Shown here: positions 1 to 64,000 of the stretch, piece after piece
Numbering within the stretch: position 1 is the first letter of the stretch
Layout of the letters: each line of letters begins with the position of its first letter
Assembly: GCA_022823235.1 (NCBI GenBank)
Contig: JAJDXO010000057.1
Coordinates: forward strand, 23,963 to 87,962
Source of the DNA: Rhodospirillales bacterium
Lineage (GTDB): Bacteria > Pseudomonadota > Alphaproteobacteria > Rhodospirillales > UBA2165
Reading direction: 5' to 3'
DNA: 64,000 nucleotides
The notes under the pieces: model-generated
Databases searched by the model: none
Told to the model about the DNA's origin: nothing
The model's input: the letters and a program-made list of their open reading frames with translations, nothing else
Made by a program: the position numbers and the translations under genes

Positions 1-70
1 CGCGCGGCCTCGGCGCACAGGCGGCGAATATCGTGAGAGCGTGAACCCCGTATTTTCGCAGGGACAGATG

Positions 71-110
71 TGACTTGGCGTGACTTGGCGTGACTTGGCG
101 TGATTTGGCG
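71..110. repeat. 10-bp tandem repeat (TGACTTGGCG x3 + TGATTTGGCG)
   Basis: Read directly from the sequence; lies just beyond the stop of the minus-strand ligase gene. Confidence 0.9.
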
Positions 111-132
111 CGCGGCCCAAGCTAGCCGGGAA

Positions 133-1404
133 TTATTTCTCCGACGATCGTTTGAGACTGAACGCCATTGCCATGGCGCAAATCCACAATGCGCTCTGCC
201 ACCAATTTTGCCACGCGCCATAGGCGGTGAACGCGACGACCGTGCCGGACACCAGCATGCCCAGAAACAGATCCCGCGCGATCGGCGTCGCCGTCATCCG
301 CCAGACCGAAATCACCAGCGCCGCGACCAGACCGGAAAAATACAGCAGGCCGGCCAAGCCCAATTCGAGCCAAATCTGGAGGGCCATGTTGTGAGGATGA
401 AGCGGGAGGGGGTGGACCAACCCTCGATAGACCATCTCGCCCCGCCGATGGATCTCGACAACGGACGGGTCAACCCGCGCCCCGAGCGCGCGGGATGCGT
501 CAAAACCATGGCCAAGCAATGGCCGGTCCTGAATCAAGTCGCTGGTCGCATCCCAAATGAGCAGCCGGTGATAGGCGGAACCCGACAACTTCGGCAACTC
601 ATCAAAATGGCGCTGCAACGGAGAGAACGAAATCATCAGCAGCGGCGCCGCCACGACGGCCAGCACGACCAGTGCGGGAACGAAAGCCGGAACCCATCTC
701 CTCAACAATCCAGAAGCCAGGAAGGCGGCGCCCCCGATTGCGGCGGCGGTGACGCCGACGTCGGCTTCAGCCAGGCAAACGGCGGCGATCAACAGGCCCG
801 CCAAAAGGATCGTGGCGGCGACCCTGCCATCACGCACGGTCAGGCAAACCGCCGGCCAGGTCAGCAGCGCCAGCACCGTGATCCCGTTGTTGAGCAGACG
901 TTTCGGCGCGTCCCCGGTCAACTCGGCCGGACCACCGACGAGCCCTCGAAGGTTCAAACTGATCCAGGCACCCGTCAGCAGCTCGAATACGGCCAACAGC
1001 AGCGCCGCCAACACGCCAATGATCAAGAACCGCTCCAAGGTCGCGGCGCCCTCCCGGTCGAGGCCAAGGCCGGCGCGAACCAGAACAAGCCCCGCGAAAA
1101 ACACGGCGATTATCGAGGGTACCGTCCGCAGCGTCCTTGCGGGTTCTATTGCCCAGACGGCGCTGAGGGCGCAAAGGGCCGCAAACAGCAGCAAATAGAG
1201 CGCCCATCCGTCCAGCCGGCCCAAAAGAGGGCGCCGGGTAATCAGCGACTCCGCGATCACCCCCAGGGCAGCGGCCACCAACAGGACCGTCAGGCCCTTT
1301 GGCGCGAACAGGCCGACGGGTCCCGCGAGAAGGCAGGCCGCCGACAAGAAGGCGCTGCGGTCGGGAAATTTCGCCCCCGGGACGCGATAGGGTGGAAACC
1401 TCAT
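133..1404 (-). CDS. O-antigen ligase family (WaaL/Wzy_C) membrane protein
   Basis: Many hydrophobic helices; R-x-x-IW...PLLGHG and HPHNMALQIWLELGLAG motifs typical of O-antigen ligase-like proteins. Confidence 0.85.
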   Translation of the reverse strand: MRFPPYRVPGAKFPDRSAFLSAACLLAGPVGLFAPKGLTVLLVAAALGVIAESLITRRPLLGRLDGWALYLLLFAALCALSAVWAIEPARTLRTVPSIIAVFFAGLVLVRAGLGLDREGAATLERFLIIGVLAALLLAVFELLTGAWISLNLRGLVGGPAELTGDAPKRLLNNGITVLALLTWPAVCLTVRDGRVAATILLAGLLIAAVCLAEADVGVTAAAIGGAAFLASGLLRRWVPAFVPALVVLAVVAAPLLMISFSPLQRHFDELPKLSGSAYHRLLIWDATSDLIQDRPLLGHGFDASRALGARVDPSVVEIHRRGEMVYRGLVHPLPLHPHNMALQIWLELGLAGLLYFSGLVAALVISVWRMTATPIARDLFLGMLVSGTVVAFTAYGAWQNWWQSALWICAMAMAFSLKRSSEK

Positions 1405-1521
1405 GAAGACCTGCCCGAAACCAAAAGCCCGTCAAAGCGACCATTATGAGTACCGGCTGCCCGGCCTCGAACCGATGAACGTAAAAAATGAAGCAAGATC
1501 AAGCACTAATCTCCAATGGGA

Positions 1522-1564
1522 TTGACGTTCACCCTCTGAACAAGATATGGTTCACTAAATGAAC
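1522..1564 (+). promoter_or_regulatory. Putative sigma70 promoter overlapped by two GTTCA-N5-TGAAC inverted-repeat operators
   Basis: TTGACG at 1522-1527 and TATGGT at 1546-1551 (18-nt spacer); palindromes GTTCAccctcTGAAC at 1527-1541 and GTTCActaaaTGAAC at 1550-1564, just upstream of the MarR-type gene. Confidence 0.65.
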
Positions 1565-1588
1565 ACGATTTGACGTGGACTTGGTCCG

Positions 1589-2233
1589 GTGTCGCGCAAC
1601 CTAGACAACGAATCTCCGGAGAACACGACGGTCACCCTTGGGGTGCTGAGCGCCGTCAGCGACAACAGCCGCGTAACCCAGCGCATGCTGGCGAACGAGC
1701 TGGGCATCGCACTGGGTCTGGTCAACTCCTACCTCAAACGCTGCGTCCGGAAGGGTTACATCAAAGTCCGGCAGGTTCCCAAGAACAGGTTCGCGTATTA
1801 TCTGACTCCCGAGGGGTTCTACGAAAAGAGCCGTTTGACGGCCGAGTTCCTTTCGCAGTCGCTGAAATTCTACCGCATCGCCCGGAATCAATGCACCGAA
1901 CACCTCGAAGCCTGCGTCGCCAACGGCTGGCATTCGATCATCTTCGTCGGGTCGGGCGATCTTGCGGAAATCGCCGCCATCTGCGCCCAGAATTACCAGG
2001 TAGAGGTGCTTGGCGTGTTGTCCCCGGACGGAGCGGCAAGCGCCGTCCCCGGCCAGAAGGCCCTTTCGGATCTGGACGACCTGAAAAAGGCCGATGCGGT
2101 CATTTTTACCGATATGCAGGCCTCGCCCGATCTGCTGCGCGAGGTCGAGGCGCGGATTTCAAAGGCGCGAATATTCGTTCCCCCGATTTTGAATTTGCCG
2201 CTCGAGCAGATTCGCGGTCTGGACGGCGCCTAG
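1589..2233 (+). CDS. Winged-helix (MarR-type, EPS-associated) transcriptional regulator with C-terminal Rossmann-like domain
   Basis: TQRMLANELGIALGLVNSYLKRCVRKGYIK...YYLTPEGFYEKSRL signature, followed by a GSGDLAEIA segment. Confidence 0.85.
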   Translation: MSRNLDNESPENTTVTLGVLSAVSDNSRVTQRMLANELGIALGLVNSYLKRCVRKGYIKVRQVPKNRFAYYLTPEGFYEKSRLTAEFLSQSLKFYRIARNQCTEHLEACVANGWHSIIFVGSGDLAEIAAICAQNYQVEVLGVLSPDGAASAVPGQKALSDLDDLKKADAVIFTDMQASPDLLREVEARISKARIFVPPILNLPLEQIRGLDGA

Positions 2234-2235
2234 CG

Positions 2236-2739
2236 ATGTCCAATTGGTACGCCATCTTCACCCACGCCCGTGCCGAGCAAAAGGCGCTGTTCAATCTCGA
2301 GCGGCAGGGGTTTCAGTCGTTCTTTCCCAAATACCGCAAACGGCGGCGCCACGCCCGACGCGTCGAAACGGTCTCGGCTCCGCTTTTTCCGCGTTACGTT
2401 TTCGTTTGGCTGGATATCGACCGGCAGCCGTGGCGGTCGATCAATTCGACCTTGGGCGTTCACGGAATTGTTTGCCAGGGCGAGAAGCCCGCGCCGTTGC
2501 CGGAGGGAATTGTAGAGGAACTGATCTCCCGCCAGGACGAATCGGGCTGTGTCGGCCTAGGCGGCAACATGTCGATCGCCCGGGGGCGGCCCGTGGAGAT
2601 CACCGACGGTCCATTTGCCGACTGCGTCGCCATCGTCGACCGTTTGCTGGACGCGGACAGGCTGGTCGTACTGCTCGATCTCCTGGGGCGTCGGGTCAAG
2701 GTACAGGTTCAAGCCCGCGCGGTTATCGCCGCGGTTTGA
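2236..2739 (+). CDS. rfaH: RfaH/NusG-paralog transcription antitermination factor
   Basis: ATG at 2236 (MSNWYAIFT...); NGN-domain motifs NLERQGF, PLFPRYVF, WRSINSTLGV; C-terminal KOW (VEITDGPFAD...VLLDLLGR). The 1570 start in the ORF track is an upstream extension. Confidence 0.85.
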   Translation: MSNWYAIFTHARAEQKALFNLERQGFQSFFPKYRKRRRHARRVETVSAPLFPRYVFVWLDIDRQPWRSINSTLGVHGIVCQGEKPAPLPEGIVEELISRQDESGCVGLGGNMSIARGRPVEITDGPFADCVAIVDRLLDADRLVVLLDLLGRRVKVQVQARAVIAAV

Positions 2740-2754
2740 ACGTCACGCATCGGG

Positions 2755-2795
2755 CGCACTCCGGGTGAGCTTTTCACCCGGAGTGCGGTAGCGTG
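2755..2795 (+). promoter_or_regulatory. JUMPstart-like element: 14-bp perfect hairpin overlapping an ops pause site
   Basis: CGCACTCCGGGTGA (2755-2768) / TCACCCGGAGTGCG (2774-2787); GCGGTAGCGTG at 2785-2795 matches the ops consensus GGCGGTAGnnTG except for the first base; lies between rfaH and the first glycan gene. Confidence 0.8.
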
Positions 2796-2815
2796 GAAAA
2801 ATTCCCAGGCCAAAA

Positions 2816-3493
2816 ATGGATGCGGCGGTGAGTCAAAATCCCGATGTTTCGGTGATCATTCCGGTTCACAACCAGGAACGCTATGTACACCGATGTCTTC
2901 GTTCAATCCTCGACCAATCCCTCGACGCGGACGACTACGAGATTCTCGTCGTCGACGATGGAAGTACCGATCGAACCGCCCAGGCGCTTCAGATGTTCGA
3001 GGGGGACATCCGATTGATCCGACACCCGGAATGCCTGGGCCTGCCGGCGGCGCTAAATGCCGGAATACGGCATGCGCGCGGTCAGTTTGTCGTCCGGCTG
3101 GACGGCGACGACTACGTCCATCGGGAATATCTGAACGCGCTGATGCTGCATCTGCGGTTGAACCCCGGGATGGACGCCATCGCCTGCGACTACCTGACGG
3201 TGGATGACCACGAAAACGTACTCGGACACATTAACTGGCTGGATCGACCTATTGGATGCAGCATCATGTTCCGCTACGAACAGCTAATCGATATCGGCCT
3301 ATACGATGAAGATTTTCTGGCGCGGGAGGATGAAGACCTGAGGCTGAGGTTCATGGAGAAATACTCTATCGATCGGGTTGCCCTGCCGCTCTATCGTTAC
3401 CGCCGCCATGGTGGAAACATGACCAATGACGATGAGCAAATGGAAGCCTATTCCGAAGCACTGCTGAGGAAACACGGACGGGAGTCCCCATGA
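2816..3493 (+). CDS. Glycosyltransferase family 2
   Basis: VSVIIPVHN, VVDDGSTD, ALNAGI, RLDGDD, EDEDL motifs. Confidence 0.9.
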   Translation: MDAAVSQNPDVSVIIPVHNQERYVHRCLRSILDQSLDADDYEILVVDDGSTDRTAQALQMFEGDIRLIRHPECLGLPAALNAGIRHARGQFVVRLDGDDYVHREYLNALMLHLRLNPGMDAIACDYLTVDDHENVLGHINWLDRPIGCSIMFRYEQLIDIGLYDEDFLAREDEDLRLRFMEKYSIDRVALPLYRYRRHGGNMTNDDEQMEAYSEALLRKHGRESP

Positions 3494-4686
3494 CCATGGA
3501 CAAACCTTGGGCGGTGAAGTGGAGCGGCCGCGGTTCGCAATATACCGAGGAAGAAATCGACTATATCGTCGAAGCCATTCGCACGGCTGATCCGCTTACC
3601 CAAGGTCGGTATCTCGCCGACTTCGAGGAAAAATTCAAAGAATTTACCGGCGCAAGCCACGCTTTTGCGGTCGCCAACTGCACCTGCGCTCTGGAGCTCG
3701 CTGCAATTCTCTGCCGATTGACCTCGGACGATGAGGTTATTGTTCCGGCGCACACATTCGCGGCGACCGCGATACCCTTTGCACGGACCGGCGCAAAGAT
3801 TGTTTGGGCCGACATCGACCCGCGCACCCTGGTGGTCGATGCGGACGCAATTCAAAAATGCCTGAGCGCGCGAACCCGGGCGATCGTCGTCGTCCACCTT
3901 TACGGACTGGTCTGCGACATGGACCCCATTTTATCACTTGCCCGAGAACACGGCATACCTGTGATTGAGGATGCGGCGCAGGCGCTGGGGGCCACTTACA
4001 AGGGCACCCAGGCGGGAACAATGGGCGATTTCGGGTGCTATAGCTTTCAGACCCATAAGAACGTTTCAACGCTTGGCGAGGGCGGGGTTTTGTCGGTGCG
4101 GAGCCCCGATCTGGCGGCACTGGTGCCGGGCCTGCGCCACAACGGGATGCGCGCATACGAAGGTGACCGCCCGAACTACTGGCTTCCGGCGATGGGTGAT
4201 GTCGATTTCGACTGGGATGGCGTGTGGCCCTACAACTTCTGCATCGGCGAACCTCAGTGCGCCGCCGGCGTTCTTATGCTCGACCGGGTCGACGAGGTGA
4301 ATGCCCATCGCCGCGAAAAGGCGGAGAGATTTGAACGGGATCTCGGCGAGTATCCCGAACTGGTATTTCAAGCGACTCCACAGTACGGCGAATCGGCACG
4401 CTACTGTCTGCCCGCACGATATGACGGCACGAATACGAAAGGCAGCCGCAACGATTTCATGGACCGAATGGCCCACCATCACCGCGTAAACATGGTGGTT
4501 CAGTACCACCCGCTCTACCGCTATCCCATGTTTGAAAAGGCGGGTTTCGGTGACGCCGACTGCCCGCATACGGACTTTTTCTTCGACAATATGGTCTCGT
4601 TTCCATTCCACGAATGGATGCCCGCGAACGAGTACGAGTATCTCGTTTCCGCGGCCCAGGAAACCTGTGAGCACCTGCGTCGCTGA
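3490..4686 (+). CDS. DegT/DnrJ/EryC1/StrS PLP-dependent sugar aminotransferase
   Basis: DEVIVPAHTF, VVHLYG, EDAAQALGA, YSFQTHKNVSTLGEGG (catalytic Lys). Confidence 0.9.
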   Translation: MTMDKPWAVKWSGRGSQYTEEEIDYIVEAIRTADPLTQGRYLADFEEKFKEFTGASHAFAVANCTCALELAAILCRLTSDDEVIVPAHTFAATAIPFARTGAKIVWADIDPRTLVVDADAIQKCLSARTRAIVVVHLYGLVCDMDPILSLAREHGIPVIEDAAQALGATYKGTQAGTMGDFGCYSFQTHKNVSTLGEGGVLSVRSPDLAALVPGLRHNGMRAYEGDRPNYWLPAMGDVDFDWDGVWPYNFCIGEPQCAAGVLMLDRVDEVNAHRREKAERFERDLGEYPELVFQATPQYGESARYCLPARYDGTNTKGSRNDFMDRMAHHHRVNMVVQYHPLYRYPMFEKAGFGDADCPHTDFFFDNMVSFPFHEWMPANEYEYLVSAAQETCEHLRR

Positions 4687-5765
4687 TGGCAATCACCAAA
4701 ACAGTCGGTGAGTACGTTTTCGGCTCCGGGTCGTTTGAGCAACTTGCCGACCTGCTGCGGCCCCGCCGGGAAATCGAGGGCGCGCCGGTCGTGTTTCTTC
4801 TGGACCATTTCTTCGCCGGCAGCGGTCTGATGTCGCGACTTCCGGCCGAGGATGACGACCAGATACTCATGGTCGACACGACCGATGAACCGACAACCGA
4901 TTCGGTTGATGGTTTCACGTTACGGGTGCGGGAGACATGCGACCGTGAACCCGCGGCTGTCGTCGCCATCGGCGGCGGGTCTACCTTGGATACCGGAAAG
5001 GCGGTATCGAATCTACTTACAAATCCCGGCCAAGCCGCGGATTACCAAGGCTGGGACCTACTCCGGCATCGCGGCGTTTTCAAGATCGGCGTCCCGACTA
5101 TTTCGGGAACAGGCGCCGAGGCGTCCCGCACCTGCGTCATGCTCAATGCGGAAAAGAACATCAAGCTGGGGATGATCAGCGAGTTTTCGATCTTCGACCA
5201 GTTGCTGCTCGACCCCGACCTGACGTCAACGGTCCCGCGGGAGCAATTCTTTCATACCGCCATGGACACCTATATCCACTGCGTCGAGTCGCTGGGCGGA
5301 CGCTTTCGGCATCCGGTCGCAGACTCCTTTTCAAAGGAGGCGCTGCGGCTATGCCGAGAGAGCCTGTTGGAAGACGACATGCAATCGCCGGGCAGCCGCG
5401 AGAAATTAATGGTGGCCTCCTATCTCGGCGGGTCGGCGATCGGCAACAGTTTCGTCGGCGTTGTGCATCCGGTGTCTGCGGGCTTGAGCATGGTCTTCCA
5501 TACCCACCATTGCATAGGCAACTGTATCGCTCTCAACGGGCTTGACGAGTTTTACCCCGAAGAGGCCGCCGAGTTTCGTCGAATGCGGGACGTCCAGAAC
5601 ATCCCGCCGCCGCCCAAGGTTTGTACCGGCGTGACGGAAGACCAATTGGTCCAGCTATATGATGCGACTATCGTTCACGCCAAGCCGCTCGCCAATGCGC
5701 TTGGAGACCGATTTGCCGACATTTTGAATTTCGACAAGGCAGCCTCAATTTTTCGTCAGTTATGA
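4686..5765 (+). CDS. kdnB: Iron-type alcohol dehydrogenase, KdnB-like (Kdo 8-oxidase family)
   Basis: GGGSTLDTGKAVS, LTNPG..ADYQGWDL, PTISGTGAEASRT, MDTYIHCVESL, HHCIGNCIA..EFYPE: closely resembles KdnB as I recall it. Confidence 0.75.
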   Translation: MAITKTVGEYVFGSGSFEQLADLLRPRREIEGAPVVFLLDHFFAGSGLMSRLPAEDDDQILMVDTTDEPTTDSVDGFTLRVRETCDREPAAVVAIGGGSTLDTGKAVSNLLTNPGQAADYQGWDLLRHRGVFKIGVPTISGTGAEASRTCVMLNAEKNIKLGMISEFSIFDQLLLDPDLTSTVPREQFFHTAMDTYIHCVESLGGRFRHPVADSFSKEALRLCRESLLEDDMQSPGSREKLMVASYLGGSAIGNSFVGVVHPVSAGLSMVFHTHHCIGNCIALNGLDEFYPEEAAEFRRMRDVQNIPPPPKVCTGVTEDQLVQLYDATIVHAKPLANALGDRFADILNFDKAASIFRQL

Positions 5766-5779
5766 GAAGCCGCGACAGA

Positions 5780-6844
5780 ATGGAGATGACCATCGGCAGC
5801 ACGCCGATTAATTCCGAATCCGCCCCGTATGTGATCGCTGAGATCGGCGTGAACCACGAGGGATCCATTGAATTGGCGATGGAGCTGGTCGACCAGGCTT
5901 GGCGCGGAGGAGCCAACGCCGCGAAGTTTCAAACCTATAAGGCGGAGACGCTGGCATCGGTGAACAGTCCCGCATATTGGGACCTGCAGTCGGAACCCAC
6001 CACCAGCCAGTTCGAGCTCTTCAAGAAGTACGACGCCTTCTCCGAGGCGGAATACAAGGCGCTGGCGGAACACTGCAAAGCCCGGGGCATCGATTTCATG
6101 TCCACCCCTTTCGACCACCAAGCGGTTGATATGCTTGAACCGCTGGTCCCGGCATTCAAGATCGCGTCAGCGGACATCACTAATGTCCCCCTCCTCAGAC
6201 GGGTAGCCGCAACCGGCAAACCGGTCATCCTGTCGACGGGGGCTGCCGATCTTGATGAGATATCAGCCGCCGTGGAGGAATTGTCGCAAGGGGGCTGTGA
6301 GGCAGTCGCGCTGCTCCACTGCGTGCTTGAGTACCCCTGCCCTTACGAAGACGCCAATCTCGGCATGATCGACGGCCTGCGGCGGGCTTTTCCAGGGAAC
6401 ATTGTCGGCTATTCGGATCACACCCGTCCCGATCCGGCGATGATGATTCTTTCGGCCGCCTATCTCAAAGGCGCCAGAATTATCGAAAAGCATTTTACGC
6501 ACGATAAGACGCTCCCCGGTAACGACCACTATCACGCGATGAACGAGGCTGATTTGAGGAAATTCCTGAGCCAAGTCGCGCTTTTGTCCGAGGCGGAAGG
6601 TGCCGGTGAAATACGGTACTTGGAGAGCGAGGAATCGGCCCGCCTCAACGCAAGACGTTCGATCGTTTTGGCCCGGTCTCTGGACGCCGGCGAGTTGATC
6701 AATGAGTTATCCGTCATCTGCAAACGGCCGGGCACGGGAATCAGTCCGCGGCACTGGGACGAAGTTATCGGCATGACGACGGTTCGGCAATTGGAGGCCG
6801 ACCATGTGCTGCAATGGGAAGACCTTGCACCAGGACCGGAATAA
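5780..6844 (+). CDS. neuB: N-acetylneuraminate/nonulosonate synthase (NeuB family) with SAF domain
   Basis: IAEIGVNHEGS, KFQ, STPFD, KIASAD, GYSDHT, IEKHFT, C-terminal RRSI...KRPGTGISP. Start could be 5762, 5780 or 5786. Confidence 0.88.
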   Translation: MEMTIGSTPINSESAPYVIAEIGVNHEGSIELAMELVDQAWRGGANAAKFQTYKAETLASVNSPAYWDLQSEPTTSQFELFKKYDAFSEAEYKALAEHCKARGIDFMSTPFDHQAVDMLEPLVPAFKIASADITNVPLLRRVAATGKPVILSTGAADLDEISAAVEELSQGGCEAVALLHCVLEYPCPYEDANLGMIDGLRRAFPGNIVGYSDHTRPDPAMMILSAAYLKGARIIEKHFTHDKTLPGNDHYHAMNEADLRKFLSQVALLSEAEGAGEIRYLESEESARLNARRSIVLARSLDAGELINELSVICKRPGTGISPRHWDEVIGMTTVRQLEADHVLQWEDLAPGPE

Positions 6845-7554
6845 TGGCGGACTCTGAGTTCCGTCCCGCCGTGGCCCTGGTTCAAGCCCGGATGGGATCG
6901 TCAAGATTTCCCGGCAAGATGATGGCGGATCTTTGCGGCTATCCGGTCGTTCGTTGGGTGTTGGAGCGTTGCCGCGGAGCCGCCGAACTTGACGAGGTGG
7001 TCCTGTGTACGACGCTGTCGGCCCGGGACGACGTCCTGGAAGCTGTCGCCGCTGATCTTTCGATTGATACCTACCGCGGCTCGGAGCACGACGTCCTCGG
7101 CAGATTTACCGAGGCCGCCAGAGCCCATGAAGCGAAGACAATAGTCAGAGTGTGCGCCGACAATCCCTTGGTTGCACCGGAAGCGATAGACCGGGTAGTT
7201 GCCGTTTTCGAGAATTCCGAGGCCGACTACGCGTTCAACCACGTCCCGCGAATGGGAGCGGACTTCGCTGACGGGCTGGGCGCCGAAGTGTTTTCCCGTC
7301 ATCTCCTGGAGGAAATGAACGAGAAGGCGCGATCCGCCGACGAGAGAGAGCACGTAACTCCCTACGTCTGGAAAAACGCCGACAGCTTCGCGCTGCTTGT
7401 CGTCGACTTTCCCGCCGACTGGAACTGCAATCAAATCAATGAATCACTCGATGTCGATGTGCCGGACGATTTGGCGCGACTCTCGGAGATATGCTCCGGC
7501 CTGTCGCTCGACGCCACAATCCCTCAGATCGTTGCGCGTTGCAATCAGATCTAA
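6844..7554 (+). CDS. SpsF-like cytidylyltransferase
   Basis: VQARMGSSRFPGK, RGSEHDVLGRF, VRVCADNPL, REHVT, LDVDVPDD; ATG overlaps the neuB stop. Confidence 0.85.
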   Translation: MADSEFRPAVALVQARMGSSRFPGKMMADLCGYPVVRWVLERCRGAAELDEVVLCTTLSARDDVLEAVAADLSIDTYRGSEHDVLGRFTEAARAHEAKTIVRVCADNPLVAPEAIDRVVAVFENSEADYAFNHVPRMGADFADGLGAEVFSRHLLEEMNEKARSADEREHVTPYVWKNADSFALLVVDFPADWNCNQINESLDVDVPDDLARLSEICSGLSLDATIPQIVARCNQI

Positions 7555-7632
7555 CCGCCTCGACGATCTGGCCAACGTCAGGTCAATCCGCGGATTGCCA
7601 TTCACCAGCCGCCAATTGAAGCAGAGACCTAG

Positions 7633-8313
7633 TTGAAGGACCCTCGCTCCAAACCGAAGCGATACCAGGATTTTGTGATTCGGGAGGGCCGGCTCGTGGG
7701 AGAATTCGAGGACATGTACCGGGCCTGCGAAGATCCCTGGCACCAAATGGCCGAACTTCCGTTCATGTCCGATAAGGCGGCGAGCATAAGCCTATTGCGG
7801 CGCTTAGGTGGTGTCTTCGGAGCAAATCGGGTCGTGGAGATTGGCTGCGGCCTCGGCGGCCTGACCCAGCTGGTGGCCAACGAAGGCTTCGAAGCGATCG
7901 GCTTGGACGTCTCCGAGACGGCGGTCGAGGGCGCCAAGGAGAGGTTCCCCGGGGTCGACTTCCGCCTCGGCGGCGTGGAGGACGAAAACCTGCTGCGAAA
8001 CCTCGAACCGGACGTCATCCTAATGGCTGACGTCACCTGGTACATTCTCGACCACCTCGGGCGCTTCCTTGAGTTTCTGCGCACCGACCTGAATTCCGTA
8101 TTCCTCCTTCACAATCTGCAGACCTATCCGACCGGCGTGCAGACTTATGGCCGCGAATACTTCACCGACCTAAAGGGCATGATGGAGTATTTCGACATGC
8201 ACTACCTGGAGTGGGGAGAGGTCATTCGCGCCGATGGCTACGGCCGGGCCTTCTTTCTGGCGAGCCATGAACCGTCCTACATCGAAAAATGGTGCGGCAA
8301 TGCCGACGACTAG
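7633..8313 (+). CDS. Class I SAM-dependent methyltransferase
   Basis: VVEIGCGLG motif I and GLDVSETAV. Confidence 0.8.
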   Translation: MKDPRSKPKRYQDFVIREGRLVGEFEDMYRACEDPWHQMAELPFMSDKAASISLLRRLGGVFGANRVVEIGCGLGGLTQLVANEGFEAIGLDVSETAVEGAKERFPGVDFRLGGVEDENLLRNLEPDVILMADVTWYILDHLGRFLEFLRTDLNSVFLLHNLQTYPTGVQTYGREYFTDLKGMMEYFDMHYLEWGEVIRADGYGRAFFLASHEPSYIEKWCGNADD

Positions 8314-8348
8314 GGTCTGTACTCGACTAGGGGATTCCCGTTTTTGCG

Positions 8349-8390
8349 CCCCTCACCTTGCCCCTCTCCCCCTGAAAGGGGGACGAGGGG
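8349..8390. repeat. Palindromic REP-like intergenic element (CCCCTCACC..CCCTCTCCCC-loop-GGGG..GAGGGG)
   Basis: Hairpin at 8361-8390; same type as the copies at 48453-48650. Confidence 0.65.
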
Positions 8391-8439
8391 CCTTGTGCCG
8401 CGACGCTTGCATCGACGACCAACACGGAAACCGCCCGTA

Positions 8440-10212
8440 TTGACCTCTCGCCGGATTTTTCTGACTGAACCTCCGCCGGATTTCGATTTTGATCGCGATT
8501 TGGTTGTCGGTCCCTGGTGCTTTGTCGGTGTCGAGGATCGGTTCCCCGGCTGGGACAAGCTGCCTTTCGAAGAGCCGATCCGCTCGCCGGCGGAGCTGAA
8601 ATCTGCGTGTAGCGACACCGAGCAACTCGCATTGCTGACCGCGGAGCGACTCGGCCGGGACATCGGCCCCGGTTCCGGCGGCGGCCATGGCGGGCGCTAT
8701 TGGAGATCGTTGCTTTATATGTGGCTGATGACGTGCGCGCAGTTGTTGTGGCGGCGTTACCTGTATGTTTCCGCCATGGTCGAACGTCACGGCAACGAGC
8801 CGTTCAGCGTATTCGTTCACCCGGACAGCGCATGGCCGAGCCTCGGCCTCGAGGAATTCTATGAACGGCTGGCACGGAGCCGGCCGTTTGACCATTGGGT
8901 GTCCTCGATCGTCGTGCGCGAACTTTGCCCCCCATCGTGGCAATTGATCGAAATTCGCGAAAAGCCCGAGCCAGGCCCGTCGATAGGCCGCCCGACGGCC
9001 GCCAGGAGCCGTCTGCGGAAACTTCTGGGGCGCCTTCCATTCAATCATGCTCATGGCATGCGCGGCTGGAAACTGCCTTTTTCCGTCATGCTGAGCCTCT
9101 TGCCGCGAAACCCCCATCCCCAGGACCAAACGGAAACCGGGACCATCGATCAAAATATAGAGGACAGGTTTCCCGACGCGTTTCTGCGGCTTTACGAGCG
9201 GTTTGTCGGCGCAACCCGGCCCGCATGCTACGGCGCCGATTTTTCCCGCTGGGATGCATCGGCATCACGACGGCGTTTTGCGCCCGGCCGCCTGTATGTC
9301 GACAATCTGGGCAGCCATCTCACGGAAAACAACTTCCTCGCGGCAACCGCGCTTGCGCGGGGAGAGCGGGTCGTCGGCGCGCAACATGGGGGACTCTACG
9401 GCACGGCCGCCGCAATGCCTGTGGCCGCTCATGCCGAATATGCCGGGCATGCGTTCCTGACCTGGGGCTGGAGAGAACAAGAGGACGCGGCGGGAAGGTT
9501 CGTCCCTGTTCCCTCGCCCCATCTGAGCCGGATCAGAAATGCCCACAGGCGCGGAAACCGGAAACTGATTTTCATCGGCACGCACATGGGAGTTTATGGT
9601 CACCGCTTCGACTCGATCCCAAGCCCCTCCCGGTGCCCGGCCTACCGGGGGATGAAGAGAGAGTTTGTCGGGGGGCTGAACGGCGCCATCCGGGAACAGC
9701 TTGCCTACCGTCCGTACGAAAAAGTCGGAACGTTATCGGACGCACCCTACCTTCGGCGGTCTTTTCCCGACCTGGAGGTTCTGGAAGGCCCGTTGGTTCC
9801 GGAAATGCTGCGCTGCAAGCTGGCCGTTTTCGACCACCCCGGCACCGCATTCCTGGAAGCTCTCGCCGCGAACGTTCCGACGATCGCCTACTGGAATCCG
9901 GACGATTGGCCGATGAGCCGTCAGGCCGCCCCCTACCTCGATGCGTTGGCCGAGTGCGGCCTCCTCCACCACGATGCCCCATCCGCCGCCGCCAAGGTGA
10001 ATGAGATTTGGGCCGACGTCGAGGGATGGTGGCGCAGCGAGGCGGTTCAGTCCGCGCGCCGGGCCTGGTGTCATCAGTACGCCCGCACCGCGACGCTGTG
10101 GCAATGGCATTGGGCCAAGGCGCTCTGGCAGCTTGCGCGCGGACAGGGCATTGCCGCGCCAATTCCGGACGCCATTCCGGGCGGCGATATCAGGGGAAGC
10201 AACATCGCATGA
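8440..10212 (+). CDS. LIC12162-like putative transferase (surface carbohydrate biosynthesis)
   Basis: VGPWC, QHGGLYG, LTWGW, YRPY, TAFLEALAANVPTIAYW, WADVEGWW pattern; TTG start chosen downstream of the REP-like element. Confidence 0.7.
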   Translation: MTSRRIFLTEPPPDFDFDRDLVVGPWCFVGVEDRFPGWDKLPFEEPIRSPAELKSACSDTEQLALLTAERLGRDIGPGSGGGHGGRYWRSLLYMWLMTCAQLLWRRYLYVSAMVERHGNEPFSVFVHPDSAWPSLGLEEFYERLARSRPFDHWVSSIVVRELCPPSWQLIEIREKPEPGPSIGRPTAARSRLRKLLGRLPFNHAHGMRGWKLPFSVMLSLLPRNPHPQDQTETGTIDQNIEDRFPDAFLRLYERFVGATRPACYGADFSRWDASASRRRFAPGRLYVDNLGSHLTENNFLAATALARGERVVGAQHGGLYGTAAAMPVAAHAEYAGHAFLTWGWREQEDAAGRFVPVPSPHLSRIRNAHRRGNRKLIFIGTHMGVYGHRFDSIPSPSRCPAYRGMKREFVGGLNGAIREQLAYRPYEKVGTLSDAPYLRRSFPDLEVLEGPLVPEMLRCKLAVFDHPGTAFLEALAANVPTIAYWNPDDWPMSRQAAPYLDALAECGLLHHDAPSAAAKVNEIWADVEGWWRSEAVQSARRAWCHQYARTATLWQWHWAKALWQLARGQGIAAPIPDAIPGGDIRGSNIA

Positions 10213-10958
10213 AGACGGTTGCCGTAATCCCCGCGCGGATGGGGTCGTCGCGCTTTCCCGGAAAGCCTCTCGCCGATCTTCTCGGCCGCACCATGATCGA
10301 ACATGTCTACAAGCGGACCGCGCTTTCCCCGGGGCTCTCCGGCGTCGTCGTGGCGACCTGCGACAAGGAAATAGCGGATGCCGTCCGCGGGTTCGGCGGC
10401 ACGGCGATCATGACGAGCGGCGAGCACGAACGTGCAAGCGACCGTGTTGCCGAGGCGTCGGGCGCGATCGATGCCGACGTCATCGTGATGGTTCAGGGGG
10501 ACGAACCCATGGTCCACCCCCATATGATCGACGAGGCGCTTGAGCCGATGGCGGCCGACGACCGGGTCGTCTGCGTAAATCTGACCAAGCGCATCGAGGA
10601 CGAGGCCGAATTTCTCAATCCGAATACCATCAAGGTGGTGTTCGACGGAAATTGGGATGCACTGTATATGTCGCGCCAGCCCATTCCCACGGCGCCCGGC
10701 TCGGACTTCGCGGCGATCGCGGCCTACAAACAGGTGTGCATCATCCCGTTCAGGATAAGCGCGCTGGAACGGTTTTCGGGCCTGGAGCCGACCGCGCTCG
10801 AAATCGCCGAATCCATAGATATGATGAGATTCCTGCAGCACGGCATCAAGGTTCGAATGGCCGAGACCCGGATTGCAACCCATGCCGTCGATACGGTGGA
10901 CGACCTGAACATGGTCGAGGACCTGATGGCCGAAGACCCTCTCCTGCAATGCTACTGA
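10209..10958 (+). CDS. kdsB: CMP-Kdo synthetase-like cytidylyltransferase (copy 1)
   Basis: VIPARMGSSRFPGKPL, HERASDRVAEA, VQGDEP, LEIAESIDMMR, AVDT. Confidence 0.85.
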   Translation: MKTVAVIPARMGSSRFPGKPLADLLGRTMIEHVYKRTALSPGLSGVVVATCDKEIADAVRGFGGTAIMTSGEHERASDRVAEASGAIDADVIVMVQGDEPMVHPHMIDEALEPMAADDRVVCVNLTKRIEDEAEFLNPNTIKVVFDGNWDALYMSRQPIPTAPGSDFAAIAAYKQVCIIPFRISALERFSGLEPTALEIAESIDMMRFLQHGIKVRMAETRIATHAVDTVDDLNMVEDLMAEDPLLQCY

Positions 10959-10980
10959 TTGATCCGGATTACCCCCGCCG

Positions 10981-11934
10981 ATGACCTGGAATGTCTTAGT
11001 CAGCGCGCCGTATATGGCGCCGGTCGTTCACGAGTTCGCCCCGGTGTTCGAGGAGAACGACGCGGCATACCGGGTGGTCGACGTCCGCGAACGGCTCGAG
11101 GAGGAGGAACTGCTGCCGGTAATCGGCGATGCCGATGCCATTATATGCGGCGACGACCGGATTACCGCCGCCGTGATGGATGCCGCCCCCCGGCTCAAGG
11201 TCATCTGCAAATGGGGAACCGGTGTCGATTCCATCGACCTGGGCGCGGCCGCGGAACGCGGAATCGCCGTCGGAAGGACCCCCGATGCATTCACCGAACC
11301 GGTCGCCGATACCGTATTGGGGTACATGCTGTGCTTCGCCCGCTCTCTGCCGTGGATGGACCGGGAAATGAAATCCGGCCGCTGGCACAAGATCCCGGGC
11401 CGCTCACTTGGCGAGAGCACCATCGGAGTCGTGGGTGTCGGCGCGATCGGCATGGCGGTACTGCGCCGCGCCCGTCCATTCGGTGCGGCGCTTCTGGGGA
11501 ACGACATCAGGCAAGTCGAGGACGGCGACCTCGGCGATCTCGGCGTCGAAATGGTTGATCTCGACACCCTTTTGAGCCGATCGGACTATGTGAGCCTGAA
11601 CGTCGATCTGAATCCCACATCCCGCCATCTGATCGATGCGGCGGCCTTGGACCGGATGAAACCGGATGCCGTACTGATCAATTGCGCCCGGGGACCGGTG
11701 ATCGATGAGCGTGCGTTGGCCGATGCCCTTCGGAACGGTTCGATCGGCGGCGTCGCGCTCGACGTATACGAAGACGAACCGCTGCCCGACGGCAGCCCGC
11801 TGCGGCGCCTGGACAATGTTCTGCTCGCGCCCCACAACAGTAACTCCAGCCCGACCGCCTGGCGGCGCGTTCATTTGAATTCGCTGCGTCAGGTCTTCGA
11901 TGTTCTCAACGCCCAGGGAGACGTCACGCAATGA
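10981..11934 (+). CDS. D-2-hydroxyacid / phosphoglycerate dehydrogenase family
   Basis: KWGTGVDSID, GVVGVGAIG, LINCARGPVID, LDVYEDEP, LAPHN. Confidence 0.9.
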   Translation: MTWNVLVSAPYMAPVVHEFAPVFEENDAAYRVVDVRERLEEEELLPVIGDADAIICGDDRITAAVMDAAPRLKVICKWGTGVDSIDLGAAAERGIAVGRTPDAFTEPVADTVLGYMLCFARSLPWMDREMKSGRWHKIPGRSLGESTIGVVGVGAIGMAVLRRARPFGAALLGNDIRQVEDGDLGDLGVEMVDLDTLLSRSDYVSLNVDLNPTSRHLIDAAALDRMKPDAVLINCARGPVIDERALADALRNGSIGGVALDVYEDEPLPDGSPLRRLDNVLLAPHNSNSSPTAWRRVHLNSLRQVFDVLNAQGDVTQ

Positions 11935-13880
11935 GTTCCCGGCCTGTCGAGACGTCGATCATTATCCGCACCTACAACGAGCAGCGGGATTTGCCGGCGC
12001 TCTTCGATGCCCTGGACCTGCAACGCTATCGGGATTTCGAGGTCATCGTCGTGGATTCGGGCTCTTTCGACCGGACGCGGGAAATCGCCGTCGATCGGGG
12101 CGCCAAGCTCATTCGAATAGAAAAGCACGACTTTACCTTTGGTTACTCCCTCAATACCGGCATCAGGGCCGCCGCCGGGAAGTTCGCCGTCGCCGTATCC
12201 GCGCATACGGTTCCAGCCGGCAATGATTGGCTGGCCAATCTGGTGAAGCCGCTTAGGGACGATCCGAATACAGCGATGAGCTATGGCCGGCAAATGGGCG
12301 TGCCGTCTTCCAAGTTCAGCGAGGCGGAGGATTTCGAACGCCTGTACGGCGCGGAATCCAGAACCGATACGCTTCGGGACATCCGGGCGAACAACGCCAA
12401 CTCGGCCATCCGCCGGGACCTCTGGCTTCGGCACCCCTTTGACGAATCGCTGCCGGGGCTCGAGGACGTCGAATGGGCGCGCAACTGGCTGCGCCAGGAT
12501 TTCCGGGTCGTCTATGTGCCGGATGCGCCGATCCATCATATCCACGAGGAAAGCTGGCAACAGGTGGAAAATCGCTACTATCGGGAAGCCGTGGCCGCCC
12601 GCCAGATGGGCGTCAAGCGCCCGTCCAATGTCCTCAAAGAGGTGTGGCGGGAAATTCTTCACGCCGCGGGCGACTGGCGCCGGCTGTTCTTCGCGCCGTC
12701 AAGCCCTGTGCTGGAACGCCTGACCCGCGCTCAGAGCGCCCGCGAAGTCCTGTATTTCCGGCGGCGCAAACTGTCGGGGACCATACGGGGGCTCACGCAG
12801 TCACACGCCATGGAATCGCGCGAAGAGCAGGAAGACATTCTATTCGACAAGATGAGCCGGGCCGTGATCGTAAAGGCACGCGGGACGGCGGTGCTCGAAG
12901 ACGTGCCGGTTCCCGAGATCAAACCGGGGGAAGTGCTGATCCGGGTGGCGCACGTCGCCGTTTGCGCGACGGATATCGATGTTCTCGATGGGCGGTTGGG
13001 CTATTTCGAGAACGGCATGTCGAGCTATCCTATCATTCCCGGCCATGAATTCAGCGGATGGGTGGCTGCCTGCGGTCAGAACGTCAATGGCATATCGGAG
13101 GGAAGCCCCGTCGTCGTCGAACCCATTCAGAGTTGCGGCACTTGCGGACATTGCACCGCGGGAAATCAGATCGCCTGCGCGGACCGCCGGGAAATCGGCG
13201 TCATGTCGGCCGACGGCGCCTACGCCAACTACATCGCGACGCCCGCCCGGTTCGTTCACAAAATTTCGCCGGAACTGGACATGAGGCTCGCCGCGCTCGC
13301 CGAACCGACGGCCGTGATCCTGAAGGGATTGCGGCGGCTCGGTCTCGGCAAGGCCTCTCCCGCCCGGCAACGAAGCTGCGCGGTCATCGGAAGCGGTTCG
13401 TTGGGACACATCTGCGCCAAGGTGGTTCACGAGTTGGGCCATGCCGTAACCGGATTCGATCGTAACGACGACCGTAATGCGCTGCTTCGGGTCGATGGGA
13501 TTCCGACATCCCGAGATTTGTCGGACCTCGGCCAATTCGACACGCTGATCGAGGTCACCGGCAGCCAAGACGTTCTGGAAGCGGCGATCCGATATTCAAG
13601 ACCCGGGGCGCAAATTCTGCTGCTGGGATTTCCTTACGCCGAGCGTGATTTTTCGTTCGAGCACATCGTTGCCTCGGATAAATCGATAATCGGATCGGTG
13701 GGCAGCAGCCGGGAAGATTTCGAAGCCGCAATCGGGCTCCTGCCCAAGCTTGGGCTCAGGCACCACTTGGCTTGCGAATTGAGCCTCGGCCAGTTCGACA
13801 AGGCGTGGAAACTGTGCCGCACGGGCCAAGCGCTCAAAGTGATACTTACGCCGGAATGGCCTGAAACAGCCGCCGCCTGA
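11931..13880 (+). CDS. Fusion: GT2 glycosyltransferase + zinc-dependent (MDR) alcohol dehydrogenase
   Basis: N-terminal SIIIRTYNE/VVDSGSFD; C-terminal VAVCATD, IPGHEFSG, CGTCGHC-x7-C, VIGSGSLG in one continuous 649-aa frame. Confidence 0.85.
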   Translation: MSSRPVETSIIIRTYNEQRDLPALFDALDLQRYRDFEVIVVDSGSFDRTREIAVDRGAKLIRIEKHDFTFGYSLNTGIRAAAGKFAVAVSAHTVPAGNDWLANLVKPLRDDPNTAMSYGRQMGVPSSKFSEAEDFERLYGAESRTDTLRDIRANNANSAIRRDLWLRHPFDESLPGLEDVEWARNWLRQDFRVVYVPDAPIHHIHEESWQQVENRYYREAVAARQMGVKRPSNVLKEVWREILHAAGDWRRLFFAPSSPVLERLTRAQSAREVLYFRRRKLSGTIRGLTQSHAMESREEQEDILFDKMSRAVIVKARGTAVLEDVPVPEIKPGEVLIRVAHVAVCATDIDVLDGRLGYFENGMSSYPIIPGHEFSGWVAACGQNVNGISEGSPVVVEPIQSCGTCGHCTAGNQIACADRREIGVMSADGAYANYIATPARFVHKISPELDMRLAALAEPTAVILKGLRRLGLGKASPARQRSCAVIGSGSLGHICAKVVHELGHAVTGFDRNDDRNALLRVDGIPTSRDLSDLGQFDTLIEVTGSQDVLEAAIRYSRPGAQILLLGFPYAERDFSFEHIVASDKSIIGSVGSSREDFEAAIGLLPKLGLRHHLACELSLGQFDKAWKLCRTGQALKVILTPEWPETAAA

Positions 13881-15667
13881 TGGTTATCCACGCCTTTTGC
13901 GTCAACGAGTTTTCCGTGTGGAGGATGCTGTGGTATCTGCTCCTCAAGCGGCGCGTCAGAATTATAGCGGTTTTCGCAATCTACACGGTCTTCGATCGTC
14001 CGCTGCGGCGGTTGGTTAACCGCCTGACGGCGACGGGCCGAATCGCACGGCTGGGCGATGACATCGAGGCGCTGGCGCCTTTGCAGGACTATCCGTACCG
14101 GGCGATGCTCAGCGACTATTTCAACCTGATCGAACCGCGGATCGAGAAATACTTCGGGTTCGGCGATCCGGATCCGGGCCACAGCGGCTATCATCGCGCT
14201 TTTCAGCACCTGACGTGCAATTACATCGCACTCCAGGCGGTCCAGATCGTTGCGCCGAGTATGGCGGCGGCGCACTCTCCGGAAACGCAAGTCCGGTTTT
14301 ACGGTTATCCAAAGGACATCACGGCGGCGGCATGCGCGTTCGCGGGCCGGGACGCCCTGCCGCAAATAACCCCAATGAGTCCCCCCGACCGGCTGCTCAA
14401 CCTCCTGTTCAGTCTGGTGCTCGCCGTCTATTCCGCCGCCTGGCTGATGGTGCGCGTCCGGGCTTGGCTGGATCCTCCGGCCAGGATTTCGATGGCCTAC
14501 GACTTTCTTGATGATCTCACGGAGATCGACATGTATCGGGACCTGGCCGAGGCGGGACCGTTTCTTCTGGTCCCGCGAAACAAGCCGCTGGCGCAAATGG
14601 CGGCGCAGCTCGACCTGCCGCCGCACGACCGGCGTACGATAACGGCCGGCCGGTTCCGTTTTCCCGATGCAATCAGATGTTTCGGCGAAGCCGGACGGGA
14701 TTGGTGGCAAATCTGGCGCCGCTACGGATCCTGCTCGGCCCGGCATTTTCGTGAAGTGGCCGGCTTGGTTTTCCGCCGCCTGGCGTATCGCGGCCTGTTC
14801 AATCTTTATGCGCCCAGGATCTATTGGGGCCGCGATAGCTACTCGGCCGCACACATTATCCGCCGCCAGGAACTCGCCCGGTTCGGCGGCGAATCCTGGA
14901 GCGTATGCCACAGCGCCCTTACCTATTCCGATTGCTATCCGGAATTTCGTTATTTGAACTTTGACCGCTATTACGTCATGGACCGGTCGGTATTTGAACG
15001 CTCATATGTTGAGAAGTGGCCGGACTCCATGACGCTGGTCAGGGCTCAGCCGTTCAGGTTCTCCCGGGCGCTGAGCCAAAAAAGTCACCGTTCGAAACCG
15101 CATGATATTCTTATCCTGTCGTCGGTTTCCATTTGGTCGCCGGCCTTCGTCCAGGCGGCAAGGGAAATCGCCGAAGCGTTCAGCGACCGGACCGTCAGGG
15201 TTCAGGTCAAAGATAATTTCCGGCATCTGAGCGCGTGCCGGGAATTCCTGGATGCCGTCACCAAGGGCCTGGATCACACCGAAATCGTCACGGAAAAGCT
15301 TCCCTACACGCTGTTTCCGCACTCCCGCTACACGGTCAGCGATCCGTCAACCGCGGCGGTGGAGCCGATCATCAGCGGTTGCTACGGCTTCGTCTTGGAC
15401 GTCGAGGAGGTCCATCTGACCAGTCCCTTGCGCCGTCTGGATGGCGTTTGCGTAACGTCCGGGCTTGAAGCCGTTTCCCGAATCAAGGCGATCGAGAACG
15501 GGGAATGGGCGTATCCTTCCGAAGCCATCGCCGAGCATCTGGATATGTCCGGCATCGCTTTTCTGGACGTCATTCGCGGAGATCTCGGCCTGCCGCCCGT
15601 GGCCGCCGGGATACCGCCGGGCGAACAAAAAACCCGGCATCACCCGCAAGAGGAAATACTCTCTTGA
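13880..15667 (+). CDS. Hypothetical surface-polysaccharide protein, possible GT-B transferase
   Basis: 595-aa ORF translationally coupled on both sides; weak GT-B-like C-terminus (SDPSTAAVE). Function is inferred. Confidence 0.55.
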   Translation: MVIHAFCVNEFSVWRMLWYLLLKRRVRIIAVFAIYTVFDRPLRRLVNRLTATGRIARLGDDIEALAPLQDYPYRAMLSDYFNLIEPRIEKYFGFGDPDPGHSGYHRAFQHLTCNYIALQAVQIVAPSMAAAHSPETQVRFYGYPKDITAAACAFAGRDALPQITPMSPPDRLLNLLFSLVLAVYSAAWLMVRVRAWLDPPARISMAYDFLDDLTEIDMYRDLAEAGPFLLVPRNKPLAQMAAQLDLPPHDRRTITAGRFRFPDAIRCFGEAGRDWWQIWRRYGSCSARHFREVAGLVFRRLAYRGLFNLYAPRIYWGRDSYSAAHIIRRQELARFGGESWSVCHSALTYSDCYPEFRYLNFDRYYVMDRSVFERSYVEKWPDSMTLVRAQPFRFSRALSQKSHRSKPHDILILSSVSIWSPAFVQAAREIAEAFSDRTVRVQVKDNFRHLSACREFLDAVTKGLDHTEIVTEKLPYTLFPHSRYTVSDPSTAAVEPIISGCYGFVLDVEEVHLTSPLRRLDGVCVTSGLEAVSRIKAIENGEWAYPSEAIAEHLDMSGIAFLDVIRGDLGLPPVAAGIPPGEQKTRHHPQEEILS

Positions 15668-16602
15668 AGATATTGGTCACGGGCGCCGCCGGCTTCATCG
15701 GTTCGCATGTCGCCCGGAGACTTGCCGGCCTTGGGCACGAGGTCGTCGCGGTCGACGATTTTTCCAATGGCCGCGCGGAAAATGTCGATCCCCGGGCTGA
15801 GTTTATCGAATTCGATCTGGCCGACCCCGCGGTGGCCGACGTCCTGCCCAAGGACGTTGAAATCATCTGTCATTTGGCCGGCCAAGCCTCCGGAGAGAAC
15901 AGTTTCTACGATCCGATCGGGGATCTGGATGCCAATGCCGCATCGACGCTGAATTTGATCCGCTTTGGAATCCACGTAAATGCGCGGCGTCTTATTTTCT
16001 CAAGTTCACTGTCCTGTTATGGGGATATCGGCGGGAAGACCGCCGTCGAGTCGATGACTTGCCGCCCCCGATCCTGTTACGCGGTTTCAAAACTGGCGGC
16101 TGAAGCGTATCTGAGAGTATTTTCCGACCGACTCCCCTTCGTAATTTTCCGGTTGGCCAACGTATATGGGCCTGGTCAGAACCTGGAAAACATCCGCCAG
16201 GGCATGATCAGCATCTACCTTGTTCAGGCACTGCAAACCGGCCGGGTGCAGGTCAAAGGGGCCCTGGACCGTTATCGGGATTTTGTCGAGGTTGGCAATG
16301 TGGCGGAGGCGTTCTCCGCGGCCGTCGATACGGATCGGGCGAACGGCCATACGATGAACCTCGCCCTGGGCGAACCGACGACCGTGCTCCAGATTCTCGA
16401 GGCGCTCAAAACGGAAATCCCGGATATGACCTGGTTTGTGAAAGGCTCCACCCCCGGCGATGTCAGGGGAATGAAAGCCGACGCCGGCAGGCTCAAGGAT
16501 ATTCTGGGATTCGAATGCACAACCAGAATCGAGGACGGCATCGGCCCCTTCGTCGACTGGGCAAGAAAACAACTATCCGATACCGGTACGGTCGACCCGT
16601 GA
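15664..16602 (+). CDS. NAD-dependent epimerase/dehydratase
   Basis: TTG start; VTGAAGFIGSH, YAVSK (YxxxK), NVYGPGQ, RDFV. Confidence 0.9.
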   Translation: MKILVTGAAGFIGSHVARRLAGLGHEVVAVDDFSNGRAENVDPRAEFIEFDLADPAVADVLPKDVEIICHLAGQASGENSFYDPIGDLDANAASTLNLIRFGIHVNARRLIFSSSLSCYGDIGGKTAVESMTCRPRSCYAVSKLAAEAYLRVFSDRLPFVIFRLANVYGPGQNLENIRQGMISIYLVQALQTGRVQVKGALDRYRDFVEVGNVAEAFSAAVDTDRANGHTMNLALGEPTTVLQILEALKTEIPDMTWFVKGSTPGDVRGMKADAGRLKDILGFECTTRIEDGIGPFVDWARKQLSDTGTVDP

Positions 16603-16895
16603 GCCTCGATATCCCACCGACAACGCGGTTGTAATCGTTTCGTATCCGACTAAATTGCGGCTACGCGCTCGCCCCCCTTTCAAGACCGGCTTCGGCGGGC
16701 AATAGGCCTTGAACTCCGCTACACGAGCTTTGTCACCGAAATGCAAGTTGACGCCTTTCGCCCAAGTGGCCTAGCGGGCGCGCAAAGGTCCCGGACACGC
16801 TTGACCGCAATGGCCGGAGAGATTTCGGCCAATGCGGCGGAATCCGGTATGCGCGTGCGCGGAGGGCCCGGGCGGCTTCCCCGGCTGGACGTCCA

Positions 16896-17906
16896 GTGAC
16901 CCGCATATTGGCAACGCTGGGTCCGTCGTCGTTGAACCGCGAAACCGTTCGCGCGTGCGCCGACGAGGGCGTGGACCTTTTCCGAATCAATCTCAGCCAT
17001 ACCGGCCTTGGTGATGTCCGGCCGACAGTCGAGAGCATTCAGACATGGACCGACGTTCCCGTATGCCTCGACAGCGAAGGCGCGCAACTCCGCAACAGCG
17101 GCATGGCGAATGGCAGCGTGGACTACGAGCAGGGAATGGAGGTCACGATCCCCCATGAAACGATCGCGGGAAACCGGGAGACCATCTCGTTTTACCCCGA
17201 CGGCATCGCGGCTCATTTTGAGCCGGGAGACGTTATCCGCGTGGATTTCGATCATGTGGAGTTCGAAATCATCGCAAAAGAGGCCGACCATTGCCGGGCG
17301 GTGGTGCGCCAGGGCGGATGCGTGGGAAGCAACAAAGCCGCTGACCTGGATCGGGATATCCCGCTCGCGGCCATTTCGGAGAAGGACCGGGCGGCTGTTG
17401 CCATCGGTCTGGAAATGGGGCTGTCCAATTTTGCATTGTCCTTCGCCAATTCAGCCGCTGACGTTGAGGCCATGCGCGGGATTTGCGGCGCCTCGGCGAG
17501 GATCATTTGTAAAATCGAAAGCCGGCAAGGCATCCACAATCTGCCGCAGATTTTGGACGTGGCCGATGAGATCCTGATAGACCGGGGAGACCTGTCCCGG
17601 CAGGTTCCAATCGAGAAGATTCCGTTTCTGCAACGGCGCATCATCGCCACCGCAAAGGCGCATCGCAAGCCGGTCCATGTGGCGACCAATCTGCTGGAAT
17701 CGATGATCGTCTCCCGTGGCCCCACCCGGGCCGAGGTCAATGATGTCGTGAGCAATATTGAAATGGGCGCCGACGGTCTGGTGCTGGCGGCGGAGACCGC
17801 AATCGGTGTGAATCCCGTCGGCGCGGTCAAGATGATCCGCGCGCTCCTCGATGAGGCTACGCGCTGGACACCCAATGCCACAATTGATGATATTCTCGGC
17901 TATTGA
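16896..17906 (+). CDS. Pyruvate kinase-family protein lacking the C-terminal domain
   Basis: ILATLGPSS, RINLSH, KIES, DRGDLS, ATNLLESM, PTRAEVND, GADGLVLAAETA; the ORF ends after the barrel (336 aa). Confidence 0.85.
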   Translation: MTRILATLGPSSLNRETVRACADEGVDLFRINLSHTGLGDVRPTVESIQTWTDVPVCLDSEGAQLRNSGMANGSVDYEQGMEVTIPHETIAGNRETISFYPDGIAAHFEPGDVIRVDFDHVEFEIIAKEADHCRAVVRQGGCVGSNKAADLDRDIPLAAISEKDRAAVAIGLEMGLSNFALSFANSAADVEAMRGICGASARIICKIESRQGIHNLPQILDVADEILIDRGDLSRQVPIEKIPFLQRRIIATAKAHRKPVHVATNLLESMIVSRGPTRAEVNDVVSNIEMGADGLVLAAETAIGVNPVGAVKMIRALLDEATRWTPNATIDDILGY

Positions 17907-18012
17907 TTGTCATCCGCTCGAAAATACCGCGTTCAGGCTCTCCCCAGCCGAAGTCCGGGGGATCAAGGCGGGCGGCCGCCGGGCGACAACGACATTTTGA
18001 ATGAGCTGCTAA

Positions 18013-19584
18013 ATGGGCATTAACGTTCTATTCGTTTATCCAAATACCTACGGCATGAACATGCTGCCGCCGGCTATCGCGCTGTTCTCGGCCCTTCTCA
18101 AACAGCACGGTCACAATGTCGAACTGTTTGACGCGACCTATTATCAGGTCGATCACGGCATCGATTCCGATGGTACCAAGATGGATCACCTCAACGTCGT
18201 CCCATATGACCTTGGCGAACGAGGCATCAAAATGCGGACGACGGATTGGAGCGAGGATTTTCGAGCGCAGGTAGATGCGTTCAATCCCGACCTGATCGCC
18301 ATGTCGACGACCGAAGATATGTGGGAACTCGGCTGCAAGATTCTCGAATCCATTGAAGACGTTATCACTTCCAAGGAAATTCCGGTGATTGTAGGCGGCG
18401 TGTTCGCAACTTTCGCGCCGCACCTTGCGATTGGCCATCGGCTGGTCGATCTGGTGTGCGTCGGCGAGGGCGAGAACGCCATGATCGATCTCTGCAATCG
18501 GCTGGAGCGCGGCACGCGCTACGACGATGTCACGAATCTTTGGGCGAAGCGGAAGGATGGCGAGATCATCAAAAACGGCATTTCACAGCCGGTCGACATC
18601 AATGAACATCCGATGATAGATGTCAGCCTGTTCGAAGATGCAAGGCTCTACCGGCCGATGGCCGGCCAAATCTACCGGATGCTGCCCGTCGAAACGATGC
18701 GGGGTTGCCCTTACAAATGCCGGTACTGCAACTCACCGGATCAAATGCGCCTATACAATGAAGAGGCCAGTGGCGGATTCCTCCGGAAAAAACGAATGGA
18801 TATCGTCCACGAAGAACTCACCTGGACGAAGGACAAACTTGGCGTGGAGTACAATTACTTTTGGGCCGATACATTCCTGGCATTGAGCCCGCGTGAGTTC
18901 GACGAATTTTGCGACATGTACTCCGATATTCGACTGCCGTTTTGGATTCAAACGCGCCCCGAGACCCTGACGGACGACAAGGTCCGGCGTCTGGCCGAAG
19001 TTGGACTGCATCGTATTTCGTTTGGTGTCGAGCATGGCAACGAACAGTTCAGAGCCCAACATTTGGACCGCCGTTTTCCCAATGAGGACATCATCGAGAA
19101 ACTGAAAATCCCTCATAAGTATGGCGTTCAGTTCAGCGTCAACAACATTACCGGTTTTCCCTACGAAACCCGCGAACTGGCGATGGACACGGTCGAGTTG
19201 AACCGGCACATCGAGTCGGACAACCAGAATATCTATTCGTTCGTTCCGTTTCATGGCACGCCCCTGCGGAGTGACTGTGAATTGCTGGGCCTGGTTGAGC
19301 CCGATGAAATAACCAAGTGCCTCACGGACAAACCAATGCTCAGGATGCCGCAGTACACCCCTGAGGAAATTGAGGGTTTGCAGAAATGTTTCGTCCTCTA
19401 CGTCAAATTTCCCAGGAACCGCTGGAAGGATATTGAGCGGGCCGAGGCGGATACGCCGGAGGGCAATAGAGTATTCGAGGAGTTGAAAGAGGAGTTCATG
19501 GAGACGTACTTCTCGGCTCCCGATGAAAACAGCGGCGACACGCCGAATGTCGCGGACCTGGAATACGGGGTCTCAACCAGCTGA
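18013..19584 (+). CDS. B12-binding radical SAM enzyme (class B methylase-like)
   Basis: N-terminal cobalamin-binding-like region (GGVFATFAP, VCVGEGE); RGCPYKCRYC; FGVEHG; ITGFPYET. Confidence 0.88.
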   Translation: MGINVLFVYPNTYGMNMLPPAIALFSALLKQHGHNVELFDATYYQVDHGIDSDGTKMDHLNVVPYDLGERGIKMRTTDWSEDFRAQVDAFNPDLIAMSTTEDMWELGCKILESIEDVITSKEIPVIVGGVFATFAPHLAIGHRLVDLVCVGEGENAMIDLCNRLERGTRYDDVTNLWAKRKDGEIIKNGISQPVDINEHPMIDVSLFEDARLYRPMAGQIYRMLPVETMRGCPYKCRYCNSPDQMRLYNEEASGGFLRKKRMDIVHEELTWTKDKLGVEYNYFWADTFLALSPREFDEFCDMYSDIRLPFWIQTRPETLTDDKVRRLAEVGLHRISFGVEHGNEQFRAQHLDRRFPNEDIIEKLKIPHKYGVQFSVNNITGFPYETRELAMDTVELNRHIESDNQNIYSFVPFHGTPLRSDCELLGLVEPDEITKCLTDKPMLRMPQYTPEEIEGLQKCFVLYVKFPRNRWKDIERAEADTPEGNRVFEELKEEFMETYFSAPDENSGDTPNVADLEYGVSTS

Positions 19585-19746
19585 TTTGCGCCGCCGGAGC
19601 CGGCAAGGCCCGGTTTCCAAACGCCAGAACCGGGGTCGGCGGCATCGCGCCGGCCGCAAACGGCTGAACGCCGCGCCCCCCGGGGCCGGCGTTTCTCCAA
19701 GGAAAGACCGCAAGCAATTCATCAGCCGCACCATCCTCGAGAGCCG

Positions 19747-20958
19747 ATGACCATTGACTACGAGGCGGAGTGGAAAGCCGTCGAGACGCTTCCCTGGTGC
19801 GCCCTGGTCACCACGGGCCGAACCGGCAGCGATTTCTTCCAAAGCCTTTTCGACGGACACCCGGAGGTCATCGTCTTCAACGGACAACAGAACTTTCACC
19901 TGTTCTGGCAAAACGCCAAGTCGGCGGGCGCGGGTGCCCTGCCGGCGCCGGAGGACATCATCGATGAATTTATCGGCGTCTATATCCACCGGTTCAAATC
20001 CCGGTACGATTTGGTTGAACGCAAAAACGAACTGGGGGAGCAGCGGAATGAGTGCATCCAACTCGACCCTCAGATCTTTCGCCAACATGCCCTGGGTCTT
20101 CTCGGAAACAGGCCGGCAACGTCCAGAAACGTCTGCCTGGCGGTCAATGCAGGCTTCGCCCTGACGCTTGGCCAGCGTCTGACGGGCAAGTCCGTGTTTT
20201 TCCACCACGTCCACCGGATCGGCGGACTGGACATGTTCCTCGAGGATTTCCCTGAATCCAAGGTCATTTGCATGATCCGGGAGTTTGGCTCCAACTATGT
20301 TTCGGGGGTGGAGAATTGGCGCCGGTACAACCCCGAGACGGATTCACCCGCCTATCCGATCTATGTCCTGTGGCGCGCCGTCGATGAAGCCCGGCCGCTG
20401 CGCCACCTTCCGCCGGATCGGGTTCGCGCGTTGCGTCTCGAGGATTTGGGAAACACCGAAATCTTGAAGCGGATTTGCCGATGGCTTGAGGTCGACTACG
20501 ACCCGTGCCTGACACAATCAACCTGGAACGGCCTGCGTTGGTGGGGTGACAAAATATCCCGTTCATCGCCGCCGGGCCATCAGCCGGGCTTCGCGGCCTC
20601 GATGGTCCAAAATAATTGGCGTGACCGGATCGGAAGAACCGAGCGCTTTGTCCTGGATGGAATTCTGGGACCCTATCTCAACCATTATGGCTACCCGCGC
20701 GAACACCGCCACGGCGCGATTGGCATCTGTCTGTTGATATTCGCGGTCCTGGCGCCGACCCGTTATGAACGCCGGTTTTTCAATCCGAAATTCATGGCGG
20801 GCAATTTTCTGCGCGGCAGGCTCAAGGCGGCGGCAAGCGGGCCCTACCATTATCTGCGCCGCGTTTCACTCCACTACAAATGGCTCGTCAGGCTGAAAAC
20901 CCGCGACCACGTCCTGTTGCCGCGTTTCCCGGTGGCCGAACCTCCGAACCCGCACTAG
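19747..20958 (+). CDS. Sulfotransferase family protein
   Basis: TTGRTGSDFFQSLFDGHP (5'-PSB-like), KVICMIR, LRLEDL motifs. Confidence 0.7.
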   Translation: MTIDYEAEWKAVETLPWCALVTTGRTGSDFFQSLFDGHPEVIVFNGQQNFHLFWQNAKSAGAGALPAPEDIIDEFIGVYIHRFKSRYDLVERKNELGEQRNECIQLDPQIFRQHALGLLGNRPATSRNVCLAVNAGFALTLGQRLTGKSVFFHHVHRIGGLDMFLEDFPESKVICMIREFGSNYVSGVENWRRYNPETDSPAYPIYVLWRAVDEARPLRHLPPDRVRALRLEDLGNTEILKRICRWLEVDYDPCLTQSTWNGLRWWGDKISRSSPPGHQPGFAASMVQNNWRDRIGRTERFVLDGILGPYLNHYGYPREHRHGAIGICLLIFAVLAPTRYERRFFNPKFMAGNFLRGRLKAAASGPYHYLRRVSLHYKWLVRLKTRDHVLLPRFPVAEPPNPH

Positions 20959-20980
20959 GCCCGGTTCCTGTTCCATTGAT

Positions 20981-22798
20981 ATGATCGCCTCGGCAAGAAA
21001 ACTCCACGATCTGATAGCCCCGGCTTCGCGCTCCAGGATCCTGTTCCTGATATTGCCAATGCTCATTGCAGCCGTTCTCGAAATGGCAAGCATCGGAATG
21101 GTGCTTCCCGTGGTTCACGTCTTGTTTGCGGGCGATACCGGTACCGGCCCCCTGGCAATGATCGCCCGGTTCGTGCCGGACGCGTTGACGAAGAATTCCG
21201 GGGTCTGGCTGATCGCGCTCTTTTCGGTGCTCTTCATCGTTAAGAACGTGATGTATTTCGGCCTCACGCATCTCGTCAATCTGGTGGTTCACCTGGCGGC
21301 CGCGGATTTCATTCTCCGCATGCATCGCGTCTATACCCGGCGCTCGCTGCTGTTCCATACCCGAAACAACAGCGCGGTACTCCTTCGCAATCTCGTCAGC
21401 GGCGCCGGCCAATCCTTTGAATGCATACGCATCTTCCTGCTGATGGTTCTCGAATTCCTATTGATGGCCGTGGCGACAGCGCTGTTGCTGTTCGTGGAGC
21501 CGCTGGTGACGCTGCAGCTGGCCGCCCTGATGCTGGTTGCCGGCCTGGTATTCTACAAGCTGGCCGCCCCGGCATTTCGTCGGTGGGGAGAGAGGACGAT
21601 GGAGCTTGAGAGCGACCTCATAAAATGGGTTAACCAGTCCTTCGACGGCATTCGCGACGTCAAGATTTTGAACGCCCATGAATACGTCAACCGACACGTT
21701 GGAGACTTCGCCCGGGAGCGTGGAATTTTTTTGAGTTGGGCAAGCTCGTCACTCCAGATACCCCGGCTGCTCATCGAGACGGTCGTGATAATCGGGTTCG
21801 TCCTGCTGGCAAGCTGGCTGGTGTCGGCGAGGGGCTCGACGGCCGAGGCAATGGGCCTTCTGGGATTGTTCAGCATGGCCGCCTTGCGGATCATGCCGTC
21901 GGTCAACCGCATCTTGTCGAGCGCGGCGAATCTGAAGAACCGCGCGGCCTACATCGATGCGGTCCACCACGATTACACGATGGTGGAGGAAGCCGGCGCG
22001 AACGAGGAACGGCGAACCGGCCGGGTCGGGCTCCAGCTTAACGGCGGGATCGAACTCGACGGCGTGAGCTTTCATTACGACGGAACGGAAACACCGGCCG
22101 TCGCGGACATCAATCTGACAATTCCCAAGGGGTTCAAGGTCGGCATTGTCGGTCCCTCCGGAGCAGGCAAGACAACATTGGTCGATCTGTTTCTGGGGCT
22201 ACTCGCACCGCGGTCGGGCCGGCTACTGATCGACGGACATGACATTCGCGACAATCTTCGGGCATGGCAGGACCTGATCGGCTACGTGCCGCAGGAGCCG
22301 TTTTTGATTGATGACACCCTGCGCAGGAACATTGCCTTCGGCTTGAACGACGAGGAAATCGACGAGAATCGACTGGAGATCGTCGTTGCTTCGACCGACC
22401 TCGGCGGGGTCGTCGAGGATTTGGAGCATGGGCTCGATTCGGCGTTGGGCGAGAAAGGCGTGCGCATATCCGGCGGCCAGCGACAGAGAGTGGCGGTGGC
22501 GCGCGCCCTCTACCGCAACCCGGAGGTTCTGGTCTTCGACGAGCCGACATCCGCGCTCGACAATCAAAGCGAAGCCGAGTTCGTAAACAACATCGAACGG
22601 CAAAGCGAGGCCGGAAAAACGATTTTGGTGGTCGCCCACCGGCTCAGCACCGTACGCCGCTGCGACCTGATCATATTCCTGAAGAACGGACGGATCGCCG
22701 GCCAGGGCAACCTGAACGAGCTTATGCAAAACAACGACGAGTTCCGCGAGTTGGTCGAATTGGGCAACATCCTGCGGCCGGTCGACCAGGATGGATGA
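20981..22798 (+). CDS. ABC transporter fused permease/ATPase (PglK/HepA-like glycan flippase)
   Basis: About six TM helices, then GPSGAGKTT, ISGGQRQR, LVFDEPTSALD, VAHRLST. Confidence 0.9.
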   Translation: MIASARKLHDLIAPASRSRILFLILPMLIAAVLEMASIGMVLPVVHVLFAGDTGTGPLAMIARFVPDALTKNSGVWLIALFSVLFIVKNVMYFGLTHLVNLVVHLAAADFILRMHRVYTRRSLLFHTRNNSAVLLRNLVSGAGQSFECIRIFLLMVLEFLLMAVATALLLFVEPLVTLQLAALMLVAGLVFYKLAAPAFRRWGERTMELESDLIKWVNQSFDGIRDVKILNAHEYVNRHVGDFARERGIFLSWASSSLQIPRLLIETVVIIGFVLLASWLVSARGSTAEAMGLLGLFSMAALRIMPSVNRILSSAANLKNRAAYIDAVHHDYTMVEEAGANEERRTGRVGLQLNGGIELDGVSFHYDGTETPAVADINLTIPKGFKVGIVGPSGAGKTTLVDLFLGLLAPRSGRLLIDGHDIRDNLRAWQDLIGYVPQEPFLIDDTLRRNIAFGLNDEEIDENRLEIVVASTDLGGVVEDLEHGLDSALGEKGVRISGGQRQRVAVARALYRNPEVLVFDEPTSALDNQSEAEFVNNIERQSEAGKTILVVAHRLSTVRRCDLIIFLKNGRIAGQGNLNELMQNNDEFRELVELGNILRPVDQDG

Positions 22799-22821
22799 AT
22801 TCCTGCTGCTGACTTGATGAT

Positions 22822-24495
22822 TTGTCGGGAAAATTGGTGCCGGTCTCTCTAAGACCTTCGAGAATTGCGCAGCTGTCTGGCGACCGAATGGTCTGGCTTG
22901 CGATCACCGGATCGTCGTGCCGGCTGCCGCCGAACCGGATGCTGCCTGACGTCGGGCGGCAACTCGAAGAGTCCTACGATGCGGTCTGCGGGCAGTGGAT
23001 GTCGCTTGGCCGCAGGTTCTCCAAGGAACGCCAGGGTTGGTTGGCCGATATGCCCACGGCCGCCGTCGATATTTGTGATTTCGGCCTCATGCTGGCATGG
23101 AGCAACCTCGTCTCGAGACTCGCCCGGCAGGAGCACGAGGTGCTCGTCGTATGTGACGACCCTTGGATGTTCCGGCATCTGGAAACCTTGCCGGGCGTGA
23201 CGGCGCATGGCGGCGTTGCATTATGGCGGCACCGACTGAAGCATCTCCTGCGCGGCTACGCTTCCCGCTTCAAAGTCTCGCTAAGGGTAGCGCTGGCTGC
23301 GCTGCTTTACCGGCCGCAGCGGCGGCGGCATGAGACCGACCCCGGGGCCCCCGCGGTCGTCGCTTACGGTCACCCGTCCAGCCGGGGAGATGGATATGAT
23401 GCATATTTCGGCGATCTCATACTCCGCAATCCCCAAATCCTGCGAATACTGCACACGGACCTCATCGGCGGTCGTATACGGACCCTGACGGCGGAGCGGC
23501 ATTCGGCGAGTTTTCACGCCTGGGGAAATCCGCTCTTTGCGCTCACCCTGTCATTCGTTCGATGGAAGCCCGTGCCCGGCGACGGCGACGAACCATATGC
23601 CTGGCTCATCCGCCGGGCGGCCGAAACCGAGAACGGAGGCGGCGCTCTCGCCATGACCCGATGGCAGAATCACTGTCATGAGAATTGGCTCAAGAGCGTA
23701 CGCCCGCGCTGCGTGGTTTGGCCCTGGGAGAATCACCCATGGGAACGGGATTTCGTTCGGCGGTGCGGCAGCCTTGGCGTCGAAACCCTGGGATACCAGC
23801 ACACGGTTGTCGGCCGGCACCGGCTCAACTTCAACCCAACAACGAATTTCGACGGCGAGCGCAGTCTGCCGGACCGAATAATCTGCAACGGCCCGGCATA
23901 TTTGGAACAGCTGATCCAATTCGGTCTCGATCCGGCCCGGCTGATCATCGGGGGCGCATTTCGATTTCCCTCGGTCGGTCACAACCACTACGACCCCGAA
24001 GGCCCGGTTTACGTGGCGCTTTCCCACGTCACCGGCATCGCGTCACAAATGTTGGCCGCCATCGAATCCCTGCCGGCAAAATGCGCCAAGTTCGTGGTCA
24101 AGAGCCATCCCATGTATCCCGTGGATTTCGACGAGAGGGAAAGCATTCGTCGTACGCAAGCAACAATTCCGGAATTTCGAGGAATGCGGGCGGTACTGTA
24201 CAGTACCGGGGCAACCGGACTCGAGGGGGCGATGGTCGGGGTGCCAACCTGGCGGTTTCTTCCGGCTGACCGGATCGCTCCCGACATTCTGCCAGACAAT
24301 GTGAGGTTGCCGTCGATAACCAAGAGTGATATCGAAGCCATCCTTGATCCAGAGCCTGAATTCGCGCCGGTGGACTGGAATCAGGTCATGGCGCCGGTGG
24401 ATATGGCGGCTTGGGTACGCGAGTTGGGCCTGCCCGCCGTCCGGCAAGATGTCCGCGGGCCGGCCCACCCTGACGGCTCCGGCGGAACTCCCTGA
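22822..24495 (+). CDS. Hypothetical surface-polysaccharide protein, possible GT-B transferase
   Basis: 557-aa ORF; WENHPWE, GYQHT, PDRIICNG, VKSHP, TGLEG..VGVP resemble GT-B ulosonate/CDP-polyol transferase motifs. Start uncertain. Confidence 0.55.
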   Translation: MSGKLVPVSLRPSRIAQLSGDRMVWLAITGSSCRLPPNRMLPDVGRQLEESYDAVCGQWMSLGRRFSKERQGWLADMPTAAVDICDFGLMLAWSNLVSRLARQEHEVLVVCDDPWMFRHLETLPGVTAHGGVALWRHRLKHLLRGYASRFKVSLRVALAALLYRPQRRRHETDPGAPAVVAYGHPSSRGDGYDAYFGDLILRNPQILRILHTDLIGGRIRTLTAERHSASFHAWGNPLFALTLSFVRWKPVPGDGDEPYAWLIRRAAETENGGGALAMTRWQNHCHENWLKSVRPRCVVWPWENHPWERDFVRRCGSLGVETLGYQHTVVGRHRLNFNPTTNFDGERSLPDRIICNGPAYLEQLIQFGLDPARLIIGGAFRFPSVGHNHYDPEGPVYVALSHVTGIASQMLAAIESLPAKCAKFVVKSHPMYPVDFDERESIRRTQATIPEFRGMRAVLYSTGATGLEGAMVGVPTWRFLPADRIAPDILPDNVRLPSITKSDIEAILDPEPEFAPVDWNQVMAPVDMAAWVRELGLPAVRQDVRGPAHPDGSGGTP

Positions 24496-24525
24496 TGACG
24501 CGGCGAATTGGTGGAATTACAGCCG

Positions 24526-25731
24526 ATGAATAAATTTGTCTGCAAACATCCCTGGACCCACTTCGAGGTCAACAATCCGAACGGTGACGTCACCATGTGC
24601 TGCAACAACGACATGGTCATGGGGAACGTCAATGAAGGCTCAATTGCGGAAATATGGAATAGCGAGAAATTTCAGGACGCCCGAAAGCGGATGCGCGAGG
24701 ATGGCGCTCATTCCATGTGCCCGCACACCTGCCCGGTGCTTCAAGGCGGCAAGAAGTACGAAGACATAGACTGGTTCGACGGCCTGAGCGACGACGGCGA
24801 GCCCCATCAAAACGCCGTCACCAACGAACAGGAGTTCGACGATGGCCGCGTGAAATTGGAATCGACACCGCGCTGGCTGCGATTCACCTACTCATACGCG
24901 TGCAACCTCGATTGTTATCACTGCTATCAAAGAGAGGATGCCAAGATCCGGGCCAAGCTGCCGGATTCGTTCATGGCCGAACTGGAGGCGTTCGCCAAAC
25001 GAAGCCAGGTCGTGTTTCCCTTTGGCGGCGAGCCATTCTTTTTCGGTCCGGTCGTATCGTTCCTGGAGAATTACAATACCAACCTCGAAACCCGCTTCAT
25101 GTTCATAACGAACGCGACGCTGCTCACCGATCGGATTTACGAGATTCTGGAGAAGTTGACCATCTCCGGCTTTGCCGTGTCCCTGGATGCAGCCTCCGAA
25201 CTCAGCTTCGATTTACTCCGGGTCCGCGGCCGCAACGCGACGTGGCAAGCGGTGATGGAGAACCTCGGGCGGTTGAGTGAGTTGAAGCAGCGAAAAGGCT
25301 TCAGCCTTACCCTCAGCATGACCGTCAATCGCGTCAACTGCCATGAAATTGAGGATTTCGTCGACCTGGCGTTGGAGCATGACTGCGAGCCGCTCCTTCT
25401 CCTGGTCTCGAATCCCTTTCAAACCGTCGACTTCCAAAAATCCTACCTGGTTTTCGACGACAAACAGCTGCAGGACATGTTTGCGCAAATCGAGCGCTCA
25501 TTGGTCAAAGTCCGGCAGGCCCGCTTGGAAGATGCGGAGGTTCACCTGAAGCTCTTGCGTGCCAATCTCCGAAATCATCAACGCACGGAAAACAATCCTG
25601 CCCTCTTCCGGGCCAAGTCAACCGCAAGAGCCGCCTACCATCAGCTGCCGGAGTTTCTGCAACTGCCGATCCGCCGCGTCGTACAGGGAGCGCGCGACAA
25701 GCGGCTCGCAGAGGGTCTCCTCGATGACTAA
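24526..25731 (+). CDS. Radical SAM protein with N-terminal SPASM/twitch-like domain
   Basis: CKHPW...NGDVTMCC...GNV...IAEIWN precedes CNLDCYHC, GGEPF, ITNATL, VSLDA. Confidence 0.85.
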   Translation: MNKFVCKHPWTHFEVNNPNGDVTMCCNNDMVMGNVNEGSIAEIWNSEKFQDARKRMREDGAHSMCPHTCPVLQGGKKYEDIDWFDGLSDDGEPHQNAVTNEQEFDDGRVKLESTPRWLRFTYSYACNLDCYHCYQREDAKIRAKLPDSFMAELEAFAKRSQVVFPFGGEPFFFGPVVSFLENYNTNLETRFMFITNATLLTDRIYEILEKLTISGFAVSLDAASELSFDLLRVRGRNATWQAVMENLGRLSELKQRKGFSLTLSMTVNRVNCHEIEDFVDLALEHDCEPLLLLVSNPFQTVDFQKSYLVFDDKQLQDMFAQIERSLVKVRQARLEDAEVHLKLLRANLRNHQRTENNPALFRAKSTARAAYHQLPEFLQLPIRRVVQGARDKRLAEGLLDD

Positions 25732-25784
25732 CCCGCGTCCCGGCGGCTGATTTGTGTACCTGTACATAGGACAACCCCCCGCCG

Positions 25785-26540
25785 ATGAATGAGCTGAAAT
25801 CAAGAGTCCGGAGCGGTGAGATTTGCGTTGGCGGCTGGCTCACCACCGCCTCCGGGCAAGTCGCCGAAGCGCTGGCAAGTTGCGGTTTCGACTGGCTTGC
25901 CGTGGACATGGAACATGGCGCGGCGGGGTTGACCGAGGTCGAATCCGCGTTCGTCGCCTGTGAGCGTCACGGAGTCGCTCCCCTTGTGCGGCTGCCGTCC
26001 GGAGACCCGATTTTGGCACGCCGGGTCCTGGACCTGGGCGCGCACGGTGTGATTGTTCCCCAGGTGGAAAATGCCGGCGAGCTAAACGATTTCATCGGTC
26101 AGCTGTTGTATCCCCCAAAGGGGCGTCGCGGCGTCGCCCTGGGCCGCTTCAATGCATGGGGGGATGAATTTGCCGAGTACTTTGCTTTCGAACCGCTGAT
26201 TGCCGCCCAGATCGAGTCCCCCGCAGGCGTCGAACAATCGCATGAGATCGCCGCATTGGAAGCCGTCGATGTTCTGTTCCTTGGACCCTATGATCTCTCC
26301 GCAGGCCTCGGCGCGCCCGGTGACTTTGCTTCGGACCGCTATGCCGCCGCCGTCGAGAGCGTGCGCTCGGCCTGCCAACCGCAGAACACCGCATTGGGCT
26401 TGCATCAGGTCACCCCTGATGGGGAAGAACTTCGGCAACGCATCGCCGAGGGCTTCCGTTTTCTCGCATACGGCACCGACATGATCGCCCTTCGACATGC
26501 GTTGCGCGAGGTACGGCAACTCAGGAATGAACGCCGTTAA
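25785..26540 (+). CDS. HpcH/HpaI class II pyruvate aldolase
   Basis: GFDWLAVDMEHG, LDLGAHGVIVP, YPPKGRRG, QIES, FLGPYDLS. Confidence 0.9.
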   Translation: MNELKSRVRSGEICVGGWLTTASGQVAEALASCGFDWLAVDMEHGAAGLTEVESAFVACERHGVAPLVRLPSGDPILARRVLDLGAHGVIVPQVENAGELNDFIGQLLYPPKGRRGVALGRFNAWGDEFAEYFAFEPLIAAQIESPAGVEQSHEIAALEAVDVLFLGPYDLSAGLGAPGDFASDRYAAAVESVRSACQPQNTALGLHQVTPDGEELRQRIAEGFRFLAYGTDMIALRHALREVRQLRNERR

Positions 26541-27304
26541 TGCGGATATTCGGGGTGATTCCCGCCCGGATGGGCTCTTCCCGATTTCCCGGGAAGCCAT
26601 TGGCGCCGCTCATGGCCATGCCGGTTGTGTGTCATGTCTTTCATCGAAGCCGGATGTTCGGTGACTTCGAACGGCTTGTCGTTGCAACCTGCGACCGGGA
26701 AATCGAAGACGCCGCCATCAATTGTGGCGCGGAATCGGTCACCACGTCCGACCGCCACGAACGCGCCACGGATCGTGTCGCCGAGGCGATCGAGGTGCTC
26801 GGCCTTCGGCCCGCTCCGGACGATCTGATCGTTATGGTGCAGGGTGACGAAGTATTTGTGTCGCCTGAAATGATCGGGAATGTCGTCGCGGCATACAAAC
26901 CAACCGACAATGTTGCGGTCGTCAACCTGGCGTCTCGTCTGTCCCGTCCGGAAGATTTTGCGGATGCCAATACAGTGAAAGTCGCTATCGCCCCGGACGG
27001 CCGGGCCCTGTACTTCTCGAGATCGCCGATCCCCTCCCAATCCCGCGAATCCAGCGCCCCGATCTATCAACAAACCGGGCTGATGGCATTCCCGGCGAAA
27101 TTTCTGAGCGAATTCGCCAAGCTTCCTTCAACGCCGTTGGAGCAGATTGAATCGGTCGACCTTCTCCGGCTTCTTGAAAACGGGCATAGGGTTCAGATGG
27201 TGAAGACCGAGATCGAAACGATCGGCATAGACACGCCGGAAGACCTGGCGCGCGCGGAAACAATGATGCGCTACGATCCGTTGGTTTCGGAATATATTAC
27301 CTGA
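26540..27304 (+). CDS. kdsB: CMP-Kdo synthetase-like cytidylyltransferase (copy 2)
   Basis: VIPARMGSSRFPGKPL, HERATDRVAEA, VQGDE, LYFSRSPIP, LEQIESVDLLR, IDTPEDL. Confidence 0.85.
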   Translation: MRIFGVIPARMGSSRFPGKPLAPLMAMPVVCHVFHRSRMFGDFERLVVATCDREIEDAAINCGAESVTTSDRHERATDRVAEAIEVLGLRPAPDDLIVMVQGDEVFVSPEMIGNVVAAYKPTDNVAVVNLASRLSRPEDFADANTVKVAIAPDGRALYFSRSPIPSQSRESSAPIYQQTGLMAFPAKFLSEFAKLPSTPLEQIESVDLLRLLENGHRVQMVKTEIETIGIDTPEDLARAETMMRYDPLVSEYIT

Positions 27305-27321
27305 ATAATTGACCCGGCCTC

Positions 27322-28197
27322 ATGCTGGCTGCTGCCATCAATCTCGCCAAATTCCTGGGTGTCGATACACGCGCCGCCTATCACGGCATATCGCGCGCCA
27401 GTCTCGATGCCGCGGTCAAGGAGCAAGAACTCGATCTGCTTCGGGATCGATTGCGGGAGATCGTGCCGGATCTCAGCCAACAATATACCGGCGGACAGGA
27501 TGCGGAGGAGTACCGGCGCTACTGGGAAATCAAGCTCCGCAGCCTGCATGCGTTTCAGGTCCATGGAATCCTGGACGCTCTGGACACGATCGGCGGCGGA
27601 CCCCTTGATATCGTGGACATAGGTGATTCGTCGGGAAATCACGGCAAATATGTCAAGGCTCTCTCGGGGGACAGCCGCGTTGCAAGCTTTACCAGTGTAA
27701 ACGTCGACCCGGCGGCCGTAGAGAAGATCAAGCGGCAAGGCGGCGACGCCTACCTGGCCAGGGCCGAAGAGTTCGACTATTCCGCCGTGCCGTCCGACCT
27801 GTATCTGTGCCTTGAGACGTTGGAGCATCTGACGGACCCGACGCGGTTTCTTCACAAATTGGCGGAGGAAGGAGTGGCGGATCATTTGCTCATAACCGTT
27901 CCTTACCGCCGCCAGAGCCGTTTCGGCGGCAGCCTGCTGGACCAGATCGATACCGATCCGGCTGCGGCCTTAACTCCCGAAAGCACTCATATATTCGAAC
28001 TTTCCCCAACGGATTGGCGGCGGCTAACCAGGTTTGCCGGCTACCGCACGGTTTTCGAACGCATTTATCTGCAGTACCCGCGCCGCGGGTTGATGCGGGT
28101 AACGGCGCCGGTGTGGAGAAAATTGGATTTCGAGGGTTTTCTTATGCTTCTGCTCGCCCGCGACCTCCGCGTCGCGAAACGATACACCGGGTGGTAG
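27322..28197 (+). CDS. Methyltransferase-fold protein
   Basis: IVDIGDSSG (degenerate motif I), ETLEHL.DP, LITVP. Confidence 0.6.
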   Translation: MLAAAINLAKFLGVDTRAAYHGISRASLDAAVKEQELDLLRDRLREIVPDLSQQYTGGQDAEEYRRYWEIKLRSLHAFQVHGILDALDTIGGGPLDIVDIGDSSGNHGKYVKALSGDSRVASFTSVNVDPAAVEKIKRQGGDAYLARAEEFDYSAVPSDLYLCLETLEHLTDPTRFLHKLAEEGVADHLLITVPYRRQSRFGGSLLDQIDTDPAAALTPESTHIFELSPTDWRRLTRFAGYRTVFERIYLQYPRRGLMRVTAPVWRKLDFEGFLMLLLARDLRVAKRYTGW

Positions 28198-28204
28198 GAG
28201 GCGA

Positions 28205-29248
28205 ATGACCAAACTCCGGATCGGCATTGCGGGCTTCGGCGTGGTCGGCAAAAGGCGGCGCACGTTCATAGACGCTCATCCCGATCTGACGACCGTCGCC
28301 GTCTGCGACCGCACGTTCGGGCGCGAGCAGACGGCGGAGGACGGCCTCGATTGCTTTTCGGACTACCGGCGGCTGCTGGACAAGGAACTCGATGCCCTGT
28401 TCATCTGCATGACGAACGACATGGCGGCCGAAGTGACCATTGCCGGCCTGGAACGCGGCCTGAACGTGTTCTGCGAAAAACCGCCGGGCCGCGACCTTGA
28501 GGATATCGCAAGGGTAATTGCCGTCGAGAGAAACCGCCCCGGGCAAAAATTGATGTACGGCTTCAATCACCGCCACCACGATTCGGTGCGCGATGCCCTC
28601 GAACTCGTACGGTCCAATGACCTCGGCAGGATCATCAACCTGCGGGGCGTCTACGGAAAATCGAAAATTATCAATTTTGAAACCGATTGGCGCACGCAGA
28701 GATCGATCGCGGGCGGCGGCATTTTGCTCGACCAGGGCATTCACATGGTCGACTTGCTGCGGTTGTTTGCCGGGGAGTTCATGGACGTCAAAAGCTTCGT
28801 TTCAAACGGTCACTGGGGCCACGATGTCGAGGACAACGCCTATGCGCTGTTGCGCACGGGTGACGGCGTGGTCGCCATGCTGCACTCCTCGGCCACCCAA
28901 TGGCAGCACAGATTCAGCCTGGAGATCACTCTGGAGCACGGCGCGATCATCCTGTCCGGCCTCCTGACAAGTTCCAAGAGCTACGGCGCGGAAACCCTGA
29001 CCGTCTTCAACAAGACCCCGGCCGATCAAGGGGACCCCGAAGGCATAACCACGGCCTACGATACCGACCCGTCCTGGGCGGCGGAAATATCCGACTTTGC
29101 CGATGCCGTGCTGAATGATGCGCCGATGAAGTTCGGAACGTCGCACGACGCCTGGGAAACCATGAAACTGGTGAGCCGAATCTACTGTGCGGACCCCGAG
29201 TGGAAACAACGCTGGAATTTGACCGACGATGCAACCCTGCCAGGCTGA
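28205..29248 (+). CDS. Gfo/Idh/MocA oxidoreductase
   Basis: IGIAGFGVVG, VFCEKP, GFNHR, GGGILLDQGIHMVD. Confidence 0.9.
   Translation: MTKLRIGIAGFGVVGKRRRTFIDAHPDLTTVAVCDRTFGREQTAEDGLDCFSDYRRLLDKELDALFICMTNDMAAEVTIAGLERGLNVFCEKPPGRDLEDIARVIAVERNRPGQKLMYGFNHRHHDSVRDALELVRSNDLGRIINLRGVYGKSKIINFETDWRTQRSIAGGGILLDQGIHMVDLLRLFAGEFMDVKSFVSNGHWGHDVEDNAYALLRTGDGVVAMLHSSATQWQHRFSLEITLEHGAIILSGLLTSSKSYGAETLTVFNKTPADQGDPEGITTAYDTDPSWAAEISDFADAVLNDAPMKFGTSHDAWETMKLVSRIYCADPEWKQRWNLTDDATLPG
29144..29248 (+). repeat. 105-bp direct repeat, copy 1 (3' end of the Gfo gene)
   Basis: Aligns without gaps to 30116-30220 with about 12 mismatches (counted by hand). Confidence 0.92.
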
Positions 29249-29270
29249 CCCAGGGTCCGGACTCGATTAG

Positions 29271-30137
29271 ATGCCAACAACCAAGAAGGACGTCCAGCGG
29301 TTCTGGGGGCGCTTCACGACTCCTTCAACGCGGGGGCCGGGGACGGGCCCGGCCGCGACGATTTGCTCCAGGGCCTCGACGACCTGGGAGATGCCCCTGC
29401 GGGCGCTCGAGGGTCTGCGGGTTCTGGAAGTGGGCTCGGGCGCCGGCGGCCATTCCGCCCTGTTCGCCCGCCGCGGGGCGCGGGTGACGGCGGTGGATTT
29501 GACGGCGGCGCGGTCGCGCGCCACCCGGGACAAGTTTCGGCTTCTGGGCGAGTCGGCCTCGGGCTGCCTGGCGCTGCAGGCGGACGGGGAGCGGCTGCCT
29601 TTCGCGGAAGACAGCTTCGACATCGTCTATTCCAACGGCGTCCTGCACCACACGCCGGACACGGAAGCCGCCGTCGCCGAAGTCCTCCGCGTCCTCAAGC
29701 CCGGGGGAAGGGCCGTGGTCATGCTCTACTGCAAGTCCTCCTGGCACTACTGGATCAACATGTGGCTCTGCGTCGGCGTGCTCCAGGGCAAGGCGTTCCG
29801 GGATCGCCACTGGCTGGGCAAGGCGACCGAGTGGGGCGGCGGCCACGCCCAGACGGTCGAGAACCCCGTCACCCGCTGCTACACCGCCGCCGGCCTCCGC
29901 CGGCTGTTCGCGGGCTTCGCCGGGCTGAGCCTGCGCAAGGGCGAGTTCTACTTCTACCTGGTGCCGAAGCTCGGCCGGTTGTACCGGCGCTGGCAGGTGC
30001 GCCGCTACGGCACCCACCCGGGGGGCGTGCTGGTCTATGGGGAGCCGTGGCCGATCCAGTCGCCCCTGGAGCGCTTTCTCGGCCCGGTCATGGGCTGGGC
30101 CTGGTTCATCACCGCCACGAAGCCTGGGAAACCATGA
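29271..30137 (+). CDS. Class I SAM methyltransferase; 5' end possibly degraded
   Basis: VLEVGSGAG, VDLT, ADGERLPF..SFDIVYSNGVLHH, RVLKPGG; the stop lies inside repeat copy 2. Confidence 0.75.
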   Translation: MPTTKKDVQRFWGRFTTPSTRGPGTGPAATICSRASTTWEMPLRALEGLRVLEVGSGAGGHSALFARRGARVTAVDLTAARSRATRDKFRLLGESASGCLALQADGERLPFAEDSFDIVYSNGVLHHTPDTEAAVAEVLRVLKPGGRAVVMLYCKSSWHYWINMWLCVGVLQGKAFRDRHWLGKATEWGGGHAQTVENPVTRCYTAAGLRRLFAGFAGLSLRKGEFYFYLVPKLGRLYRRWQVRRYGTHPGGVLVYGEPWPIQSPLERFLGPVMGWAWFITATKPGKP

Positions 30138-30220
30138 AACTGGTGAGCCGTATCTACCGTGCGGACCCCGAATGGAAACGGCGCTGGAACCTGACCGGCC
30201 ATGCGACCTTGCCAGGCTGA
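30116..30220 (+). repeat. 105-bp direct repeat, copy 2 (orphan Gfo 3' end)
   Basis: Encodes HEAWETMKLVSRIYRADPEWKRRWNLTGHATLPG*, versus HDAWETMKLVSRIYCADPEWKQRWNLTDDATLPG* in copy 1. Confidence 0.92.
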
Positions 30221-30221
30221 T

Positions 30222-32138
30222 CTATTTCGACAAGCGGCGTTCCAGTTCGGCGATAACGGACGGCCCATCATAGACCGCCGTGTTGACCCCGGCGAAAACC
30301 GGTTCGAGAGAATTGATGACGGGCTTCAGGTACGATCCAAATCGCACCTTTGAATAATCGACCTCGCGCGTCTCGGTGGCCGCATTCGGATTCTGCGACC
30401 GGGTCAGTCTCACGGTCGAGACCAGGAAATACCGGAACTTTAGCTGCTTGGCGCGCCGGACGTACTCCTCGATGGATATCGCCGGCGGACTGGACTGCCG
30501 CAGCCACCAATCGCCTTCATCGTCGAAATAGGTCCTGACGACGTTTTGATGCGGGCAGTAGAACGAATGAAAATCCACCGTTGCCGAGTAATAGTATTCG
30601 CCGGGACGCAGATTTTGCTTGAGAAAGCCGCAGGTCAGGAAGTGGTTCAGCCTCATCGTGGGCGTATTGGATTGATATTCGGAAGGGCTCATGATCCCCA
30701 GGGCGACAGGCAGCCGGATCGCCGCGTAGGCGCCGATGAACATTCCCTGAACCGCCACGTAAACGAGAGCAACGGCCAGAAAAGCCGGCAACAGGACTTT
30801 CCGCCCCCGCATCAGGCCCCAAGCCCACGTCATGCCGTCGGCCGCCATCCCGGCGACGAACGGGAGCACCGGAATGAGAAATCGCACCTGTTGGGAAAAC
30901 AGGAAAAACCAAAGCACGAAGTAAATTGCGGCGACAATTCCGGGGATCGCCCACCGCCGGCGCCCTTCCCGGTCAAGCAGGATCAAAGGGAACAGCGCGA
31001 GCAGATACGGTGCGCCGAGCATCATGCCGTCGAAATAATGCATGGGGAATACGGACATCATCCAAGGCGCCAGCAGGAGGTCGAGCACGCTCCTGCCCGT
31101 GCCAAACGAATCCGCAACGCCCGAAAGTACATCCAGACCGCCGGGATTGAAGAGCGGGACGTACAGGGGATAGACGGGATTTCCGGTGATCACGGCGTTG
31201 CGCGCCAGGAACGGGAGCAGAACCGCAACGCCTCCGGCCGTCACGGCGGCGACGTCCAGCCAGCGCTTCCGCCGGCCCAATTCAACGAGAACGATGGGCG
31301 CGAAGGCGAGGGCAATCCCGAGACCTTGGTACTTGGTGAGAATCGACCCGCCGAGCACCACGCCGAACAAAATCGACAGCCGCGCCTCCGGCGATTTCCG
31401 CAGGGCCAGATAGACCAGCATGGAGGAGACAGCGAACGCCGCGACGACCGGGTCCGTTTCCACTGTCGCCATTTGCCAAATGACGGCGCGAATACTCAGG
31501 AAGAATATTCCGGCGATGAGCGACGTGGCGGCGCTTGCCCCCAGCCGGCGCGCCACGAGGCCCGCGCCGACGGCAGCGGCGAGATCGAAAAAACCGTGAA
31601 TAATCTGCGCGGCGCCAGGGCCTGCCAAGACCAGGGAATATCGGGAAATATTGGTGCCGAAATTGGGAAAAAAGGATTGCGGCAAACGGTGTGCCCACGG
31701 GATATCGACAAATCCGCGCGCGACATCGATCGCCGGAATCGTCAGATGGTAGACCATGCTGTCGTAGTTGCTCGGCGGCGCAAGCCCTTGCAGCAAGGTG
31801 AAAACGACAACGACGCCGGCAACGGCGAGCAGGCCGAGCTGAAACGGTTCGCCGGCCGGGAAGCAGGATTTGACGATGAGACGCCAATTGATACGCCGCA
31901 GGCCCGGCACGGCGGCGGCCAACGCGACAATGGCCAGACCCCCCATGGACGGCAGGTCCAGACGCCATGAGGAAACCGCGAAAGTCCCAAAATAGAAGAG
32001 GATCGCTCCGGCGATAAACGAGAGCAGCAGATTTTCGTGGTCCGTCAACCTGCGCTCCCTGTCGAACCAGGCGAGCGCGGCGGCTCCAAGTCCGATCGCG
32101 GTCGCCAGATAGACCGCTGCGACGGCAAGATCAATCAT
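30222..32138 (-). CDS. Polytopic membrane protein, probable GT-C (ArnT/PMT-like) glycosyltransferase
   Basis: More than 12 TM segments; D..VYH loop motif, KYQG, ITGNPVYP, RFLIP. Confidence 0.65.
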   Translation of the reverse strand: MIDLAVAAVYLATAIGLGAAALAWFDRERRLTDHENLLLSFIAGAILFYFGTFAVSSWRLDLPSMGGLAIVALAAAVPGLRRINWRLIVKSCFPAGEPFQLGLLAVAGVVVVFTLLQGLAPPSNYDSMVYHLTIPAIDVARGFVDIPWAHRLPQSFFPNFGTNISRYSLVLAGPGAAQIIHGFFDLAAAVGAGLVARRLGASAATSLIAGIFFLSIRAVIWQMATVETDPVVAAFAVSSMLVYLALRKSPEARLSILFGVVLGGSILTKYQGLGIALAFAPIVLVELGRRKRWLDVAAVTAGGVAVLLPFLARNAVITGNPVYPLYVPLFNPGGLDVLSGVADSFGTGRSVLDLLLAPWMMSVFPMHYFDGMMLGAPYLLALFPLILLDREGRRRWAIPGIVAAIYFVLWFFLFSQQVRFLIPVLPFVAGMAADGMTWAWGLMRGRKVLLPAFLAVALVYVAVQGMFIGAYAAIRLPVALGIMSPSEYQSNTPTMRLNHFLTCGFLKQNLRPGEYYYSATVDFHSFYCPHQNVVRTYFDDEGDWWLRQSSPPAISIEEYVRRAKQLKFRYFLVSTVRLTRSQNPNAATETREVDYSKVRFGSYLKPVINSLEPVFAGVNTAVYDGPSVIAELERRLSK

Positions 32139-32141
32139 CGA

Positions 32142-32276
32142 TCAGAAGAGAGACGGAAACAGGAAGGAACCGAAGCGGGCGAACTGGGTTTCGAAGTAAC
32201 CCAGATTGACGAACAGATAGGAAGACAGGACGGCGGTCATCCAGGCAAGCACGGCCAAGGCTTTTGCGCTATCCAA
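32142..32276 (-). CDS. 44-aa single-pass membrane protein (not in the ORF track)
   Basis: GGAGG RBS 9 nt before TTG; MDSAKALAVLAWMTAVLSSYLFVNLGYFETQFARFGSFLFPSLF; the stop sits 3 nt before the GT-C ATG. Confidence 0.55.
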   Translation of the reverse strand: MDSAKALAVLAWMTAVLSSYLFVNLGYFETQFARFGSFLFPSLF

Positions 32277-32430
32277 GTTTTCCGTCCTCCCGGAGACCGC
32301 GACGTTCAGGCTGCCGCATGATAACGATTGCCCCGCTCGAAGTTAAGCCCACCGGCTCGGCCCAATTGGAATTATTCACCGTCATCCGGCGGATCGCCGC
32401 GGTGAGTCGAAACAACATTAGCCACTCGGG

Positions 32431-34095
32431 ATGTTGAGTTCCGCAACCGGGACCATCGTCCGGCGGGCGCGCCGGATCGCGGCCGACCCGGTGCTGCGGC
32501 GATGGCTGGTCAGGCGGGCTTTGCGGCTTACGCCGGACGCCCCAAGCTACACGCCCCACCAACCGCCCTATCTGGCGGACCGCCTCCCGATTCGCACAGA
32601 GCCTCCCGACCCCTCACCGCCATTCCCGGAACTGTCGCCGGCCGTCCCGGCGGCGTCATTGAAGCTGTGTCTGGCAAGCCGGTCCATCGAGCTGGAACCC
32701 GGCGACGAGAAACAACTTTTCGAACGCCGATTTTCCGATCTGGAAGATCATCTGGCTTTGCACCGTTTCTCCTGGCTGCCCTTGGCCGAGAGCATGGACC
32801 CCGCCTGGGTGAGCGCGATATTCGGCGTCTGGCGGGAGTTCATCCGGCGTTCGAGCGATCCTTGGATCTGGCATCCCTATACGGCCGCGGAGCGCGCCGT
32901 GAATTTACTGGCGTTCGGCCGGGCCCAAGGCCTCCCCGCCCCCCTGGCCGACACCCTGGACCTGCTCGCGGATCATGCCCAGCGAATCGGTAACGCGCTC
33001 GAGTATTTCGGCCAACACAACACATCAAACCACTTGGCGAACAACGGGCGCGGACTGTATCTGCTGGGTCTTGAACTCGGTCTCGCCGAGGCCCGGGAGG
33101 CCGGCTGCATCATTCTCATGAAGGAAGCGGAACGCTTGTTCATGCCGTCGGGGGTCCTGCGGGAAGGATCCAGCCACTACCATCTGCTTCTGGCCCGCAA
33201 CTATTTTCAGGTCGCCAACGCCGCCGCGGCCCGAAACCGCCCGGAGGCGGCCGGCCTTTCGGCGACCGCCGAGAGATCGCTGCAAGCCGCCCGGGCGCTC
33301 GTTCTTCCGGGCGGGTTGCCGTTGATCGGTGACATTTCGCCCGATTGTCCGCCATCGGGCCTGATGGCGGCGCTCCCCGACCGGCCGCCCGCACCGCCGG
33401 ACATGTTGGACCGAATGGCCTCGGACGGCTGGCTCCGGTTTGCCGGCGGCTCGTGGACCGGCCTCTGGTACGTGCCGCCCGACGGCTGGCCACCCATGCC
33501 CGGACACGGCCACAACGACTGCGGATCGTTCGAGTTGCATTTCGGCGACGAGCCAATATTCGTCGACCCGGGCCGGGGGCGATATGGGGAATCCGGAGAC
33601 GCCGCCCATTACCGGTCGGGCGCCTCGCACAATGGCATAAGCATCGACGGCATCGATGCCTACCCCGCCAACAAGCCCTATTATTCGGAAGAATTTCGCC
33701 GGACCGTTTGCGGCCGGCCGCCGGTGCTTTCCCGTACGGCCAACAGGGTCAGCCTGCGGTTCGAAGGATTCAGGCGGCGGCGCGGTCTGGGCGCCGTGGA
33801 GCGGCATTGGCGGTTTGCCGGACCCGATGTCGTGATCGCCGATTCCATTGAAGGTTCGGGCACACACAAAATCACCCGCCGAATCGCCACGCCGTTGGCG
33901 GCGGAACTCGCCGGCAATGGGGTCAGGTTGTCATCTTCCGCCGGCAATTGGTCCGTCGGTGCGCCGGGCGACGTGTCTCTCAGGCCCATCACGAGATGGC
34001 ACGCCTATGGCCACGGGACGCCGATTTCCCAAATTGTAATCGAGGAGACGGCGGCGCTTCCGTGGCGGGGCGAGATACGGGTCCGGGCCACATGA
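32431..34095 (+). CDS. Heparinase II/III family protein
   Basis: NHLANN, REGSSHYH, GHGHND..SF, DPG..Y, SHN motifs. Confidence 0.8.
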   Translation: MLSSATGTIVRRARRIAADPVLRRWLVRRALRLTPDAPSYTPHQPPYLADRLPIRTEPPDPSPPFPELSPAVPAASLKLCLASRSIELEPGDEKQLFERRFSDLEDHLALHRFSWLPLAESMDPAWVSAIFGVWREFIRRSSDPWIWHPYTAAERAVNLLAFGRAQGLPAPLADTLDLLADHAQRIGNALEYFGQHNTSNHLANNGRGLYLLGLELGLAEAREAGCIILMKEAERLFMPSGVLREGSSHYHLLLARNYFQVANAAAARNRPEAAGLSATAERSLQAARALVLPGGLPLIGDISPDCPPSGLMAALPDRPPAPPDMLDRMASDGWLRFAGGSWTGLWYVPPDGWPPMPGHGHNDCGSFELHFGDEPIFVDPGRGRYGESGDAAHYRSGASHNGISIDGIDAYPANKPYYSEEFRRTVCGRPPVLSRTANRVSLRFEGFRRRRGLGAVERHWRFAGPDVVIADSIEGSGTHKITRRIATPLAAELAGNGVRLSSSAGNWSVGAPGDVSLRPITRWHAYGHGTPISQIVIEETAALPWRGEIRVRAT

Positions 34096-35030
34096 GCCGC
34101 GCGCCATCCCGGTCCGGCAAGGCCCGCTTCGGGGACGTAAGCGTCGTGATCCCGGCGCACCGTGCCGCCGGCACCGTCGGGCGGGCGATACACAGCGTCG
34201 CCGCCGGCACGGTTCAACCCAAGGAAATAATCGTCGTAAACGATGGGGATGATCAGGACACCGCCGCCGCCGCGGAGGAAGCCTCGAGCGCCCTGACAAG
34301 CATCAAAGTGGCGGTCGTCGGCCAACCCCGGGCCGGCGCGGGCGCCGCCCGCAACCGCGGCCTTTCCGGCGCCACGGGCGAATTTGTCGCCTTTCTGGAT
34401 GCCGACGACGAGTGGATGCCCGGCAAACTCGAACGCAGCATGGAGTGGCTGGCTCGGGGCGATCTGGATTTGGTGGCCCACGATTACGTCCGGGTGGACG
34501 GGGACGACGAGCGGGTCGTTTCCTGCGCCAGGCATTTTCGGGGCGGTGAAGACCCTTACGTCTCGCTTTACAAGCGGGGCTATATCGCGACGAGCACGGT
34601 TGTCGCGCGGCGGCAATCATTGGTGCGGGCCGGCGGATTCGACACCACGCTTCAAAATGCCCAGGATTTCGAGCTGTGGCTCCGGTTGCTGGCGAAAAAC
34701 CGTGTCGCCTACGCCGTCTTCGACGAACCCCTGCTCCGCTACCATGTCTCGCCGTCGGGCATCACCAGCCATACGGACCGACGCTTGGCCTGCTGCCTCA
34801 CCGTTGCCCGGCGTCATTATCCCAGCGTTGCGCTCCATAGTGCTTTTCCCCTCCTGACACTATGGTACCGGATTGCCGCGGTCCATAAGGAAGCGATGGG
34901 CGCACACCTGCGGAAGTCGAACTGGATGAGGCTTCTGCGGACCGCTGCCGGGTTTCCGATTGCCCTGGCAACGCTGACATTCGTCACCCGAAGATTGCGG
35001 CGCGCTCCGAAAAAGACGGGAACAAGATGA
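34092..35030 (+). CDS. Glycosyltransferase family 2
   Basis: VSVVIPA, AARNRG, FLDADD, QDFELW. Confidence 0.9.
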   Translation: MSRAPSRSGKARFGDVSVVIPAHRAAGTVGRAIHSVAAGTVQPKEIIVVNDGDDQDTAAAAEEASSALTSIKVAVVGQPRAGAGAARNRGLSGATGEFVAFLDADDEWMPGKLERSMEWLARGDLDLVAHDYVRVDGDDERVVSCARHFRGGEDPYVSLYKRGYIATSTVVARRQSLVRAGGFDTTLQNAQDFELWLRLLAKNRVAYAVFDEPLLRYHVSPSGITSHTDRRLACCLTVARRHYPSVALHSAFPLLTLWYRIAAVHKEAMGAHLRKSNWMRLLRTAAGFPIALATLTFVTRRLRRAPKKTGTR

Positions 35031-35108
35031 AACCGTGCCGGCGCGGGCCGGGTATCCGGCCGCATCCTCTTGGGCCGCCAATCACCATACCTGCCGGAGT
35101 CCACTGAA

Positions 35109-35828
35109 ATGTCCGAGTCCCCGGACGAAATTTACAGCGGCTCGGATCTCGAGACGCTTGCGGCTACTCCCCGCTACCAGAGCTGGATATTTGAACGGAT
35201 CCAGCCCCATTTGAGCGGGACCGTCGCCGAATTCGGCGCGGGGATCGGCACCTTCTCAAATCTCATACTGCCGCATTGTGAAACGCTTCACCTGATAGAA
35301 CCCTCGCCACCCCTGTTCAAGAGGCTGGAAATGCGTTTCGCCGCCGATCAACGGGTTTCCGTTTCACCGGATACCATTGAGCGATATCTCACCGCCCCCG
35401 GCCGTCCCCGATTCGATGCGGTGGTCATGGTCAATGTTCTCGAGCACATTCAAGACGATGCAGCCTGTCTCGCCCAACTGCACGGGGCAATTCATCCCGG
35501 CGGTAAGCTGTTGCTTTACGTCCCGGCCATGGCGTTTCTTTTCAGCAAGCTTGACCGGGAATTCGGCCACTTCCGGCGCTACACCAAGCCGGCCCTTCAC
35601 CGCAGGCTGGCCGATGCCGGGTTCATCATCGAACACATCGGCTACATGGATTTGCTTGGCATCGCACCATGGTATTTGGTGAATACACTCGGCGGCGCCA
35701 CGGGGTTCAATCCGTTCCTCGTCCGATTATATGACGTGGTCGGCATTCCCCTGACCCGGCTTGCGGAGCGCCTGATTCCAGCGCCGGTCGGAAAAAACCT
35801 CATTGCCGTGGCTGCAAAATCATCCTAA
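35109..35828 (+). CDS. Class I SAM-dependent methyltransferase
   Basis: EFGAGIG, NVLEHI.DD, VPA...GHFRRY. Confidence 0.85.
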   Translation: MSESPDEIYSGSDLETLAATPRYQSWIFERIQPHLSGTVAEFGAGIGTFSNLILPHCETLHLIEPSPPLFKRLEMRFAADQRVSVSPDTIERYLTAPGRPRFDAVVMVNVLEHIQDDAACLAQLHGAIHPGGKLLLYVPAMAFLFSKLDREFGHFRRYTKPALHRRLADAGFIIEHIGYMDLLGIAPWYLVNTLGGATGFNPFLVRLYDVVGIPLTRLAERLIPAPVGKNLIAVAAKSS

Positions 35829-35977
35829 CTACTCCGCGTTTTGCGCATGATGGCGATATCCAGCCTGTCTCTCGGCAATTTTGAGAGTTCGATTGGCACG
35901 GCGGCGGGTGTTTCCCTCTGCCGTCCTCGTAATTTGTTTCCGTTCGCATGCCTCATTGGCGACTGCCGGGCCTCCCG

Positions 35978-36682
35978 ATGACCAAGGTCAGTATAATCAT
36001 TCCCGCTTACAACGAAGCCGCGACGATAATCGAGCTGCTTCAAAAAGTAAGCAGCCAGACGGTACAAGGTTTCGAATTGGAGACCATCGTCGTTGATGAC
36101 GGGTCTCGGGATCAGACCGTCGAACTGCTCCGCAGGCACCCCGACCTCTACACGATCCTGGTGGAGCGGAACACCAACGGCGGCAAGGGAGCCGCCGTTA
36201 TCGACGGCCTTAACAAGGCAACGGGCGAGTATATCCTGTTCCAGGATGCCGACCTGGAATATGACCCCGACGATTACGCGGGCCTGTTGGCGCCGATCTC
36301 GCGGTTCGACGCCGATGTCGTCATGGGGAGCAGGATGATCGCGTCGCCGATCACCCGGGTTTCCTATTTTTGGCATAAAGTCGGCAATCGACTAATCACG
36401 TTGATTTTCAACGTCCTCAACAATACGACCTTTACCGACGTCTATTCCTGCTACCTTGTCTACCGGCGCTCGCTGGTCGGGGCGGACCAATTGCGGTCAA
36501 AGGGATGGGAACAGCACGCGGAGATCCTCACATTGGCGGTCTCCAGGTGCAAACGGATCTATGAGGTCCCTATCAGCTACTACGGACGCACTTATGAGGA
36601 CGGAAAAAAAATACGCGCCCACCACATTTTCGGCGTGATCGTCACAATGATTACGACGGCCTTTCGGTCCGGACGCTCATGA
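35978..36682 (+). CDS. Polyprenol-phosphate glycosyltransferase (DPM1-like GT2)
   Basis: IIPAYNE, VDDGSRD, NGGKGAA, QDADLEYDP, EVPISYYGRTYEDGKKI. Confidence 0.85.
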   Translation: MTKVSIIIPAYNEAATIIELLQKVSSQTVQGFELETIVVDDGSRDQTVELLRRHPDLYTILVERNTNGGKGAAVIDGLNKATGEYILFQDADLEYDPDDYAGLLAPISRFDADVVMGSRMIASPITRVSYFWHKVGNRLITLIFNVLNNTTFTDVYSCYLVYRRSLVGADQLRSKGWEQHAEILTLAVSRCKRIYEVPISYYGRTYEDGKKIRAHHIFGVIVTMITTAFRSGRS

Positions 36683-36737
36683 TTCCGTTTGTCGCCACGT
36701 TGACCGGCGCCCGGGCCGGGGCGCGAGGAGACTGCAT

Positions 36738-37181
36738 ATGACCAAGCCCGATCATCCCGACATCGAACCCCTGACCGAAGAGGAGGTGCGGAAATGGCCC
36801 AAGGAGGTCATCGTCGCCCTCACCGAGAAGTTCGAGGACGACCGCGGGGAAATCGTGCCGCTCGTCGATCTGGCGATGAAAAGCGCGGTCTGGATCACCT
36901 CCAAAAAAGGCAGCGTTCGCGCCAATCATTATCATAAGTCCGACTGGCACTTCTGTTATGTGGTCAGCGGCTCCATCGAGTATTACCACCGCCCGCACGG
37001 CAGCGGCCGGGAACCGGAAATGGTCCTGGTGAACAAGGGCGAGTTGTTCTTCACGCCGCCAATGGTCGATCACGCCATGGTATTTCCCGAGGACACGGTA
37101 TTTCTCACCCTCGGACGCAACTCACGCAGGCAAGAGGTCTATGAGGCGGACGTGGAGCGAATCGACCCGATCAATCCGTGA
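36738..37181 (+). CDS. Cupin-fold NDP-sugar epimerase/isomerase
   Basis: DDRG, RANHYH, TPPMVDHAM. Confidence 0.75.
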   Translation: MTKPDHPDIEPLTEEEVRKWPKEVIVALTEKFEDDRGEIVPLVDLAMKSAVWITSKKGSVRANHYHKSDWHFCYVVSGSIEYYHRPHGSGREPEMVLVNKGELFFTPPMVDHAMVFPEDTVFLTLGRNSRRQEVYEADVERIDPINP

Positions 37182-38440
37182 TCAAGCCGGATTCCGTGAC
37201 TTCAAAACACCATAGACGGGGGACCTGCCGGCTTTGCGGCAGCCGGAATCTGGAACGGGTTCTCTCGCTTACCCCAACCCCGCCCGCAAACGCGTTCGTT
37301 TCCCGCGATGAACTGAGCGCCGAGCAGCACTGCTACCCGCTCGACTTGCATTTTTGCAATGCCTGCGGGCACGTGCAGCTGCTGGATGTCGTCGACCCCG
37401 GGGAACTGTTTTCGAACTACGTCTATGTTTCGGGCACGTCGCCGGTTTTCGTGGAGCACTTTGAAGAATACGCGATGACCGTCACGAGCCAATTTGGCCC
37501 CGTCGACGACCGCCTCGTGGTGGAAATAGGTTCAAATGACGGAACCTTGCTCAGGTTTTTTCGCGACCGGGGGGCGGAGATACTGGGCATCGATCCGGCG
37601 AGGCGGATTGCCGCGCAAGCCAACGCAAACGGCGTCAAGACACTCGCCGAATTCTTCACCCCCGGCCTCGCCCGGGAAATCCGCCGGGAATATGGTGCGG
37701 CAAAAGTCGTCGCGGCCAATAACGTCCTCGCCCACGCGGACGATCTCGCAGCCATCATCGACGGCGTCGCAACGCTGCTGGCGGATGATGGCGTGCTGGT
37801 ATTCGAAGTGTCGTATCTGGCCGATGTCTATCAAAACGTCCTGTTCGACACCATCTACCACGAGCATCTGGACTATCATTCCGTCAAACCGCTCGCGCCG
37901 TTCTTTGATGCCCGCGGTCTGCGCCTGACCCGTGTCGAACGGGTGGCGCCCCATGGCGGCAGCATCCGCTGCTATGTGCAGCCCAAGGCCGCGGCGCCCG
38001 CCATCCATGCGTCGGTCCGCTGGTGCATAACGGCCGAAGAAGATCTTGGTTTGGACCGGGCCGAGACCTTCCGGCAATTCGGAGAGCGGATCACCGGGCT
38101 CGGATCGCGGCTCCGGTCCGAGCTCAAATCCATAAGCGCGGCGGGCAAGACCGTCGCCGCCTACGGCGCCCCGGCCAAGGCGACGACGTTGATGTATCAC
38201 TTTCAACTGAACGCCGCCCAAATCGACTTCATCGTCGACGACAGCGAGTGGAAGCAGGGCTTGTACTCGCCCGGATTGCATATTCCGGTCGTGGCAAGCA
38301 GTGAGATTTACCGGCAGCGTCCGGACTACCTTCTTGTGCTGGCCTGGAACTTCGCCGATCCGATCATAGCCAAGCATCAGGCCTTCCGCGACGCGGGGGG
38401 CACCTTTATCGTGCCGTTGCCGGAAATGAGGTTTATTTGA
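37178..38440 (+). CDS. NDP-sugar C-methyltransferase
   Basis: CRLC...C..C zinc domain, EIGSNDG, FDTIYHEH, HGGSIR, YGAPAKA, LAWNF. Confidence 0.88.
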   Translation: MIKPDSVTSKHHRRGTCRLCGSRNLERVLSLTPTPPANAFVSRDELSAEQHCYPLDLHFCNACGHVQLLDVVDPGELFSNYVYVSGTSPVFVEHFEEYAMTVTSQFGPVDDRLVVEIGSNDGTLLRFFRDRGAEILGIDPARRIAAQANANGVKTLAEFFTPGLAREIRREYGAAKVVAANNVLAHADDLAAIIDGVATLLADDGVLVFEVSYLADVYQNVLFDTIYHEHLDYHSVKPLAPFFDARGLRLTRVERVAPHGGSIRCYVQPKAAAPAIHASVRWCITAEEDLGLDRAETFRQFGERITGLGSRLRSELKSISAAGKTVAAYGAPAKATTLMYHFQLNAAQIDFIVDDSEWKQGLYSPGLHIPVVASSEIYRQRPDYLLVLAWNFADPIIAKHQAFRDAGGTFIVPLPEMRFI

Positions 38441-39504
38441 TCGTGTCCAGTCATCTTCCAGAAACCGATATACGGGAAATCGTCGACCGGCTTGGTCCCG
38501 CCGCCGAGAACTTTTCCGGCAAGACAATTTTGTTGACCGGCGGACGGGGTTTTCTCGGCCGCTATTTCTCGGAGACCTTCAACCGGCTGAACCGGTCGGT
38601 TCTCGAGAAGCCGGCAAATCTCATCATCCTGGACAACCTCATCACCGCGGGCGATGCCGGCCAATCCATGACAGGCGGCGAGCACGTTCAATTGATTCAG
38701 CACGACGTCATCGAGCCTTTCGGGTTCGACGGCCCGATCGACTACGTGATTCACGCCGCCGGTATAGCCAGCCCGTTTTATTACCGGGTCTATCCCCTGG
38801 AAACGCTCGAGGTCGCGATCACCGGCACCCGCAACATGCTGCGGCTCGCCGAAGACAACGGAGCGAGATTTACCTTTTTTTCCTCCAGCGAGATTTACGG
38901 CGACCCCGATCCCAAACATGTTCCCATGGCGGAGAGCTACCGCGGCAACGTCTCCTGCCAGGGGCCCCGCGCCTGCTACGACGAGAGCAAGCGGGTCGGC
39001 GAGACCCTTTGCTACATATTTCACGATATGCACGGCACCGAAACCAACACCATCCGGCCTTTCAACATATTCGGGCCGGGAATGCAGGAGGCGGATTACC
39101 GGGTGTTGCCCAATTTCGCCAGCCGGATCAAAGGCGGACTGCCGTTGAACGTTTACGGATCGGGCAATCAGACACGGACCTTCTGCTACATCACCGACGC
39201 CATGGTCGGCTTCCTGCTGGTCGTCCTCAAGGGTGTGCCCGGCGAGGCGTACAACATCGGGAATCCGGAACCGGAAGTTTCAATCGTCGATTTGGTCAAA
39301 CGATTGCAGAAAGTTCTGGATGTCCCGGTGGAATACAACTTGATCGAATACCCGGACAGTTACCCCACCGATGAACCCATGCGCCGCAGCCCGGATATCC
39401 GGAAGGCGCGGCTCCAGCTCGGCTTCAATCCCGAAGTCGACTTCGACGAGGGGTTGAAGCGTTTCTTCGGATGGACCGATGCCGCTTACTCGGGCAAGAC
39501 ATAG
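38437..39504 (+). CDS. UDP-glucuronate decarboxylase-like extended SDR
   Basis: TGGRGFLG, ASP..Y, SSSEIYGDP, YRGNV...GPRACYDESKR, QTRTFCY. Confidence 0.85.
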   Translation: MIVSSHLPETDIREIVDRLGPAAENFSGKTILLTGGRGFLGRYFSETFNRLNRSVLEKPANLIILDNLITAGDAGQSMTGGEHVQLIQHDVIEPFGFDGPIDYVIHAAGIASPFYYRVYPLETLEVAITGTRNMLRLAEDNGARFTFFSSSEIYGDPDPKHVPMAESYRGNVSCQGPRACYDESKRVGETLCYIFHDMHGTETNTIRPFNIFGPGMQEADYRVLPNFASRIKGGLPLNVYGSGNQTRTFCYITDAMVGFLLVVLKGVPGEAYNIGNPEPEVSIVDLVKRLQKVLDVPVEYNLIEYPDSYPTDEPMRRSPDIRKARLQLGFNPEVDFDEGLKRFFGWTDAAYSGKT

Positions 39505-39636
39505 AACCCGGATGACTCTCCAATTGGCGATATTCGGGCCAACCCCCGCTGAAATACCAAGCCTGTTCCCCGGCCCGGCGGTCCCGGCCGCGCCGCCGGC
39601 CTTTGGCCTGTTTGCCAAACCGGCTATACATTCGCG

Positions 39637-40647
39637 ATGATCGCCACCGGCAGCCTGCTGTTTCTCGCCACCTTCATCGCCGTGCTGGCCGCCACCCGAA
39701 TGTCGATAGGATTGCTCGAACGGCGGCGGATCCTCGATCATCCGACACACCGGTCGAGCCATTCCGTACCGACGCCGCGCGGGGGAGGACTCGCGGTCGT
39801 GCCGGTCATTGTCATCGCATGGATGTCAATTCCGTTGCTTGTGCCGGCGGGGCCGGGCATACGCGATCTGCTTCTCGCTTCCGGCGGCGCGGCCGCGCTT
39901 GCATTTCTTTCGTGGCGCGACGATTTGCGGGGCCTGTCCGTCAAATGGCGTCTTTCGGTCCACGCGCTGGTGGTCGGGCTGGTGGTCGGGTTTGCCTCTT
40001 TCCCCGATCCCTATTTCCAGGGCCTTGCGCCCATTTGGCTGGATCGAATAGCCGCCGCATTGGCGCTGCTCTGGTTTCTCAACCTGTTCAACTTCATGGA
40101 TGGAATCGACGGCATCGCCGGCGTCGAAACCGTGTCCATCGGGCTGGGATGCGCCGTTATCGCCTGGGCAACCGGCCAGCATGCGTGGATCGGCGTGCTG
40201 GGCGTGACCCTCGCCGGAGCGGGTTTCGGCTTCCTGCGCTGGAACTGGCATCCCGCACGGATTTTTCTCGGCGACGTGGGAAGCATTCCCCTTGGATTTC
40301 TGCTCGCGTGGCTGTTATTGGCGCTGGCATCCGAAGGGGCGTGGGCGCCGGCACTGATATTGCCGTTGTATTATCTTGCCGACGCGACGATAACGCTGAT
40401 TTGGAGGGCCGTGCGCGGCGAGCGGGTCTGGCAGCCGCATCGCGATCACTTCTATCAACGGGCAACCCGTCGTGGACGCAGTCATGCCTCGGTCTCTCTA
40501 TTGGTGGCGGGCATCAATCTGGTCCTGGTCGGCCTCGCCGTGGTTGCGCTTGCTCATCCCTGGCCGGCCCTGATCGCGGCCATGGTCATCGTGGCCGTGT
40601 TTCTGGCATTCTTGGATGGCGGTGCAATGAACCGGGCCAGGACATGA
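39637..40647 (+). CDS. MraY/WecA-family initiating phosphoglycosyltransferase
   Basis: RSSHSVPTPRGGG, NLFNFMDGIDG, IFLGDVGS, HRDHFYQ. Confidence 0.9.
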   Translation: MIATGSLLFLATFIAVLAATRMSIGLLERRRILDHPTHRSSHSVPTPRGGGLAVVPVIVIAWMSIPLLVPAGPGIRDLLLASGGAAALAFLSWRDDLRGLSVKWRLSVHALVVGLVVGFASFPDPYFQGLAPIWLDRIAAALALLWFLNLFNFMDGIDGIAGVETVSIGLGCAVIAWATGQHAWIGVLGVTLAGAGFGFLRWNWHPARIFLGDVGSIPLGFLLAWLLLALASEGAWAPALILPLYYLADATITLIWRAVRGERVWQPHRDHFYQRATRRGRSHASVSLLVAGINLVLVGLAVVALAHPWPALIAAMVIVAVFLAFLDGGAMNRART

Positions 40648-40675
40648 TCCGAGAGGTTGGAAGGCTGAAACGAGC

Positions 40676-41395
40676 ATGACAGCGCCACTTGCCGGAAAAC
40701 TGGCCGCCGTAACGGGCGGCACCCGGGGGATCGGCCGCGCGATCGCCGAGAAACTCGGGCGCGACGGCGCACAGGTGATCGTGACGGGACGAACCCCCGG
40801 GGGAGAGGCGCCGGAAGGATGCGAATTCGTCGCCGCCGACTTCGCCGGAACGGAAACGGTGGATGAATTCGCGGATTTTCTGGCCCGGAGGTCGCCGGAT
40901 ATCCTGGTCAACAATGCCGGAATCAACAAAATCGCCAAGTTCGCGGAGATCGAACCCGCGGACTTCAATCGCATCCAGCAGGTAAACGTGAATGCCGTGT
41001 TCCGGTTGTGCCAATCGGTCGTCCCGGAAATGCAGGCGCGGGGGTGGGGCCGGATCGTCAACATCTGTTCCGTGTGGGGCATTGTCGGGAAGGAGCTGCG
41101 CGGGTCATACTCCGCGAGCAAATTCGCGCTCGCCGGCATGACGGCCGCACTGGCGGCGGAGGTCGCCGCCGCGGGCGTGCTGGTAAACTGCGTATCGCCG
41201 GGCGTCATCGAAACGGAAATGACACGGACCGCCATAGACGAACAACAGCTGGCGGACCTTCTTGCCCAGGTGCCGGCGGGGCGATTGGGGCGGCCCGACG
41301 AGGTTGCGGCGCTGGTCGCCTGGCTCGCGGGCCCTCAAAACACCTTCATCGCCGGGCAGAACATCGCGATCGACGGGGGCCTCACCCGTGGCTGA
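40676..41395 (+). CDS. Classical SDR oxidoreductase
   Basis: TGGTRGIG, NNAG, YSASK, VNCVSPG, IDGG. Confidence 0.9.
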   Translation: MTAPLAGKLAAVTGGTRGIGRAIAEKLGRDGAQVIVTGRTPGGEAPEGCEFVAADFAGTETVDEFADFLARRSPDILVNNAGINKIAKFAEIEPADFNRIQQVNVNAVFRLCQSVVPEMQARGWGRIVNICSVWGIVGKELRGSYSASKFALAGMTAALAAEVAAAGVLVNCVSPGVIETEMTRTAIDEQQLADLLAQVPAGRLGRPDEVAALVAWLAGPQNTFIAGQNIAIDGGLTRG

Positions 41396-42461
41396 GCACA
41401 TGACCATCAAGTCGCACAAGGGCGCGTATGAGGTCTATTTCGACAGACGCGCCATCGACCGCCTTAACGGCGACGTTCCGCCGGACATCCATGTCATCAT
41501 CGATTCCGTCGTTGCCGACCTTTATCGGGATCGCCTGTCGAACGTTCTGAACCAGCCGTCGGTGCTGCTTGTCGAGGCGACGGAACACAACAAATCGCTT
41601 GATCGCGTGCCCGACTATGTCGAGCACCTGGTAGAGCATGGATTTCGCCGGAACCACCGGCTCCTTGGAATCGGCGGCGGGATCATCCAGGACATCACTT
41701 GTTTTCTCGCCGCCACGATGATGCGGGGTGTGCAATGGACATTCTATCCGACGACGCTGCTCTCCCAGGCGGACTCCTGCGTGGGGTCGAAGAGTTCGAT
41801 CAATTCCGGCAATGCGAAGAATATCGTCGGCACCTTCACGCCCCCGAACGAAGTCCATATCTCGACGGACTTTCTCGGAACGCTCGACGAACAGGATGTC
41901 CGGTCCGGAGTAGGAGAAATTCTAAAGGTGCATGCCATCGACGGCCCGAAGTCGTTCGACCGGCTGGCCGGGGATTATCCGCGCCTTTTTACCGATCCAG
42001 CGGTAATGGAGCACTATATCAACAGGGCCCTGGAGATTAAGCGCCCCTATGTGGAACAGGACGAGTTCGACACCGGAATTCGCAATATCTTCAACTACGG
42101 CCACTCTTTCGGCCACGCCATCGAAGCGGCGACCGACTTCGGTATTCCTCACGGCATCGCCGTCACCATGGGGATGGATATGGCCAACTTCGTGACCCGG
42201 GAACTGGGCATCGGATCCGGGGCGAGCTATGGCCGAATGCACCCCGCGTTGAGCAGCAATTACGCGGGATTTGAATCTTTCGAGGTTCCACTCGATCCGT
42301 TTCTTGCGGCGATCATGAAGGACAAGAAGAACGTCGGGCGGAACGAGGTTACCATCATCGTTCCGGATCGGAACGAATCCCTGCACAAAGTACGGCGCGC
42401 CTGCGACCAGGATTTCAAAGGCGCCTGCGAAGCCTTTCTCGCGACCGGCCGGACCAATTGA
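41388..42461 (+). CDS. AroB-related sugar-phosphate cyclase (3-dehydroquinate synthase superfamily)
   Basis: GGGIIQD, PTTLLSQADSCVGSKSSIN, KNIVGTF, NYGHSFGHAIE, HGIAV, DKKN. Confidence 0.85.
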   Translation: MAEHMTIKSHKGAYEVYFDRRAIDRLNGDVPPDIHVIIDSVVADLYRDRLSNVLNQPSVLLVEATEHNKSLDRVPDYVEHLVEHGFRRNHRLLGIGGGIIQDITCFLAATMMRGVQWTFYPTTLLSQADSCVGSKSSINSGNAKNIVGTFTPPNEVHISTDFLGTLDEQDVRSGVGEILKVHAIDGPKSFDRLAGDYPRLFTDPAVMEHYINRALEIKRPYVEQDEFDTGIRNIFNYGHSFGHAIEAATDFGIPHGIAVTMGMDMANFVTRELGIGSGASYGRMHPALSSNYAGFESFEVPLDPFLAAIMKDKKNVGRNEVTIIVPDRNESLHKVRRACDQDFKGACEAFLATGRTN

Positions 42462-43711
42462 GAATCCTCTTTCTCACCGAGAATTTTCCTCCGGAGACGA
42501 ACGCCGCCGCGACGCGGGTCTACGAGCGCGCCGTATACTGGGCGCAATGGGGCCACGGCGTCACCGTCATAACCTGCGCGCCCAACTTTCCCCACGGCAA
42601 GCTGTTCGACGGCTACGCCAACCCTTGGCGGCAGGTCGAGGAAATGGACGGCATCCGGGTCGTCCGGGTCAAAACCTACATTGCCGCAAACCGCGGCGTG
42701 GTCCGGCGAACCCTTGATTTCCTGAGTTTCCTGGTGACCGGCACCATCGGCGCGCTCCGCGAGCCGAAGCCGGATGTCGTCACGGCCACGTCGCCCCAGT
42801 TTTTCGCCGCGCTCGCCGGCTGGCTGGTCGGGCTGCTCAGGCGGCGGCCCTTCGTCTTCGAGCTGGGCGACTTGTGGCCGGTGTCCATCGAGGCCGTCGG
42901 CGCAATGAAGCGGGGACCGGCAATCCGGACGTTGGAGAAACTGGAACTGTTTCTATACCGCCGATCAGCCGCCGTCATCGCGCTCACCGACTCATTCAAG
43001 CGCAACCTCACCAGCCGGGGCATCGCGCCCGAAAAGATCGGCGTGGTCATCAACGGCGTCGACGCAAGCCGCTACCAGCCGCGGGACCGCGACCGGGAGC
43101 TTGCCCGGGAATGGGGGTTGGCCGGCAAGTTCGTCATCGGATACGTCGGCACGCACGGCATGGCCCATGGCCTCGGCAATGTCCTGGACGCGGCGGAGCT
43201 TCTGGCGGACGCGGACGGGATCAGGCTGTTTTTCGCCGGGGCCGGGGCCGAACGCGACGCGCTGATCGAGGATGTAAATCGGCGTGGATTGAAGAATGTC
43301 GTGTTCATCCCGCCGCAGCCGAAATCCGAGATGCCGCGAATCTGGAGCCTCTGCGACGTCGCCCTGGTCCACCTGAAAGACAACCCGGTCTTCGCGGGTG
43401 TCATCCCGTCGAAGATTTTCGAGGCGATGGCCATGGGACTGCCCGTCCTGCTCGCCGCCCCCGGCGGTGAAGCCACCGCGATCGTCGAGGGCAATGGTGC
43501 GGGGGTATCCGTGCCCCCCGAAGACCCGGCCGCCCTCGCCGCGGCGGTCAGGCGCCTGGCCGACGACGAACGGGAGCGCGCGGGTCTCGCCCGGGCCGCA
43601 CTGCAGGCCAGCCAACGCTATAGCCGGGAACGGCAGGCCGCCGAGGTGCTGGAGGTTTATCGGACCGTCAGCAAAAGCGGGCCGGACGGGACCGGCGCGG
43701 AGAACCGGTGA
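42458..43711 (+). CDS. GT4 glycosyltransferase (WbuB-like)
   Basis: FPPE, APNFPHG, TSPQFF, DLWP, PSKIFEAMAMG. Confidence 0.9.
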   Translation: MRILFLTENFPPETNAAATRVYERAVYWAQWGHGVTVITCAPNFPHGKLFDGYANPWRQVEEMDGIRVVRVKTYIAANRGVVRRTLDFLSFLVTGTIGALREPKPDVVTATSPQFFAALAGWLVGLLRRRPFVFELGDLWPVSIEAVGAMKRGPAIRTLEKLELFLYRRSAAVIALTDSFKRNLTSRGIAPEKIGVVINGVDASRYQPRDRDRELAREWGLAGKFVIGYVGTHGMAHGLGNVLDAAELLADADGIRLFFAGAGAERDALIEDVNRRGLKNVVFIPPQPKSEMPRIWSLCDVALVHLKDNPVFAGVIPSKIFEAMAMGLPVLLAAPGGEATAIVEGNGAGVSVPPEDPAALAAAVRRLADDERERAGLARAALQASQRYSRERQAAEVLEVYRTVSKSGPDGTGAENR

Positions 43712-44670
43712 GCCGGGTTCTCATCACCGGCGCGTGCGGATTTGTCGGCAGCGCGCTGTGCCGCGAACTGCGCGGCCGGGGACACCTCCTGTCCGGCACC
43801 ACCCGCGACCCGGCGCGCAAGCAAGGGGGCGACGGCACGCCGCTCTATGTCATCCCGGACATGGACGGCGCCACCGACTGGTCCCGGGCGGTCAGCGGTG
43901 CCGACGTCGTCATCCACCTCGCGGCCCGGACCCACATCACCGGTGGCGCGGGCGCCAAGGCGCTCGATCTCTACCGGCAAACCAATGTCGAAGGTTCCCG
44001 CGCTCTCGCCGAGGCGGCAGCCGCGGCGGGCGTCCGGCAGTTCGTATTCCTGAGTTCCATCAAGGCGGCCGGCGAACGAAGCGGCGGGGAGGGTCTCGCC
44101 GAACGGACCGAGCCGGCCCCGGAAGACGCCTACGGCCTGTCCAAGCTGGAAGCCGAAAAAGCCGTCCAAGCGGCGGACGGCGGACGGATGTCATTGACCA
44201 TCCTGCGCCCGCCGCTGATTTACGGGCCGGGCGTGCGGGCAAATTTCCTTCAGCTATTGGACGCCTGCGAGGCCCGGCGGCCGTTGCCGCTGGCCGGAAT
44301 TGAAAATCGGCGAAGCCTGGTTTTTGTCGGCAATCTCGCCCATGCCGTCGCCGAATGCATCGACCGGCCCGAAGCGGCGGAGGGGATTTTTCACATCGCC
44401 GACAGCGAACCGGTATCGACCACCGGCCTGATCCGGGCCATCGGACGCGCGCTCGGCAGGCGGCAGCGGCTGTTTCCGGTCCCGAAAGCGGTTCTTCGGA
44501 TCGGCGGCTCCATCACGGCCCGGCGATCGGCCGTCGACCGTCTCCTGGGGTCGCTGGTCGTTGACGGTTCGCGTTTTCGTTCGGCCCTTGGCTGGACCCC
44601 ACCCTACGATTTCGAGTTGGGCCTGGCCGAGACCGCGGACTGGTACCGCCGTCAAAATACAACGAGTTAG
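43708..44670 (+). CDS. NAD-dependent epimerase/reductase (WbpV/WbpK-like)
   Basis: TGACGFVG, LSSIKA.GE, YGLSK, RPPLIYGPGV.AN, NRRSLV. Confidence 0.88.
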   Translation: MSRVLITGACGFVGSALCRELRGRGHLLSGTTRDPARKQGGDGTPLYVIPDMDGATDWSRAVSGADVVIHLAARTHITGGAGAKALDLYRQTNVEGSRALAEAAAAAGVRQFVFLSSIKAAGERSGGEGLAERTEPAPEDAYGLSKLEAEKAVQAADGGRMSLTILRPPLIYGPGVRANFLQLLDACEARRPLPLAGIENRRSLVFVGNLAHAVAECIDRPEAAEGIFHIADSEPVSTTGLIRAIGRALGRRQRLFPVPKAVLRIGGSITARRSAVDRLLGSLVVDGSRFRSALGWTPPYDFELGLAETADWYRRQNTTS

Positions 44671-44780
44671 ACCCTTCATACGAAGAACGGTTTTACTTTA
44701 GACTCAATGTGTTATGTATCCATTTGCAGTCAGGCGGACGAGCCTGCGAAGACAACCGAAGATCACCCGTTGTCGATAAG

Positions 44781-46679
44781 ATGAAGATCAACCGCGCGCA
44801 TATCGCCTTCGGCCATGACGTCATCATGGCGGCGGCATCTTTTTTTCTGTCGCTGTTCCTGCGTCTCGGCGACGACATCGTCTTCTATGACGGGATGACC
44901 CTCTATCTCAGCGCCGGATTGTTTACCGTCGTTGCCGGCTCGGTGTTCTGGTCGATGCGGATGTATCGGGGCGTCTGGCGCTATGCATCGCTCAACGATC
45001 TGATGCTGATCACCAAATCGGCGACCCTCGCGATTTTGGTCTTCCTGGTCATCATGTTCGTTGCCACCCGGCTGGAAGATCTGCCGCGATCCCTGCCGTT
45101 CATCAATTGGTTCGTCCTGATCGCGCTCTTGGGCGCACCCAGATTCATCTACCGGATTGCAAAGGACGGCCGGTTCGAGCTGCGCCTCGATCCGGCCGCC
45201 GACAGCCGGGTTCCGGTGCTGCTGGCCGGCGCCGGCGACGGCGCAGAAATGTTTATCCGCGCCATGACGCGGCCCGAGGCGAACTACCGGGTGGTCGGCA
45301 TCGTGGCCCGGACACCGGAACGGGTAGGCCGGAATATCCACGACGTCGAGGTTATGGGAACCATCGGCGAACTGGCCGGCGTGCACGCCGCGCTCAAGTC
45401 CCGCGGCCCGGCGCCGCAACGGCTGATCGTCGCCGAGGAAACCTTCGACGGCGAACAGCTGAGCGGCCTCCTGGACCAGGCCGGGGAACTGGGCATGGTG
45501 CTCGCCCGCCTCCCCTCGCTGACCGATTTCCGCCAAGGGATCGAAACCGAGATCGAGGTCCGGCCCGTCGACGTCGAGGATTTGCTCGGCCGGCCCCAAA
45601 CCAGGCTGAACCGGAAGCCCGTGGAAGAGCTGATTTCCGGCAAGCGGGTGCTGATCACCGGGGCCGGGGGAAGTATCGGCGCGGAACTTGTCCGGCAGGT
45701 CTCCGTACTGGGTCCGGCGCACCTGTCGCTGCTCGACAACTCGGAATACAACCTCTTCACCATCGACAGGCAGTTGGCGGAGGCGCATCCCGAACTGTCG
45801 CGGGATGCATCCATCGCAGATGTCCGGGACCGGTCCGCGATCGAACGGCTTTTCACCGAACGCCGGCCGGACATCGTGTTTCATGCCGCGGCGCTGAAGC
45901 ATGTTCCGATGGTCGAGGCCAATCCGCTGGAAGGATTCGCGACAAACGCCATCGGCACGGCCAATGTGCTCGATGCCGGCCGCCGTGCCGGCGTCCGCGT
46001 TTTCGTCCAGATCTCGACCGACAAGGCGGTTAATCCGACCAATGTGATGGGGGCGTCGAAGCGCATCGCCGAGACCTATTGCCAGGCCGCCGACCTGGAG
46101 GCCGCCGACGGGGACCCCGCGGTGGTCACCGTCCGGTTCGGCAACGTCCTCGGCTCCACCGGATCGGTCGTCGAGCTTTTCCGCGGACAATTGGCGCGGG
46201 GCGGCCCGTTGACCGTCACCCACCCGGAAATGCAGCGGTATTTCATGACCGTCCAGGAAGCGGTTGAACTGGTTCTCCAGGCCGCCGCCCTGGGGCCCGG
46301 GGACGGCGCCGGGTCGGGAAAGATATATGTCCTGGACATGGGTGAGCCGGTCCGGATCGTCGATCTCGCCAATCAAATGATCCGGCTTGCGGGATACACG
46401 CCGGGGGAACAGGTGAAGATCGAGTACTGCGGCGTCCGCCCCGGAGAAAAGCTGTTTGAGGAAATCTTCCACGGCGCCGAGCCGCCCGTCCCGACATCCT
46501 GCGAGGGATTGCTGCTGGCCTCTCCCCGCGCCGTTCCGCTGGCGCAGGTCCGCGGCGAACTCGAGAAACTGGAAGAGGCCTGCGGGAACGGCGAACTCGA
46601 GGCCGCGCGGGCGGTGGTCGGCCGGCTGGTTCCGGAATACGCGCCCGCGGCCGCGGAAAACATCGAGGCCGCCCAATAA
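44781..46679 (+). CDS. Membrane-anchored UDP-GlcNAc 4,6-dehydratase (WbpM/PglF/CapD family)
   Basis: Four TM helices, [56 protein letters not shown]. Confidence 0.92.
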
Positions 46680-46704
46680 TCGGCGTCCCCGGAGTATCGA
46701 TTTC

Positions 46705-48276
46705 ATGACCGAACCCATCCGCCGCGCCCTGCTTTCCGTCTCCGACAAGACGGGGCTCGCCGAGCTGGCAACGGCGCTGTCCGGGGCCGGCGTCGAGATC
46801 CTGTCCACCGGCGGTTCGGCCGAGGCGCTCATCGAGGCCGGCGTGGCGGTGACCGAGGTCGCCGACCATACGGGCGCGCCGGAGATCATGGACGGCCGGG
46901 TAAAGACCCTGCACCCCAAAATCCACGGCGGCCTTCTCGCCCGCCGGGACAACGCCTCCGACCGCCGGGCGATGGATGAACACGGCATCGCGCCCATCGA
47001 TCTTCTGGTGGTCAATCTCTACCCGTTCGAGGAGACGGTCGCCGGTGGCGCCGATTACGCGGCCTGCGTCGAGAACATCGATATCGGCGGACCGGCGATG
47101 ATCCGGGCGGCCGCCAAGAACCACGCCCATGTGACCGTCGTGGTCGATCCGGAGGATTACGGGCGGCTGGTGGACGAAATGGCGGCGAACGGCGGCGCCA
47201 CCACTCTCGAGTTCCGCAAGGCGCTTGCCGCCAAGGCCTACCGCCGGACGGGCGCCTACGACGCCGCCATCGGCCAGTGGTTCGCGGGCGAACTGGACGA
47301 CGGGTTTCCGGAACGGTTGGTGTTCGCCGGCGAACGGGCGCAAATCCTGCGCTACGGCGAAAACCCGCACCAGACCGCGGCCTTCTACCGGGACGGAAGC
47401 GCCCGTCCGGGTGTCGCCACGGCAACCCAACTGCAGGGCAAGGAGCTGAGTTTCAACAATCTGAACGATACGGACGCCGCCTACGAACTGGTCGCCGAGT
47501 TCGACGCAGCCGCCTGCGCCATCGTCAAACACGCCAATCCGTGCGGGGTCGCCGTGGGCGATACGTTGTCCGGCGCCTATGCCCGGGCGCTGGCCTGCGA
47601 CGCCGAAAGCGCCTTCGGCGGCATCATCGCCTTCAACCGGCCCCTCGACGGCGAAACCGCCGAAGAGGCCGCCAGGCTTTTCGCCGAGGTGATTATCGCG
47701 CCGGCGATCGAGCCTGCCGCCGCGGACGTGCTTGCGACCAGGAAGAACCTCCGGGTTCTGGATGCCGGCGGACTGCCCGATGCCGGAAGCGGCGGCATGA
47801 CCGTACGCACCCTCACCGGCGGCTACCTGGTGCAGGGCCGGGACAATGCGCTGACCGGCGACGGCCTCGAGACCGTCACCCGGCGAAAGCCGTCGGAGCG
47901 GGAAATGGCCGACCTGCTTTTCGCCTTCACCGTCGCCAAGCACGTAAAGTCCAACGCCATCGTCTACGCCAGGAACCGGGCCACCGTGGGCGTCGGCGCA
48001 GGGCAGATGAGCCGCGTCAATTCGTCGCGCATCGCCGCCTGGAAGGCCGCCGACGCGGCCAAGACGGCCGGGGACGAGACCTCCTGGGCGGCCGGCTCGG
48101 TGGTTGCCTCGGATGCCTTTTTCCCGTTCGCGGACGGCTTGCTGGCGGCGGCCGAGGCGGGCGCCACGGCGATCATTCAGCCGGGCGGCTCGATCCGCGA
48201 TGACGAGGTGATCGCCGCCGCCGACAACGCCGGGCTCGCCATGGTATTCACCGGCATGCGTCATTTCCGCCATTGA
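46705..48276 (+). CDS. purH: Bifunctional AICAR transformylase/IMP cyclohydrolase
   Basis: [56 protein letters not shown]. Confidence 0.97.
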
Positions 48277-48302
48277 CCGGCCCGAACGCCTGATTGATCG
48301 AG

Positions 48303-48327
48303 AGCCGCCGCCGGGCGGCTTTTTTTT
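48303..48327 (+). terminator. Rho-independent terminator after purH
   Basis: AGCCGCC-gccg-GGCGGCT stem followed by a T run. Confidence 0.85.
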
Positions 48328-48452
48328 GCGCTTTTTTGCGCAAAAACAGCGCCCGGGCGGTGCGCCGAACGACATAATCTATTGAAATATAATGATTTCC
48401 GTAACCAGGGCCAAATAAGCAAGCGATCGAATTATTTTGCGCTTTTTTGCGG

Positions 48453-48650
48453 CCCCCTCACCCCCTGACGGGGGCAAGGGCACCCACCGAAACCCCCTCC
48501 CCCTTGACGGGGGAGGGTTGGGGTGGGGGTGAAACGGAAATTCCCCCTCACCCAGCCCACCGGACCGGCTCCGCCGGCCGGAAGACAGGCATGGCTAGGC
48601 TCGCTTCGCGCGCCAAGCCTCCGCATCCCTCTCCCTCCAGGGGAGAGGGA
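48453..48650. repeat. Cluster of three palindromic REP-like elements
   Basis: Hairpins at 48453-48480, 48493-48530 and 48626-48650 of the CCCTC(T/C)CCC-loop-GGG(G/A)GAGGG type, between convergent genes. Confidence 0.7.
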
Positions 48651-48712
48651 CCGGGTGCCGCGCCGTCCTCGTCGCCGCAACACGCGTCAGGCGGCGCATT
48701 CGAGTCCGGACC

Positions 48713-49333
48713 CTAGAATTTCCGGTCCTGGACCAATTCCTCGCTCATCCTGCCCTGACGGAGGTACTGGCCCAGCAGATGCATCAACGCCTGATGGGTA
48801 TCCTCGATCACGCCGTAATTGTCGGCATCCACGTGCAGGTTGACATCGGCCAGCCCGGCCGACCGGCCGCCGGAGAACCCGGTCATCGAAATGACCTCGA
48901 GCCCGTTGTCCTTCGCCCATCGGATGGCGCGTACGACGTTTTCGGAATCGCCGGATGAACTCACGGTGATCAGCGCATCCCCCGCCTCGGCATTGAGCGA
49001 TAACTGGCGGGAAAACACCTCGGCATAGTCCATGTCGTTGGCGATCGCCGTGATCACGGGGATGTTCGCCGTCAGCGAATGGACATGGGGAAGCAAGCCC
49101 GTATCCTGCGCCAGGAGTTTACCGTGATCGGCGACCAGATGATTGGCTATGGCCGCCGAGCCGCCGTTGCCGCAGACCCAGAGGGTGCCGCCCCGTTCGT
49201 GCAGGCCGGCGAGAATTTCCGCCGCTTCGGCGAGTTTGGCGCGGTCGACGCTGGCCGCCGCGTTCCGCCACTCGGCGAAATAGGCATCGGCATAGCTTCC
49301 GATATCGGAGAATTTCTTGTCCGGAAACGTCAT
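48713..49333 (-). CDS. gmhA: SIS-domain phosphoheptose isomerase (GmhA-like)
   Basis: CGNGGSAA.ANH, TAIAND, SSSGDSEN, TGFSGG, IEDTH. Confidence 0.75.
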   Translation of the reverse strand: MTFPDKKFSDIGSYADAYFAEWRNAAASVDRAKLAEAAEILAGLHERGGTLWVCGNGGSAAIANHLVADHGKLLAQDTGLLPHVHSLTANIPVITAIANDMDYAEVFSRQLSLNAEAGDALITVSSSGDSENVVRAIRWAKDNGLEVISMTGFSGGRSAGLADVNLHVDADNYGVIEDTHQALMHLLGQYLRQGRMSEELVQDRKF

Positions 49334-49388
49334 GGGCGGTGTGTACCCCGATCGGCCTGCTTCATCAACGCTTGCCTCGACGGCGGCC

Positions 49389-50645
49389 TCACCGCCTGGC
49401 GTCCGTCACCGTCACCAACAGCGCCGCGCCGACGGCGAAAAACACGATGATGGTCGCCATGCCCCAGCGCTGGCTTTCGGTCAGCGCGGTGACGAGGCCG
49501 AACAGGAACGGCCCCAGAAATGCCGTCGCCTTGCCGGAAAAGGCGTAAAGGCCGAACATCTCCGTCCGCATGCCCTCCGGCGCCAGATGCGCCATCATCG
49601 ACCGGCTGGCCGCCTGCGCCGGCCCGACGAACAGGCCGAGCACCGCGCCCAGGACCAGAAACAGGGTCGTATCGGTGACCGCCAGCACGGCCGCGCCGGT
49701 GACGATCAGGCCGGCAAGCGAAATCAGGATGGTTCGATTGGGCCCGATCCAGTCGTCGATCCACGCAAACGCCGCCGCGCCCAGGCCCGACGTTACGTTG
49801 ATGATGACGGCGAATTGCAGAACCTCGGCGGTGCTCATCCCGAAGGCGCCGGCCGCGAACACGCCGCCCATGGCGAACAGGGTCACAAGGCCGTCATTGT
49901 AGATCAGCCGGGCGATCAGGAACCGGAGGATGTCCCCGTATTCCCGGACGCGCTTGAGGGTCGTCCACAGCAGCCCGAGCCCCTCCCGCACGGCCCGGCC
50001 CATCGGCAGCCCCTGCGCCGGCACATCCGGCGTAAACAGAAACAGGGGAATGGAAAATACCCCGAACCATGCGGCGACGAGCACGGAGGTCGCCCGGATC
50101 TGCTCGATGGAAGAGGTATCGAAGCCCGTGAGGATCACCACCAGACAGCCGAGCCCGCCGAAATAGCCGAGCCCCCACGCCCATCCGGAGACCCGGCCGA
50201 TCATCGCCTTGGGCGCCAGGTCCGGCAGCATGGCGTTGTAGAAAACAATCGCCATTTCGAAGCCGATATTGGCAAGCACCACCAGACTGAGCGCCGCCAG
50301 AATGAACGCGGCGTCGGGCTCGATGAACCACAACAAGGCGGTCGCGGCCACCGACAGGTAGGTAAACCCGAAAATCCAGGGCTTCCGCCGCCCGCCCTTG
50401 TCGGCTATGGCGCCCAGGATCGGCGCCAGGACGGCGATGGCCAGACCGGAGACCGAAACGGCGAAGCCCCACTGGGCGGTGCCGGACACCTCGTCGACGG
50501 CGACCGACTTGGCGAAGTAGGTGGCGAAAACGAAGGTGATGATGATCGTGGTGAAGGCCGAATTGGCCCAATCGTAGAAACACCACGCCGCGATACCGCG
50601 CCTGCCGGCGCGGGAAGCGGATCCTGCTATGCCCTGATCAGCCAT
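49389..50645 (-). CDS. MFS transporter (UMF1/ATG22-like)
   Basis: WCFYDWANSAF, YNAMLP, GPAQAASRS; about 12 TM helices. Confidence 0.88.
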   Translation of the reverse strand: MADQGIAGSASRAGRRGIAAWCFYDWANSAFTTIIITFVFATYFAKSVAVDEVSGTAQWGFAVSVSGLAIAVLAPILGAIADKGGRRKPWIFGFTYLSVAATALLWFIEPDAAFILAALSLVVLANIGFEMAIVFYNAMLPDLAPKAMIGRVSGWAWGLGYFGGLGCLVVILTGFDTSSIEQIRATSVLVAAWFGVFSIPLFLFTPDVPAQGLPMGRAVREGLGLLWTTLKRVREYGDILRFLIARLIYNDGLVTLFAMGGVFAAGAFGMSTAEVLQFAVIINVTSGLGAAAFAWIDDWIGPNRTILISLAGLIVTGAAVLAVTDTTLFLVLGAVLGLFVGPAQAASRSMMAHLAPEGMRTEMFGLYAFSGKATAFLGPFLFGLVTALTESQRWGMATIIVFFAVGAALLVTVTDARR

Positions 50646-50654
50646 CGGACCACA

Positions 50655-53600
50655 CTACCCTGACTGGGCGATGGCCGCCAGATGGCGGCTCGCCACGGCG
50701 AGCATGGAGAGATCGACGCTTTCCGCCGCTTCGAGCTCGGCCAGCATCGTCCGTGTCTGATTCATCGCCGCGCCATGGCTCTCGGTCCAGTCGGCAAGCG
50801 CTTCATCGGGCATCAACCCGCCGCCCTTCCTGCCGCTCCGGCCGTTGACGATATTGAGCGTGATGCCCTTCTGGTGCGCATAAAGCTCTTCGATCACCGC
50901 ATCCGCCGCCAGCTTCTGCCAGTGGCTGTCGGCGGGAAGCCTCTCCGCGTGATGGCGGAGCCAGCCCAGGCCGAAATTCTCGCCGATCCGGAAATACAGC
51001 TCGGCCACCCGCCCCGCCGCCTGCCTGCAGCTCCGTGACGCGCGAACGATGTCGAGGGCCGAAACCAACAGCAGCAAATAGGCGGCCCGGCGGGCGAGGT
51101 CCTTCGGAACGCCCTCCGAGCGGTAGCGTTCGACGCGGACATCGATCCGTTCGGTCACTTCCGCCGGAACGATCTTTTCGATCTCCGCCGCCAGCGCCTC
51201 GACGGGACCGGCGAATTCGCCGACGATGTTGCCGAGGTCGATGGGCCGGACGGCATTCCTCAGCAACCACAGGGTGGCCCGCCCGATGAGCTGGTTGATG
51301 TCGAGCACCAGGGTCATTTGAATCCGTGCCGGCACCTTGTTGTCCAGCGCTTCGATACGGTCCCAGATCGCCGCGATGCCGAAGGTGTCGCGCACCGCGA
51401 GAAACGCCCGGGCGATTTCGGCGACGCCGGCGCCGGTCTTCTCCATCATGTTGATGACGAACGTGCCGCCGACCCGGTTAAGCAGGTCGTTGGTGACAAT
51501 GGTGGCGATGAGTTCGCGGCGCAGCTGGTGACCGCAGATTTCGGCCCGGTACTTCTTCCGAAGCGGGGTCGGGAAGTAATTGATCAGGTCGTCCTGAAGT
51601 TCCGGCGCATCCGGCAGGTCACTGGCCAAAATCTCCTCATAGACCCAGAGCTTGGCGTAACTCAGCACGACCGAAATTTCGGGCCGGGTAAGCCCGATCC
51701 GCGCCCGTTCGCGCTCATTCAGCGCCTCTTCGTCGGGCAGGAACTCCACATTCCGGTCGAGCCCGGCCTCTTTCTCGAGAGTCCGGATCAGGCGTATCTG
51801 GAGATCCAGCAAATCGACGCCGACGGTCCGGAACATGGTGATCGCTTCGGTCTGCAGGTAGTTGTCCCGCAGGACGAGTTCGGCGACCTCGCCGGTCATG
51901 TTTTCCAGCAGCTTGTTGCGCGCCGCCTGGGTGAGTTTGCCCTTGGCGACCGCGGAATCGAGCAGAATCTTGATGTTCACCTCGTGATCCGAGCAGTCGA
52001 CGCCGGCCGAGTTGTCGATGAAGTCCGCATTGAGCCGCCCGCCCTTGAGCGCGTACTCGACTCGCCCCAACTGGGTGACGCCGAGATTGGCGCCCTCGCC
52101 GATGACCCGGCAATTCAGCTCCCGGGCATCGATCCGGACCGCGTCATTGGCCCGGTCGCCGACACCGGCGTGCGCCTCGTCGGACGATTTGACGAAGGTC
52201 CCGATGCCGCCGAACCACAGAAGCTCGACCTCGGACCGGAGGATCGCCTGGATCAACTCGTTGGGCGTGACCCGGGACTTGGAAATTCCCAGGGCATTGC
52301 GGATTTCGGCGGAGAGCGGGATGGATTTCGCGCTCCGCTCGAAGATGCCGCCGCCCTTCGATATGAGCTTCTTGTCATAGTCCGTCCACGACGAGCGGGC
52401 GAGCCTGAACAGCCGCCTGCGTTCGGCGAGCGATTTCGCCGGATCGGGATCGGGATCGACGAAAATGTGCATGTGATTGAACGCGGCGATCAGCTTGATG
52501 TGCCTGCTGAGCAGCATGCCGTTGCCGAACACGTCCCCCGACATGTCGCCGACGCCGACGCAGGTGAAGTCCTCGGCCTGGATGTCCTTCCCCGCCTCGC
52601 GGAAGTGCCGCTTGACCGATTCCCAGGCGCCGCGGGCCGTGATGCCCATCTTCTTGTGGTCGTAGCCGACGCTGCCGCCCGACGCATAGGCATCGCCGAG
52701 CCAGAAGCCGTAATCGCCGGCGACCCCGTTGGCGATATCCGAGAACGTCGCGGTGCCCTTGTCGGCGGCGACCACCAGATAGGGGTCGTCGCCGTCGGCG
52801 CGCACCACGCGCCTGGGCGCGACGATCCCCCCCTCGGCTATATTGTCGGTGATGTCGAGGAGGCCCGACATGAAGGTCTTGTAGCAGGCGACGCCTTCCT
52901 CGACGAACGCCTCGCGGCCGCCGTCCGCGGGCGGGCGCTTGACGACGAATCCGCCCTTCGACCCGACCGGCACGATGACCGTGTTCTTGACCATCTGGGC
53001 CTTCATCAGGCCGAGAATCTCGGTCCGGAAGTCTTCCGGCCGGTCGGACCAGCGCAAGCCGCCGCGGGCAACCATGCCGCCGCGCAGGTGGACCGCCTCG
53101 ACCCGCGGCGAATAGACGAAAATCTCGCGCAGCGGCCGGGGCAGCGGCAGTTCGTCGATGGCCCGGGAATCGTATTTGACGGAGATGTACGGCTTGGGCT
53201 GGCCTTCGGCGTCGTACTGATAGTAATTGGTGCGGAGCGCCGCCTCCACCAGGTTGACGAAGCGCCGGAGGATGCGGTCTTCGTCGGCGCTCGCCACCTC
53301 TTCCAGCCGGTCCGTGATGGCCCGCCTGAGCCTAGCCAGCTTCCGGGCCCGGCCCTTTTCCAGGTCCGGATCGAATTTGGCCTGGAACAGCCTGACAATG
53401 CGTTCGGCGATCGCCGGGTTGTTGCGCAGCGTCGCCACCATGTATTCCTGGGAAAACGGAATGGCGGCCTGCCGGAGGTATTTCGCGAAGGCCCGGACGA
53501 TGCTGATTTCCCGCCAGGTCAGCTTCGCGGTCAGGACCAGCGCGTTGAAGCCGTCGGACTCCATCTCGCCGTTCCAGATGCGGCGGAATGCCTCGTGGAA

Positions 53601-55502
53601 AATCTCCCGGGTGGCGTCCAGGTCTACCTTGTCCGTATCGCGCGCCACCAGGCCGAAATCATGCAGCATGACCAGTTCGTGATCATCGTGCTCGACCTCG
53701 ATGTTGTGGGGCACCTCGTCGATCACCTTGAGGCCCATATCCTCGAGCATCGGCAGGACGTCCGACAGCGGCAACGGTTCCCTGGGATGGAAAACCTTGA
53801 ACCTGACCTCGTTGTCGGCGGCGCCCTCGGGCCGGTAGAAATCCAGATTCAAGCCGCTTCGCCGCGCCACGTGCTGGAGCAGTTCGATGTCGGAGAGCGC
53901 CGTTTCGGCGTCGAATTTCTCCGTATAGCTGGCCGGAAATGCATCGCCGTAGGTGTGCGCCAGCTCGAAGCCGCGCTCCTCGCCGTGGCGGTCGACCAAC
54001 GCCTGGCGCAAATGATCCGACCAGGACCGGGAGGCGGAGGAAAGCTCGGCCTCGACCGCTTCGTGGTCGTAGCTGGGCTTTTTTCCCGGCGTCGTCGTGA
54101 TGATGACATGCAGCCGGGCCAGGGGCGAATCGCCGATTTCGGTATTGAACCCGCTGACTTCGCCGTCGAACACCCGGCACAGGATCCGCTGAACCTGGAC
54201 CCCGAGGCCGGTCGCGTAGCGTTCGCGCGGGATGTAGACCAGGCACGAAACGAACCGGGTGAAATCATCCCGGCGGACGAACAGGGCCACCCGCTGGCGA
54301 TCCTGCAATTGAAGGATGCCCATGGATATATCCATGAGATCCTTGTCGCGAATCTGGAACAGCTCGTCCCGGGGATAGGTCTCCAGAATGTGCATCAGCG
54401 CCTTGCCGGCGTGACCGGCCGCCGGCAGTCCGGCCCTGGCGACAGTCTTGTCCAGTTTGCGGCGCAGGAGCGGAATGCTGCGCGGACTCGATGAATAGGC
54501 GACGGAAGTGAACAGGCCGGCGAACAGGCGCTCGCCGGCCACCTTGCCGTTCTTGTCGAACCGTTTGATCCCGATGGCGTCGAGGCGTACCGGCCGGTGC
54601 ACCGTCGCCCGCGCGTCGGCCTTTGAAACCACCACCGGATCGCGCCGCCGGACGAACCGGCGGACGTCCGCCGGCATCTTGTCGAGATGGCGCAGCTCGT
54701 TGAACACCAGACGGCCGGGATCCCGCAGGATACCGAGACCCGTCTTGCGGTTGACCGAGACCCTGGCGTTGGCGCCCGAGCCCTTGAAATCGTAATCCCG
54801 ATACCCCAGGAAGGTAAAATTGTCGTCGTGCAGCCACTGAAGGAAATCCTGCGCCTCGGCCACCTCGGCCGCGGCGCCCTCGGCGTAGCGAAGCTTCATT
54901 TCATCGATGATTTCGCGAATTCGCCGCCGCATGTGATGCCAGTCTTCGACCGCGCTGCGCACGTCCCGGAGCACCACCGACACGGTTTTCTCGATGGCCG
55001 CCAGGTGCTTCGGATCGCGCTGCCGGGTGATCTCGAAGGACATGAAGGCTTCGCGCAGCACGTTGTCGCCGGTTTCTTCGTGGGGCAGCAGCGCCTTGAG
55101 GCTGCCGGCGCCGTCCCGCCGGACCGAAAGCACGGGATGGATGACCAAATGCACCTCGATCCCCTGCCGCGAGAGCTCGGAGGTCACCGAATCGACCAGG
55201 AACGGCATGTCGTCGTTAACGACTTCGATGATCGTGTGAGCGCTTTTCCAACCGTCCTTCGCCGGATCCGGGTTGTAGACCCGGAGCTTCATCTCCCGCC
55301 GCCGGCGCTTGGCGCCCAAAGCGCATATGGATCCGGCCGAACCGGCCATGTTCGCCGCGCCCCGTCCGCTCAGGTCGGACAGGGAAATATGGGCGTAAAA
55401 GCTCCCCATGAAGTCGCCGACCATCCGGCGGTTGCGCCCCTTGAGCGCCCCGACCGCTTCGCGCAACAGGGCCGCGCGCCGCCTATCGGTGGATGTGCTC
55501 AC
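50655..55502 (-). CDS. gdhB: Large NAD-specific glutamate dehydrogenase
   Basis: DDMPFLVDS, ARGGLRWSDR.EDFRTE, YLVVAADKGTATFSD, GYDHKKMGITARGAW, DNSAGVDCSDHEVNIK; GTG start at 55502 with GGAGG 6 nt upstream. Confidence 0.93.
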   Translation of the reverse strand: MSTSTDRRRAALLREAVGALKGRNRRMVGDFMGSFYAHISLSDLSGRGAANMAGSAGSICALGAKRRRREMKLRVYNPDPAKDGWKSAHTIIEVVNDDMPFLVDSVTSELSRQGIEVHLVIHPVLSVRRDGAGSLKALLPHEETGDNVLREAFMSFEITRQRDPKHLAAIEKTVSVVLRDVRSAVEDWHHMRRRIREIIDEMKLRYAEGAAAEVAEAQDFLQWLHDDNFTFLGYRDYDFKGSGANARVSVNRKTGLGILRDPGRLVFNELRHLDKMPADVRRFVRRRDPVVVSKADARATVHRPVRLDAIGIKRFDKNGKVAGERLFAGLFTSVAYSSSPRSIPLLRRKLDKTVARAGLPAAGHAGKALMHILETYPRDELFQIRDKDLMDISMGILQLQDRQRVALFVRRDDFTRFVSCLVYIPRERYATGLGVQVQRILCRVFDGEVSGFNTEIGDSPLARLHVIITTTPGKKPSYDHEAVEAELSSASRSWSDHLRQALVDRHGEERGFELAHTYGDAFPASYTEKFDAETALSDIELLQHVARRSGLNLDFYRPEGAADNEVRFKVFHPREPLPLSDVLPMLEDMGLKVIDEVPHNIEVEHDDHELVMLHDFGLVARDTDKVDLDATREIFHEAFRRIWNGEMESDGFNALVLTAKLTWREISIVRAFAKYLRQAAIPFSQEYMVATLRNNPAIAERIVRLFQAKFDPDLEKGRARKLARLRRAITDRLEEVASADEDRILRRFVNLVEAALRTNYYQYDAEGQPKPYISVKYDSRAIDELPLPRPLREIFVYSPRVEAVHLRGGMVARGGLRWSDRPEDFRTEILGLMKAQMVKNTVIVPVGSKGGFVVKRPPADGGREAFVEEGVACYKTFMSGLLDITDNIAEGGIVAPRRVVRADGDDPYLVVAADKGTATFSDIANGVAGDYGFWLGDAYASGGSVGYDHKKMGITARGAWESVKRHFREAGKDIQAEDFTCVGVGDMSGDVFGNGMLLSRHIKLIAAFNHMHIFVDPDPDPAKSLAERRRLFRLARSSWTDYDKKLISKGGGIFERSAKSIPLSAEIRNALGISKSRVTPNELIQAILRSEVELLWFGGIGTFVKSSDEAHAGVGDRANDAVRIDARELNCRVIGEGANLGVTQLGRVEYALKGGRLNADFIDNSAGVDCSDHEVNIKILLDSAVAKGKLTQAARNKLLENMTGEVAELVLRDNYLQTEAITMFRTVGVDLLDLQIRLIRTLEKEAGLDRNVEFLPDEEALNERERARIGLTRPEISVVLSYAKLWVYEEILASDLPDAPELQDDLINYFPTPLRKKYRAEICGHQLRRELIATIVTNDLLNRVGGTFVINMMEKTGAGVAEIARAFLAVRDTFGIAAIWDRIEALDNKVPARIQMTLVLDINQLIGRATLWLLRNAVRPIDLGNIVGEFAGPVEALAAEIEKIVPAEVTERIDVRVERYRSEGVPKDLARRAAYLLLLVSALDIVRASRSCRQAAGRVAELYFRIGENFGLGWLRHHAERLPADSHWQKLAADAVIEELYAHQKGITLNIVNGRSGRKGGGLMPDEALADWTESHGAAMNQTRTMLAELEAAESVDLSMLAVASRHLAAIAQSG

Positions 55503-55622
55503 GATCGTCCTCCGGGTCCGTCTCCGCCCCGCCGCCCCAACGGCCGTTTTCCGGCCCGGATTTGGGGGGCGAACGCCCCGATTCAACAGGTTTTTTCAAA
55601 AGCATAGTGTATCACAACCGGC

Positions 55623-56027
55623 TCAGCCGCAGCTTAGATCGAACGCCGCCAGCCCTTCGTCGAGATAGTCCGGCAACAGGGGCATGCCGAGAAGATACTC
55701 CGCGGTCCGATCGTTGTGCTCGTCGGTTGCGATGCGCAGCGCCTCGTCCCAGTCCTCGGCGGTGAAGTCGCCGCGGCCCACCCAGGCCAGCGCCACGATT
55801 TGACACTGGTCGTCATGGCTCATGGCGTTGATCCACGCCTTGATCTCGTCCCCGGTGGAATCGTCGGTCTCTTCGTGATGGTGGGCGTCGGAAATATCCT
55901 CGATGTTGTCGATGTGCTCTTCCGGCTCGTCGGCCTCGTACTCGTCCTCGCCGACGGGTGTTCGGGACTCGAATTCCCGCGCCTTGGCGACGATGAAACA
56001 CACTTTTTCGATATCGATTTCCAACAT
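55623..56027 (-). CDS. DUF3775 domain protein
   Basis: VCFIVAKAREF...VALAWVGRGDF...YLLGMPLL.DYL.EGL. Confidence 0.8.
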   Translation of the reverse strand: MLEIDIEKVCFIVAKAREFESRTPVGEDEYEADEPEEHIDNIEDISDAHHHEETDDSTGDEIKAWINAMSHDDQCQIVALAWVGRGDFTAEDWDEALRIATDEHNDRTAEYLLGMPLLPDYLDEGLAAFDLSCG

Positions 56028-56092
56028 GGGCGTACTCCGAAACCTTGTCCTCCTATCGTCCCGGACCGGGGTCCGGCAAGCCTTGATGACCG

Positions 56093-56995
56093 TCAACCTT
56101 CCCCGATGCCTTCCGGCGCGTAGACCCGGACGGCATTGTCATGGAGCATACTCCGCTGGTCGGCCTCGCTGAATCCGGCCAATGCCTGCCGGAACGCGCC
56201 GATCAACGGCCCATATTCGGTCCACAATTTCTCGATCGGAAAGTTGCTGCCGTAGATGCAGCGCCCGGCACCGAATATCTCCACCGTTTCGGGCACGATT
56301 TCCGCGATGAAGGCGGGGTCGTTGCGGCGGATGAATGTCCCGAGGCCGGACAGCTTGTTCATGACGTTGGGCTCATCGGCGAGCCGCTTCATGCCGTCCC
56401 GCCACGCCGCCATGCCCGCCCGGGAGGCGTCCTCCGGCATGCCGCAATGCTGCAGCACCATCGTGGTCTCCGGGAAGTCGGCGGCAAGCCGGGCGGCATC
56501 CTCCATTTGGGAGGCGAACACCTGCAGCTCGAACATCAATCCATGGGTCCGCATGTGGGCGAAGCCGCGGCGCCACGACGCATCGTTCATCACGTCGGGG
56601 CGCGGCTGAAACCGGCAAAGCTCGTTCTCGTGCCAATGAAGCTGTTGGCGGACCCCGCGCACGCGCGGAATGTCCGCGAGCGCCTTGAGGGTTTGGTCCA
56701 CGTCCTCGGCATGAAAATCGGCGAAGCCGACGATGGCGTTGGGCCACCCGGACGCATCGGCCACCGACTGGACCCATCGGGACTCCTCGACCGCCCGGGC
56801 GGGCGGCCAGTTGGCCTGCACGTAAACCGAGCCCGCCACCCCGTGGCCTTCGAGATCGGCACGGAACTCGTCGATCGGATAATTCCGCTTGATCGGCGTG
56901 TAGTCGCCGAAAATGCGCGGCTCGTTGGGGCCGTTGAGCCACGGCAGATCGGCCTGGCGCCAGATGTGGTGGTGGGCATCGATTGCCGGAATCAT
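56093..56995 (-). CDS. Amidohydrolase family 2 (lactonase-like)
   Basis: IDAHHHIW, LQHCGMP, KLSG, YGSNFP. Confidence 0.88.
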   Translation of the reverse strand: MIPAIDAHHHIWRQADLPWLNGPNEPRIFGDYTPIKRNYPIDEFRADLEGHGVAGSVYVQANWPPARAVEESRWVQSVADASGWPNAIVGFADFHAEDVDQTLKALADIPRVRGVRQQLHWHENELCRFQPRPDVMNDASWRRGFAHMRTHGLMFELQVFASQMEDAARLAADFPETTMVLQHCGMPEDASRAGMAAWRDGMKRLADEPNVMNKLSGLGTFIRRNDPAFIAEIVPETVEIFGAGRCIYGSNFPIEKLWTEYGPLIGAFRQALAGFSEADQRSMLHDNAVRVYAPEGIGEG

Positions 56996-57011
56996 CCCGT
57001 TTCTCCCCGTC

Positions 57012-58049
57012 TTAAGCGTCCGCCACCCGGATGACCGCGCGGCCCGTCACGTCGCCGGCCTCCACCAGGTCATGGAGTTCGTTGGCCTCTTCCATGGGCC
57101 GGATTTCGGTCACCAGGGGCCACACCTCGCCCCGGCCGGCCAGTTCGAGGGCGCTCGCCAATTCGCCCTTGGTGCAGAACCGGCTGCCCAGCACTTCCCG
57201 TTCGCCGGCGAGGAACGACATGGCGTTGACCTCGAAATCCTGTCCGGCGCCGCCGAGGGTGACGAGACGCCCGCCGACGCCGAGGGACTTGAACCCCGCC
57301 TCCAACGTCCCGCGGGAGGAGACATAGTCGATGGCCACGTCGGCGCCGCCGCCCGACGCCTCGATGATCGCCTCGACGACATCGTTGCGGCCGCCGTCGA
57401 TGCAGATCTCGGCGCCGGCTTTTTCGCAGGCGGCGAATTTCTCGGGCTTGGTGTCGACGGCGATCACCCGGGCATTGGCGTAGGCCCCCATCATCACCTG
57501 ATGGATGCCGACCCCGCCGCCGGCGCCGAACACCGCGACCCACTCGCCGGGCCGGACCCGGGCGCGGCGCAGCACCTTGACCGGCGTCGCCAGGGCATCG
57601 GCGGCCACGCCGGCCTCCGCCGGGTGCGCCCTGTAGTCGAGGCTTTCGGGAAACTTCACGAAGGACCGCGCCGGCAGCTTGATGTATTCGGCGTACCCGC
57701 CGTCGACCGCCCGCCCGATGACACCGGGCGAGTTTTCGCACAGGCTCTCCCGGTCGGCGAGGCACCAGCGGCAATGGCCGCAGGTGAGATAGAAATGCGC
57801 GGTGACCCCGTCGCCGACGGACAGGCCGTAATCGTGGCCGGGGCCGATCTCGACGATCTCGGCGGCGATCTCGTGGCCGATGATCAGCGGATAATTGGCC
57901 GGCACCCGCCCCGCCTTCACATGCTGGATGGTCAGCCCCGCGCCGCAGGTGATCACCCGCGCGACCGCCTCGCCCGGCCCCGCCGCGGGGTCCGGCACAT
58001 CCCTCAATTCGAACGGCCGGTTGGGGCCTTCCAGGACCAGCGCCTTCAT
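57012..58049 (-). CDS. Zinc-binding alcohol dehydrogenase
   Basis: IGHE, CGHCRWC-x7-C, GAGGGVG. Confidence 0.88.
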   Translation of the reverse strand: MKALVLEGPNRPFELRDVPDPAAGPGEAVARVITCGAGLTIQHVKAGRVPANYPLIIGHEIAAEIVEIGPGHDYGLSVGDGVTAHFYLTCGHCRWCLADRESLCENSPGVIGRAVDGGYAEYIKLPARSFVKFPESLDYRAHPAEAGVAADALATPVKVLRRARVRPGEWVAVFGAGGGVGIHQVMMGAYANARVIAVDTKPEKFAACEKAGAEICIDGGRNDVVEAIIEASGGGADVAIDYVSSRGTLEAGFKSLGVGGRLVTLGGAGQDFEVNAMSFLAGEREVLGSRFCTKGELASALELAGRGEVWPLVTEIRPMEEANELHDLVEAGDVTGRAVIRVADA

Positions 58050-58074
58050 GCCATGCCTCCCTTGATTCCGTAAT

Positions 58075-59232
58075 TTACACGGTCGCCCCGGTCCCGAAAA
58101 TGGCCGTGACCTGAGACGACAGCTTGCCGCCGTTGCCGTTGCAGAGCGCGATCTCGGCGCCGTCGATCTGGCGGCCCTCGGCCTCGCCCCTCAGCTGCTC
58201 GACCGCTTCGGCGACGGTGAACAGGCCGTACATGCCCGGATGGACGCAGCTTAGTCCGCCGCCGTTCGTGTTGACCGGCAGGTGTCCGCCGGGCGCGATG
58301 GCGCCCGATTCCACCAGCGCGCCCCCCTCGCCCTTGGCGCAAAAGCCGAGATCCTCCAGAAACAGGATCGTGTTGATGGTGAAGGCGTCGTAGAACTCCA
58401 TCACGTCGATGTCGTCCCGAGAAATCCCGGCCATCCCGAACGCCCGGGGCGCCCCCTTGGCCACCGCGGTCACCGTGAGGTCCGGCATCTGCGCGATCTG
58501 GTCGTGGGTCACCCCCACGCCGATTCCCAGGAGATGGACCGGCGGCTTCGGGAAGTCCCCGGCCCTCTCGGACCGGACCATGACCACCGCCGCCCCGCCG
58601 TCCGAAACCAGACAGCAATCCAGCACGGTAAACGGATCGCAGATCATCCGGGCATTGGCCACGTCTTCGACGGTAATCGGCTCCCGCATCTCGGCGCGGG
58701 GGTTTTTCGCCGCCCACGCCCGGGCCGAGGTGGCGACCGAGGCCAGCTGTTCCCGCGTGGTGCCGAACTCGTGCATGTGGCGCGCCGCCGCCATGGCATA
58801 GGATCCGATGGGATTGCGGGGGCTATAGACGTCTTCGTAGGGCACCCGGCCCAACGGTCCCCTGGTCTGTCCGGCGCGCCCGCCCGACCGCGAGGTCGAG
58901 CCGTAGGCGATCAGCGCCACATTGCAAAGACCGGTCGCCAGCGCCATGGCCGCGGCCTGAACATGGCTGACGAATGTCGAGCCGCCGATATTGGTGCTGT
59001 CGAGAACCGCCGGGTCGATTCCCAGATATTCCGCCGCCTGGAGCGCCAGGAACGGGCTCGCGAAGTTGGAGACGAACAGCCCGTCCACATCCTTGACGGT
59101 CAGGCCGGCGTCCGAGAGCGCCCCGTGGGCCGCTTCCGCCATCACCTCCAGATGAGAGCGTTCGGGCAAGGTGCCGAACTCGGTGAGGCCAAGCCCGACG
59201 ATGGCCGCGGCGCCCCGCAGCATGTGCGCCAT
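58075..59232 (-). CDS. Thiolase (SCP-x/lipid-transfer type)
   Basis: DCCLVSDGG, YDAFT, LEDLGFC.KGEG, NTNGGGLS; starts at MAHMLRG (the ORF track extension to 60150 overlaps other genes). Confidence 0.88.
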   Translation of the reverse strand: MAHMLRGAAAIVGLGLTEFGTLPERSHLEVMAEAAHGALSDAGLTVKDVDGLFVSNFASPFLALQAAEYLGIDPAVLDSTNIGGSTFVSHVQAAAMALATGLCNVALIAYGSTSRSGGRAGQTRGPLGRVPYEDVYSPRNPIGSYAMAAARHMHEFGTTREQLASVATSARAWAAKNPRAEMREPITVEDVANARMICDPFTVLDCCLVSDGGAAVVMVRSERAGDFPKPPVHLLGIGVGVTHDQIAQMPDLTVTAVAKGAPRAFGMAGISRDDIDVMEFYDAFTINTILFLEDLGFCAKGEGGALVESGAIAPGGHLPVNTNGGGLSCVHPGMYGLFTVAEAVEQLRGEAEGRQIDGAEIALCNGNGGKLSSQVTAIFGTGATV

Positions 59233-59627
59233 CAGCCGGCCTCCGCCAACCGGAACAGGACGACCTTCTCCTCGTTCAGTTCGCCGATGAAGGCTTCCAC
59301 CGGCTGACCGATCCGGACCTCGTCGGGCGGCGTGTCCACGACCCGGCTGACGAGCCGCGGCCCTTCCTCCAGATCGACGAGACAGATGTTGTAATCGCCG
59401 CCCCTCTCCGGCCGCTGCCGGACGACGGTGGTCGAATAGACGGTGCCCCTGCCGGACGCCATCACCCAGCCGAGGTCCGTCGAGCCGCAGGCGGGGCAAA
59501 TCGCCCTGGGATAGAAGATGTGGGCCCCGCAGCCGCCGCACTTCTGGATTTGAAACGCGCCGTTCTCCAGCGCCGCCCGGTAAATGGCGTCGGGACCCGG
59601 GCTGTCGAAGGTCCGGTTGTCGCTCAT
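59232..59627 (-). CDS. Zn-ribbon/OB-fold protein (DUF35/ChsH2-like)
   Basis: CGGC...YPR..CPAC, SGRGTVYS, VDLEEGPR; coupled to the thiolase. Confidence 0.88.
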   Translation of the reverse strand: MSDNRTFDSPGPDAIYRAALENGAFQIQKCGGCGAHIFYPRAICPACGSTDLGWVMASGRGTVYSTTVVRQRPERGGDYNICLVDLEEGPRLVSRVVDTPPDEVRIGQPVEAFIGELNEEKVVLFRLAEAG

Positions 59628-59706
59628 ATTCGCCCCCCTTTTTGGCGGCCGGAGTTGACTCGACCGCCGGCCATGGCCAACTTTCTCCCGACAGGGTCCG
59701 AAAAAA

Positions 59707-60387
59707 ATGATCGATAAGCAATGCAAGAGTGCGGCGGAAGCCGTCGAGGGGATCGGGGACGGCGCCGTCATCCTGGTCGGCGGCTTCGGCCAGACGGGCG
59801 AGCCCATGGACCTCCTCGACGCCATCGCCGCCAGGGGTCTCAAGGACCTCACCATCGTCGCCAATGGCGGCGGGTCCGGCGAGCATGGCATCGGCAGGCT
59901 GCTGGCCGGCGGCTGCGTGCGGAAACTGGTGTGCTCGTTTCCACGGGTGCCGGGCTCCGTCGCCTTCGAGGAACTCTACGAGCAGCGGGCGATCGAGCTG
60001 GAGATCGTCCCCCAGGGCACCATCGCCGAACGGGTCCGGGCGGGCGGCGCGGGCATTCCCGCCTTCTACGTGCCGACCGGCGCCGGCACCGAACTCGCCG
60101 ACGGCAAGGAGCATCGCGAGTTTGAGGGCCGGACGTTCGTCATGGAACACGCGATCAAGGGCGACGTGGCGGTGATCAAGGCCGACCGCGCCGACCGCTG
60201 GGGAAATTTGACCTACAGGCTGTCAGCGCGGAATTTCAATCCGGTCATGGCCATGGGCGCCGGGCTGACCATCGCGCAGGTGGAGAAGTGCGTCCCCCTG
60301 GGCGAGATGGACCCGGAAACCATCGTCACGCCCAGCATCTTCGTCGACCGGGTGGTGGAAATTCCGGGCGGGGTGTCCAATGGCTGA
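59707..60387 (+). CDS. pcaI: 3-oxoacid CoA-transferase subunit A
   Basis: LVGGFG, CSFPR, PQGTIAER.RAGGAGIPAFY, DRWGNL, RNFNP. Confidence 0.85.
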   Translation: MIDKQCKSAAEAVEGIGDGAVILVGGFGQTGEPMDLLDAIAARGLKDLTIVANGGGSGEHGIGRLLAGGCVRKLVCSFPRVPGSVAFEELYEQRAIELEIVPQGTIAERVRAGGAGIPAFYVPTGAGTELADGKEHREFEGRTFVMEHAIKGDVAVIKADRADRWGNLTYRLSARNFNPVMAMGAGLTIAQVEKCVPLGEMDPETIVTPSIFVDRVVEIPGGVSNG

Positions 60388-61066
60388 CGGTTTGACGCGC
60401 AACCAGATGGCCTGGCGCCTCGGCCGGGATATCGCCGAGGGGTCGTACGTGAATTTGGGCGTCGGCATCCCGCTGCTGGTGCTCGATCATGCGCCGGGGG
60501 GCCGCGAGATCATCTTCCATTCGGAAAACGGCGTGCTCGGCATGAAGCCCAAGGACGAGACCGACGGCATATTGCCGGACGACCTCACCAATGCGGGCAA
60601 GCAGCCCGTATCGCTGGTGCCCGGTGCCGCCATGTTTCATCACGCCGACAGCTTCATCATGATCCGCGGCGGGCATGTGGATATCGCGGTTCTCGGCGCC
60701 TATCAGGTGGCCGAGAACGGCGACCTTGCCAACTGGCGGCTCCCCGGCTCCCCCACCGCGCCCGCCGTCGGCGGCGCGATGGACCTCGCCGCCGGGGCCA
60801 GGAACGTCTGGGCCATATGCGAGCACACCGGCAGGGACGGCGCGCCCAAGATCGTCCGCGAGTGCACGCTCCCCCTCACCGGGCCCGGGTCGGTGAACCG
60901 CATCTACACCGACCTCGCCATCATCGACGTCACCCCGGACGGCCTCGTGGTGCGGGAGAAAATCGAAACGCTGTCCCTGGAAGACCTACAGGCCCTGAGC
61001 GGCGCCCCGCTGACCCTGGCCAACGGCTGGCGGCCCCTGGAGGCGCCGGATTTGACGCCACACTAA
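60380..61066 (+). CDS. pcaJ: 3-oxoacid CoA-transferase subunit B
   Basis: VNLGVGIP, SENG (catalytic Glu), IRGGH, VGGAMDL, CTLPLTG. Confidence 0.85.
   Translation: MADGLTRNQMAWRLGRDIAEGSYVNLGVGIPLLVLDHAPGGREIIFHSENGVLGMKPKDETDGILPDDLTNAGKQPVSLVPGAAMFHHADSFIMIRGGHVDIAVLGAYQVAENGDLANWRLPGSPTAPAVGGAMDLAAGARNVWAICEHTGRDGAPKIVRECTLPLTGPGSVNRIYTDLAIIDVTPDGLVVREKIETLSLEDLQALSGAPLTLANGWRPLEAPDLTPH
61018..61047 (+). repeat. 30-bp perfect direct repeat, copy 1 (pcaJ 3' end)
   Basis: GGCCAACGGCTGGCGGCCCCTGGAGGCGCC, identical to 61673-61702. Confidence 0.95.
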
Positions 61067-61067
61067 G

Positions 61068-61535
61068 TCACTTCATCTTGCGGTAACCGGGAATCGCCGA
61101 AATTCCACCTTCGACGTTGACGTTTGTCCGGGCGCCGATGTTGAGGAACTGGCAGTTCAAAAATTCCTCCTCGGTTTCAAATAGTAGGTAACCATTGGGA
61201 TCGAATAAGGCACCCGGAAATCTCTTGAGATTGTTGTACCAGCATCCATCTCGATGGAAGAGTGACTGTCGCGCTCCGGCTCCCCACTCATCATTCAATT
61301 GAACACCAGAGTACATTCGGGTCCGCCGGTTGGAAATCGACCTTCCGTACCCGATTCTTGTGGTTTGGAGATGGGGGTTGATGGATGTCTCTTTCGATGT
61401 AGTTAATGGTGCCGTGACAACTTCATCCAAACCCAGTTCTCTCCGCAGAACAGAATTTGGAGAGTCTTCAAATGGTCGGGCCAATTTCTGAAGCTGAGAA
61501 TACACTTCATCATCAATTTCAATGTTATGCGTCAT
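61068..61535 (-). CDS. AT-rich hypothetical protein: SeqA-N/RHH-like N-terminus plus an unnamed C-terminal domain
   Basis: MTHNIEIDDEVYSQLQKLARPFEDSPNSVLRRELGL; C-terminal G.WY..L.RFPGALFDPNGY; visibly lower GC than the flanks. Confidence 0.75.
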   Translation of the reverse strand: MTHNIEIDDEVYSQLQKLARPFEDSPNSVLRRELGLDEVVTAPLTTSKETSINPHLQTTRIGYGRSISNRRTRMYSGVQLNDEWGAGARQSLFHRDGCWYNNLKRFPGALFDPNGYLLFETEEEFLNCQFLNIGARTNVNVEGGISAIPGYRKMK

Positions 61536-61558
61536 TGGAGCACCCCTACTACCGCCTC

Positions 61559-61639
61559 AGTAATTTACTACAGGCCTACGGGAACTTCAAGTAAATTACT
61601 ATATGGTCTAGTAAACGCCTTTCATAGAAGTAATTTACT
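61559..61639. promoter_or_regulatory. Three AGTAAWTTACT palindromic boxes
   Basis: Copies at 61559-61569, 61590-61600 and 61629-61639, directly upstream of the 61535 ATG. Confidence 0.7.
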
Positions 61640-61672
61640 GAAAACTCATAGGACATTTGAGATCACACGACC

Positions 61673-61702
61673 GGCCAACGGCTGGCGGCCCCTGGAGGCG
61701 CC
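61673..61702 (+). repeat. 30-bp perfect direct repeat, copy 2
   Basis: Identical to 61018-61047; continues ...GAC CTG TGA (ANGWRPLEAPDL*). Confidence 0.95.
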
Positions 61703-62005
61703 CGACCTGTGATGATCGACGCCAACGGGGAAATTTTCATCTGGATACCCCGGACCTGCGCCGGGTCGGTCAATTCGTCCGAATTGACCTTACATGACGG
61801 AATAGGGGGCTCCAACAACACCCGTCATGCCCCGCCCCACCGGACCGGCCTTCAGTCGGCCGAAGCCGACTTTCGGACGGCGTAGGCCGGCTTCGCCGAC
61901 CGGAGGACAAGCTCCGTGCGGGACATCACCGCAGGCCAAATGATCTCGGTTTTTCTCGACAATCGGTATGCTAGCATTGTGGTTACAAAACAGCGGCCTG
62001 ACGCG

Positions 62006-63616
62006 GTGTCTGATTACGATTACATCATTGTCGGGGCTGGTTCGGCGGGCTGCGTCCTCGCAAACCGGCTAAGCGAAGACCCCAAGACTCGTGTCCTGCT
62101 GCTGGAGGCGGGCGGCCCCGATCGTCATCCGCTCATTCCGGCGCCGCTGGCAATGCGGTTCGTCTCGCGCAATCCGAACCTGCTCTGGAATATCCGCACC
62201 GAACCCGAACCCTATTGCGACAACCGGGTGTTCGAGCCGCCCCGGGGCCGGGTGCTCGGCGGCACATCTTCGGTGAATGCGATGATCTATGCTCGCGGTC
62301 ATCCCGGCGATTATGACCAATGGCGTCAGTCGGGACTCGTGGGCTGGGGCTACGAAGACGTCCTGCCCTACTTCAAGAAATCCGAATGCCACTGGCAGGG
62401 TAGGAGCGAGTTTCACGGCGGTGATGGACCCCTTCGCGTGTCCCGGACCGGCGTGACCAATCCAATGCATGATCTGCTCAGCCGCTCGGCGGCGGCGGCG
62501 GGCGTTCCGCTGACCGAGGATTTTAATGGTGCCGAGCCCGAGGGGATTATGGTGCCGGATATGACGATCGCCGGCGGCAAGCGGTCTTCGACCGCGCGGA
62601 TGTTCCTTCGCCCGGCCTTACGGCGCAGGAATCTGACAATCGAAACCTGGGCGCGGGCGCACGGAGTGCTCATCGAGAACGGGCGAGCCGTCGGCGTCCG
62701 CTATGGGCGGAATGGCAGGATCGTGGATGTGGAGGCCGCCCGGGAAGTCGTGTTGGCCGGCGGTACATATATGTCGCCGCAGCTTCTGATGTTGTCGGGC
62801 ATCGGTCCCGCGGCGGAGCTGGACAAACATGGAATCGCTTGTGTTGCCGACCGGCCGGCCGTTGGGCAGGGCTTACAGGAACATGCCAATGCTTTCTTGG
62901 ATTTCCGGCTGTCCCGGCCCTTGTCCATGAACCGGCACTTACGCCTCGACCGGTTGGCCGGTTCCGTCGTTAGATGGCTGGCAAACGGCACCGGCCAGGT
63001 CGGTAACTTCCCGACCTCTTCGGTGGGTTTCCTTCGGGTTCATCCCGAGAGCGAGCGACCGGATGTAGAGATCATCGCCGTACCCATCTGGCAGGATGCC
63101 GATCCATGGTTTCCGGGCATCAAACGACCGGCGCCGGAACGCTACTCCATGCGGGTTTCACAAATGCATCCGAGAAGCCGGGGCAATGTGGGACTGCACT
63201 CCGCGGACCCTGAGGCACCGCCCAAGATCCAATGGAACCTGCTGCAGGACGAGTACGATCTCGTGACTTTGCGTGAAGGCCTGAAACTGGTGCGGCGCAT
63301 GTTCGCCGAGGAGCCGCTCCGAGGGGCGGTCGAGACCGAAGACAGCCCCGGCCGAGAAATATCCTCCGACGGCGAGATCGATTCCTGGCTGCGCGCCAAC
63401 TGCACGACGGCACAACATCCTGCGGGCACCTGCCGCATGGGCGCCGATAAGGATGCGGTCGTGGATAGCCGGCTTCGGGTGCGGGGGATCAGAGGGCTTC
63501 GAGTTGCCGATTGCTCCATCATGCCCTGGCTGGTGGGTGGAAACACCAACGCGCCGACCATCATGATTGCCGAGAAAGCGGTTGATCTATTGAGGCAAGG
63601 CGCCGATAGCGCCTAA
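62006..63616 (+). CDS. GMC oxidoreductase (choline dehydrogenase-like)
   Basis: [57 protein letters not shown]. Confidence 0.93.
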
Positions 63617-63723
63617 ATGCCCGGAGGGACAACTTCCGAGCTGGAAATCGGGCCTCACCCGGATATGTGAGGTAGCCCCAACATCGGCTATGGTTATTTC
63701 CATGAAACCTGGAGCAAGCAGCT

Positions 63724-64000
63724 TTGGCCAAAACCACCTTCGGAATCTTCGACCATATTGAAGGCATCCCGGGAACGTCCACGCAGCAATTGTTACTTGA
63801 CCGGCTGAATATCATAAAGAAGGCCGATGCGGCCGGCTTTGCGGGCCTTTACTTCGCCGAGCACCACGGAACCGATCTCTGTCTGGTCCCCAACCAGGAT
63901 TTGATCATCGCGGCCGCCTCGCAGGTCACCACCGCTATTCGAATGGGGCCAATGGTCAAACTGCTGCCCCTGCACAATCCAGTCCGGGTCATTGAGGATC
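63724..64000 (+). CDS. LLM-class flavin-dependent oxidoreductase, 5' part (runs off the window)
   Basis: Manual translation from TTG: MAKTTFGIFDH...AGF..LYFAEHH...AAASQVTTAIRMG...LPLHNPVRVIED; GGAG RBS upstream. Confidence 0.8.
   Translation, partial: MAKTTFGIFDHIEGIPGTSTQQLLLDRLNIIKKADAAGFAGLYFAEHHGTDLCLVPNQDLIIAAASQVTTAIRMGPMVKLLPLHNPVRVIED

Follow-up and report, generated by a model that had tools for sequence, protein, structure and literature searches.

In the glycan locus of an uncultured sponge symbiont of the Rhodospirillales, a methyltransferase gene (MT) is flanked on each side by a copy of the 3' terminus of its upstream neighbour, an oxidoreductase gene (Gfo). The preliminary description read this as a glycan-modifying gene added by recombination at a gene end, and the arrangement raises the question of whether MT was brought into the locus or whether the locus was rearranged around it. 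The genome under study (G000) is a 3.78 Mb assembly, a metagenome bin of 60 contigs, and the window is the 64 kb stretch of it that was analysed. Comparisons were made mainly with the congeners G002 (glycan locus L027) and G003, and further genomes were G001, G004, G005 and G006. Four read sets were examined as Logan contigs: X1, which is possibly the source sample of G000, X2 and X3, which are other samples of the source's study, and X5; X3 and X5 represent two different studies. Sponge samples hold several coexisting strains. The features at the locus are as follows.

28205-29248, + strand: Gfo, a complete gene for a Gfo/Idh/MocA-family oxidoreductase (347 aa)
29144-29248, + strand: repeat copy 1, the working Gfo 3' end (34 codons and TGA)
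29249-29253, + strand: decayed target, CCCAG, where G002 and G003 have TCTAG after the Gfo stop (four-way alignment)
29254-29270, + strand: solo MITE-like terminal inverted repeat, GGTCCGGACTCGATTAG (17 nt)
29271-30137, + strand: MT, a gene for a class I SAM-dependent methyltransferase (288 aa)
29305-29386, + strand: out-of-frame MT segment between deletions of 1 nt and 38 nt (net -39)
30116-30125, + strand: junction microhomology, CACGAAGCCT
30116-30220, + strand: repeat copy 2, a non-functional Gfo-end remnant that continues into native downstream DNA
30222-32138, - strand: convergent gene for a PMT/ArnT-like membrane glycosyltransferase (90 % aa identity to G002)

A repeat search, with which pairwise alignment agreed, identified 29144-29248 and 30116-30220 as a gapless direct repeat of 105 nt with 89 % identity and a spacing of 972 nt (324 codons). 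This pair was the sole direct repeat of at least 40 nt in the window (seed 12), and matches to the repeat in the whole assembly were confined to these two places (E 4.6e-33 for the second copy). The earlier observation that the last 34 codons and stop of Gfo recur after MT, which is flanked by both copies, was therefore correct. True mismatches between the copies number 11, the A at 30121 being MT-derived and not a mismatch, as comparison with the congeners showed. Relative to G002 and G003, three of these positions have changed on the copy 1 side and eight on the copy 2 side; since G002 and G003 are sisters (dS 0.07), the changes are not fully polarisable. The copy 2-side changes comprise five synonymous and three non-synonymous ones in the Gfo frame (hand count; too few for a selection test). 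The 11 differences in approximately 96 nt amount to about the divergence between G000 and its congeners, which indicates either that the event is old or that its parents were diverged, and the data fit either. The longest identical run between the copies, read from the alignment, is 29 nt (29150-29178), and weak similarity continues for 5-8 nt past the stop (TGAcCcAG vs TGAtCtAt).

Roles for copy 2 as a terminator or as a structured element were considered and rejected. No terminator-like site was present in 29100-30300, and a scan of 28000-32500 gave three sites against 5.2 expected, none of them within the copies. Fold z-scores for four strands were -0.48, +0.52, -0.77 and -1.41, and the MT 3' boundary consists of Gfo-derived sequence without significant structure (z of -0.48 and +0.52). 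No RNA dataset was listed as carrying the sequence.

The assignment of the three genes rests on profile matches. Gfo has an N-terminal NAD-binding Rossmann domain and a C-terminal alpha/beta domain, with matches to PF22725 (2.7e-24, 86 bits) and PF01408 (7e-17, 62.7 bits) that exceed the cut-offs and a further match to PF02894 (7.3e-12); it shares 95 % aa identity with G002 and G003 over residues 1-347 and 3-347. MT matches the Methyltransf_11/25 profiles over the SAM-binding core, residues 51-149 (PF08241, 3.8e-24, 85.6 bits, cut-off 21.2; PF13649, 5.2e-20, 72.4 bits, cut-off 27). None of the NCBIfam models reached its cut-off for MT, so no specific substrate family was given to it. The PMT-like gene matches PF02366 (1.5e-05, 25.1 bits, cut-off 22.7) and, under its cut-off, NF047510 (5.4e-17). 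The stop codon of this gene (CTA on the + strand) lies 1 nt past the copy 2 stop and overlaps a CTAG site.

Comparison with related loci identified MT as an old resident of the glycan locus and not a new acquisition. Its homologues in G002 and G003 (84-86 % aa and 88-90 % nt identity) lie in the same glycan locus directly before an 8.3 kb block whose last gene is Gfo. The single Gfo end of these congeners abuts the PMT-like gene, and MT is 8.3 kb upstream. The corresponding blocks in G000 are given below.

15603-20949, + strand: block of ~5.3 kb with genes for an epimerase, a pyruvate-kinase-barrel protein, a B12-radical SAM protein and a sulfotransferase-like protein (ORFs, Pfam)
20950-29249, + strand: block B, seven genes, collinear with G002
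Block B, genes 1-4: ABC flippase-like, GT4-like, radical SAM/SPASM and HpcH aldolase (Pfam, NCBIfam)
Block B, genes 5-7: CMP-Kdo-synthetase-like cytidylyltransferase, methyltransferase-23-like and Gfo/Idh/MocA (Pfam, NCBIfam)

BLAST aligned window positions 20950-29249 with L027 5765-14065 (91.7 %) and window positions 30119-35084 with L027 13963-18949 (89.8 %), the latter match overlapping the single Gfo end of G002. No BLAST match to L027 was obtained for 15603-20948, and the ~5.3 kb block stands where two other ORFs and MT are found in G002. Gene content and order of the locus differ among G000, G002 and G003 in three blocks, with remnants at block borders. The dS of MT relative to G002 and G003 was 0.23 and 0.18, like that of the flanking genes (~0.2 in nine of the 11 genes compared with G002), and dN/dS of a 245-codon core was 0.29-0.39. 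The DNA between the copies is indeed GC-richer than that on either side, as had been described (0.69-0.72 in windows covering 29250-30149, 0.55-0.64 in the flanks). However, the GC excess of MT (0.70-0.72 vs 0.57-0.60) is common to G000, G002 and G003 and is therefore not a mark of this event. Together with the dS values, this contradicts a recent import. What stands of the earlier proposal is a recombination joint at a gene end; the new addition of a gene does not, because G002 and G003 already have MT.

Gfo was directly upstream of MT in 0 of 80 loci in species representatives, some of which had short flanks; a Gfo orthologue lay within the flanks of 16 of the 80, and the nearest upstream one on the same strand was ~950 nt away. 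A metagenome scan with a 21-nt MT pattern returned three loci and no close strain, two of them being distant MT homologues (75-77 % nt identity) and one lacking similarity. The N-terminal region of MT is also altered in G000, where residues ~13-40 are read in the wrong frame and a deletion removes 13 conserved residues, with loss of the conserved LEDMFRLRxHMAV stretch (alignment with G002 and G003; three-frame translation). This region is intact in X2, X3 and X5, which have an additional G after 29304 and a further 37-39 letters at 29386.

The right joint falls at the coding end of MT. Copy 2 opens with 9-10 nt, CACGAAGCCT, that in the congeners also form the 3' end of MT itself: MT ends in CACGAAGCC in G002 and G003, the Gfo sequence reads CACGACGCCT, and nine of 10 nt are common to the two (CACGA[A/C]GCCT). 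Positions 30116-30125 thus carry a microhomology of the kind that marks a microhomology-mediated joint or homology-facilitated illegitimate recombination (HFIR), a process for which the source study is reportedly that of de Vries and Wackernagel in 2002. As stated in the preliminary description, MT takes its stop from within copy 2 (TGA, 30135-30137), which supplies the last four codons and the stop in a frame other than that of Gfo. The natural C-terminus of the MT family lies 0-7 residues past the 30116-30125 joint in all nine homologues from other genera. A second haplotype, present in X3 and X5, continues from the MT end at 30126 into ATTGACGCG and encodes a family-like end (KPIDAPR and stop). 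The exact 16-mer of ATTGACGCG was absent from the G000 genome and from the loci searched with it, and its 30-mer was not found in 177 records at up to seven substitutions.

The left joint is of a different kind. The 17 nt at 29254-29270, which the preliminary description did not mention, separate copy 1 from the MT start codon and abut the ATG directly, and they match in 17 of 17 nt the terminal repeat of a multi-copy non-coding, MITE-like family. The sequence upstream of MT in G002 and G003 is unlike that in G000. The exact pattern GGTCYGKACTCGATTAG occurs in 12 copies in G000, eight in G005, seven in G006 and one in G003, with no copies in G001, G002 and G004 and none for a reversed control. 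At up to three mismatches the window contains three sites against 0.22 expected, the other two being 8314-8330 and 48696-48712. The left-end motif is preceded by TAG in 10 of 13 copies, and the site of the family is (Y)TA(G), adjoining the element ends. A full-length element would be bounded by GGGTCYGKACTCGAT; full copies are 100-460 nt long and have inverted ends with (Y)TAG/CTA(R) flanks. In being short and non-coding, with inverted terminal repeats of ~17 nt and (Y)TA(G) flanks, the family resembles the MITEs and IS5-type CTAG targets described in PMC10379815. It differs at the MT site, where only one terminal repeat remains and a protein gene follows: no inverted copy that could serve as a second (right) terminal repeat was found near MT at up to three mismatches. 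The only candidates for an autonomous transposase partner were two DDE_Tnp_1 fragments, one at the beginning of contig C46 and one at that of C9, whose ends do not fit the repeat. A scan for elements with a passenger gene at three mismatches was noisy, its 714 sites being mostly chance. In that scan, well-matched end pairs were 100-460 nt apart and pairs more than 800 nt apart were poorly matched, so none of the latter is convincing as an element with a passenger gene.

The association of a MITE end with a gene-end copy is not restricted to MT. The preliminary description had likened the locus to a 61 kb cassette and suggested recurrent gene-end duplication in this genome; these comparable loci in G000 are listed below.

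Contig C26, 31118-31515: MITE left end intact after TAG, right ~40 nt missing
Contig C58, 36858-38116: one MITE end intact after TAG, with 44 of 52 nt matching another copy
61018-61050, + strand: first 33-nt repeat copy of the 61 kb cassette, close to where a gene for a CoA-transferase (60380-61066) ends
61673-61705, + strand: second 33-nt repeat copy (97 %), with interspersed repeats and a GMC oxidoreductase gene after it

At C26, a GCCGGA microhomology joins the MITE to a 54-nt copy of the end of an EamA gene; the site is empty and single-copy in four of five congeners, and both copies have G000-specific bases. At C58, G.CGGCGCG links the interior of the MITE to a 77-nt gene-end copy. Both loci repeat the pattern of one intact MITE end and, on the other side, a microhomology to a gene-3'-end copy. 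Recurrence is therefore borne out by C26 and C58, but the 61 kb case is only loosely alike: its 33-nt repeat ends 16 nt before the CoA-transferase stop, it includes interspersed repeats and an opposite-strand ORF of 155 aa, and homology is lost at 61050 in all five congeners searched. A far-side copy of upstream DNA accompanies only two of the 13 MITE left-end copies (at least 2.5 kb downstream was searchable for 11), and the duplication is thus not a regular product of the MITE. The duplications also differ from a transposon target-site duplication (a repeat of fixed length, 2-15 bp, around an element with both ends), being 105 nt at MT and 54 nt at C26 and involving one end.

Taken together, the repeat is probably, with somewhat better than even confidence, a scar left when two versions of the glycan locus recombined out of register through microhomology. 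In the 'filled' version, the end of a MITE-like element and, after it, MT would have come next to the Gfo stop and CTAG, and in the 'empty' version the Gfo end would have adjoined the convergent PMT-like gene, as it does in G002 and G003. Joining would have taken place between the natural 3' end of MT (CACGAAGCC(T)) and the nearly identical CACGACGCCT, which in the empty version precedes the Gfo stop by 105 nt. Such a product would retain the complete Gfo (copy 1), the MITE terminal repeat, MT with four new last codons and a borrowed stop, the Gfo remnant (copy 2) and the untouched downstream gene. This is consistent with the flanks, as copy 2 and the DNA downstream are collinear with the single Gfo end of G002 and G003, including an unoccupied CTAG after the stop, and copy 1 is followed instead by the decayed CTAG and the exact 17-nt terminal repeat. 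The two versions may have come from sister chromosomes or from strains that exchanged DNA; in the latter case either HFIR or break repair by synthesis annealing at the microhomology may have operated. The proposed recombination leaves unaccounted for the direct abutment of the MITE repeat on the MT start codon, where no microhomology is present.

The scar shares with HFIR one side in register with homologous DNA and another formed by a short GC-rich microhomology joint (nine of 10 nt here; 3-10 bp according to PMC6382021), with foreign or out-of-register DNA kept in between. HFIR is described from laboratory natural transformation, in which recipient DNA is usually removed (PMC6382021). The locus differs in that the joint lies upstream of the anchor's end, so that 105 nt were duplicated. 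Each flank is a possible anchor; dS is even on both sides of the joint, and none of the parental haplotypes was recovered completely. Neither an empty-site allele of the G000 species nor the full filled parent was seen among the X1, X2, X3 and X5 contigs, which counts against this reading, as does the lack of Gfo directly upstream of MT in the 80 loci of species representatives. The X5 haplotype, pieced together from partial contigs only, appears to carry Gfo and the MITE end before MT.

It is unlikely, though not far-fetched, that the joints record an aberrant, one-ended or aborted transposition. By this account, a MITE end next to MT elsewhere, used in trans by a transposase, would have been integrated canonically at the TA/CTAG after Gfo, dragging the adjacent MT with it, and template switching at the microhomology 105 nt upstream would have duplicated the target on the far side. 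The 17 nt are the entire inverted repeat, the left junction is a canonical MITE-end/target junction whereas the right one is not, and three loci combine one intact end with a microhomology joint to a gene-end copy. However, no donor site is known in which a MITE end precedes MT, G002 and G003 having none, and neither a convincing passenger-gene element (in the noisy scan for such elements) nor a transposase with matching ends emerged, the two DDE_Tnp_1 fragments having different ends. No transposase is known to yield target duplications of 54-113 nt, which counts against this reading. One-ended transposition carrying variable adjacent DNA is documented for IS91/IS801 (PMC3189936), which share one fixed end, variable neighbouring DNA and a far boundary set by short similarity, but that family transposes by rolling circle without inverted repeats or a long target duplication and so provides only an analogy for the MITE case. 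A tandem duplication with random loss on one chromosome is improbable. Here the segment from MT through the ABC gene to Gfo (~9.4 kb in the order of G002 and G003) would have been doubled, the first MT copy lost, and only the last 105 nt of the second block retained. Rotating the G002/G003 order (MT, block B) gives that of G000 (block B, MT), a deletion between CACGAAGCC and CACGACGCC would yield the observed right joint, and the place of the first MT is now filled by the different 5.3 kb block. Three events are needed, though, and the joint between Gfo-downstream and MT-upstream sequence that they predict is occupied by an exact MITE terminal repeat, with nothing resembling the sequence upstream of MT in G002 and G003. 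Copy 1 moreover ends exactly at the MITE target site, and the ~35 nt that remain in front of the ABC gene, being intergenic in the family, are no proof that MT once stood there.

Site-specific integration of a small cassette carrying its own target-gene 3' end, with the copies as attL and attR, is very improbable in spite of a similar architecture. Prophages e14 and 21 integrate in this way at icd of Escherichia coli, where an integrase acts at a defined core, the insert is a prophage, and the gene is kept complete by a diverged second copy of its last 50-165 nt, leaving attL/attR copies of the gene end. As at icd, a working gene end stands beside the insert at MT and the displaced, diverged native copy persists as a remnant beyond it, and the five synonymous and three non-synonymous differences on the copy 2 side would fit this history. 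The 972-nt unit, in contrast, is one ORF (MT), a vertically inherited member of the locus, and the 21 ORFs scanned in 8.3-35 kb include no integrase or recombinase domain. No identical core is shared beyond the 29-nt run, and the right joint lies at the end of MT itself, with microhomology. An assembly artefact, in which two strain haplotypes were threaded through the shared 29-nt run, deserves hardly any weight. The bin has 60 contigs and derives from coexisting strains, and the X2 and X3 contigs end within that run, so the copies are not phased by those contigs alone. Both novel junctions nevertheless stand in X2 and X3 contigs of ~97 % identity, one leading from the copy 1 tail through the MITE end into MT and the other from the MT end into Gfo-derived sequence. 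A single X1 contig of 52.8 kb spans 27800-31200 without difference, X1 being perhaps the source itself, and assemblers would not be expected to make joins at a 10-nt microhomology. The breaks in X2 and X3 also leave a deleted allele plus circle compatible with the data. Just as implausible is a larger decayed Gfo paralogue overwritten by MT, with copy 2 as its tail. A 285-aa ORF at 29363-30220 is open in the Gfo frame, yet it lacks a Pfam match, and long open frames would be expected at 70 % GC. Gfo likeness there is confined to residues 313-347 in the protein comparison, and the DNA left of 30116 is orthologous to MT of G002 and G003 up to the joint.

Mosaic surface-polysaccharide loci with gene remnants at module borders form a known class, to which the MT locus belongs; the repeat is a real yet fairly ordinary rearrangement scar. 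Loss of MT through the repeats, via the 29-nt identical run, is possible, and no joint skipping ~972 nt was listed among the X1, X2, X3 and X5 contigs, in which rare variants are dropped. A broader role for the MITE family, as an engine of single-gene shuffling in this sponge-symbiont genus, is doubtful. The terminal repeat would integrate canonically beside stop codons (TA/CTAG), and a failed second-end integration or an excision would be repaired by template switching at microhomology, leaving gene-end duplications of 50-115 nt and trapping or carrying a whole gene such as MT. On this view, a single recurrent, element-driven way of changing gene order would have produced all three loci in G000. 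If so, this would be a route of single-gene relocation that a narrow literature search did not find described, which is not a claim that descriptions are absent. The combination of one MITE end and a gene-end copy at three loci provides a testable lead on small elements promoting local rearrangement. Two lessons follow for similar loci: a GC-rich gene between direct repeats is not necessarily a recent import, and a short gene-end repeat can be a recombination remnant and not an att site. In this variable surface-glycan locus of an uncultured sponge symbiont, a change of gene order is readable at base resolution, a resident MT being placed differently than in two congeners, with a MITE end and a microhomology as its joints.

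A gapless direct repeat of 105 nt with 89% identity was present at 29144-29248 (copy 1) and 30116-30220 (copy 2), with a spacing of 972 nt, or 324 codons. No other direct repeat of at least 40 nt was found in the window (seed 12), and the sequence occurred in two copies only (E 4.6e-33 for the second) in the whole assembly of the source genome, G000 (3,775,704 bases, 60 contigs, completeness 98.79, contamination 1.4). The flanking and intervening features were:

29144-29248, + strand: copy 1, the end of a complete Gfo/Idh/MocA gene (28205-29248)
29271-30137, + strand: MT, a class I methyltransferase ORF of 288 aa (PF08241, 3.8e-24)
30222-32138, minus strand: convergent PMT/ArnT-like gene, ending 1 nt beyond the copy 2 stop

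The stop codon of MT is a TGA 20 nt into copy 2, in a frame differing from that of Gfo, and GC content was 0.69-0.72 across MT versus 0.55-0.64 in the adjoining DNA. Repeat search, ORFs and GC windows thereby confirmed the structure given in the preliminary description (a repeated Gfo end, MT in between, a borrowed stop and a GC contrast), the interpretation of which was partly supported. A larger, decayed Gfo paralogue at copy 2 was rejected: Gfo protein matches there were confined to residues 313-347, a 285-aa ORF in the Gfo frame lacked a Pfam match, and the DNA to the left of the right joint is orthologous to MT. For copy 2, a terminator scan and folding gave no sign of a role in termination or RNA structure.

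The stretch was found in sponge-metagenome runs, and G000 is itself a Rhodospirillales metagenome bin. Among the six other species of its genus searched, two, G002 and G003, had close relatives of both MT (84-86% aa) and Gfo (95% aa); the remaining four contained distant methyltransferases only (best E 3e-10 to 2.5e-9). Both G002 and G003 hold a single Gfo end. By BLAST, the seven genes at 20950-29249, with Gfo last, are collinear with G002 (91.7%), and 30119-35084 carries on from that same single Gfo end (89.8%), while in G002 and G003 MT (88-90% nt) stands directly before these seven genes, with Gfo 8.3 kb downstream of it. The dS of MT against G002 was 0.23, and nine of the 11 genes compared lay within 0.165-0.23. 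The exceptions were a heparinase-like gene (0.31) and the radical SAM/SPASM gene at 24508-25731 (0.58, neighbours approximately 0.2), the latter probably a locally different, recombination-derived allele. For the 245-codon core of MT, dN/dS was 0.29 against G002 and 0.39 against G003, with 0.26 between those two. On this comparative evidence MT is a long-standing member of the locus, standing in G000 at a different place from that in G002 and G003. The proposal that a glycan gene had been added by recombination at a gene end thus holds for the joint and fails for the addition, MT being already present in the G002 and G003 locus.

MT has a GC content of 0.70, 0.71 and 0.72 in G000, G002 and G003, with flanks of 0.57-0.60. 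An excess shared by the three indicates that the oddity predates their split and is uninformative on this event. The excess was absent from the other 49 of 51 full-flank loci, which are from other species (median difference -0.013 over all 51).

Both joints could be read to the base. After ...GCCACGAAGCC, the MT of G002 and G003 reads on through a proline-rich tail of 60-61 more codons that reaches into the beginning of the ABC gene. In G002 (region L027, 5617-5800) and at the equivalent place in G003 (L028), MT is without the usual family stop and overlaps the ABC gene at an ATGA; its 3' end is thus likewise altered in these species, the tail crossing the intergenic region. Nine of nine homologues from other genera terminate 0-7 residues past the corresponding KP (KPD* in five). 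The G000 MT is cut exactly at this natural end of the family and continues ...CACGAAGCC|TGGGAAACCATGA, and the Gfo sequence at 29144 is CACGACGCCTGGGAAACC. The right joint therefore lies inside a microhomology of 9 of 10 nt, in which the 'mismatch' at the sixth base is an A belonging to MT. With G002 and G003 as reference, the 12 mismatches between the copies comprised this one junction base, eight changes on the copy 2 side and three on the copy 1 side; at three further sites both G000 copies agree and differ from G002 and G003. These changes are incompletely polarised because G002 and G003 are sisters (dS 0.07).

At the left joint, G002 and G003 have TCTAG after the Gfo stop and then the end of the downstream DNA. 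Copy 2 retains this context (TGATCTAT TTCGAC). Copy 1 reads TGACCCAG, then a 17-nt GGTCCGGACTCGATTAG and at once the ATG of MT. This 17-nt sequence is the terminal inverted repeat of a non-coding element interspersed in the genome (MITE). There were 13 copies of ACTCGATTAG in G000, with GGTC...ACTCGATTAG in 12 and TAG directly before in 10. The pattern GGTCYGKACTCGATTAG occurred 12 times in G000, eight in G005, seven in G006 and once in G003; G001, G002, G004 and the reversed control gave zero. Full copies are 100-460 nt with an inverted end ...CTCAATCGAGTCCGGACC and flanks (Y)TAG and CTA(R). Copy 1 therefore lies at a canonical element-target junction and copy 2 before an unoccupied target. 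The window contained three sites at ≤3 mismatches to the terminal repeat versus 0.22 expected, the other two being 8314-8330 (+) and 48696-48712 (-), with three mismatches each; the same scan (≤3 mismatches) found no MITE right end near the cassette. Two contigs (G000:C46:1-520 and G000:C9:1-520; L124, L125) each begin with the 3' part of a DDE_Tnp_1 transposase gene, nearly identical in both: an insertion sequence at which the assembly broke.

The junctions were compared with Logan contigs from sponge-metagenome runs. In run X1, a 52.8-kb contig spans 27800-31200 with zero differences; X1 is possibly the bin's own source, and its agreement was counted only as that of a second assembler. Two other samples from the same study, X2 and X3, have approximately 97% identity to the window. 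A 1041-nt X2 contig covers 29150-29385 and 29387-30151, with 39 extra letters between, and runs from the copy 1 tail through the MITE end and MT to 26 Gfo-derived letters past the microhomology. X3 contributed pieces at 29156-29996, 30018-30126, 30097-30151 and 30128-31200. As the X2 and X3 contigs end within the shared 29-30-nt run, they prove both novel junctions and leave the copies unphased. None of the joints listed for the run contigs leaves out the 972 nt, a result that carries no weight from contigs alone. In X3 and in X5, a run from a second study (approximately 96.6% identity across 29719-30126), the MT end at 30126 runs into different DNA, ATTGACGCGCC..., with a protein end that would be KPIDAPR*. 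This third MT downstream context, seen in sponge samples of two studies, was found neither in G000 nor among the loci stored at the time of search, and indicates that at least two haplotypes of the MT downstream side coexist in sponges.

The simplest account fitting every joint, which we hold to be somewhat more probable than otherwise, is out-of-register recombination between a filled and an empty allele at microhomology. A filled allele (Gfo-CTAG-MITE end-MT-...) would have met an empty allele (Gfo-CTAG/PMT), and the out-of-register joint would have formed at the CACGA.GCCT microhomology, by homology-facilitated illegitimate recombination (HFIR) or by synthesis-dependent repair annealing there. 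HFIR joints at 3-10 bp are reported in PMC6382021. Exactly one intact MITE end at three loci could also be explained by the element itself, through one-ended or aborted transposition resolved via template switching, by analogy with the one-ended transposition of IS91/IS801 (PMC3189936); searches for MITE ends and DDE_Tnp_1 recovered neither a donor site nor a transposase, and we regard this course as unlikely. Neither recombination nor transposition explains why the terminal repeat abuts the MT start codon.

Tandem duplication followed by loss is possible in principle, but would take three events, and a MITE end at the joint is not among its predictions. The att site of an integrative element was rejected, with zero recombinases among the 21 ORFs scanned (8.3 to 35 kb), as was an ordinary target-site duplication, given a repeat as long as 105 nt and a single element end; of the 13 MITE left-end copies, 11 with 2.5 kb or more of sequence downstream, only two had a copy of their upstream DNA on the far side.

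BLAST of G000 against itself yielded 105 direct-repeat pairs within 20 kb, of which 59, counted by us from the listing, were 50-600 nt long and 250-6000 nt apart. In five of these, the MT locus included, the stop codon of the first gene is at or near the right end of both copies. The other four were:

Contig C58, 36858-36934 and 38040-38116: 77 nt, 100%, gene end copy
Contig C60, 26609-26794 and 28024-28209: 186 nt, 92%, arylsulfotransferase gene end
Contig C55, 37462-37531 and 41164-41233: 70 nt, 86%, RadC gene end
Contig C26, 31118-31171 and 31462-31515: 54 nt, 96%, EamA gene end

At C26 (31118-31515; L035 2119-2516), the 290 nt between the copies belongs to the MITE family found at the MT locus, with an intact left end after TAG, the final ~40 nt absent, and a GCCGGA joint to the second EamA-end copy. 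The site is single and empty in G002, G003, G005 and G006, with other DNA in G001; both copies hold G000 bases absent from congeners, so the event arose within the G000 lineage. At C58 (L032 2359-3617), an inverted, truncated MITE end (44 of 52 nt matching another copy) follows the TAG of an amidohydrolase gene, and its interior is joined at G.CGGCGCG to a copy of the upstream gene's end. This copy, 1.1 kb downstream, comes before a methyltransferase gene on the other strand, a gene missing here from four of five congeners.

A different interspersed repeat adjoins copy 1 at C60, and the duplication is common to G000 and G005 and therefore old. In this structure (26609-28209; L033 2610-4210) the second copy lies between a 218-aa ORF without a Pfam match and a sulfatase gene; G005 has the G000 structure, and the other four congeners have differently sized inserts at the same stop codon. 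At C55 (37462-41260; L034), interspersed repeats adjoin the copies and, on inspection, similarity extends beyond the RadC stop with an indel, ~90 nt across the stop being repeated 3.7 kb downstream. The interval contains an interspersed repeat and a Rieske/VanA-like oxygenase gene, with an Mrr-type endonuclease gene after the second copy. The 61-kb cassette, to which the MT locus had been likened, does have a gene-end repeat (33 nt, 61018-61050 and 61673-61705, 97%), though below the threshold of the self-BLAST scan, with interspersed repeats ~85 nt beyond copy 2. It lies at a CoA-transferase gene end, and homology is lost at 61050 in five of five congeners; against G001 it returns at ~63673, leaving ~2.6 kb extra in G000 with a 155-aa ORF, interspersed repeats and a GMC oxidoreductase gene. 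The proposed recurrence of gene-end duplication is thus borne out as a pattern at several loci, but as one tied to interspersed elements and microhomology joints rather than to single-gene acquisition.

Two further repeats were recorded. At G000:C2:87919-88031 and 91812-91923 (L036), a gene start (upstream region and ~25 codons, MSRRPLIAGNWKMNG...) is duplicated 3.9 kb upstream, a 5'-end duplication unlike the 3'-end cases. At G000:C40:81708-81840 and 83891-84023 (L037), a 133-nt repeat (93%) surrounds 2.2 kb with two ORFs, its second copy entering what looks like the 5' part of a candidate tRNA gene.

The locus is a surface-carbohydrate cluster, with two CMP-Kdo-synthetase-like cytidylyltransferases (26540-27304 exceeds the NCBIfam cut-offs of NF009905 and NF003952), an HpcH aldolase, a PglK/MsbA-like ABC exporter, glycosyltransferases and radical SAM enzymes. 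It is mosaic among G000, G002 and G003. A 5.3-kb block (15603-20949) in G000 stands where G002 carries two other ORFs and MT; in G003 the middle part is diverged or replaced and the PMT-like gene is absent. Approximately 33 nt of its 3' end is retained there (L028 reverse strand 14057-14095), with the Gfo stop on one side and the upstream region of the heparinase-like gene on the other, another module-border remnant.

The G000 MT has lost 1 nt after 29304 and 38 nt at 29386 (net -39), which together preserve the frame, and its ORF is still open. Residues ~13-40 are out of frame (~27 codons, 29305-29386) and the conserved LEDMFRLRxHMAV (13 residues) is gone, so this allele may be impaired. The intact N-terminal form is present in the strains of X2, X3 and X5; the Gfo-MITE end-MT-copy 2 arrangement predates the deletions.

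In its general kind the feature is a known one, the scar of a rearrangement within a mosaic glycan locus, with joints that can be read unusually well. A tie to a MITE end is seen again at two more loci, C26 and C58. Gfo and the PMT-like gene lie within 1 nt of each other, and we infer that joints inside the Gfo 3' end alone spare both genes, which may be why such duplications survive.

Follow-up and report, generated by a model that had tools for sequence, protein, structure and literature searches.

A 622-bp low-GC insert with one gene between direct repeats at the 3' end of pcaJ: a possible att-flanked cassette mobilized in trans

Bacterial gene gain is usually traced to elements that have their own recombinase. 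The locus described here raises the question of how an AT-rich segment with a single gene came to lie between two copies of the end of pcaJ, and what kind of enzyme might have put it there. We analyzed a 64,000-nt stretch of DNA (the window) from a 60-contig metagenome assembly of 3.78 Mb, which is 98.8% complete and not closed.

RESULTS

An AT-rich insert is bracketed by a duplication of the pcaJ 3' end

The target gene encodes subunit B of 3-oxoadipate/3-oxoacid CoA-transferase, and its product scored 262.5 bits against TIGR02428 (cutoff, 243.55). This protein ends in ..LEAPDLTPH*, with close homologues being 225 aa long and ending in ..APDL. A single repeat family brackets the insert. Its two copies are 33 nt long, differ by one mismatch, are identical over their first 30 nt, and are spaced 655 nt apart. 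GC content in 200-nt windows was 0.435 to 0.51 across 61100-61699, versus 0.625 to 0.745 across 59000-60999. The only ORF in the insert is on the minus strand and encodes 155 aa. The repeat, GC, and ORF analyses thus confirmed what an earlier note had described from the letters alone, namely, an AT-rich segment with one minus-strand gene between two identical 30-bp repeats at the end of pcaJ. Its coordinates (61018-61712) and length (~625 bp) were correct, and the differing gene ends that it had reported after the two repeats were both read directly (Table 1).

Table 1. Features of the pcaJ insertion in window coordinates
Feature	Coordinates	Strand	Remarks
pcaJ (3-oxoadipate/3-oxoacid CoA-transferase subunit B)	60380..61066	+	228 aa; TIGR02428, PF01144
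Upstream repeat (attL-like)	61018..61050	.	Host pcaJ sequence up to ~61050; G at 61048, as in all empty-site alleles
Insert proper	61051..61672	.	622 bp; low GC; relatives without it
Insert-encoded pcaJ replacement tail	61051..61066	+	T TTG ACG CCA CAC TAA; completes D, then L-T-P-H-stop; last 16 nt including stop
Cargo gene P0001	61068..61535	-	155 aa; SeqA_N/RHH-like N terminus ~2-36; low-confidence linker; conserved C domain ~72-155
Cargo regulatory region	61536..61672	-	Three palindromes and promoter-like site
Downstream repeat (attR-like)	61673..61705	.	C at 61703, G in every empty site
Orphaned native pcaJ end	61704..61712	+	GAC CTG TGA, then host intergenic DNA

The earlier note had suggested a genome search for the 30-mer. 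With up to 3 mismatches allowed, it was found in two places in the 3.78-Mb genome, both flanking the insert, and a reversed control gave none. The 622-bp insert is also a single copy in the genome. Its ends are tight: the two stop codons are 1 nt apart, the cargo stop codon is 17 nt from the repeat, and the promoter region is 137 nt long. There are no inverted repeats pairing the insert ends, and the duplication is 33 nt long (22 to 131 nt in sister modules), which does not fit a transposon or MITE with terminal inverted repeats and a short target duplication of fixed length.

The insertion is recent and polymorphic

In all six congeneric genomes, the match to pcaJ ends at position 61050, and none of the six yielded the cargo gene. 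Four of them were inspected (G005, G001, G003, and G006). Each has a single copy of the repeat followed by the native pcaJ end, the empty site that the earlier note had predicted for relatives, and in the first three, the native stretch now orphaned downstream of the insert is contiguous with pcaJ. A full-length cargo gene was absent from all 40 relatives' genomes.

Contigs from four sequencing runs were also compared. Only bridging contigs were counted, and the uncovered insert parts in runs X2, X3, and X4 were not used as evidence. The Logan contig of X1 spans 60300-61786 with no differences; X1 may be the source sample, in which case this contig is not independent. An X2 contig spans the upstream junction (60300-61139) with four differences. 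The other two runs are sponge metagenomes. In X3, a contig joins 61048 to 61704, an empty site, and in X4, the joint is between 60981 and 61673 and 36 letters are replaced, a near-precise empty site. P0236, a database protein 99% identical to the pcaJ product, has the TPH tail, and P0231, also 99% identical, is without it. The tail is present in only 2 of the 33 listed members of the pcaJ clusters at 90% or above.

Because there are empty sites in relatives, X3, and X4 and an occupied junction in a second run, the insertion is real, recent, and polymorphic, and the polymorphism is among near-identical (~99%) strains. The duplication, for which the earlier note had asked for support from reads, is present in the X1 contig, and its upstream junction is also seen in the X2 contig and in the tail of P0236. 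The cargo protein has a best database identity of 53 to 58%. Composition, absence from relatives, and this low identity point to a foreign origin of the insert.

The two junctions read as probable hybrids of host and insert

All empty alleles read CCG GAC CTG, whereas attL reads CCG GAT TTG and attR reads CCC GAC CTG. The X4 contig has G at 61703, and the X3 joint retains G. Given the codon patterns around the GA, attL passes from host to insert sequence and attR from insert to host. This hybrid pattern depends on a single polymorphic base and the tail, and the same pattern could result from one mutation that arose later in attR.

No recombinase is linked to the insert

The earlier note had seen no recombinase in the window, and this extends to the whole of contig C20, which has no match to PF00589 or PF00239; matches to these families are spread over six other contigs. 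The genome encodes XerC, XerD, two phage-type integrases (contigs C41 and C57), and two large serine recombinases (C42 and C39), all on other contigs. The one ORF in the insert has no recombinase or relaxase domain. We found no integron integrase (IntI) among the four tyrosine recombinases of this 98.8% complete genome, the best of which scored 118.6 bits versus a cutoff of 265. XerCD/dif-type integration was considered and provisionally set aside on the basis of dif sequences.

The cargo is a putative DNA-binding protein without a nuclease domain

Pfam SeqA_N scored 13.2 bits on P0001, below its cutoff of 23, and the N-terminal 35 to 44 residues align to the SeqA N domain (with the family profile; 1xrx, E 8.9e-4; 3fmt, E 1.7e-3). 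SeqA is made up of a small N domain, a linker, and a DNA-binding C domain, and P0001 matches this layout. However, the SeqA C-terminal domain (PF03925) had no match in P0001, which places the protein outside the SeqA family. Instead, its C domain of ~80 aa is the N-terminal partner of HNH or HNH_2 in 21 of the 28 longer proteins tested. P0001 has this domain in common with McrA-like HNH type IV restriction enzymes, but it lacks their nuclease domain; no HNH domain matched, so it is not an enzyme of that kind.

The C domain belongs to no Pfam family and has no convincing solved fold. Foldseek against the PDB returned nothing for P0001 at E <= 0.001. The top match in a wide VIA-align search was I-Ssp6803I (Z, 3.7), followed by NhoI, MepB, PvuII, and Eco15I-N, and naming a fold from these restriction-endonuclease-like matches was dropped as too weak. 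The invariant residues of the family (D112, G115, F119, and others) form no PD-(D/E)XK site, and therefore P0001 was not called a nuclease. The NCBIfam name "T4SS effector SepA family" was also rejected (residues 3-35 only; 21.7 bits versus a cutoff of 110). P0001 matched no PADLOC family and no PHROG, and its best ESM Atlas score was 0.83, to unnamed clusters. There was one marginal partial match among 2.9 M viral contigs. Plasmid records gave none with at least 80% coverage and five partial matches. A limited literature search found no description of the family.

The X2 copy differs at 61413 and 61425, which are third codon positions, and both differences are synonymous by hand translation. 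Therefore, the cargo gene looks live. Upstream of it are three exact AGTAAWTTACT palindromes (61559-61569, 61590-61600, and 61629-61639), which are all the matches in the 64 kb of the window, where 0.05 are expected. They overlap a promoter-like site (-35 at 61625-61620 and -10 at 61603-61598), which is a single site and near chance (0.6 in shuffles). Judged from these sequence features, P0001 is probably a DNA-binding protein that forms dimers or oligomers and would repress its own promoter via the three palindromes. Its C domain may be a module for "reading" DNA that was taken over from McrA-like HNH enzymes without the nuclease. Our guess is that its cellular role is defense-related modulation or regulation.

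Homologues in other phyla are found in equally tight modules

Family members from other phyla occur in modules as tight as that in pcaJ. Three are integron attC cassettes with GCCTAAC ... GTTAGGC sites (L029, with 599-bp spacing; L113, with 580 bp; and L109), two are at tRNA-Met 3' ends (L049 and L032), and two are at the 3' ends of convergent protein genes (L154, enolase family; L161, beta-lactamase family). The last four share an anatomy: a partial copy of the target, 82 to 159 nt of promoter/operator, the gene, and 17 to 30 nt to the end of the convergent target. Counted apart from the pcaJ module, five independent modules have this spacing. In the L032 genome, the family cassette is in a tandem array of partial tRNA-Met copies, adjoining a complete tRNA-Met and a tyrosine integrase. 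In the L193 array, integrase-less modules are distal to an intact integrase element. Such an array beside an integrase is a structural precedent for an enzyme supplied by a neighbor.

Flanking direct repeats were found at 4 of 34 family loci, versus 1 of 120 displaced control positions. Repeat length varies by module (22, 33, 43, 53, at least 71, and 131 bp), and in all six non-integron modules, the two copies differ by at least one mismatch. The att sequences are unrelated between modules; therefore, a single recombinase could not serve them all. In six modules, the two arms of the inferred attP were compared for 12-mers matching at 10 or more positions, in direct or inverted orientation, and there were none; no arm-type repeat is common to the modules. 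The arms in the pcaJ module have a weaker direct match of 11 of 14. A 21-nt repeat was found at L138 (E 1e-4). Shorter repeats at L146 (15 nt), L163 (14 nt), and L033, L038, and L060 (13 nt) were treated as chance, as was the L063 repeat (18 nt, 2.8 kb apart).

DISCUSSION

How did the insert enter pcaJ?

The reading that we put first, at about an even chance of being right, is that the insert is a minimal non-autonomous att-flanked cassette that was integrated by a recombinase supplied in trans. The earlier note had proposed a minimal non-autonomous element, or a reduced remnant, that would be mobilized in trans, and its interpretation is supported by the empty sites, the 30-mer with only two copies, and the contig free of recombinase matches. 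Its circular form would be ~655 bp, with one autoregulated gene and one attachment site that copies ~33 bp of the pcaJ 3' end of this lineage. A recombinase not encoded by the cassette would cross this site with the chromosomal end of pcaJ, exchanging strands at or next to the GA (61049-61050 and 61704-61705). The products would be the hybrid attL and attR, a restored pcaJ with a tail three residues longer, and the native last codons orphaned downstream. We infer this mechanism, the trans-acting enzyme, and the excision competence of the cassette from the structure of the locus. The X1 contigs, which are blind to rare forms, had no excision joint. Several observations count against the cassette reading. 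First, the 30-bp perfect identity is wholly on one side of the inferred crossover, which is unusual for large serine recombinases and atypical of the symmetric core of a tyrosine recombinase. Second, most family loci have no flanking repeat within 700 to 1500 bp (30 of 34 genome loci and ~52 of 58 eligible metagenome loci). The unrelated att sequences, the negative search for a common arm-type repeat, and the dependence of the hybrid pattern on one base and the tail also count against it.

Alternatively, an integrase-bearing element might have entered pcaJ and then lost everything but attL, attR, and one gene by internal deletion. The products of such decay are known as CIMEs, which are defined as attL/attR-flanked decay products of ICEs or IMEs without integration and transfer genes (PMC5704250). 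In streptococci, CIMEs occupy target gene 3' ends between attL and attR, depend on the recombinase of another element, and can be in tandem with an integrase-bearing element (PMC5704250). The pcaJ insert likewise has no integration or transfer genes and lies between attL- and attR-like repeats at a gene 3' end (where a site-specific origin is our reading). The integrase-less modules of the L193 array are in such a tandem arrangement, which favors decay, whereas the pcaJ module sits alone. Further, according to a preprint, tycheposon arrays can include degenerate elements as well as partial copies of tRNAs. Several findings weigh on the other side. The module is tight on both sides here and in the five others, a pattern not expected to arise again and again from random deletions; the insert has a single intact ORF, with no visible gene fragment or deletion scar; and there is no larger version in X2 or among the 33 listed pcaJ cluster members. 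CIMEs are also kilobases long, unlike this scar-free, single-gene module of 622 bp, and we know of no cognate ICE or IME for it. We consider decay from a larger element unlikely overall, while giving it more weight than any of the other alternatives.

A dedicated site-specific recombinase might not have been involved at all. A small circle with ~33 bp of pcaJ could have been integrated by RecA in a Campbell-type exchange, or the segment could have been captured at a staggered break with fill-in, which would give a long target duplication. The widely differing repeat lengths between modules (22 to 131 bp), the lack of a recombinase linked to the pcaJ site, and a repeat that is exact host sequence over 30 bp all favor such an origin. 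However, every non-integron module has a repeat mismatch, including the very recent one in pcaJ, where the deviating base comes from the insert side and attL matches every empty site. The L193 array adjoins an integrase, and an identity of 30 bp is barely long enough for RecA-dependent exchange. The first codons of the insert also continue the pcaJ frame as D-L, which is a weak point (~0.05 by chance, an estimate). This origin is less probable than decay, and we regard it as improbable.

It is also conceivable, if doubtful, that the modules together form an unrecognized class of att-cassettes that are born small, can exchange platforms, and encode a cargo protein that aids their own movement. 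Each would have one autoregulated gene and one attachment site, a copy of the 3' end of a tRNA or host gene. They would be small from the start, as integron cassettes are, with attC, tRNA-Met, and protein-gene ends as platforms, and the RHH/SeqA_N-like protein might, for example, bring a resident recombinase to the cassette as a factor for DNA architecture or directionality.

Two explanations deny a recent insertion. An ancestral insert could have been lost from relatives by recombination between the repeats, which would leave exactly one copy. This is very improbable, because it needs losses in all six congeners and in the X3 and X4 strains, the composition of the insert is foreign, deletion should often leave the insert tail whereas all empty sites have the GC-rich native tail and G, and the TPH tail is so rare among the listed close pcaJ proteins. 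A chimera of the metagenome assembly, to which 60 contigs and a possible source sample in X1 might seem to point, is hardly credible, since the upstream junction is also in X2 with its own SNPs and in P0236, and a frame-restoring tail with precise repeats is unlike the products of chimerism.

Relation to known elements

Besides CIMEs, two kinds of elements are close structural parallels to the preferred reading, a cassette integrated in trans. Like an integron cassette, the pcaJ module is one gene plus one site in ~0.6 kb with very tight ends. It differs in that its repeat is pcaJ coding sequence, it has no attC, and it has its own promoter. Both junctions and the 137-nt spacer folded no better into an attC-like structure than shuffles did (z -0.7 to -1.85), and Rfam returned nothing. 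Phages and islands that enter gene 3' ends are the second parallel; e14 and phage 21 enter the 3' end of icd, carrying a substitute end. Such elements and the tycheposons, which accrete at tRNA genes with partial tRNA copies, duplicate the target end, restore the gene with their own codons that differ in sequence, and have repeats of tens to more than 100 bp, and pcaJ has the same features. However, gene-3'-end phages and islands encode their own integrase, which the pcaJ module does not, and it is 10 to 100 times smaller. A limited literature search found no description of one-gene att-flanked modules.

Significance

At this locus, a gene of foreign composition entered the end of a catabolic housekeeping gene with base-pair precision, restoring that gene and bringing along nothing more than an attachment site. 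That family members are packaged equally tightly at unrelated sites in several phyla, and also as integron cassettes, suggests that cassettes with one gene and no recombinase move around outside integrons by means of any integrase platform that fits their site. Should this be confirmed, they would be an overlooked source of strain-level variation in gene content in symbiont and environmental populations, as well as a handle on how cassettes form. With its nuclease-free McrA-like recognition module, the cargo protein is a new candidate for a part in restriction or anti-restriction biology.

A single-gene insert at the 3' end of pcaJ

The earlier note had described an AT-rich segment with a single minus-strand gene, placed between two direct repeats and associated with two pcaJ tails. 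Our repeat, ORF, and GC data bore out every detail. The repeats form a direct pair of 33 nt with one mismatch, 655 nt apart from start to start, and their initial 30 nt are identical. The note also proposed a genome search for this 30-mer, which returned those two sites alone when up to three mismatches were allowed (3.78-Mb genome in 60 contigs; a reversed control gave 0). The 622 bp separating the repeats are single copy in the genome. GC content is 0.435 to 0.51 at 61100-61699, compared with 0.625 to 0.745 over pcaIJ. Past the upstream repeat, pcaJ terminates with T TTG ACG CCA CAC TAA (..LEAPDLTPH*), and the GAC CTG TGA into which the downstream repeat runs is the pcaJ end of relatives. 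The cargo ORF terminates 1 nt beyond the pcaJ stop codon, on the opposite strand.

Features of the pcaJ locus and of loci encoding relatives of the cargo protein
Feature	Position	Strand	Description
Upstream repeat	window 61018-61050		inside pcaJ; repeat search
Downstream repeat	window 61673-61705		reads on as GAC CTG TGA; repeat search
pcaJ	window 60380-61066	+	TIGR02428 above cut-off
Cargo ORF, 155 aa	window 61068-61535	minus	ORF search
Complete tRNA-Met	L193 17456-17530	minus
L029, L109, L113			integron cassettes; GCCTAAC...GTTAGGC attC sites, 580-599-bp spacing
L049			tRNA-Met gene and 22-nt copy of its 3' end; 655-bp spacing, equal to that in the window
L032			flanked by 53-nt copies of tRNA-Met 3' half
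L154			3' end of enolase-superfamily gene; repeat at least 71 nt; final seven codons insert-supplied
L161 (= L162)	2288-3780		1362-bp module; 131-nt repeats; 3' end of beta-lactamase-family gene
L035			43-nt repeats, 4 mismatches

After the downstream repeat, window 61725-61920 carries short REP-like units (~61739-61803 and ~61840-61895). The genome has 52 matches to this stretch, congeners have many, and contig depth over it rises up to 30-fold in metagenome runs. The GMC oxidoreductase gene that adjoins the cassette (61916-63616) varies in position among genomes. In the same-genus genome G001, pcaJ is followed by ~100 nt of REP-like DNA and then by sequence matching window 63673-63700, and a 97% identical GMC gene is ~545 kb distant. 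The GMC gene is on other contigs in G002 and G004, and a close copy was not found in G005.

The insert is missing from close relatives

All six same-genus genomes have a pcaJ match that is 93 to 97% identical and ends at window 61050, and the cargo gene is absent from all six. Across 40 relatives' genomes, there were no full-length matches to the cargo gene and one match limited to the N-terminus. An empty site with a single repeat, which the earlier note had suggested looking for in related genomes, was found in each of the four that we read out of the six (G005, G001, G003, and G006). There, a lone repeat copy leads into the native end (..CCG GAC CTG TGA or a near variant). In the first three, the native end is followed by the same bases as the downstream repeat of the window.

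We also aligned contigs of public sponge-metagenome runs to window 60300-62300. A contig from run X1, possibly the source sample, spans 60300-61786 with no differences. One X2 contig spans the upstream junction (60300-61139, 4 differences), and a second covers 61316-61553 with two differences, both synonymous and at third codon positions by hand translation. An X3 contig joins 61048 straight to 61704, with 655 bp missing and 10 differences in 622 nt of pcaJ, and in a contig of X4, 60981 is connected to 61673 through 36 replaced letters and position 61703 is G. Among 33 listed of the 40 members of pcaJ protein clusters (at least 90% identity), 228 aa with a TPH tail was seen only in the window protein and P0236; P0231, which is 99% identical to the window protein, has 225 aa and no TPH tail. 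The insert is genuine, occurring in at least two samples and missing from ~98 to 99% identical strains. Therefore, it was gained recently.

The junctions point to a reciprocal exchange

The sequence is CCG GAC CTG at all empty sites (four genomes, X3, and X4), CCG GAT TTG in the upstream copy, and CCC GAC CTG in the downstream copy. These base differences show that the upstream copy is host DNA up to GA (61049-61050) and insert beyond, and that the downstream copy is insert through the C at 61703 and host from GA onward. Such a hybrid pattern is the reciprocal outcome expected of a crossover between the chromosomal site and a look-alike site on the insert, with the point of exchange at the right-hand margin of the identical 30 bp. 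A simple target duplication predicts two host copies and could possibly be reconciled with the pattern, but only via later mutation. The insert's opening codons keep the pcaJ frame as D-L and then diverge, for which we estimate a chance of ~1 in 20. In the inferred circle, the 30-bp core lies between two direct 14-mers, ATTTGANNNCACAC (61050-61063 and 61655-61668), that agree at 11 of 14 positions. Our rough estimate of the chance of this match is ~4%, and none like it was seen in the other five modules.

A repeat search found no terminal inverted repeats pairing the insert ends, predicted folds of both junctions and of the spacer did not outscore those of shuffled sequences (z from -0.7 to -1.85), and Rfam gave no matches. 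Therefore, the insert is neither a MITE-like transposon, which would have paired inverted ends, nor an attC cassette. The window has no recombinase, just as the earlier note had stated: the XerD, XerC, two phage-type integrases, and two large serine recombinases of this genome are all on other contigs, and none is linked to the pcaJ site. The genome has no integron integrase.

Some related genes lie in similar modules

At loci encoding full-length relatives of P0001, the 155-aa cargo protein, we screened for direct repeats that bracket the gene. On genome contigs, 4 of 36 loci had them. With a 700-nt flank, repeats were found at 4 of 34 real positions, compared with 1 of 120 displaced controls, and the lone control match sits within an integron array. 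Of 70 metagenome loci screened, 58 had adequate flank, and eight had a repeat at an E value of ≤0.01 (L109, L113, L154, L161, L162, L138, L146, and L163). We accepted L109, L113, L154, and L161 as modules; L162 is the L161 sequence in a different assembly, L138 is a possible further module, and the L146 and L163 repeats were considered chance. Flanking repeats were not found at most family loci screened. The family is essentially missing from viral contigs and, as a full-length gene, from plasmid records.

In all non-integron modules, the family gene and its target are convergent. The partial target copy lies 82 to 159 nt ahead of the start codon, the full target end lies 17 to 30 nt past the stop codon (barring modules with intervening extra genes), and the repeat pairs are imperfect in six of six. 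L161 carries a RelB antitoxin/YafQ toxin pair as well as the family gene.

Extending L032 within its genome gave L193 (G042:C2:184000-203900), with an array at 5364-17530. A 314-aa tyrosine integrase (PF00589; E value, 2.9e-31) directly adjoins the tRNA-Met gene, followed by an element of 7.2 kb that carries an Mrr-type nuclease gene. Beyond it, four partial tRNA-Met copies (at 10201, 9076, 7771, and 5364) bound three small recombinase-less modules, containing two methyltransferases, a DUF1214/DUF1254 pair, and a P0001-like gene with a 103-aa ORF. This layout is an integron-like cassette array with tRNA halves as boundaries, and it offers a structural precedent for recombinase help in trans. 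Tandem accretion of this kind has been reported for cis-mobilizable elements (CIMEs) (PMC5704250) and, in a preprint, for tycheposon islands. However, the window has no integrase-bearing neighbour, and host DNA follows its downstream repeat.

The cargo is a putative DNA-binding protein

A word-indexed search found 102 relatives of P0001 at an E value of ≤0.001, nearly all metagenomic and the best 53 to 58% identical. A full profile search found 1845 cluster representatives at ≤0.001, 656 at ≤1e-10, and 57 at ≤1e-30. The N-terminal ~35 residues resemble the SeqA N-domain (below the Pfam cut-off; in a family-profile search, PDB 1xrx at an E value of 8.9e-4; by VIA, Z 3.0 over 35 residues), and ribbon-helix-helix antitoxin folds are further down the same match list. 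A variable, low-confidence linker precedes a C-domain (~72-155) that was modelled at pLDDT 81-96 and has no Pfam family. This domain occurs alone or as the N-terminus of longer proteins, of which 28 were scanned (HNH/HNH_2 in 21, NOV_C in 2, and nothing in 5); eight further proteins with other arrangements had no family above cut-off. JGI labels within the family are McrA (four) and CopG antitoxin (one). Fold matches of P0001 are weak but consistently restriction-endonuclease-like (best Z 3.7), and a Foldseek search gave none. We rejected a nuclease identity because the conserved residues form no nuclease site. P0001 is read as a putative autoregulated oligomerising DNA binder, in which an McrA-like recognition module would be reused without the nuclease.

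The palindrome AGTAAWTTACT has three occurrences in the 64 kb (0.05 expected), all of them within the 137-bp spacer. These palindromes bracket and overlap a promoter-like site, although one such site is about the chance expectation. At least two exact TGTNACA boxes were present within 100 nt upstream of the start codon at 30 of 100 family loci (L026-L183), compared with 0 in after-gene controls, and many more loci had one exact and one degenerate box. In much of the family, a TTGACA-like hexamer precedes a conserved TGTNACA-N-TGTNACA tandem, which is followed by the ribosome-binding site. The palindrome of the window copy differs from TGTNACA, and a similar AGTAATTAACT occurs in L069. The string gcgtagaaca before the operator is common to Xanthomonadales-type loci (L109, L111, L113, L124, L029, and L033). 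Three of these loci (L029, L109, and L113) have attC sites, and this gene lineage seems to reside in chromosomal integron arrays.

Origin of the insert

We favor, with confidence that is about evenly balanced, an inherently minimal cassette that a recombinase supplied in trans would have integrated at the pcaJ end. The insert might instead be a decay remnant of a larger element, which we think unlikely; this accounts for the missing integrase but leaves unexplained the tight ends on both sides in six independent modules. Integration by homologous or illegitimate recombination, a more doubtful proposal still, fits the variable repeat lengths but fails to account for the hybrid bases at the junctions, the mismatches within repeat pairs, and the integrase that adjoins the L193 array. 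An ancestral insert that was lost repeatedly is very improbable, being contradicted by the empty-site genomes, metagenome contigs, and pcaJ protein clusters. An assembly artefact is scarcely credible in the face of the relatives, the metagenome contigs, and those same clusters.

The minimal cassette would work like a CIME, though an origin by decay, as in CIMEs, is the less likely reading for it. It is packaged like an integron cassette but has no attC site, and the genome has no IntI. Our literature search found no description of the P0001 family or of one-gene att-flanked modules, which weakly suggests that neither has been published. At the population level, the window insert is a clean case, and its pattern extends across phyla.

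Follow-up and report, generated by a model that had tools for sequence, protein, structure and literature searches.

Autorepressors of the Arc/MetJ/CopG class contain a ribbon-helix-helix (RHH) module, and NikR represents an example among them in which this module is coupled to a sensor. RHH proteins are described as obligate dimers that place a β-sheet into the major groove of DNA, with Arg or Lys residues making the primary contacts (PMC10853773). The 155-aa protein analysed here, encoded within a 64,000-nucleotide stretch of a Rhodospirillales genome (designated here as the window), resembles such autorepressors in its predicted strand-helix-helix N-terminal module, in the palindromic or repeated sites at its own promoter and, apparently, in a specificity linked to the β-strand. 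It differs from them in that its C-terminal partner is related to parts of restriction-type nucleases rather than to a metabolite sensor, in that its strand displays Asn, Glu and Asp instead of Arg or Lys, and in that the genome holds no sites elsewhere, so that no other regulated gene is detectable here.

Similarity to SeqA, a core replication factor in which a linker joins an N-terminal oligomerisation domain to a hemimethylated-GATC reader, concerns the sequence and, tentatively, the fold of the first ~35 residues as well as the overall plan of N-terminal domain, linker and reader-type domain. Unlike SeqA, the 155-aa protein lacks a SeqA_C domain, scores below the SeqA_N cut-off and is encoded by what appears to be a mobile single-gene cassette, while family evidence makes its N-terminal domain more probably a sequence-specific DNA reader. 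Type IV, or modification-dependent, restriction enzymes are described as combinations of a reader and a nuclease, including SBD-HNH phosphorothioate-dependent enzymes and wH- or RAMA-nuclease fusions (PMC11037411). The domain in the reader position of such enzymes (reader plus HNH, GmrSD or PD-(D/E)xK) is shared, by clear homology, with the protein studied here, and Mrr_N and RAMA, which occur in sister proteins, are also reader-position domains of type IV enzymes. In contrast to these enzymes, the 155-aa protein carries no nuclease domain; in place of one, the opposite terminus bears an RHH module.

Integrative islets that are flanked by att sites and lack an integrase of their own are cis-mobilisable elements. 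The features of an att-flanked element that were found at this locus are direct repeats, one of which is the target's own 3′-end sequence, a precise empty site and the lack of a recombinase aboard; the locus differs from such islets in being only 655 bp long, in carrying one gene and in having the end of a protein-coding gene, not a tRNA gene, as its target, and no helper recombinase was identified for the insert. In sedentary chromosomal integrons, in turn, toxin-antitoxin (TA) modules and some defence genes are described as cassettes that bring along a promoter (bioRxiv 10.1101/2024.07.02.601686). Several relatives of the 155-aa gene are such cassettes, whereas the window copy has no attC, resides in a genome without an above-cut-off integron integrase and is flanked by a duplicated piece of its target gene.

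A low-GC insert at the end of a CoA-transferase gene

The coordinates of all features are collected in Table 1. The GC profile showed values of 0.36–0.55 inside the insert, compared with 0.62–0.78 in its flanks, and the two copies of the bordering direct repeat (repeat family D1, two copies) are 97% identical and 655 nt apart. The ORF list and repeat analysis revealed the 155-aa gene and its palindromes as the sole content of the 655-bp unit, and the palindromic motif was encountered nowhere else in the genome, which bears out the description of a self-contained module given in an earlier, sequence-only reading of the window (the first-pass annotation). That annotation had recognised neither the low-GC insert nor its probable mobility. 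The final codons of the interrupted CoA-transferase gene (…PDLTPH*) are provided by the insert, whereas congener versions end in …APEL*, with the gene end in congener loci L006–L008 reading …GCGCCGGAGCT(G/A)TGA.

Table 1. Positions of the features described in this study, as numbered within the window
Feature	Position	Strand	Remarks
CoA-transferase subunit gene (insertion target)	60380..61066	+	Pfam CoA_trans 108.7 bits; ORF list
33-nt direct repeat, left copy	61018..61050	no strand	within the CoA-transferase gene
Low-GC insert	61051..61672	no strand	622 bp; from GC profile, congener comparison and contigs from X3 and X5
155-aa gene	61068..61535	-	RHH module joined by a predicted disordered linker to a conserved C-terminal domain; begins MTHNIEIDDEVY...
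Residues 70-155, unnamed FPGALFD-motif domain	61071..61328	-	common to HNH, GmrSD and NOV_C nucleases
Residues 41-65, variable linker, predicted disordered	61341..61415	-	pLDDT <50; length varies in alignment A1
Residues 1-36, RHH/SeqA_N-like module	61428..61535	-	β-strand HNIEID
Palindrome 1, AGTAATTTACT	61559..61569	no strand	nearest the gene, in the leader
Palindrome 2, AGTAAATTACT	61590..61600	no strand	overlaps the predicted -10
Sigma-70-like promoter match	61598..61625	-	ATGAAA, 16-nt spacer, TATAGT; consensus match alone
AGTAA half-site	61610..61614	no strand	in the -35/-10 spacer; read from the sequence
Palindrome 3, AGTAATTTACT	61629..61639	no strand	farthest from the gene, abuts the predicted -35
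33-nt direct repeat, right copy	61673..61705	no strand	leads on to the original end of the gene (…CGACCTGTGA), then to native downstream DNA

The presence of the insert varies between strains. In six of six same-genus genomes, the match to the CoA-transferase gene ends at position 61050, where the left repeat terminates, with the insert remaining unmatched. A metagenome contig (X3) joins position 61017 to 61673 and so leaves out exactly 655 nt (30 nt of the join being ambiguous), and a contig from another study (X5) likewise bridges the site without the insert, while metagenome run X2 contains it. A match covering both domains of the protein was obtained in one of 201 genomes of the order, this being the source genome (G000) itself, and in none of five congeners.

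The insertion mechanism is one that we infer, since the ORF list contains no recombinase or integrase on the insert (a single 155-aa ORF), since the best integron integrase score in the 98.8%-complete assembly reached 76.3 bits where the cut-off is 265 (TIGR02249), and since neither attC-like sites (relaxed attC detector and cassette-end complementarity test) nor hairpins exceeding shuffled controls (single-strand folding of both junctions; z of 0.10, 0.29, −1.65 and −1.87) were detected at its ends. An Rfam search over positions 60900–61950 returned no match at E≤1. The cassette (61018–61705) would have entered the 3′ end of the CoA-transferase gene through recombination across ~30 nt of identity, possibly of a Campbell, site-specific or homologous type, and this event would account for the 33-nt direct repeat as well as for the rebuilt end of the gene.

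Palindromes upstream of the 155-aa gene

The three 11-bp palindromes, starting at 61559, 61590 and 61629 (31 and 39 nt from one start to the next), and the AGTAA half-site near 61610 were confirmed at the positions originally assigned to them. A search for AGTAAWTTACT allowing up to one mismatch identified three matches in the 64-kb window, all of them here, compared with 0.05 expected and with none of 100 shuffled sequences reaching three. Across the complete assembly of 3,775,704 bases, these three sites were the only ones (reversed control pattern, 0), so that the motif is not scattered genome-wide. At the opposite end of the insert, the motif scan of the window revealed no matching palindrome, and neither a further target site (motif scan) nor a partner gene (profile search) for the 155-aa protein was found in the genome. 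The promoter match is a weak one, with one found against 0.6 expected by chance. Pairs of AGTAAWTTACT were also observed in ten viral loci; a six-frame hmmsearch detected no encoded relative there, and these pairs were set aside as chance or unrelated occurrences.

The N-terminal module

The N-terminus was aligned to SeqA-N by phmmer (E=0.17) and by profile search (E=0.034), and Foldseek superimposed it on 1xrx with a probability of 0.96 (TMt 0.70, rmsd 1.8 Å, 32 columns, 38% identity, E=0.56), while VIA reported a Z of 2.8 against the SeqA-N fold (rmsd 2.7 Å, 35 aligned residues). The SeqA_N model of Pfam (PF17206) scored 13.2 bits (E=0.055), below its gathering cut-off of 23, and reached at most 21.6 bits among relatives, also below the cut-off. 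The NCBIfam SeqA equivalog covered residues 4–51 only (E=0.13), and no SeqA_C domain was matched in Pfam at E≤10. The resemblance to SeqA-N proposed in the first-pass annotation was therefore retained as a below-threshold similarity, whereas the oligomerisation role attached to it lost ground to that of a DNA-reading RHH, which is favoured by the co-variation of strand and operator described below.

The predicted model, being that of a monomer, displays an extended N-terminus followed by helices at residues 9–18 and 26–33, and an RHH strand could form from it only in a dimer. Comparison with RHH antitoxins, NikR and MatP using VIA yielded weak matches (Z of 2.0–2.5). In the strand, the DNA is predicted to be faced by Asn, Glu and Asp, a SeqA-like set that is atypical of RHH proteins. 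A search with the whole model returned no significant fold match, although a known fold may have been missed. The 155-aa protein had no match in PADLOC and a best E of 0.21 in PHROGs.

The C-terminal domain

The C-terminal domain (~85 aa) is represented by 619 clusters (50% identity) at E≤1e-3 and is not covered by any Pfam or NCBIfam model; the string 'FPGALFD' was not found in the literature searched. Among 148 representatives scanned for partner domains, HNH or HNH_2 occurred in 24, NOV_C in two and GmrSD_C and T5orf172 in one each. HNH fusions were furthermore identified at seven loci (L033, L034, L039, L043, L047, L049 and L051), with additional nuclease fusions at L042 and L046, so that the HNH association mentioned in the first-pass annotation proved correct. 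The HNH_2 part of two of these fusions resembles the nuclease half of a phosphorothioate-DNA restriction enzyme model, and the C-terminal domain thus occupies the place of that enzyme's reader. Stand-alone copies adjoin restriction or defence genes in five of eight cases.

Conserved polar or aromatic residues of the domain are limited to D112, Y116 and Y151, which do not form a catalytic constellation. In an alignment of 70 sequences, D112 was conserved at 99%, positions 120–124 were variable without a conserved Lys, and D…(D/E)xK residues were not found as a conserved set. VIA listed PD-(D/E)xK enzymes in 10 of 19 rows (best Z of 3.9), and Foldseek returned no match at E≤1e-3, a search in which a known fold may have been missed. 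Elsewhere, the domain forms the N-terminal, non-catalytic part of HNH, GmrSD and NOV_C nucleases and is therefore most likely a DNA reader, perhaps for modified DNA. No nuclease family was recognised in the 155-aa protein by Pfam, NCBIfam or PADLOC, in agreement with the absence of a nuclease domain noted at the outset, and the suggested defence-associated character has support from domain context only.

Strand type and operator type among relatives

The window protein carries Glu at the strand position where 17 of 18 aligned relatives carry Arg. Among loci of this Arg type, 49 of 81 exhibit at least two TGT[ATC]AC half-sites within 70 nt upstream, compared with two of 445 control windows, the remaining 32 being without a clear pair, and these sites follow TTGACA-17-nt-TAnnnT promoters. 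Palindromes of relatives are situated between the −35 and the ribosome-binding site irrespective of whether the gene resides in an integron cassette, a tRNA-flanked unit or a plain islet. Of the expectation that homologues would share the upstream motif, the promoter position of the palindromes was thus upheld, while AGTAAWTTACT itself was not recovered.

Proteins with an HxIE[IV]D strand are preceded by AAGTA[AC]/[GT]TACTT words in six of six cases, with two or more words in five of six, compared with one of 86 other loci; this pattern was defined post hoc, and three of the six proteins are close relatives of one another. The geometry of the HxIE palindromes varies (AAGTACTT versus AGTAA-W-TTACT). 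The six proteins encompass three C-terminal domains, namely that of the window protein, the L075 type and RAMA (L155 and L156), and L155 and L156, collected after the idea had arisen, conform to the pattern. Conversely, none of 20 genes encoding the C-terminal domain without an RHH module has such a pair of sites upstream (L051 has a single heptamer). At the level of sequence, the palindrome therefore follows the β-strand of the RHH module, not the C-terminal domain, with Arg-type strands accompanying TGTAACA and HxIE-type strands accompanying AAGTAA. Since the operator co-varies with the strand and not with the C-terminal domain, an ordinary DNA-reading RHH is favoured. The same RHH module is joined to Mrr_N in five of five tested members of a 28-protein cluster (four above cut-off) and to RAMA in L125, L155 and L156.

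Distribution and vehicles of relatives

Relatives, of which metagenomes contribute 227, occupy many unrelated genomic sites, and no conserved neighbouring gene was observed across 18 genome loci. Several are integron cassettes of ~600 bp that contain a promoter. For example, attC-like repeats of 73 nt occur twelve times at L016, where a tyrosine integrase is also present, and complementarity between cassette ends was detected at eight of 89 eligible loci, compared with none in mismatched controls. A strict attC detector failed even on the known attC sites of L016, and a relaxed one reported adjacent sites at three of 96 loci, compared with 0–3 in shuffled sequences. Locus L019 lies between 57-nt repeats resembling a tRNA 3′ end, and L031 adjoins a tRNA-Met gene. 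Exact flanking repeats of at least 16 nt were found around L016, L019 and L089 only, so that flanks of the window type are rare among the loci collected. Plasmid records (72,556) yielded no full-length and five partial matches, phage records (50,697) contained no family match, and viral contigs provided a single weak partial match.

Interpretation and alternatives

The reading that we prefer, with a probability of roughly 0.6, is that of a recently acquired, mobile and autorepressed single-gene cassette encoding a nuclease-free protein in which an RHH module is combined with a restriction-type reader. The RHH module would most likely dimerise and read the AGTAAWTTACT palindromes covering its own sigma-70-like promoter, resulting in negative autoregulation, while the disordered linker would connect it to the ~85-aa putative DNA reader. 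The protein would thereby belong to a wider set in which one RHH module is paired with Mrr_N or RAMA domains.

A different division of labour, in which the N-terminal module solely oligomerises as in SeqA, while binding of the three spaced palindromes falls to the C-terminal domain and a multi-site nucleoprotein complex results, would accommodate the SeqA-N alignments, the SeqA-like strand IEIDDE (with Glu replacing Arg and DNA-facing residues unusual for RHH proteins), the shared plan of N-terminal domain, flexible linker and DNA-reader-type domain, and the 31- and 39-bp spacing of the palindromes. It is decidedly improbable, given that SeqA_N remains below its cut-off, that no SeqA_C-like domain was found, that the operator type accompanies the N-terminal strand over at least three unrelated C-terminal domains, and that palindrome pairs are missing upstream of the 20 RHH-less genes. 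The same palindromes could be imagined as recombination or end sites of a mobile element, used by a host or helper recombinase, as they lie near one end of an insert without its own recombinase, 34–114 nt from the right repeat; their constant promoter position among relatives whatever the vehicle, the change of motif with the strand of the protein and the lack of a matching site at the other end render this highly improbable. Least probable of all is a free-standing homing endonuclease, in which the C-terminal domain would be a minimal PD-(D/E)xK nuclease able to cleave the CoA-transferase site when it is empty, with repair then allowing it to spread. The top structural rows are indeed PD-(D/E)xK nucleases, including I-Ssp6803I (Z 3.9, rmsd 3.6 Å, 68 residues), and the gene stands alone as an insertion that keeps the conserved host gene in frame, but every Z is below 4, a range that VIA counts as a common arrangement, a conserved (D/E)xK is missing, a separate nuclease is usually found joined to the domain, and relatives occupy many unrelated sites. 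Homing, moreover, is not known to generate a 33-nt direct repeat, which counts against this reading.

Two further proposals assign the protein a function on behalf of its carrier. As a single-chain addiction module, the RHH would act as an autorepressing antitoxin-type domain and the C-terminal domain would inhibit growth when freed or over-made, thus stabilising integron arrays and islets. The layout of an N-terminal RHH followed by a disordered segment is antitoxin-like, the gene is equipped with a predicted promoter and a putative operator, as described for integron TA cassettes (bioRxiv 10.1101/2024.07.02.601686), TA genes are often nearby (HigB/HTH in L015, AbiEii in L018 and CopG in L026), the C-terminal domain is also fused to a HicB-like antitoxin and to DUF497/BrnT, and the L016 gene is oriented opposite to the sole Pfam-supported ORF among the neighbouring cassettes. 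We regard this as unlikely, since the C-terminal domain has no conserved catalytic constellation and is mostly a non-catalytic partner of nucleases, and since the same RHH is paired with Mrr_N and RAMA, DNA-binding domains not known as toxins; a type II TA pair is opposed by the single gene of the insert, with no adjacent toxin gene, and by the lack of a conserved neighbour in the 18 loci. In the role of an anti-restriction shield (or decoy), the protein, a reader without a nuclease, would cover the DNA marks recognised by reader-HNH enzymes and so protect carrier DNA, consistent with a domain identical in type to that of the nuclease fusions, the missing nuclease and the carriage on mobile cassettes. 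This is very improbable in view of a genome without a reader-nuclease containing this domain (the sole A1 match is the gene itself), of 18 genome loci without a reader-nuclease adjoining the relatives, and of the near absence of the family from plasmid and phage records.

Extending the preferred reading beyond this locus, we tentatively propose, as a rather doubtful possibility, an undescribed class of nuclease-free proteins in which an autorepressing RHH is joined to a type IV reader domain (FPGALFD, Mrr_N or RAMA) and travels as promoter-bearing single-gene cassettes in integrons or repeat-flanked mini-inserts. Acting alone, its members might sense or silence invading DNA that is modified, or serve as restriction shields, and titration of the repressor by target DNA could render their expression self-amplifying. 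No description of an RHH coupled to a nuclease-free reader was found in the literature searched, a search in which matches to RAMA, Mrr_N and SeqA_N were swamped by unrelated words. If correct, the repeated joining of such readers, nuclease-free, to one autoregulatory RHH would suggest sensing, silencing or shielding, and the widespread unmodelled C-terminal domain would mark a family of likely modification-dependent nucleases, the ligand of which can now be sought. The pairing of Arg-type strands with TGTAACA and of HxIE-type strands with AAGTAA would, in addition, represent a natural switch of RHH specificity. The strain-polymorphic 655-bp insert, with its 33-nt target duplication and no recombinase, provides a compact case for single-gene movement outside integrons.

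At the extremities of the insert, ATTTGAcgcCACAC (left end) and ATTTGAgatCACAC (near the right end) agree as direct matches at 11 of 14 positions when compared by eye, which may be due to chance.

A palindrome array confined to a single locus

The first-pass annotation had placed three 11-bp palindromes immediately upstream of a small gene, and their positions as well as the spacings of 31 and 39 bp were reproduced exactly; the AGTAA half-site claimed near 61610 was likewise present. With up to one mismatch allowed, AGTAAWTTACT matched three times in the window (0.05 expected; at least three matches in 0 of 100 shuffles). The same annotation had named a genome-wide scatter of the motif as a finding that would speak against it, and a search of the whole 3.78-Mb assembly returned the same three sites only, so the motif is not the genome-wide site of another regulator. 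A promoter with a weak consensus match was predicted on the minus strand at 61625-61598 (-35 ATGAAA, -10 TATAGT; one found compared with 0.6 expected).

Two viral contigs (L053 and L057; GC 0.41-0.44) each carry an AGTAAWTTACT pair within the same 52-nt span and encode no relative of the window protein; these pairs may serve an unrelated repressor as operators.

Coordinates of the gene, its palindromes and the flanking repeats in the window
Feature	Position	Strand	Remark
33-nt direct repeat	61018-61050 and 61673-61705		One mismatch; 655 nt start to start; bounds the low-GC stretch
ORF, 155 aa	61068-61535	-	23 nt downstream of the nearest palindrome
FPGALFD-motif domain	residues ~70-155	-	C-terminal part of the window protein
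Palindrome 1 (11 bp, nearest gene)	61559-61569		Leader, on the promoter reading
Palindrome 2 (11 bp)	61590-61600		Overlaps the predicted -10 and start region
AGTAA half-site	61610-61614		In the -35/-10 spacer, on the promoter reading
Palindrome 3 (11 bp, farthest)	61629-61639		Abuts the predicted -35

A strain-polymorphic insert and its empty sites

While the palindromes stand as claimed, the mobile insert around them had been overlooked. GC content, 0.62-0.78 in the flanks, drops to 0.36-0.55 from about 61050 to about 61700, and the 33-nt repeat at either side corresponds to the 3' end of a gene for a CoA-transferase subunit (Pfam CoA_trans). The right copy continues into …CGACCTGTGA and then into native downstream DNA, and the left copy continues into insert DNA, which supplies a new gene end (…PDLTPH*). 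The CoA-transferase gene was found in all six same-genus genomes (93-97% identity), with a match that stops where the left repeat stops; the insert was matched in none of the six. The native gene end, read in three loci in readable orientation, is …GCGCCGGAGCT(G/A)TGA.

Contigs of four sponge-metagenome runs were compared across the insert site. The insert was present in runs X1, possibly the source of the assembly, and X2. Conversely, a 991-nt contig of run X3 passed directly from 61017 to 61673 and omitted exactly 655 nt; its ambiguity of 30 nt corresponds to the repeat, and its 516 nt of flank show 16 differences. A contig of run X5, from a different study, was likewise joined across the insert. 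The congener ends and the X3 and X5 junctions, set against the insert in X1 and X2, thus identify the unit as a recent, strain-polymorphic insertion or deletion through recombination that either took place between the repeats or produced them. The insert carries no recombinase. In the genome, no integron integrase scored above cut-off (best 76 versus 265 bits), and no attC-like site or significant hairpin was detected at the insert junctions. The simplest fit is Campbell-type entry, whereby a circular form would enter through ~30 nt of identity.

Just 3' of the CoA-transferase gene, window positions 61740-61900 hold a multi-copy REP-like repeat of GC-rich inverted repeats, with many short matches of 90-100% identity throughout congener genomes and a contig depth of 180-640, compared with about 6-15 in the flanks. 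The adjacent GMC oxidoreductase gene (61916-63616) occupies this place in the source genome alone; its 98% identical copies in congeners G001, G002 and G004 lie on other contigs or far off, and the CoA-transferase gene of G001 leads, past the repeat, into the ORF whose start in the window is 63724. This arrangement suggests that the locus is a rearrangement hotspot.

The N-terminal module and its probable operators

About 100 relatives of similar length were found (best identity 53%), mostly on short metagenome contigs. The AlphaFold model (pLDDT 82) comprises an N-terminal two-helix module, a disordered segment (41-65) and a C-terminal domain with pLDDT >95. The proposed likeness of the N-terminus to SeqA-N was seen in sequence and, tentatively, in fold (PDB 1xrx: phmmer E 0.17, profile E 0.034; Foldseek probability 0.96, TMt 0.70, rmsd 1.8 Å, E 0.56), but the Pfam SeqA_N score of 13.2 bits fell below the cut-off of 23. 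Ribbon-helix-helix (RHH) antitoxins, NikR and MatP were also among the structure matches (Z 2.0-2.5). Furthermore, the NCBIfam 'T4SS effector SepA family' model weakly matched residues 3-35 (window 61428-61535; model positions 1-45 of 182), far below cut-off, and did the same for the RHH module in five of the six relatives with such a module that were scanned; SepA-family proteins may share the same module.

At 18 full-length genome loci, the upstream region typically reads TTGACA-17 nt-TAnnnT, followed or overlapped by TGTAACA/TGTTACA palindromes and then a ribosome-binding site. An N-terminal alignment scan of metagenome contigs identified 227 relatives, and 80 were retained. Where the strand is of the Arg type (x-x-I-R-[IV]-D), 49 of 81 distinct loci had at least two TGT[ATC]AC half-sites within 70 nt before the start, compared with 2 of 445 control windows. 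Genes encoding the C-terminal domain without the RHH module lacked a TGTAACA-type site pair upstream (0/20), a single heptamer being seen 74 nt upstream of one.

The window protein carries Glu where 17 of 18 aligned sequences carry Arg, and its H-x-I-E-[IV]-D strand is common to L075, L098, L136 and two Rhodococcus plasmid proteins found afterwards (L155 and L156). AAGTA[AC]/[GT]TACTT words lie upstream of all six (at least two in five of them), compared with at least two at 1 of 86 other loci, with word patterns chosen post hoc, palindrome geometries that differ among loci and three of the six proteins being close kin. As these six strands share one site type across three unrelated C-terminal domains (FPGALFD, an unnamed L075-type and RAMA), the site sequence tracks the RHH strand and not the C-terminal domain, which matches a description of how RHH proteins read DNA (PMC10853773). 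The most likely role of the palindromes is that of operators for the RHH module.

The C-terminal domain as a candidate reader

The FPGALFD domain, for which there is no Pfam or NCBIfam model, was found in 619 clusters of a 50%-identity library (E≤1e-3). The suggested fusion to HNH nucleases was confirmed: 24 of 148 representatives scanned carry HNH or HNH_2 C-terminal to the domain. Other partners were NOV_C (2), GmrSD_C (1), T5orf172 (1), Mrr_N (1), a GreA/GreB C-terminal piece (2) and HicB-like (1), with GmrSD_N (1) and HSDR_N (1) below threshold, and genome loci added DUF262-like (L042), NOV_C-like (L046) and GNAT (L040) fusions. The nuclease half of two HNH_2 fusions is similar to that of a phosphorothioate-DNA restriction enzyme model, so that the FPGALFD domain occupies the position of that enzyme's reader. 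Many representatives are stand-alone proteins of 85-120 aa, and five of eight stand-alone copies adjoin restriction or defence genes (a TIR protein with DUF2357/PDDEXK_7; DUF2357/PDDEXK_7 alone; an Mrr enzyme; a DNA methylase fragment; an HNH gene directly upstream).

Neither the whole model nor the domain-only model (pLDDT 92.5) gave a significant fold match; 10 of 19 VIA rows were PD-(D/E)xK nucleases (I-Ssp6803I, Z 3.9; NhoI, 3.6; Eco15I-N, 3.3; then MepB, PvuII and others), all under Z 4. Conservation is limited to D112 (99%), G97, P107, G115, Y151 and hydrophobic positions, and no (D/E)xK was found in the domain. Based on fusion and neighbour context, the domain is treated here as a putative non-catalytic, DNA-targeting reader.

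When 74 distinct metagenome proteins of at least 100 aa were grouped by C-terminal part, 31 fell into the FPGALFD-domain cluster (18 with the literal motif), 28 into a cluster that is Mrr_N by Pfam (5/5 tested members matching, four above cut-off), 8 and 3 formed unnamed groups and four were singletons, one being RAMA (68.7 bits). The Rhodococcus plasmid proteins are also RHH plus RAMA (140-143 aa, annotated hypothetical); one is found next to genes for an IS3 transposase and DUF499, and a DUF3644 gene lies near the other. Mrr_N, RAMA and FPGALFD are alike modules attached to restriction-type nucleases, suggestive of a recurring plan of one autoregulatory RHH module plus a reader without nuclease. 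RAMA-nuclease fusions have been noted as possible modification sensors (PMC11037411).

Interpretation of the unit

We favour, with a probability of roughly 0.6, an autorepressed, mobile, nuclease-free RHH-reader protein, whose RHH module would repress its own promoter via the three palindromes. The genome holds neither another AGTAAWTTACT target nor a partner with the same domain. A single-chain addiction module, which would accord with the RHH antitoxin matches, is unlikely. Next in rank, and also unlikely, is a SeqA-like oligomeriser whose C-terminal domain reads the sites: the resemblance to 1xrx is on its side, the link between site and strand is not. An anti-restriction shield appears improbable.

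That the palindromes are recombination sites and not operators is very improbable. A homing endonuclease is the least likely reading. RHH autorepressors, reader-nuclease fusions and integron cassettes with their own promoters (bioRxiv 10.1101/2024.07.02.601686) are already known; the literature searched contained no description of one RHH module coupled to several restriction-type readers without nuclease, of the unmodelled FPGALFD domain or of the 655-bp repeat-flanked single-gene insert.

Distribution and vehicles of relatives

The family is patchy in distribution: among 201 genomes of the order, the two-domain match was found in the source genome only and the RHH part alone in five others, and phage and plasmid records were essentially devoid of it. 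No neighbour was conserved across the 18 genome loci, where housekeeping, TA and restriction genes adjoin the relatives. One relative is a ~600-bp cassette in a chromosomal integron (L016; twelve 73-nt GCCTAAC…GTTAGGC repeats and a tyrosine integrase). By eye, attC-like ends were recognised at L083, L085, L096, L102, L103, L111 and L120, and cassette-end complementarity was observed at 8 of 89 eligible loci versus none in mismatched controls.

Another relative (L031) adjoins tRNA-Met, and that of L019 is flanked by 57-nt tRNA-3'-end-like repeats 1125 nt apart. Three direct copies of this sequence, 1305 and 1125 nt apart, occur at L019:2484-4970, an arrangement suggestive of small units integrated in tandem; no complete tRNA was found in the 8.4-kb locus. 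In a Rhodospirillales MAG (L027:3800-4900), a relative and a 148-aa ORF of unknown function share a low-GC islet of ~1 kb (25-44% versus 55-67%) directly downstream of gyrB, with a RecF/SMC-type gene ~1.3 kb beyond. Just upstream of the relative in a Lysobacteraceae MAG, the stretch L024:3238-3917 contains several repeat families, tandem as well as dispersed, with short units of 46-54 nt and 24 nt.
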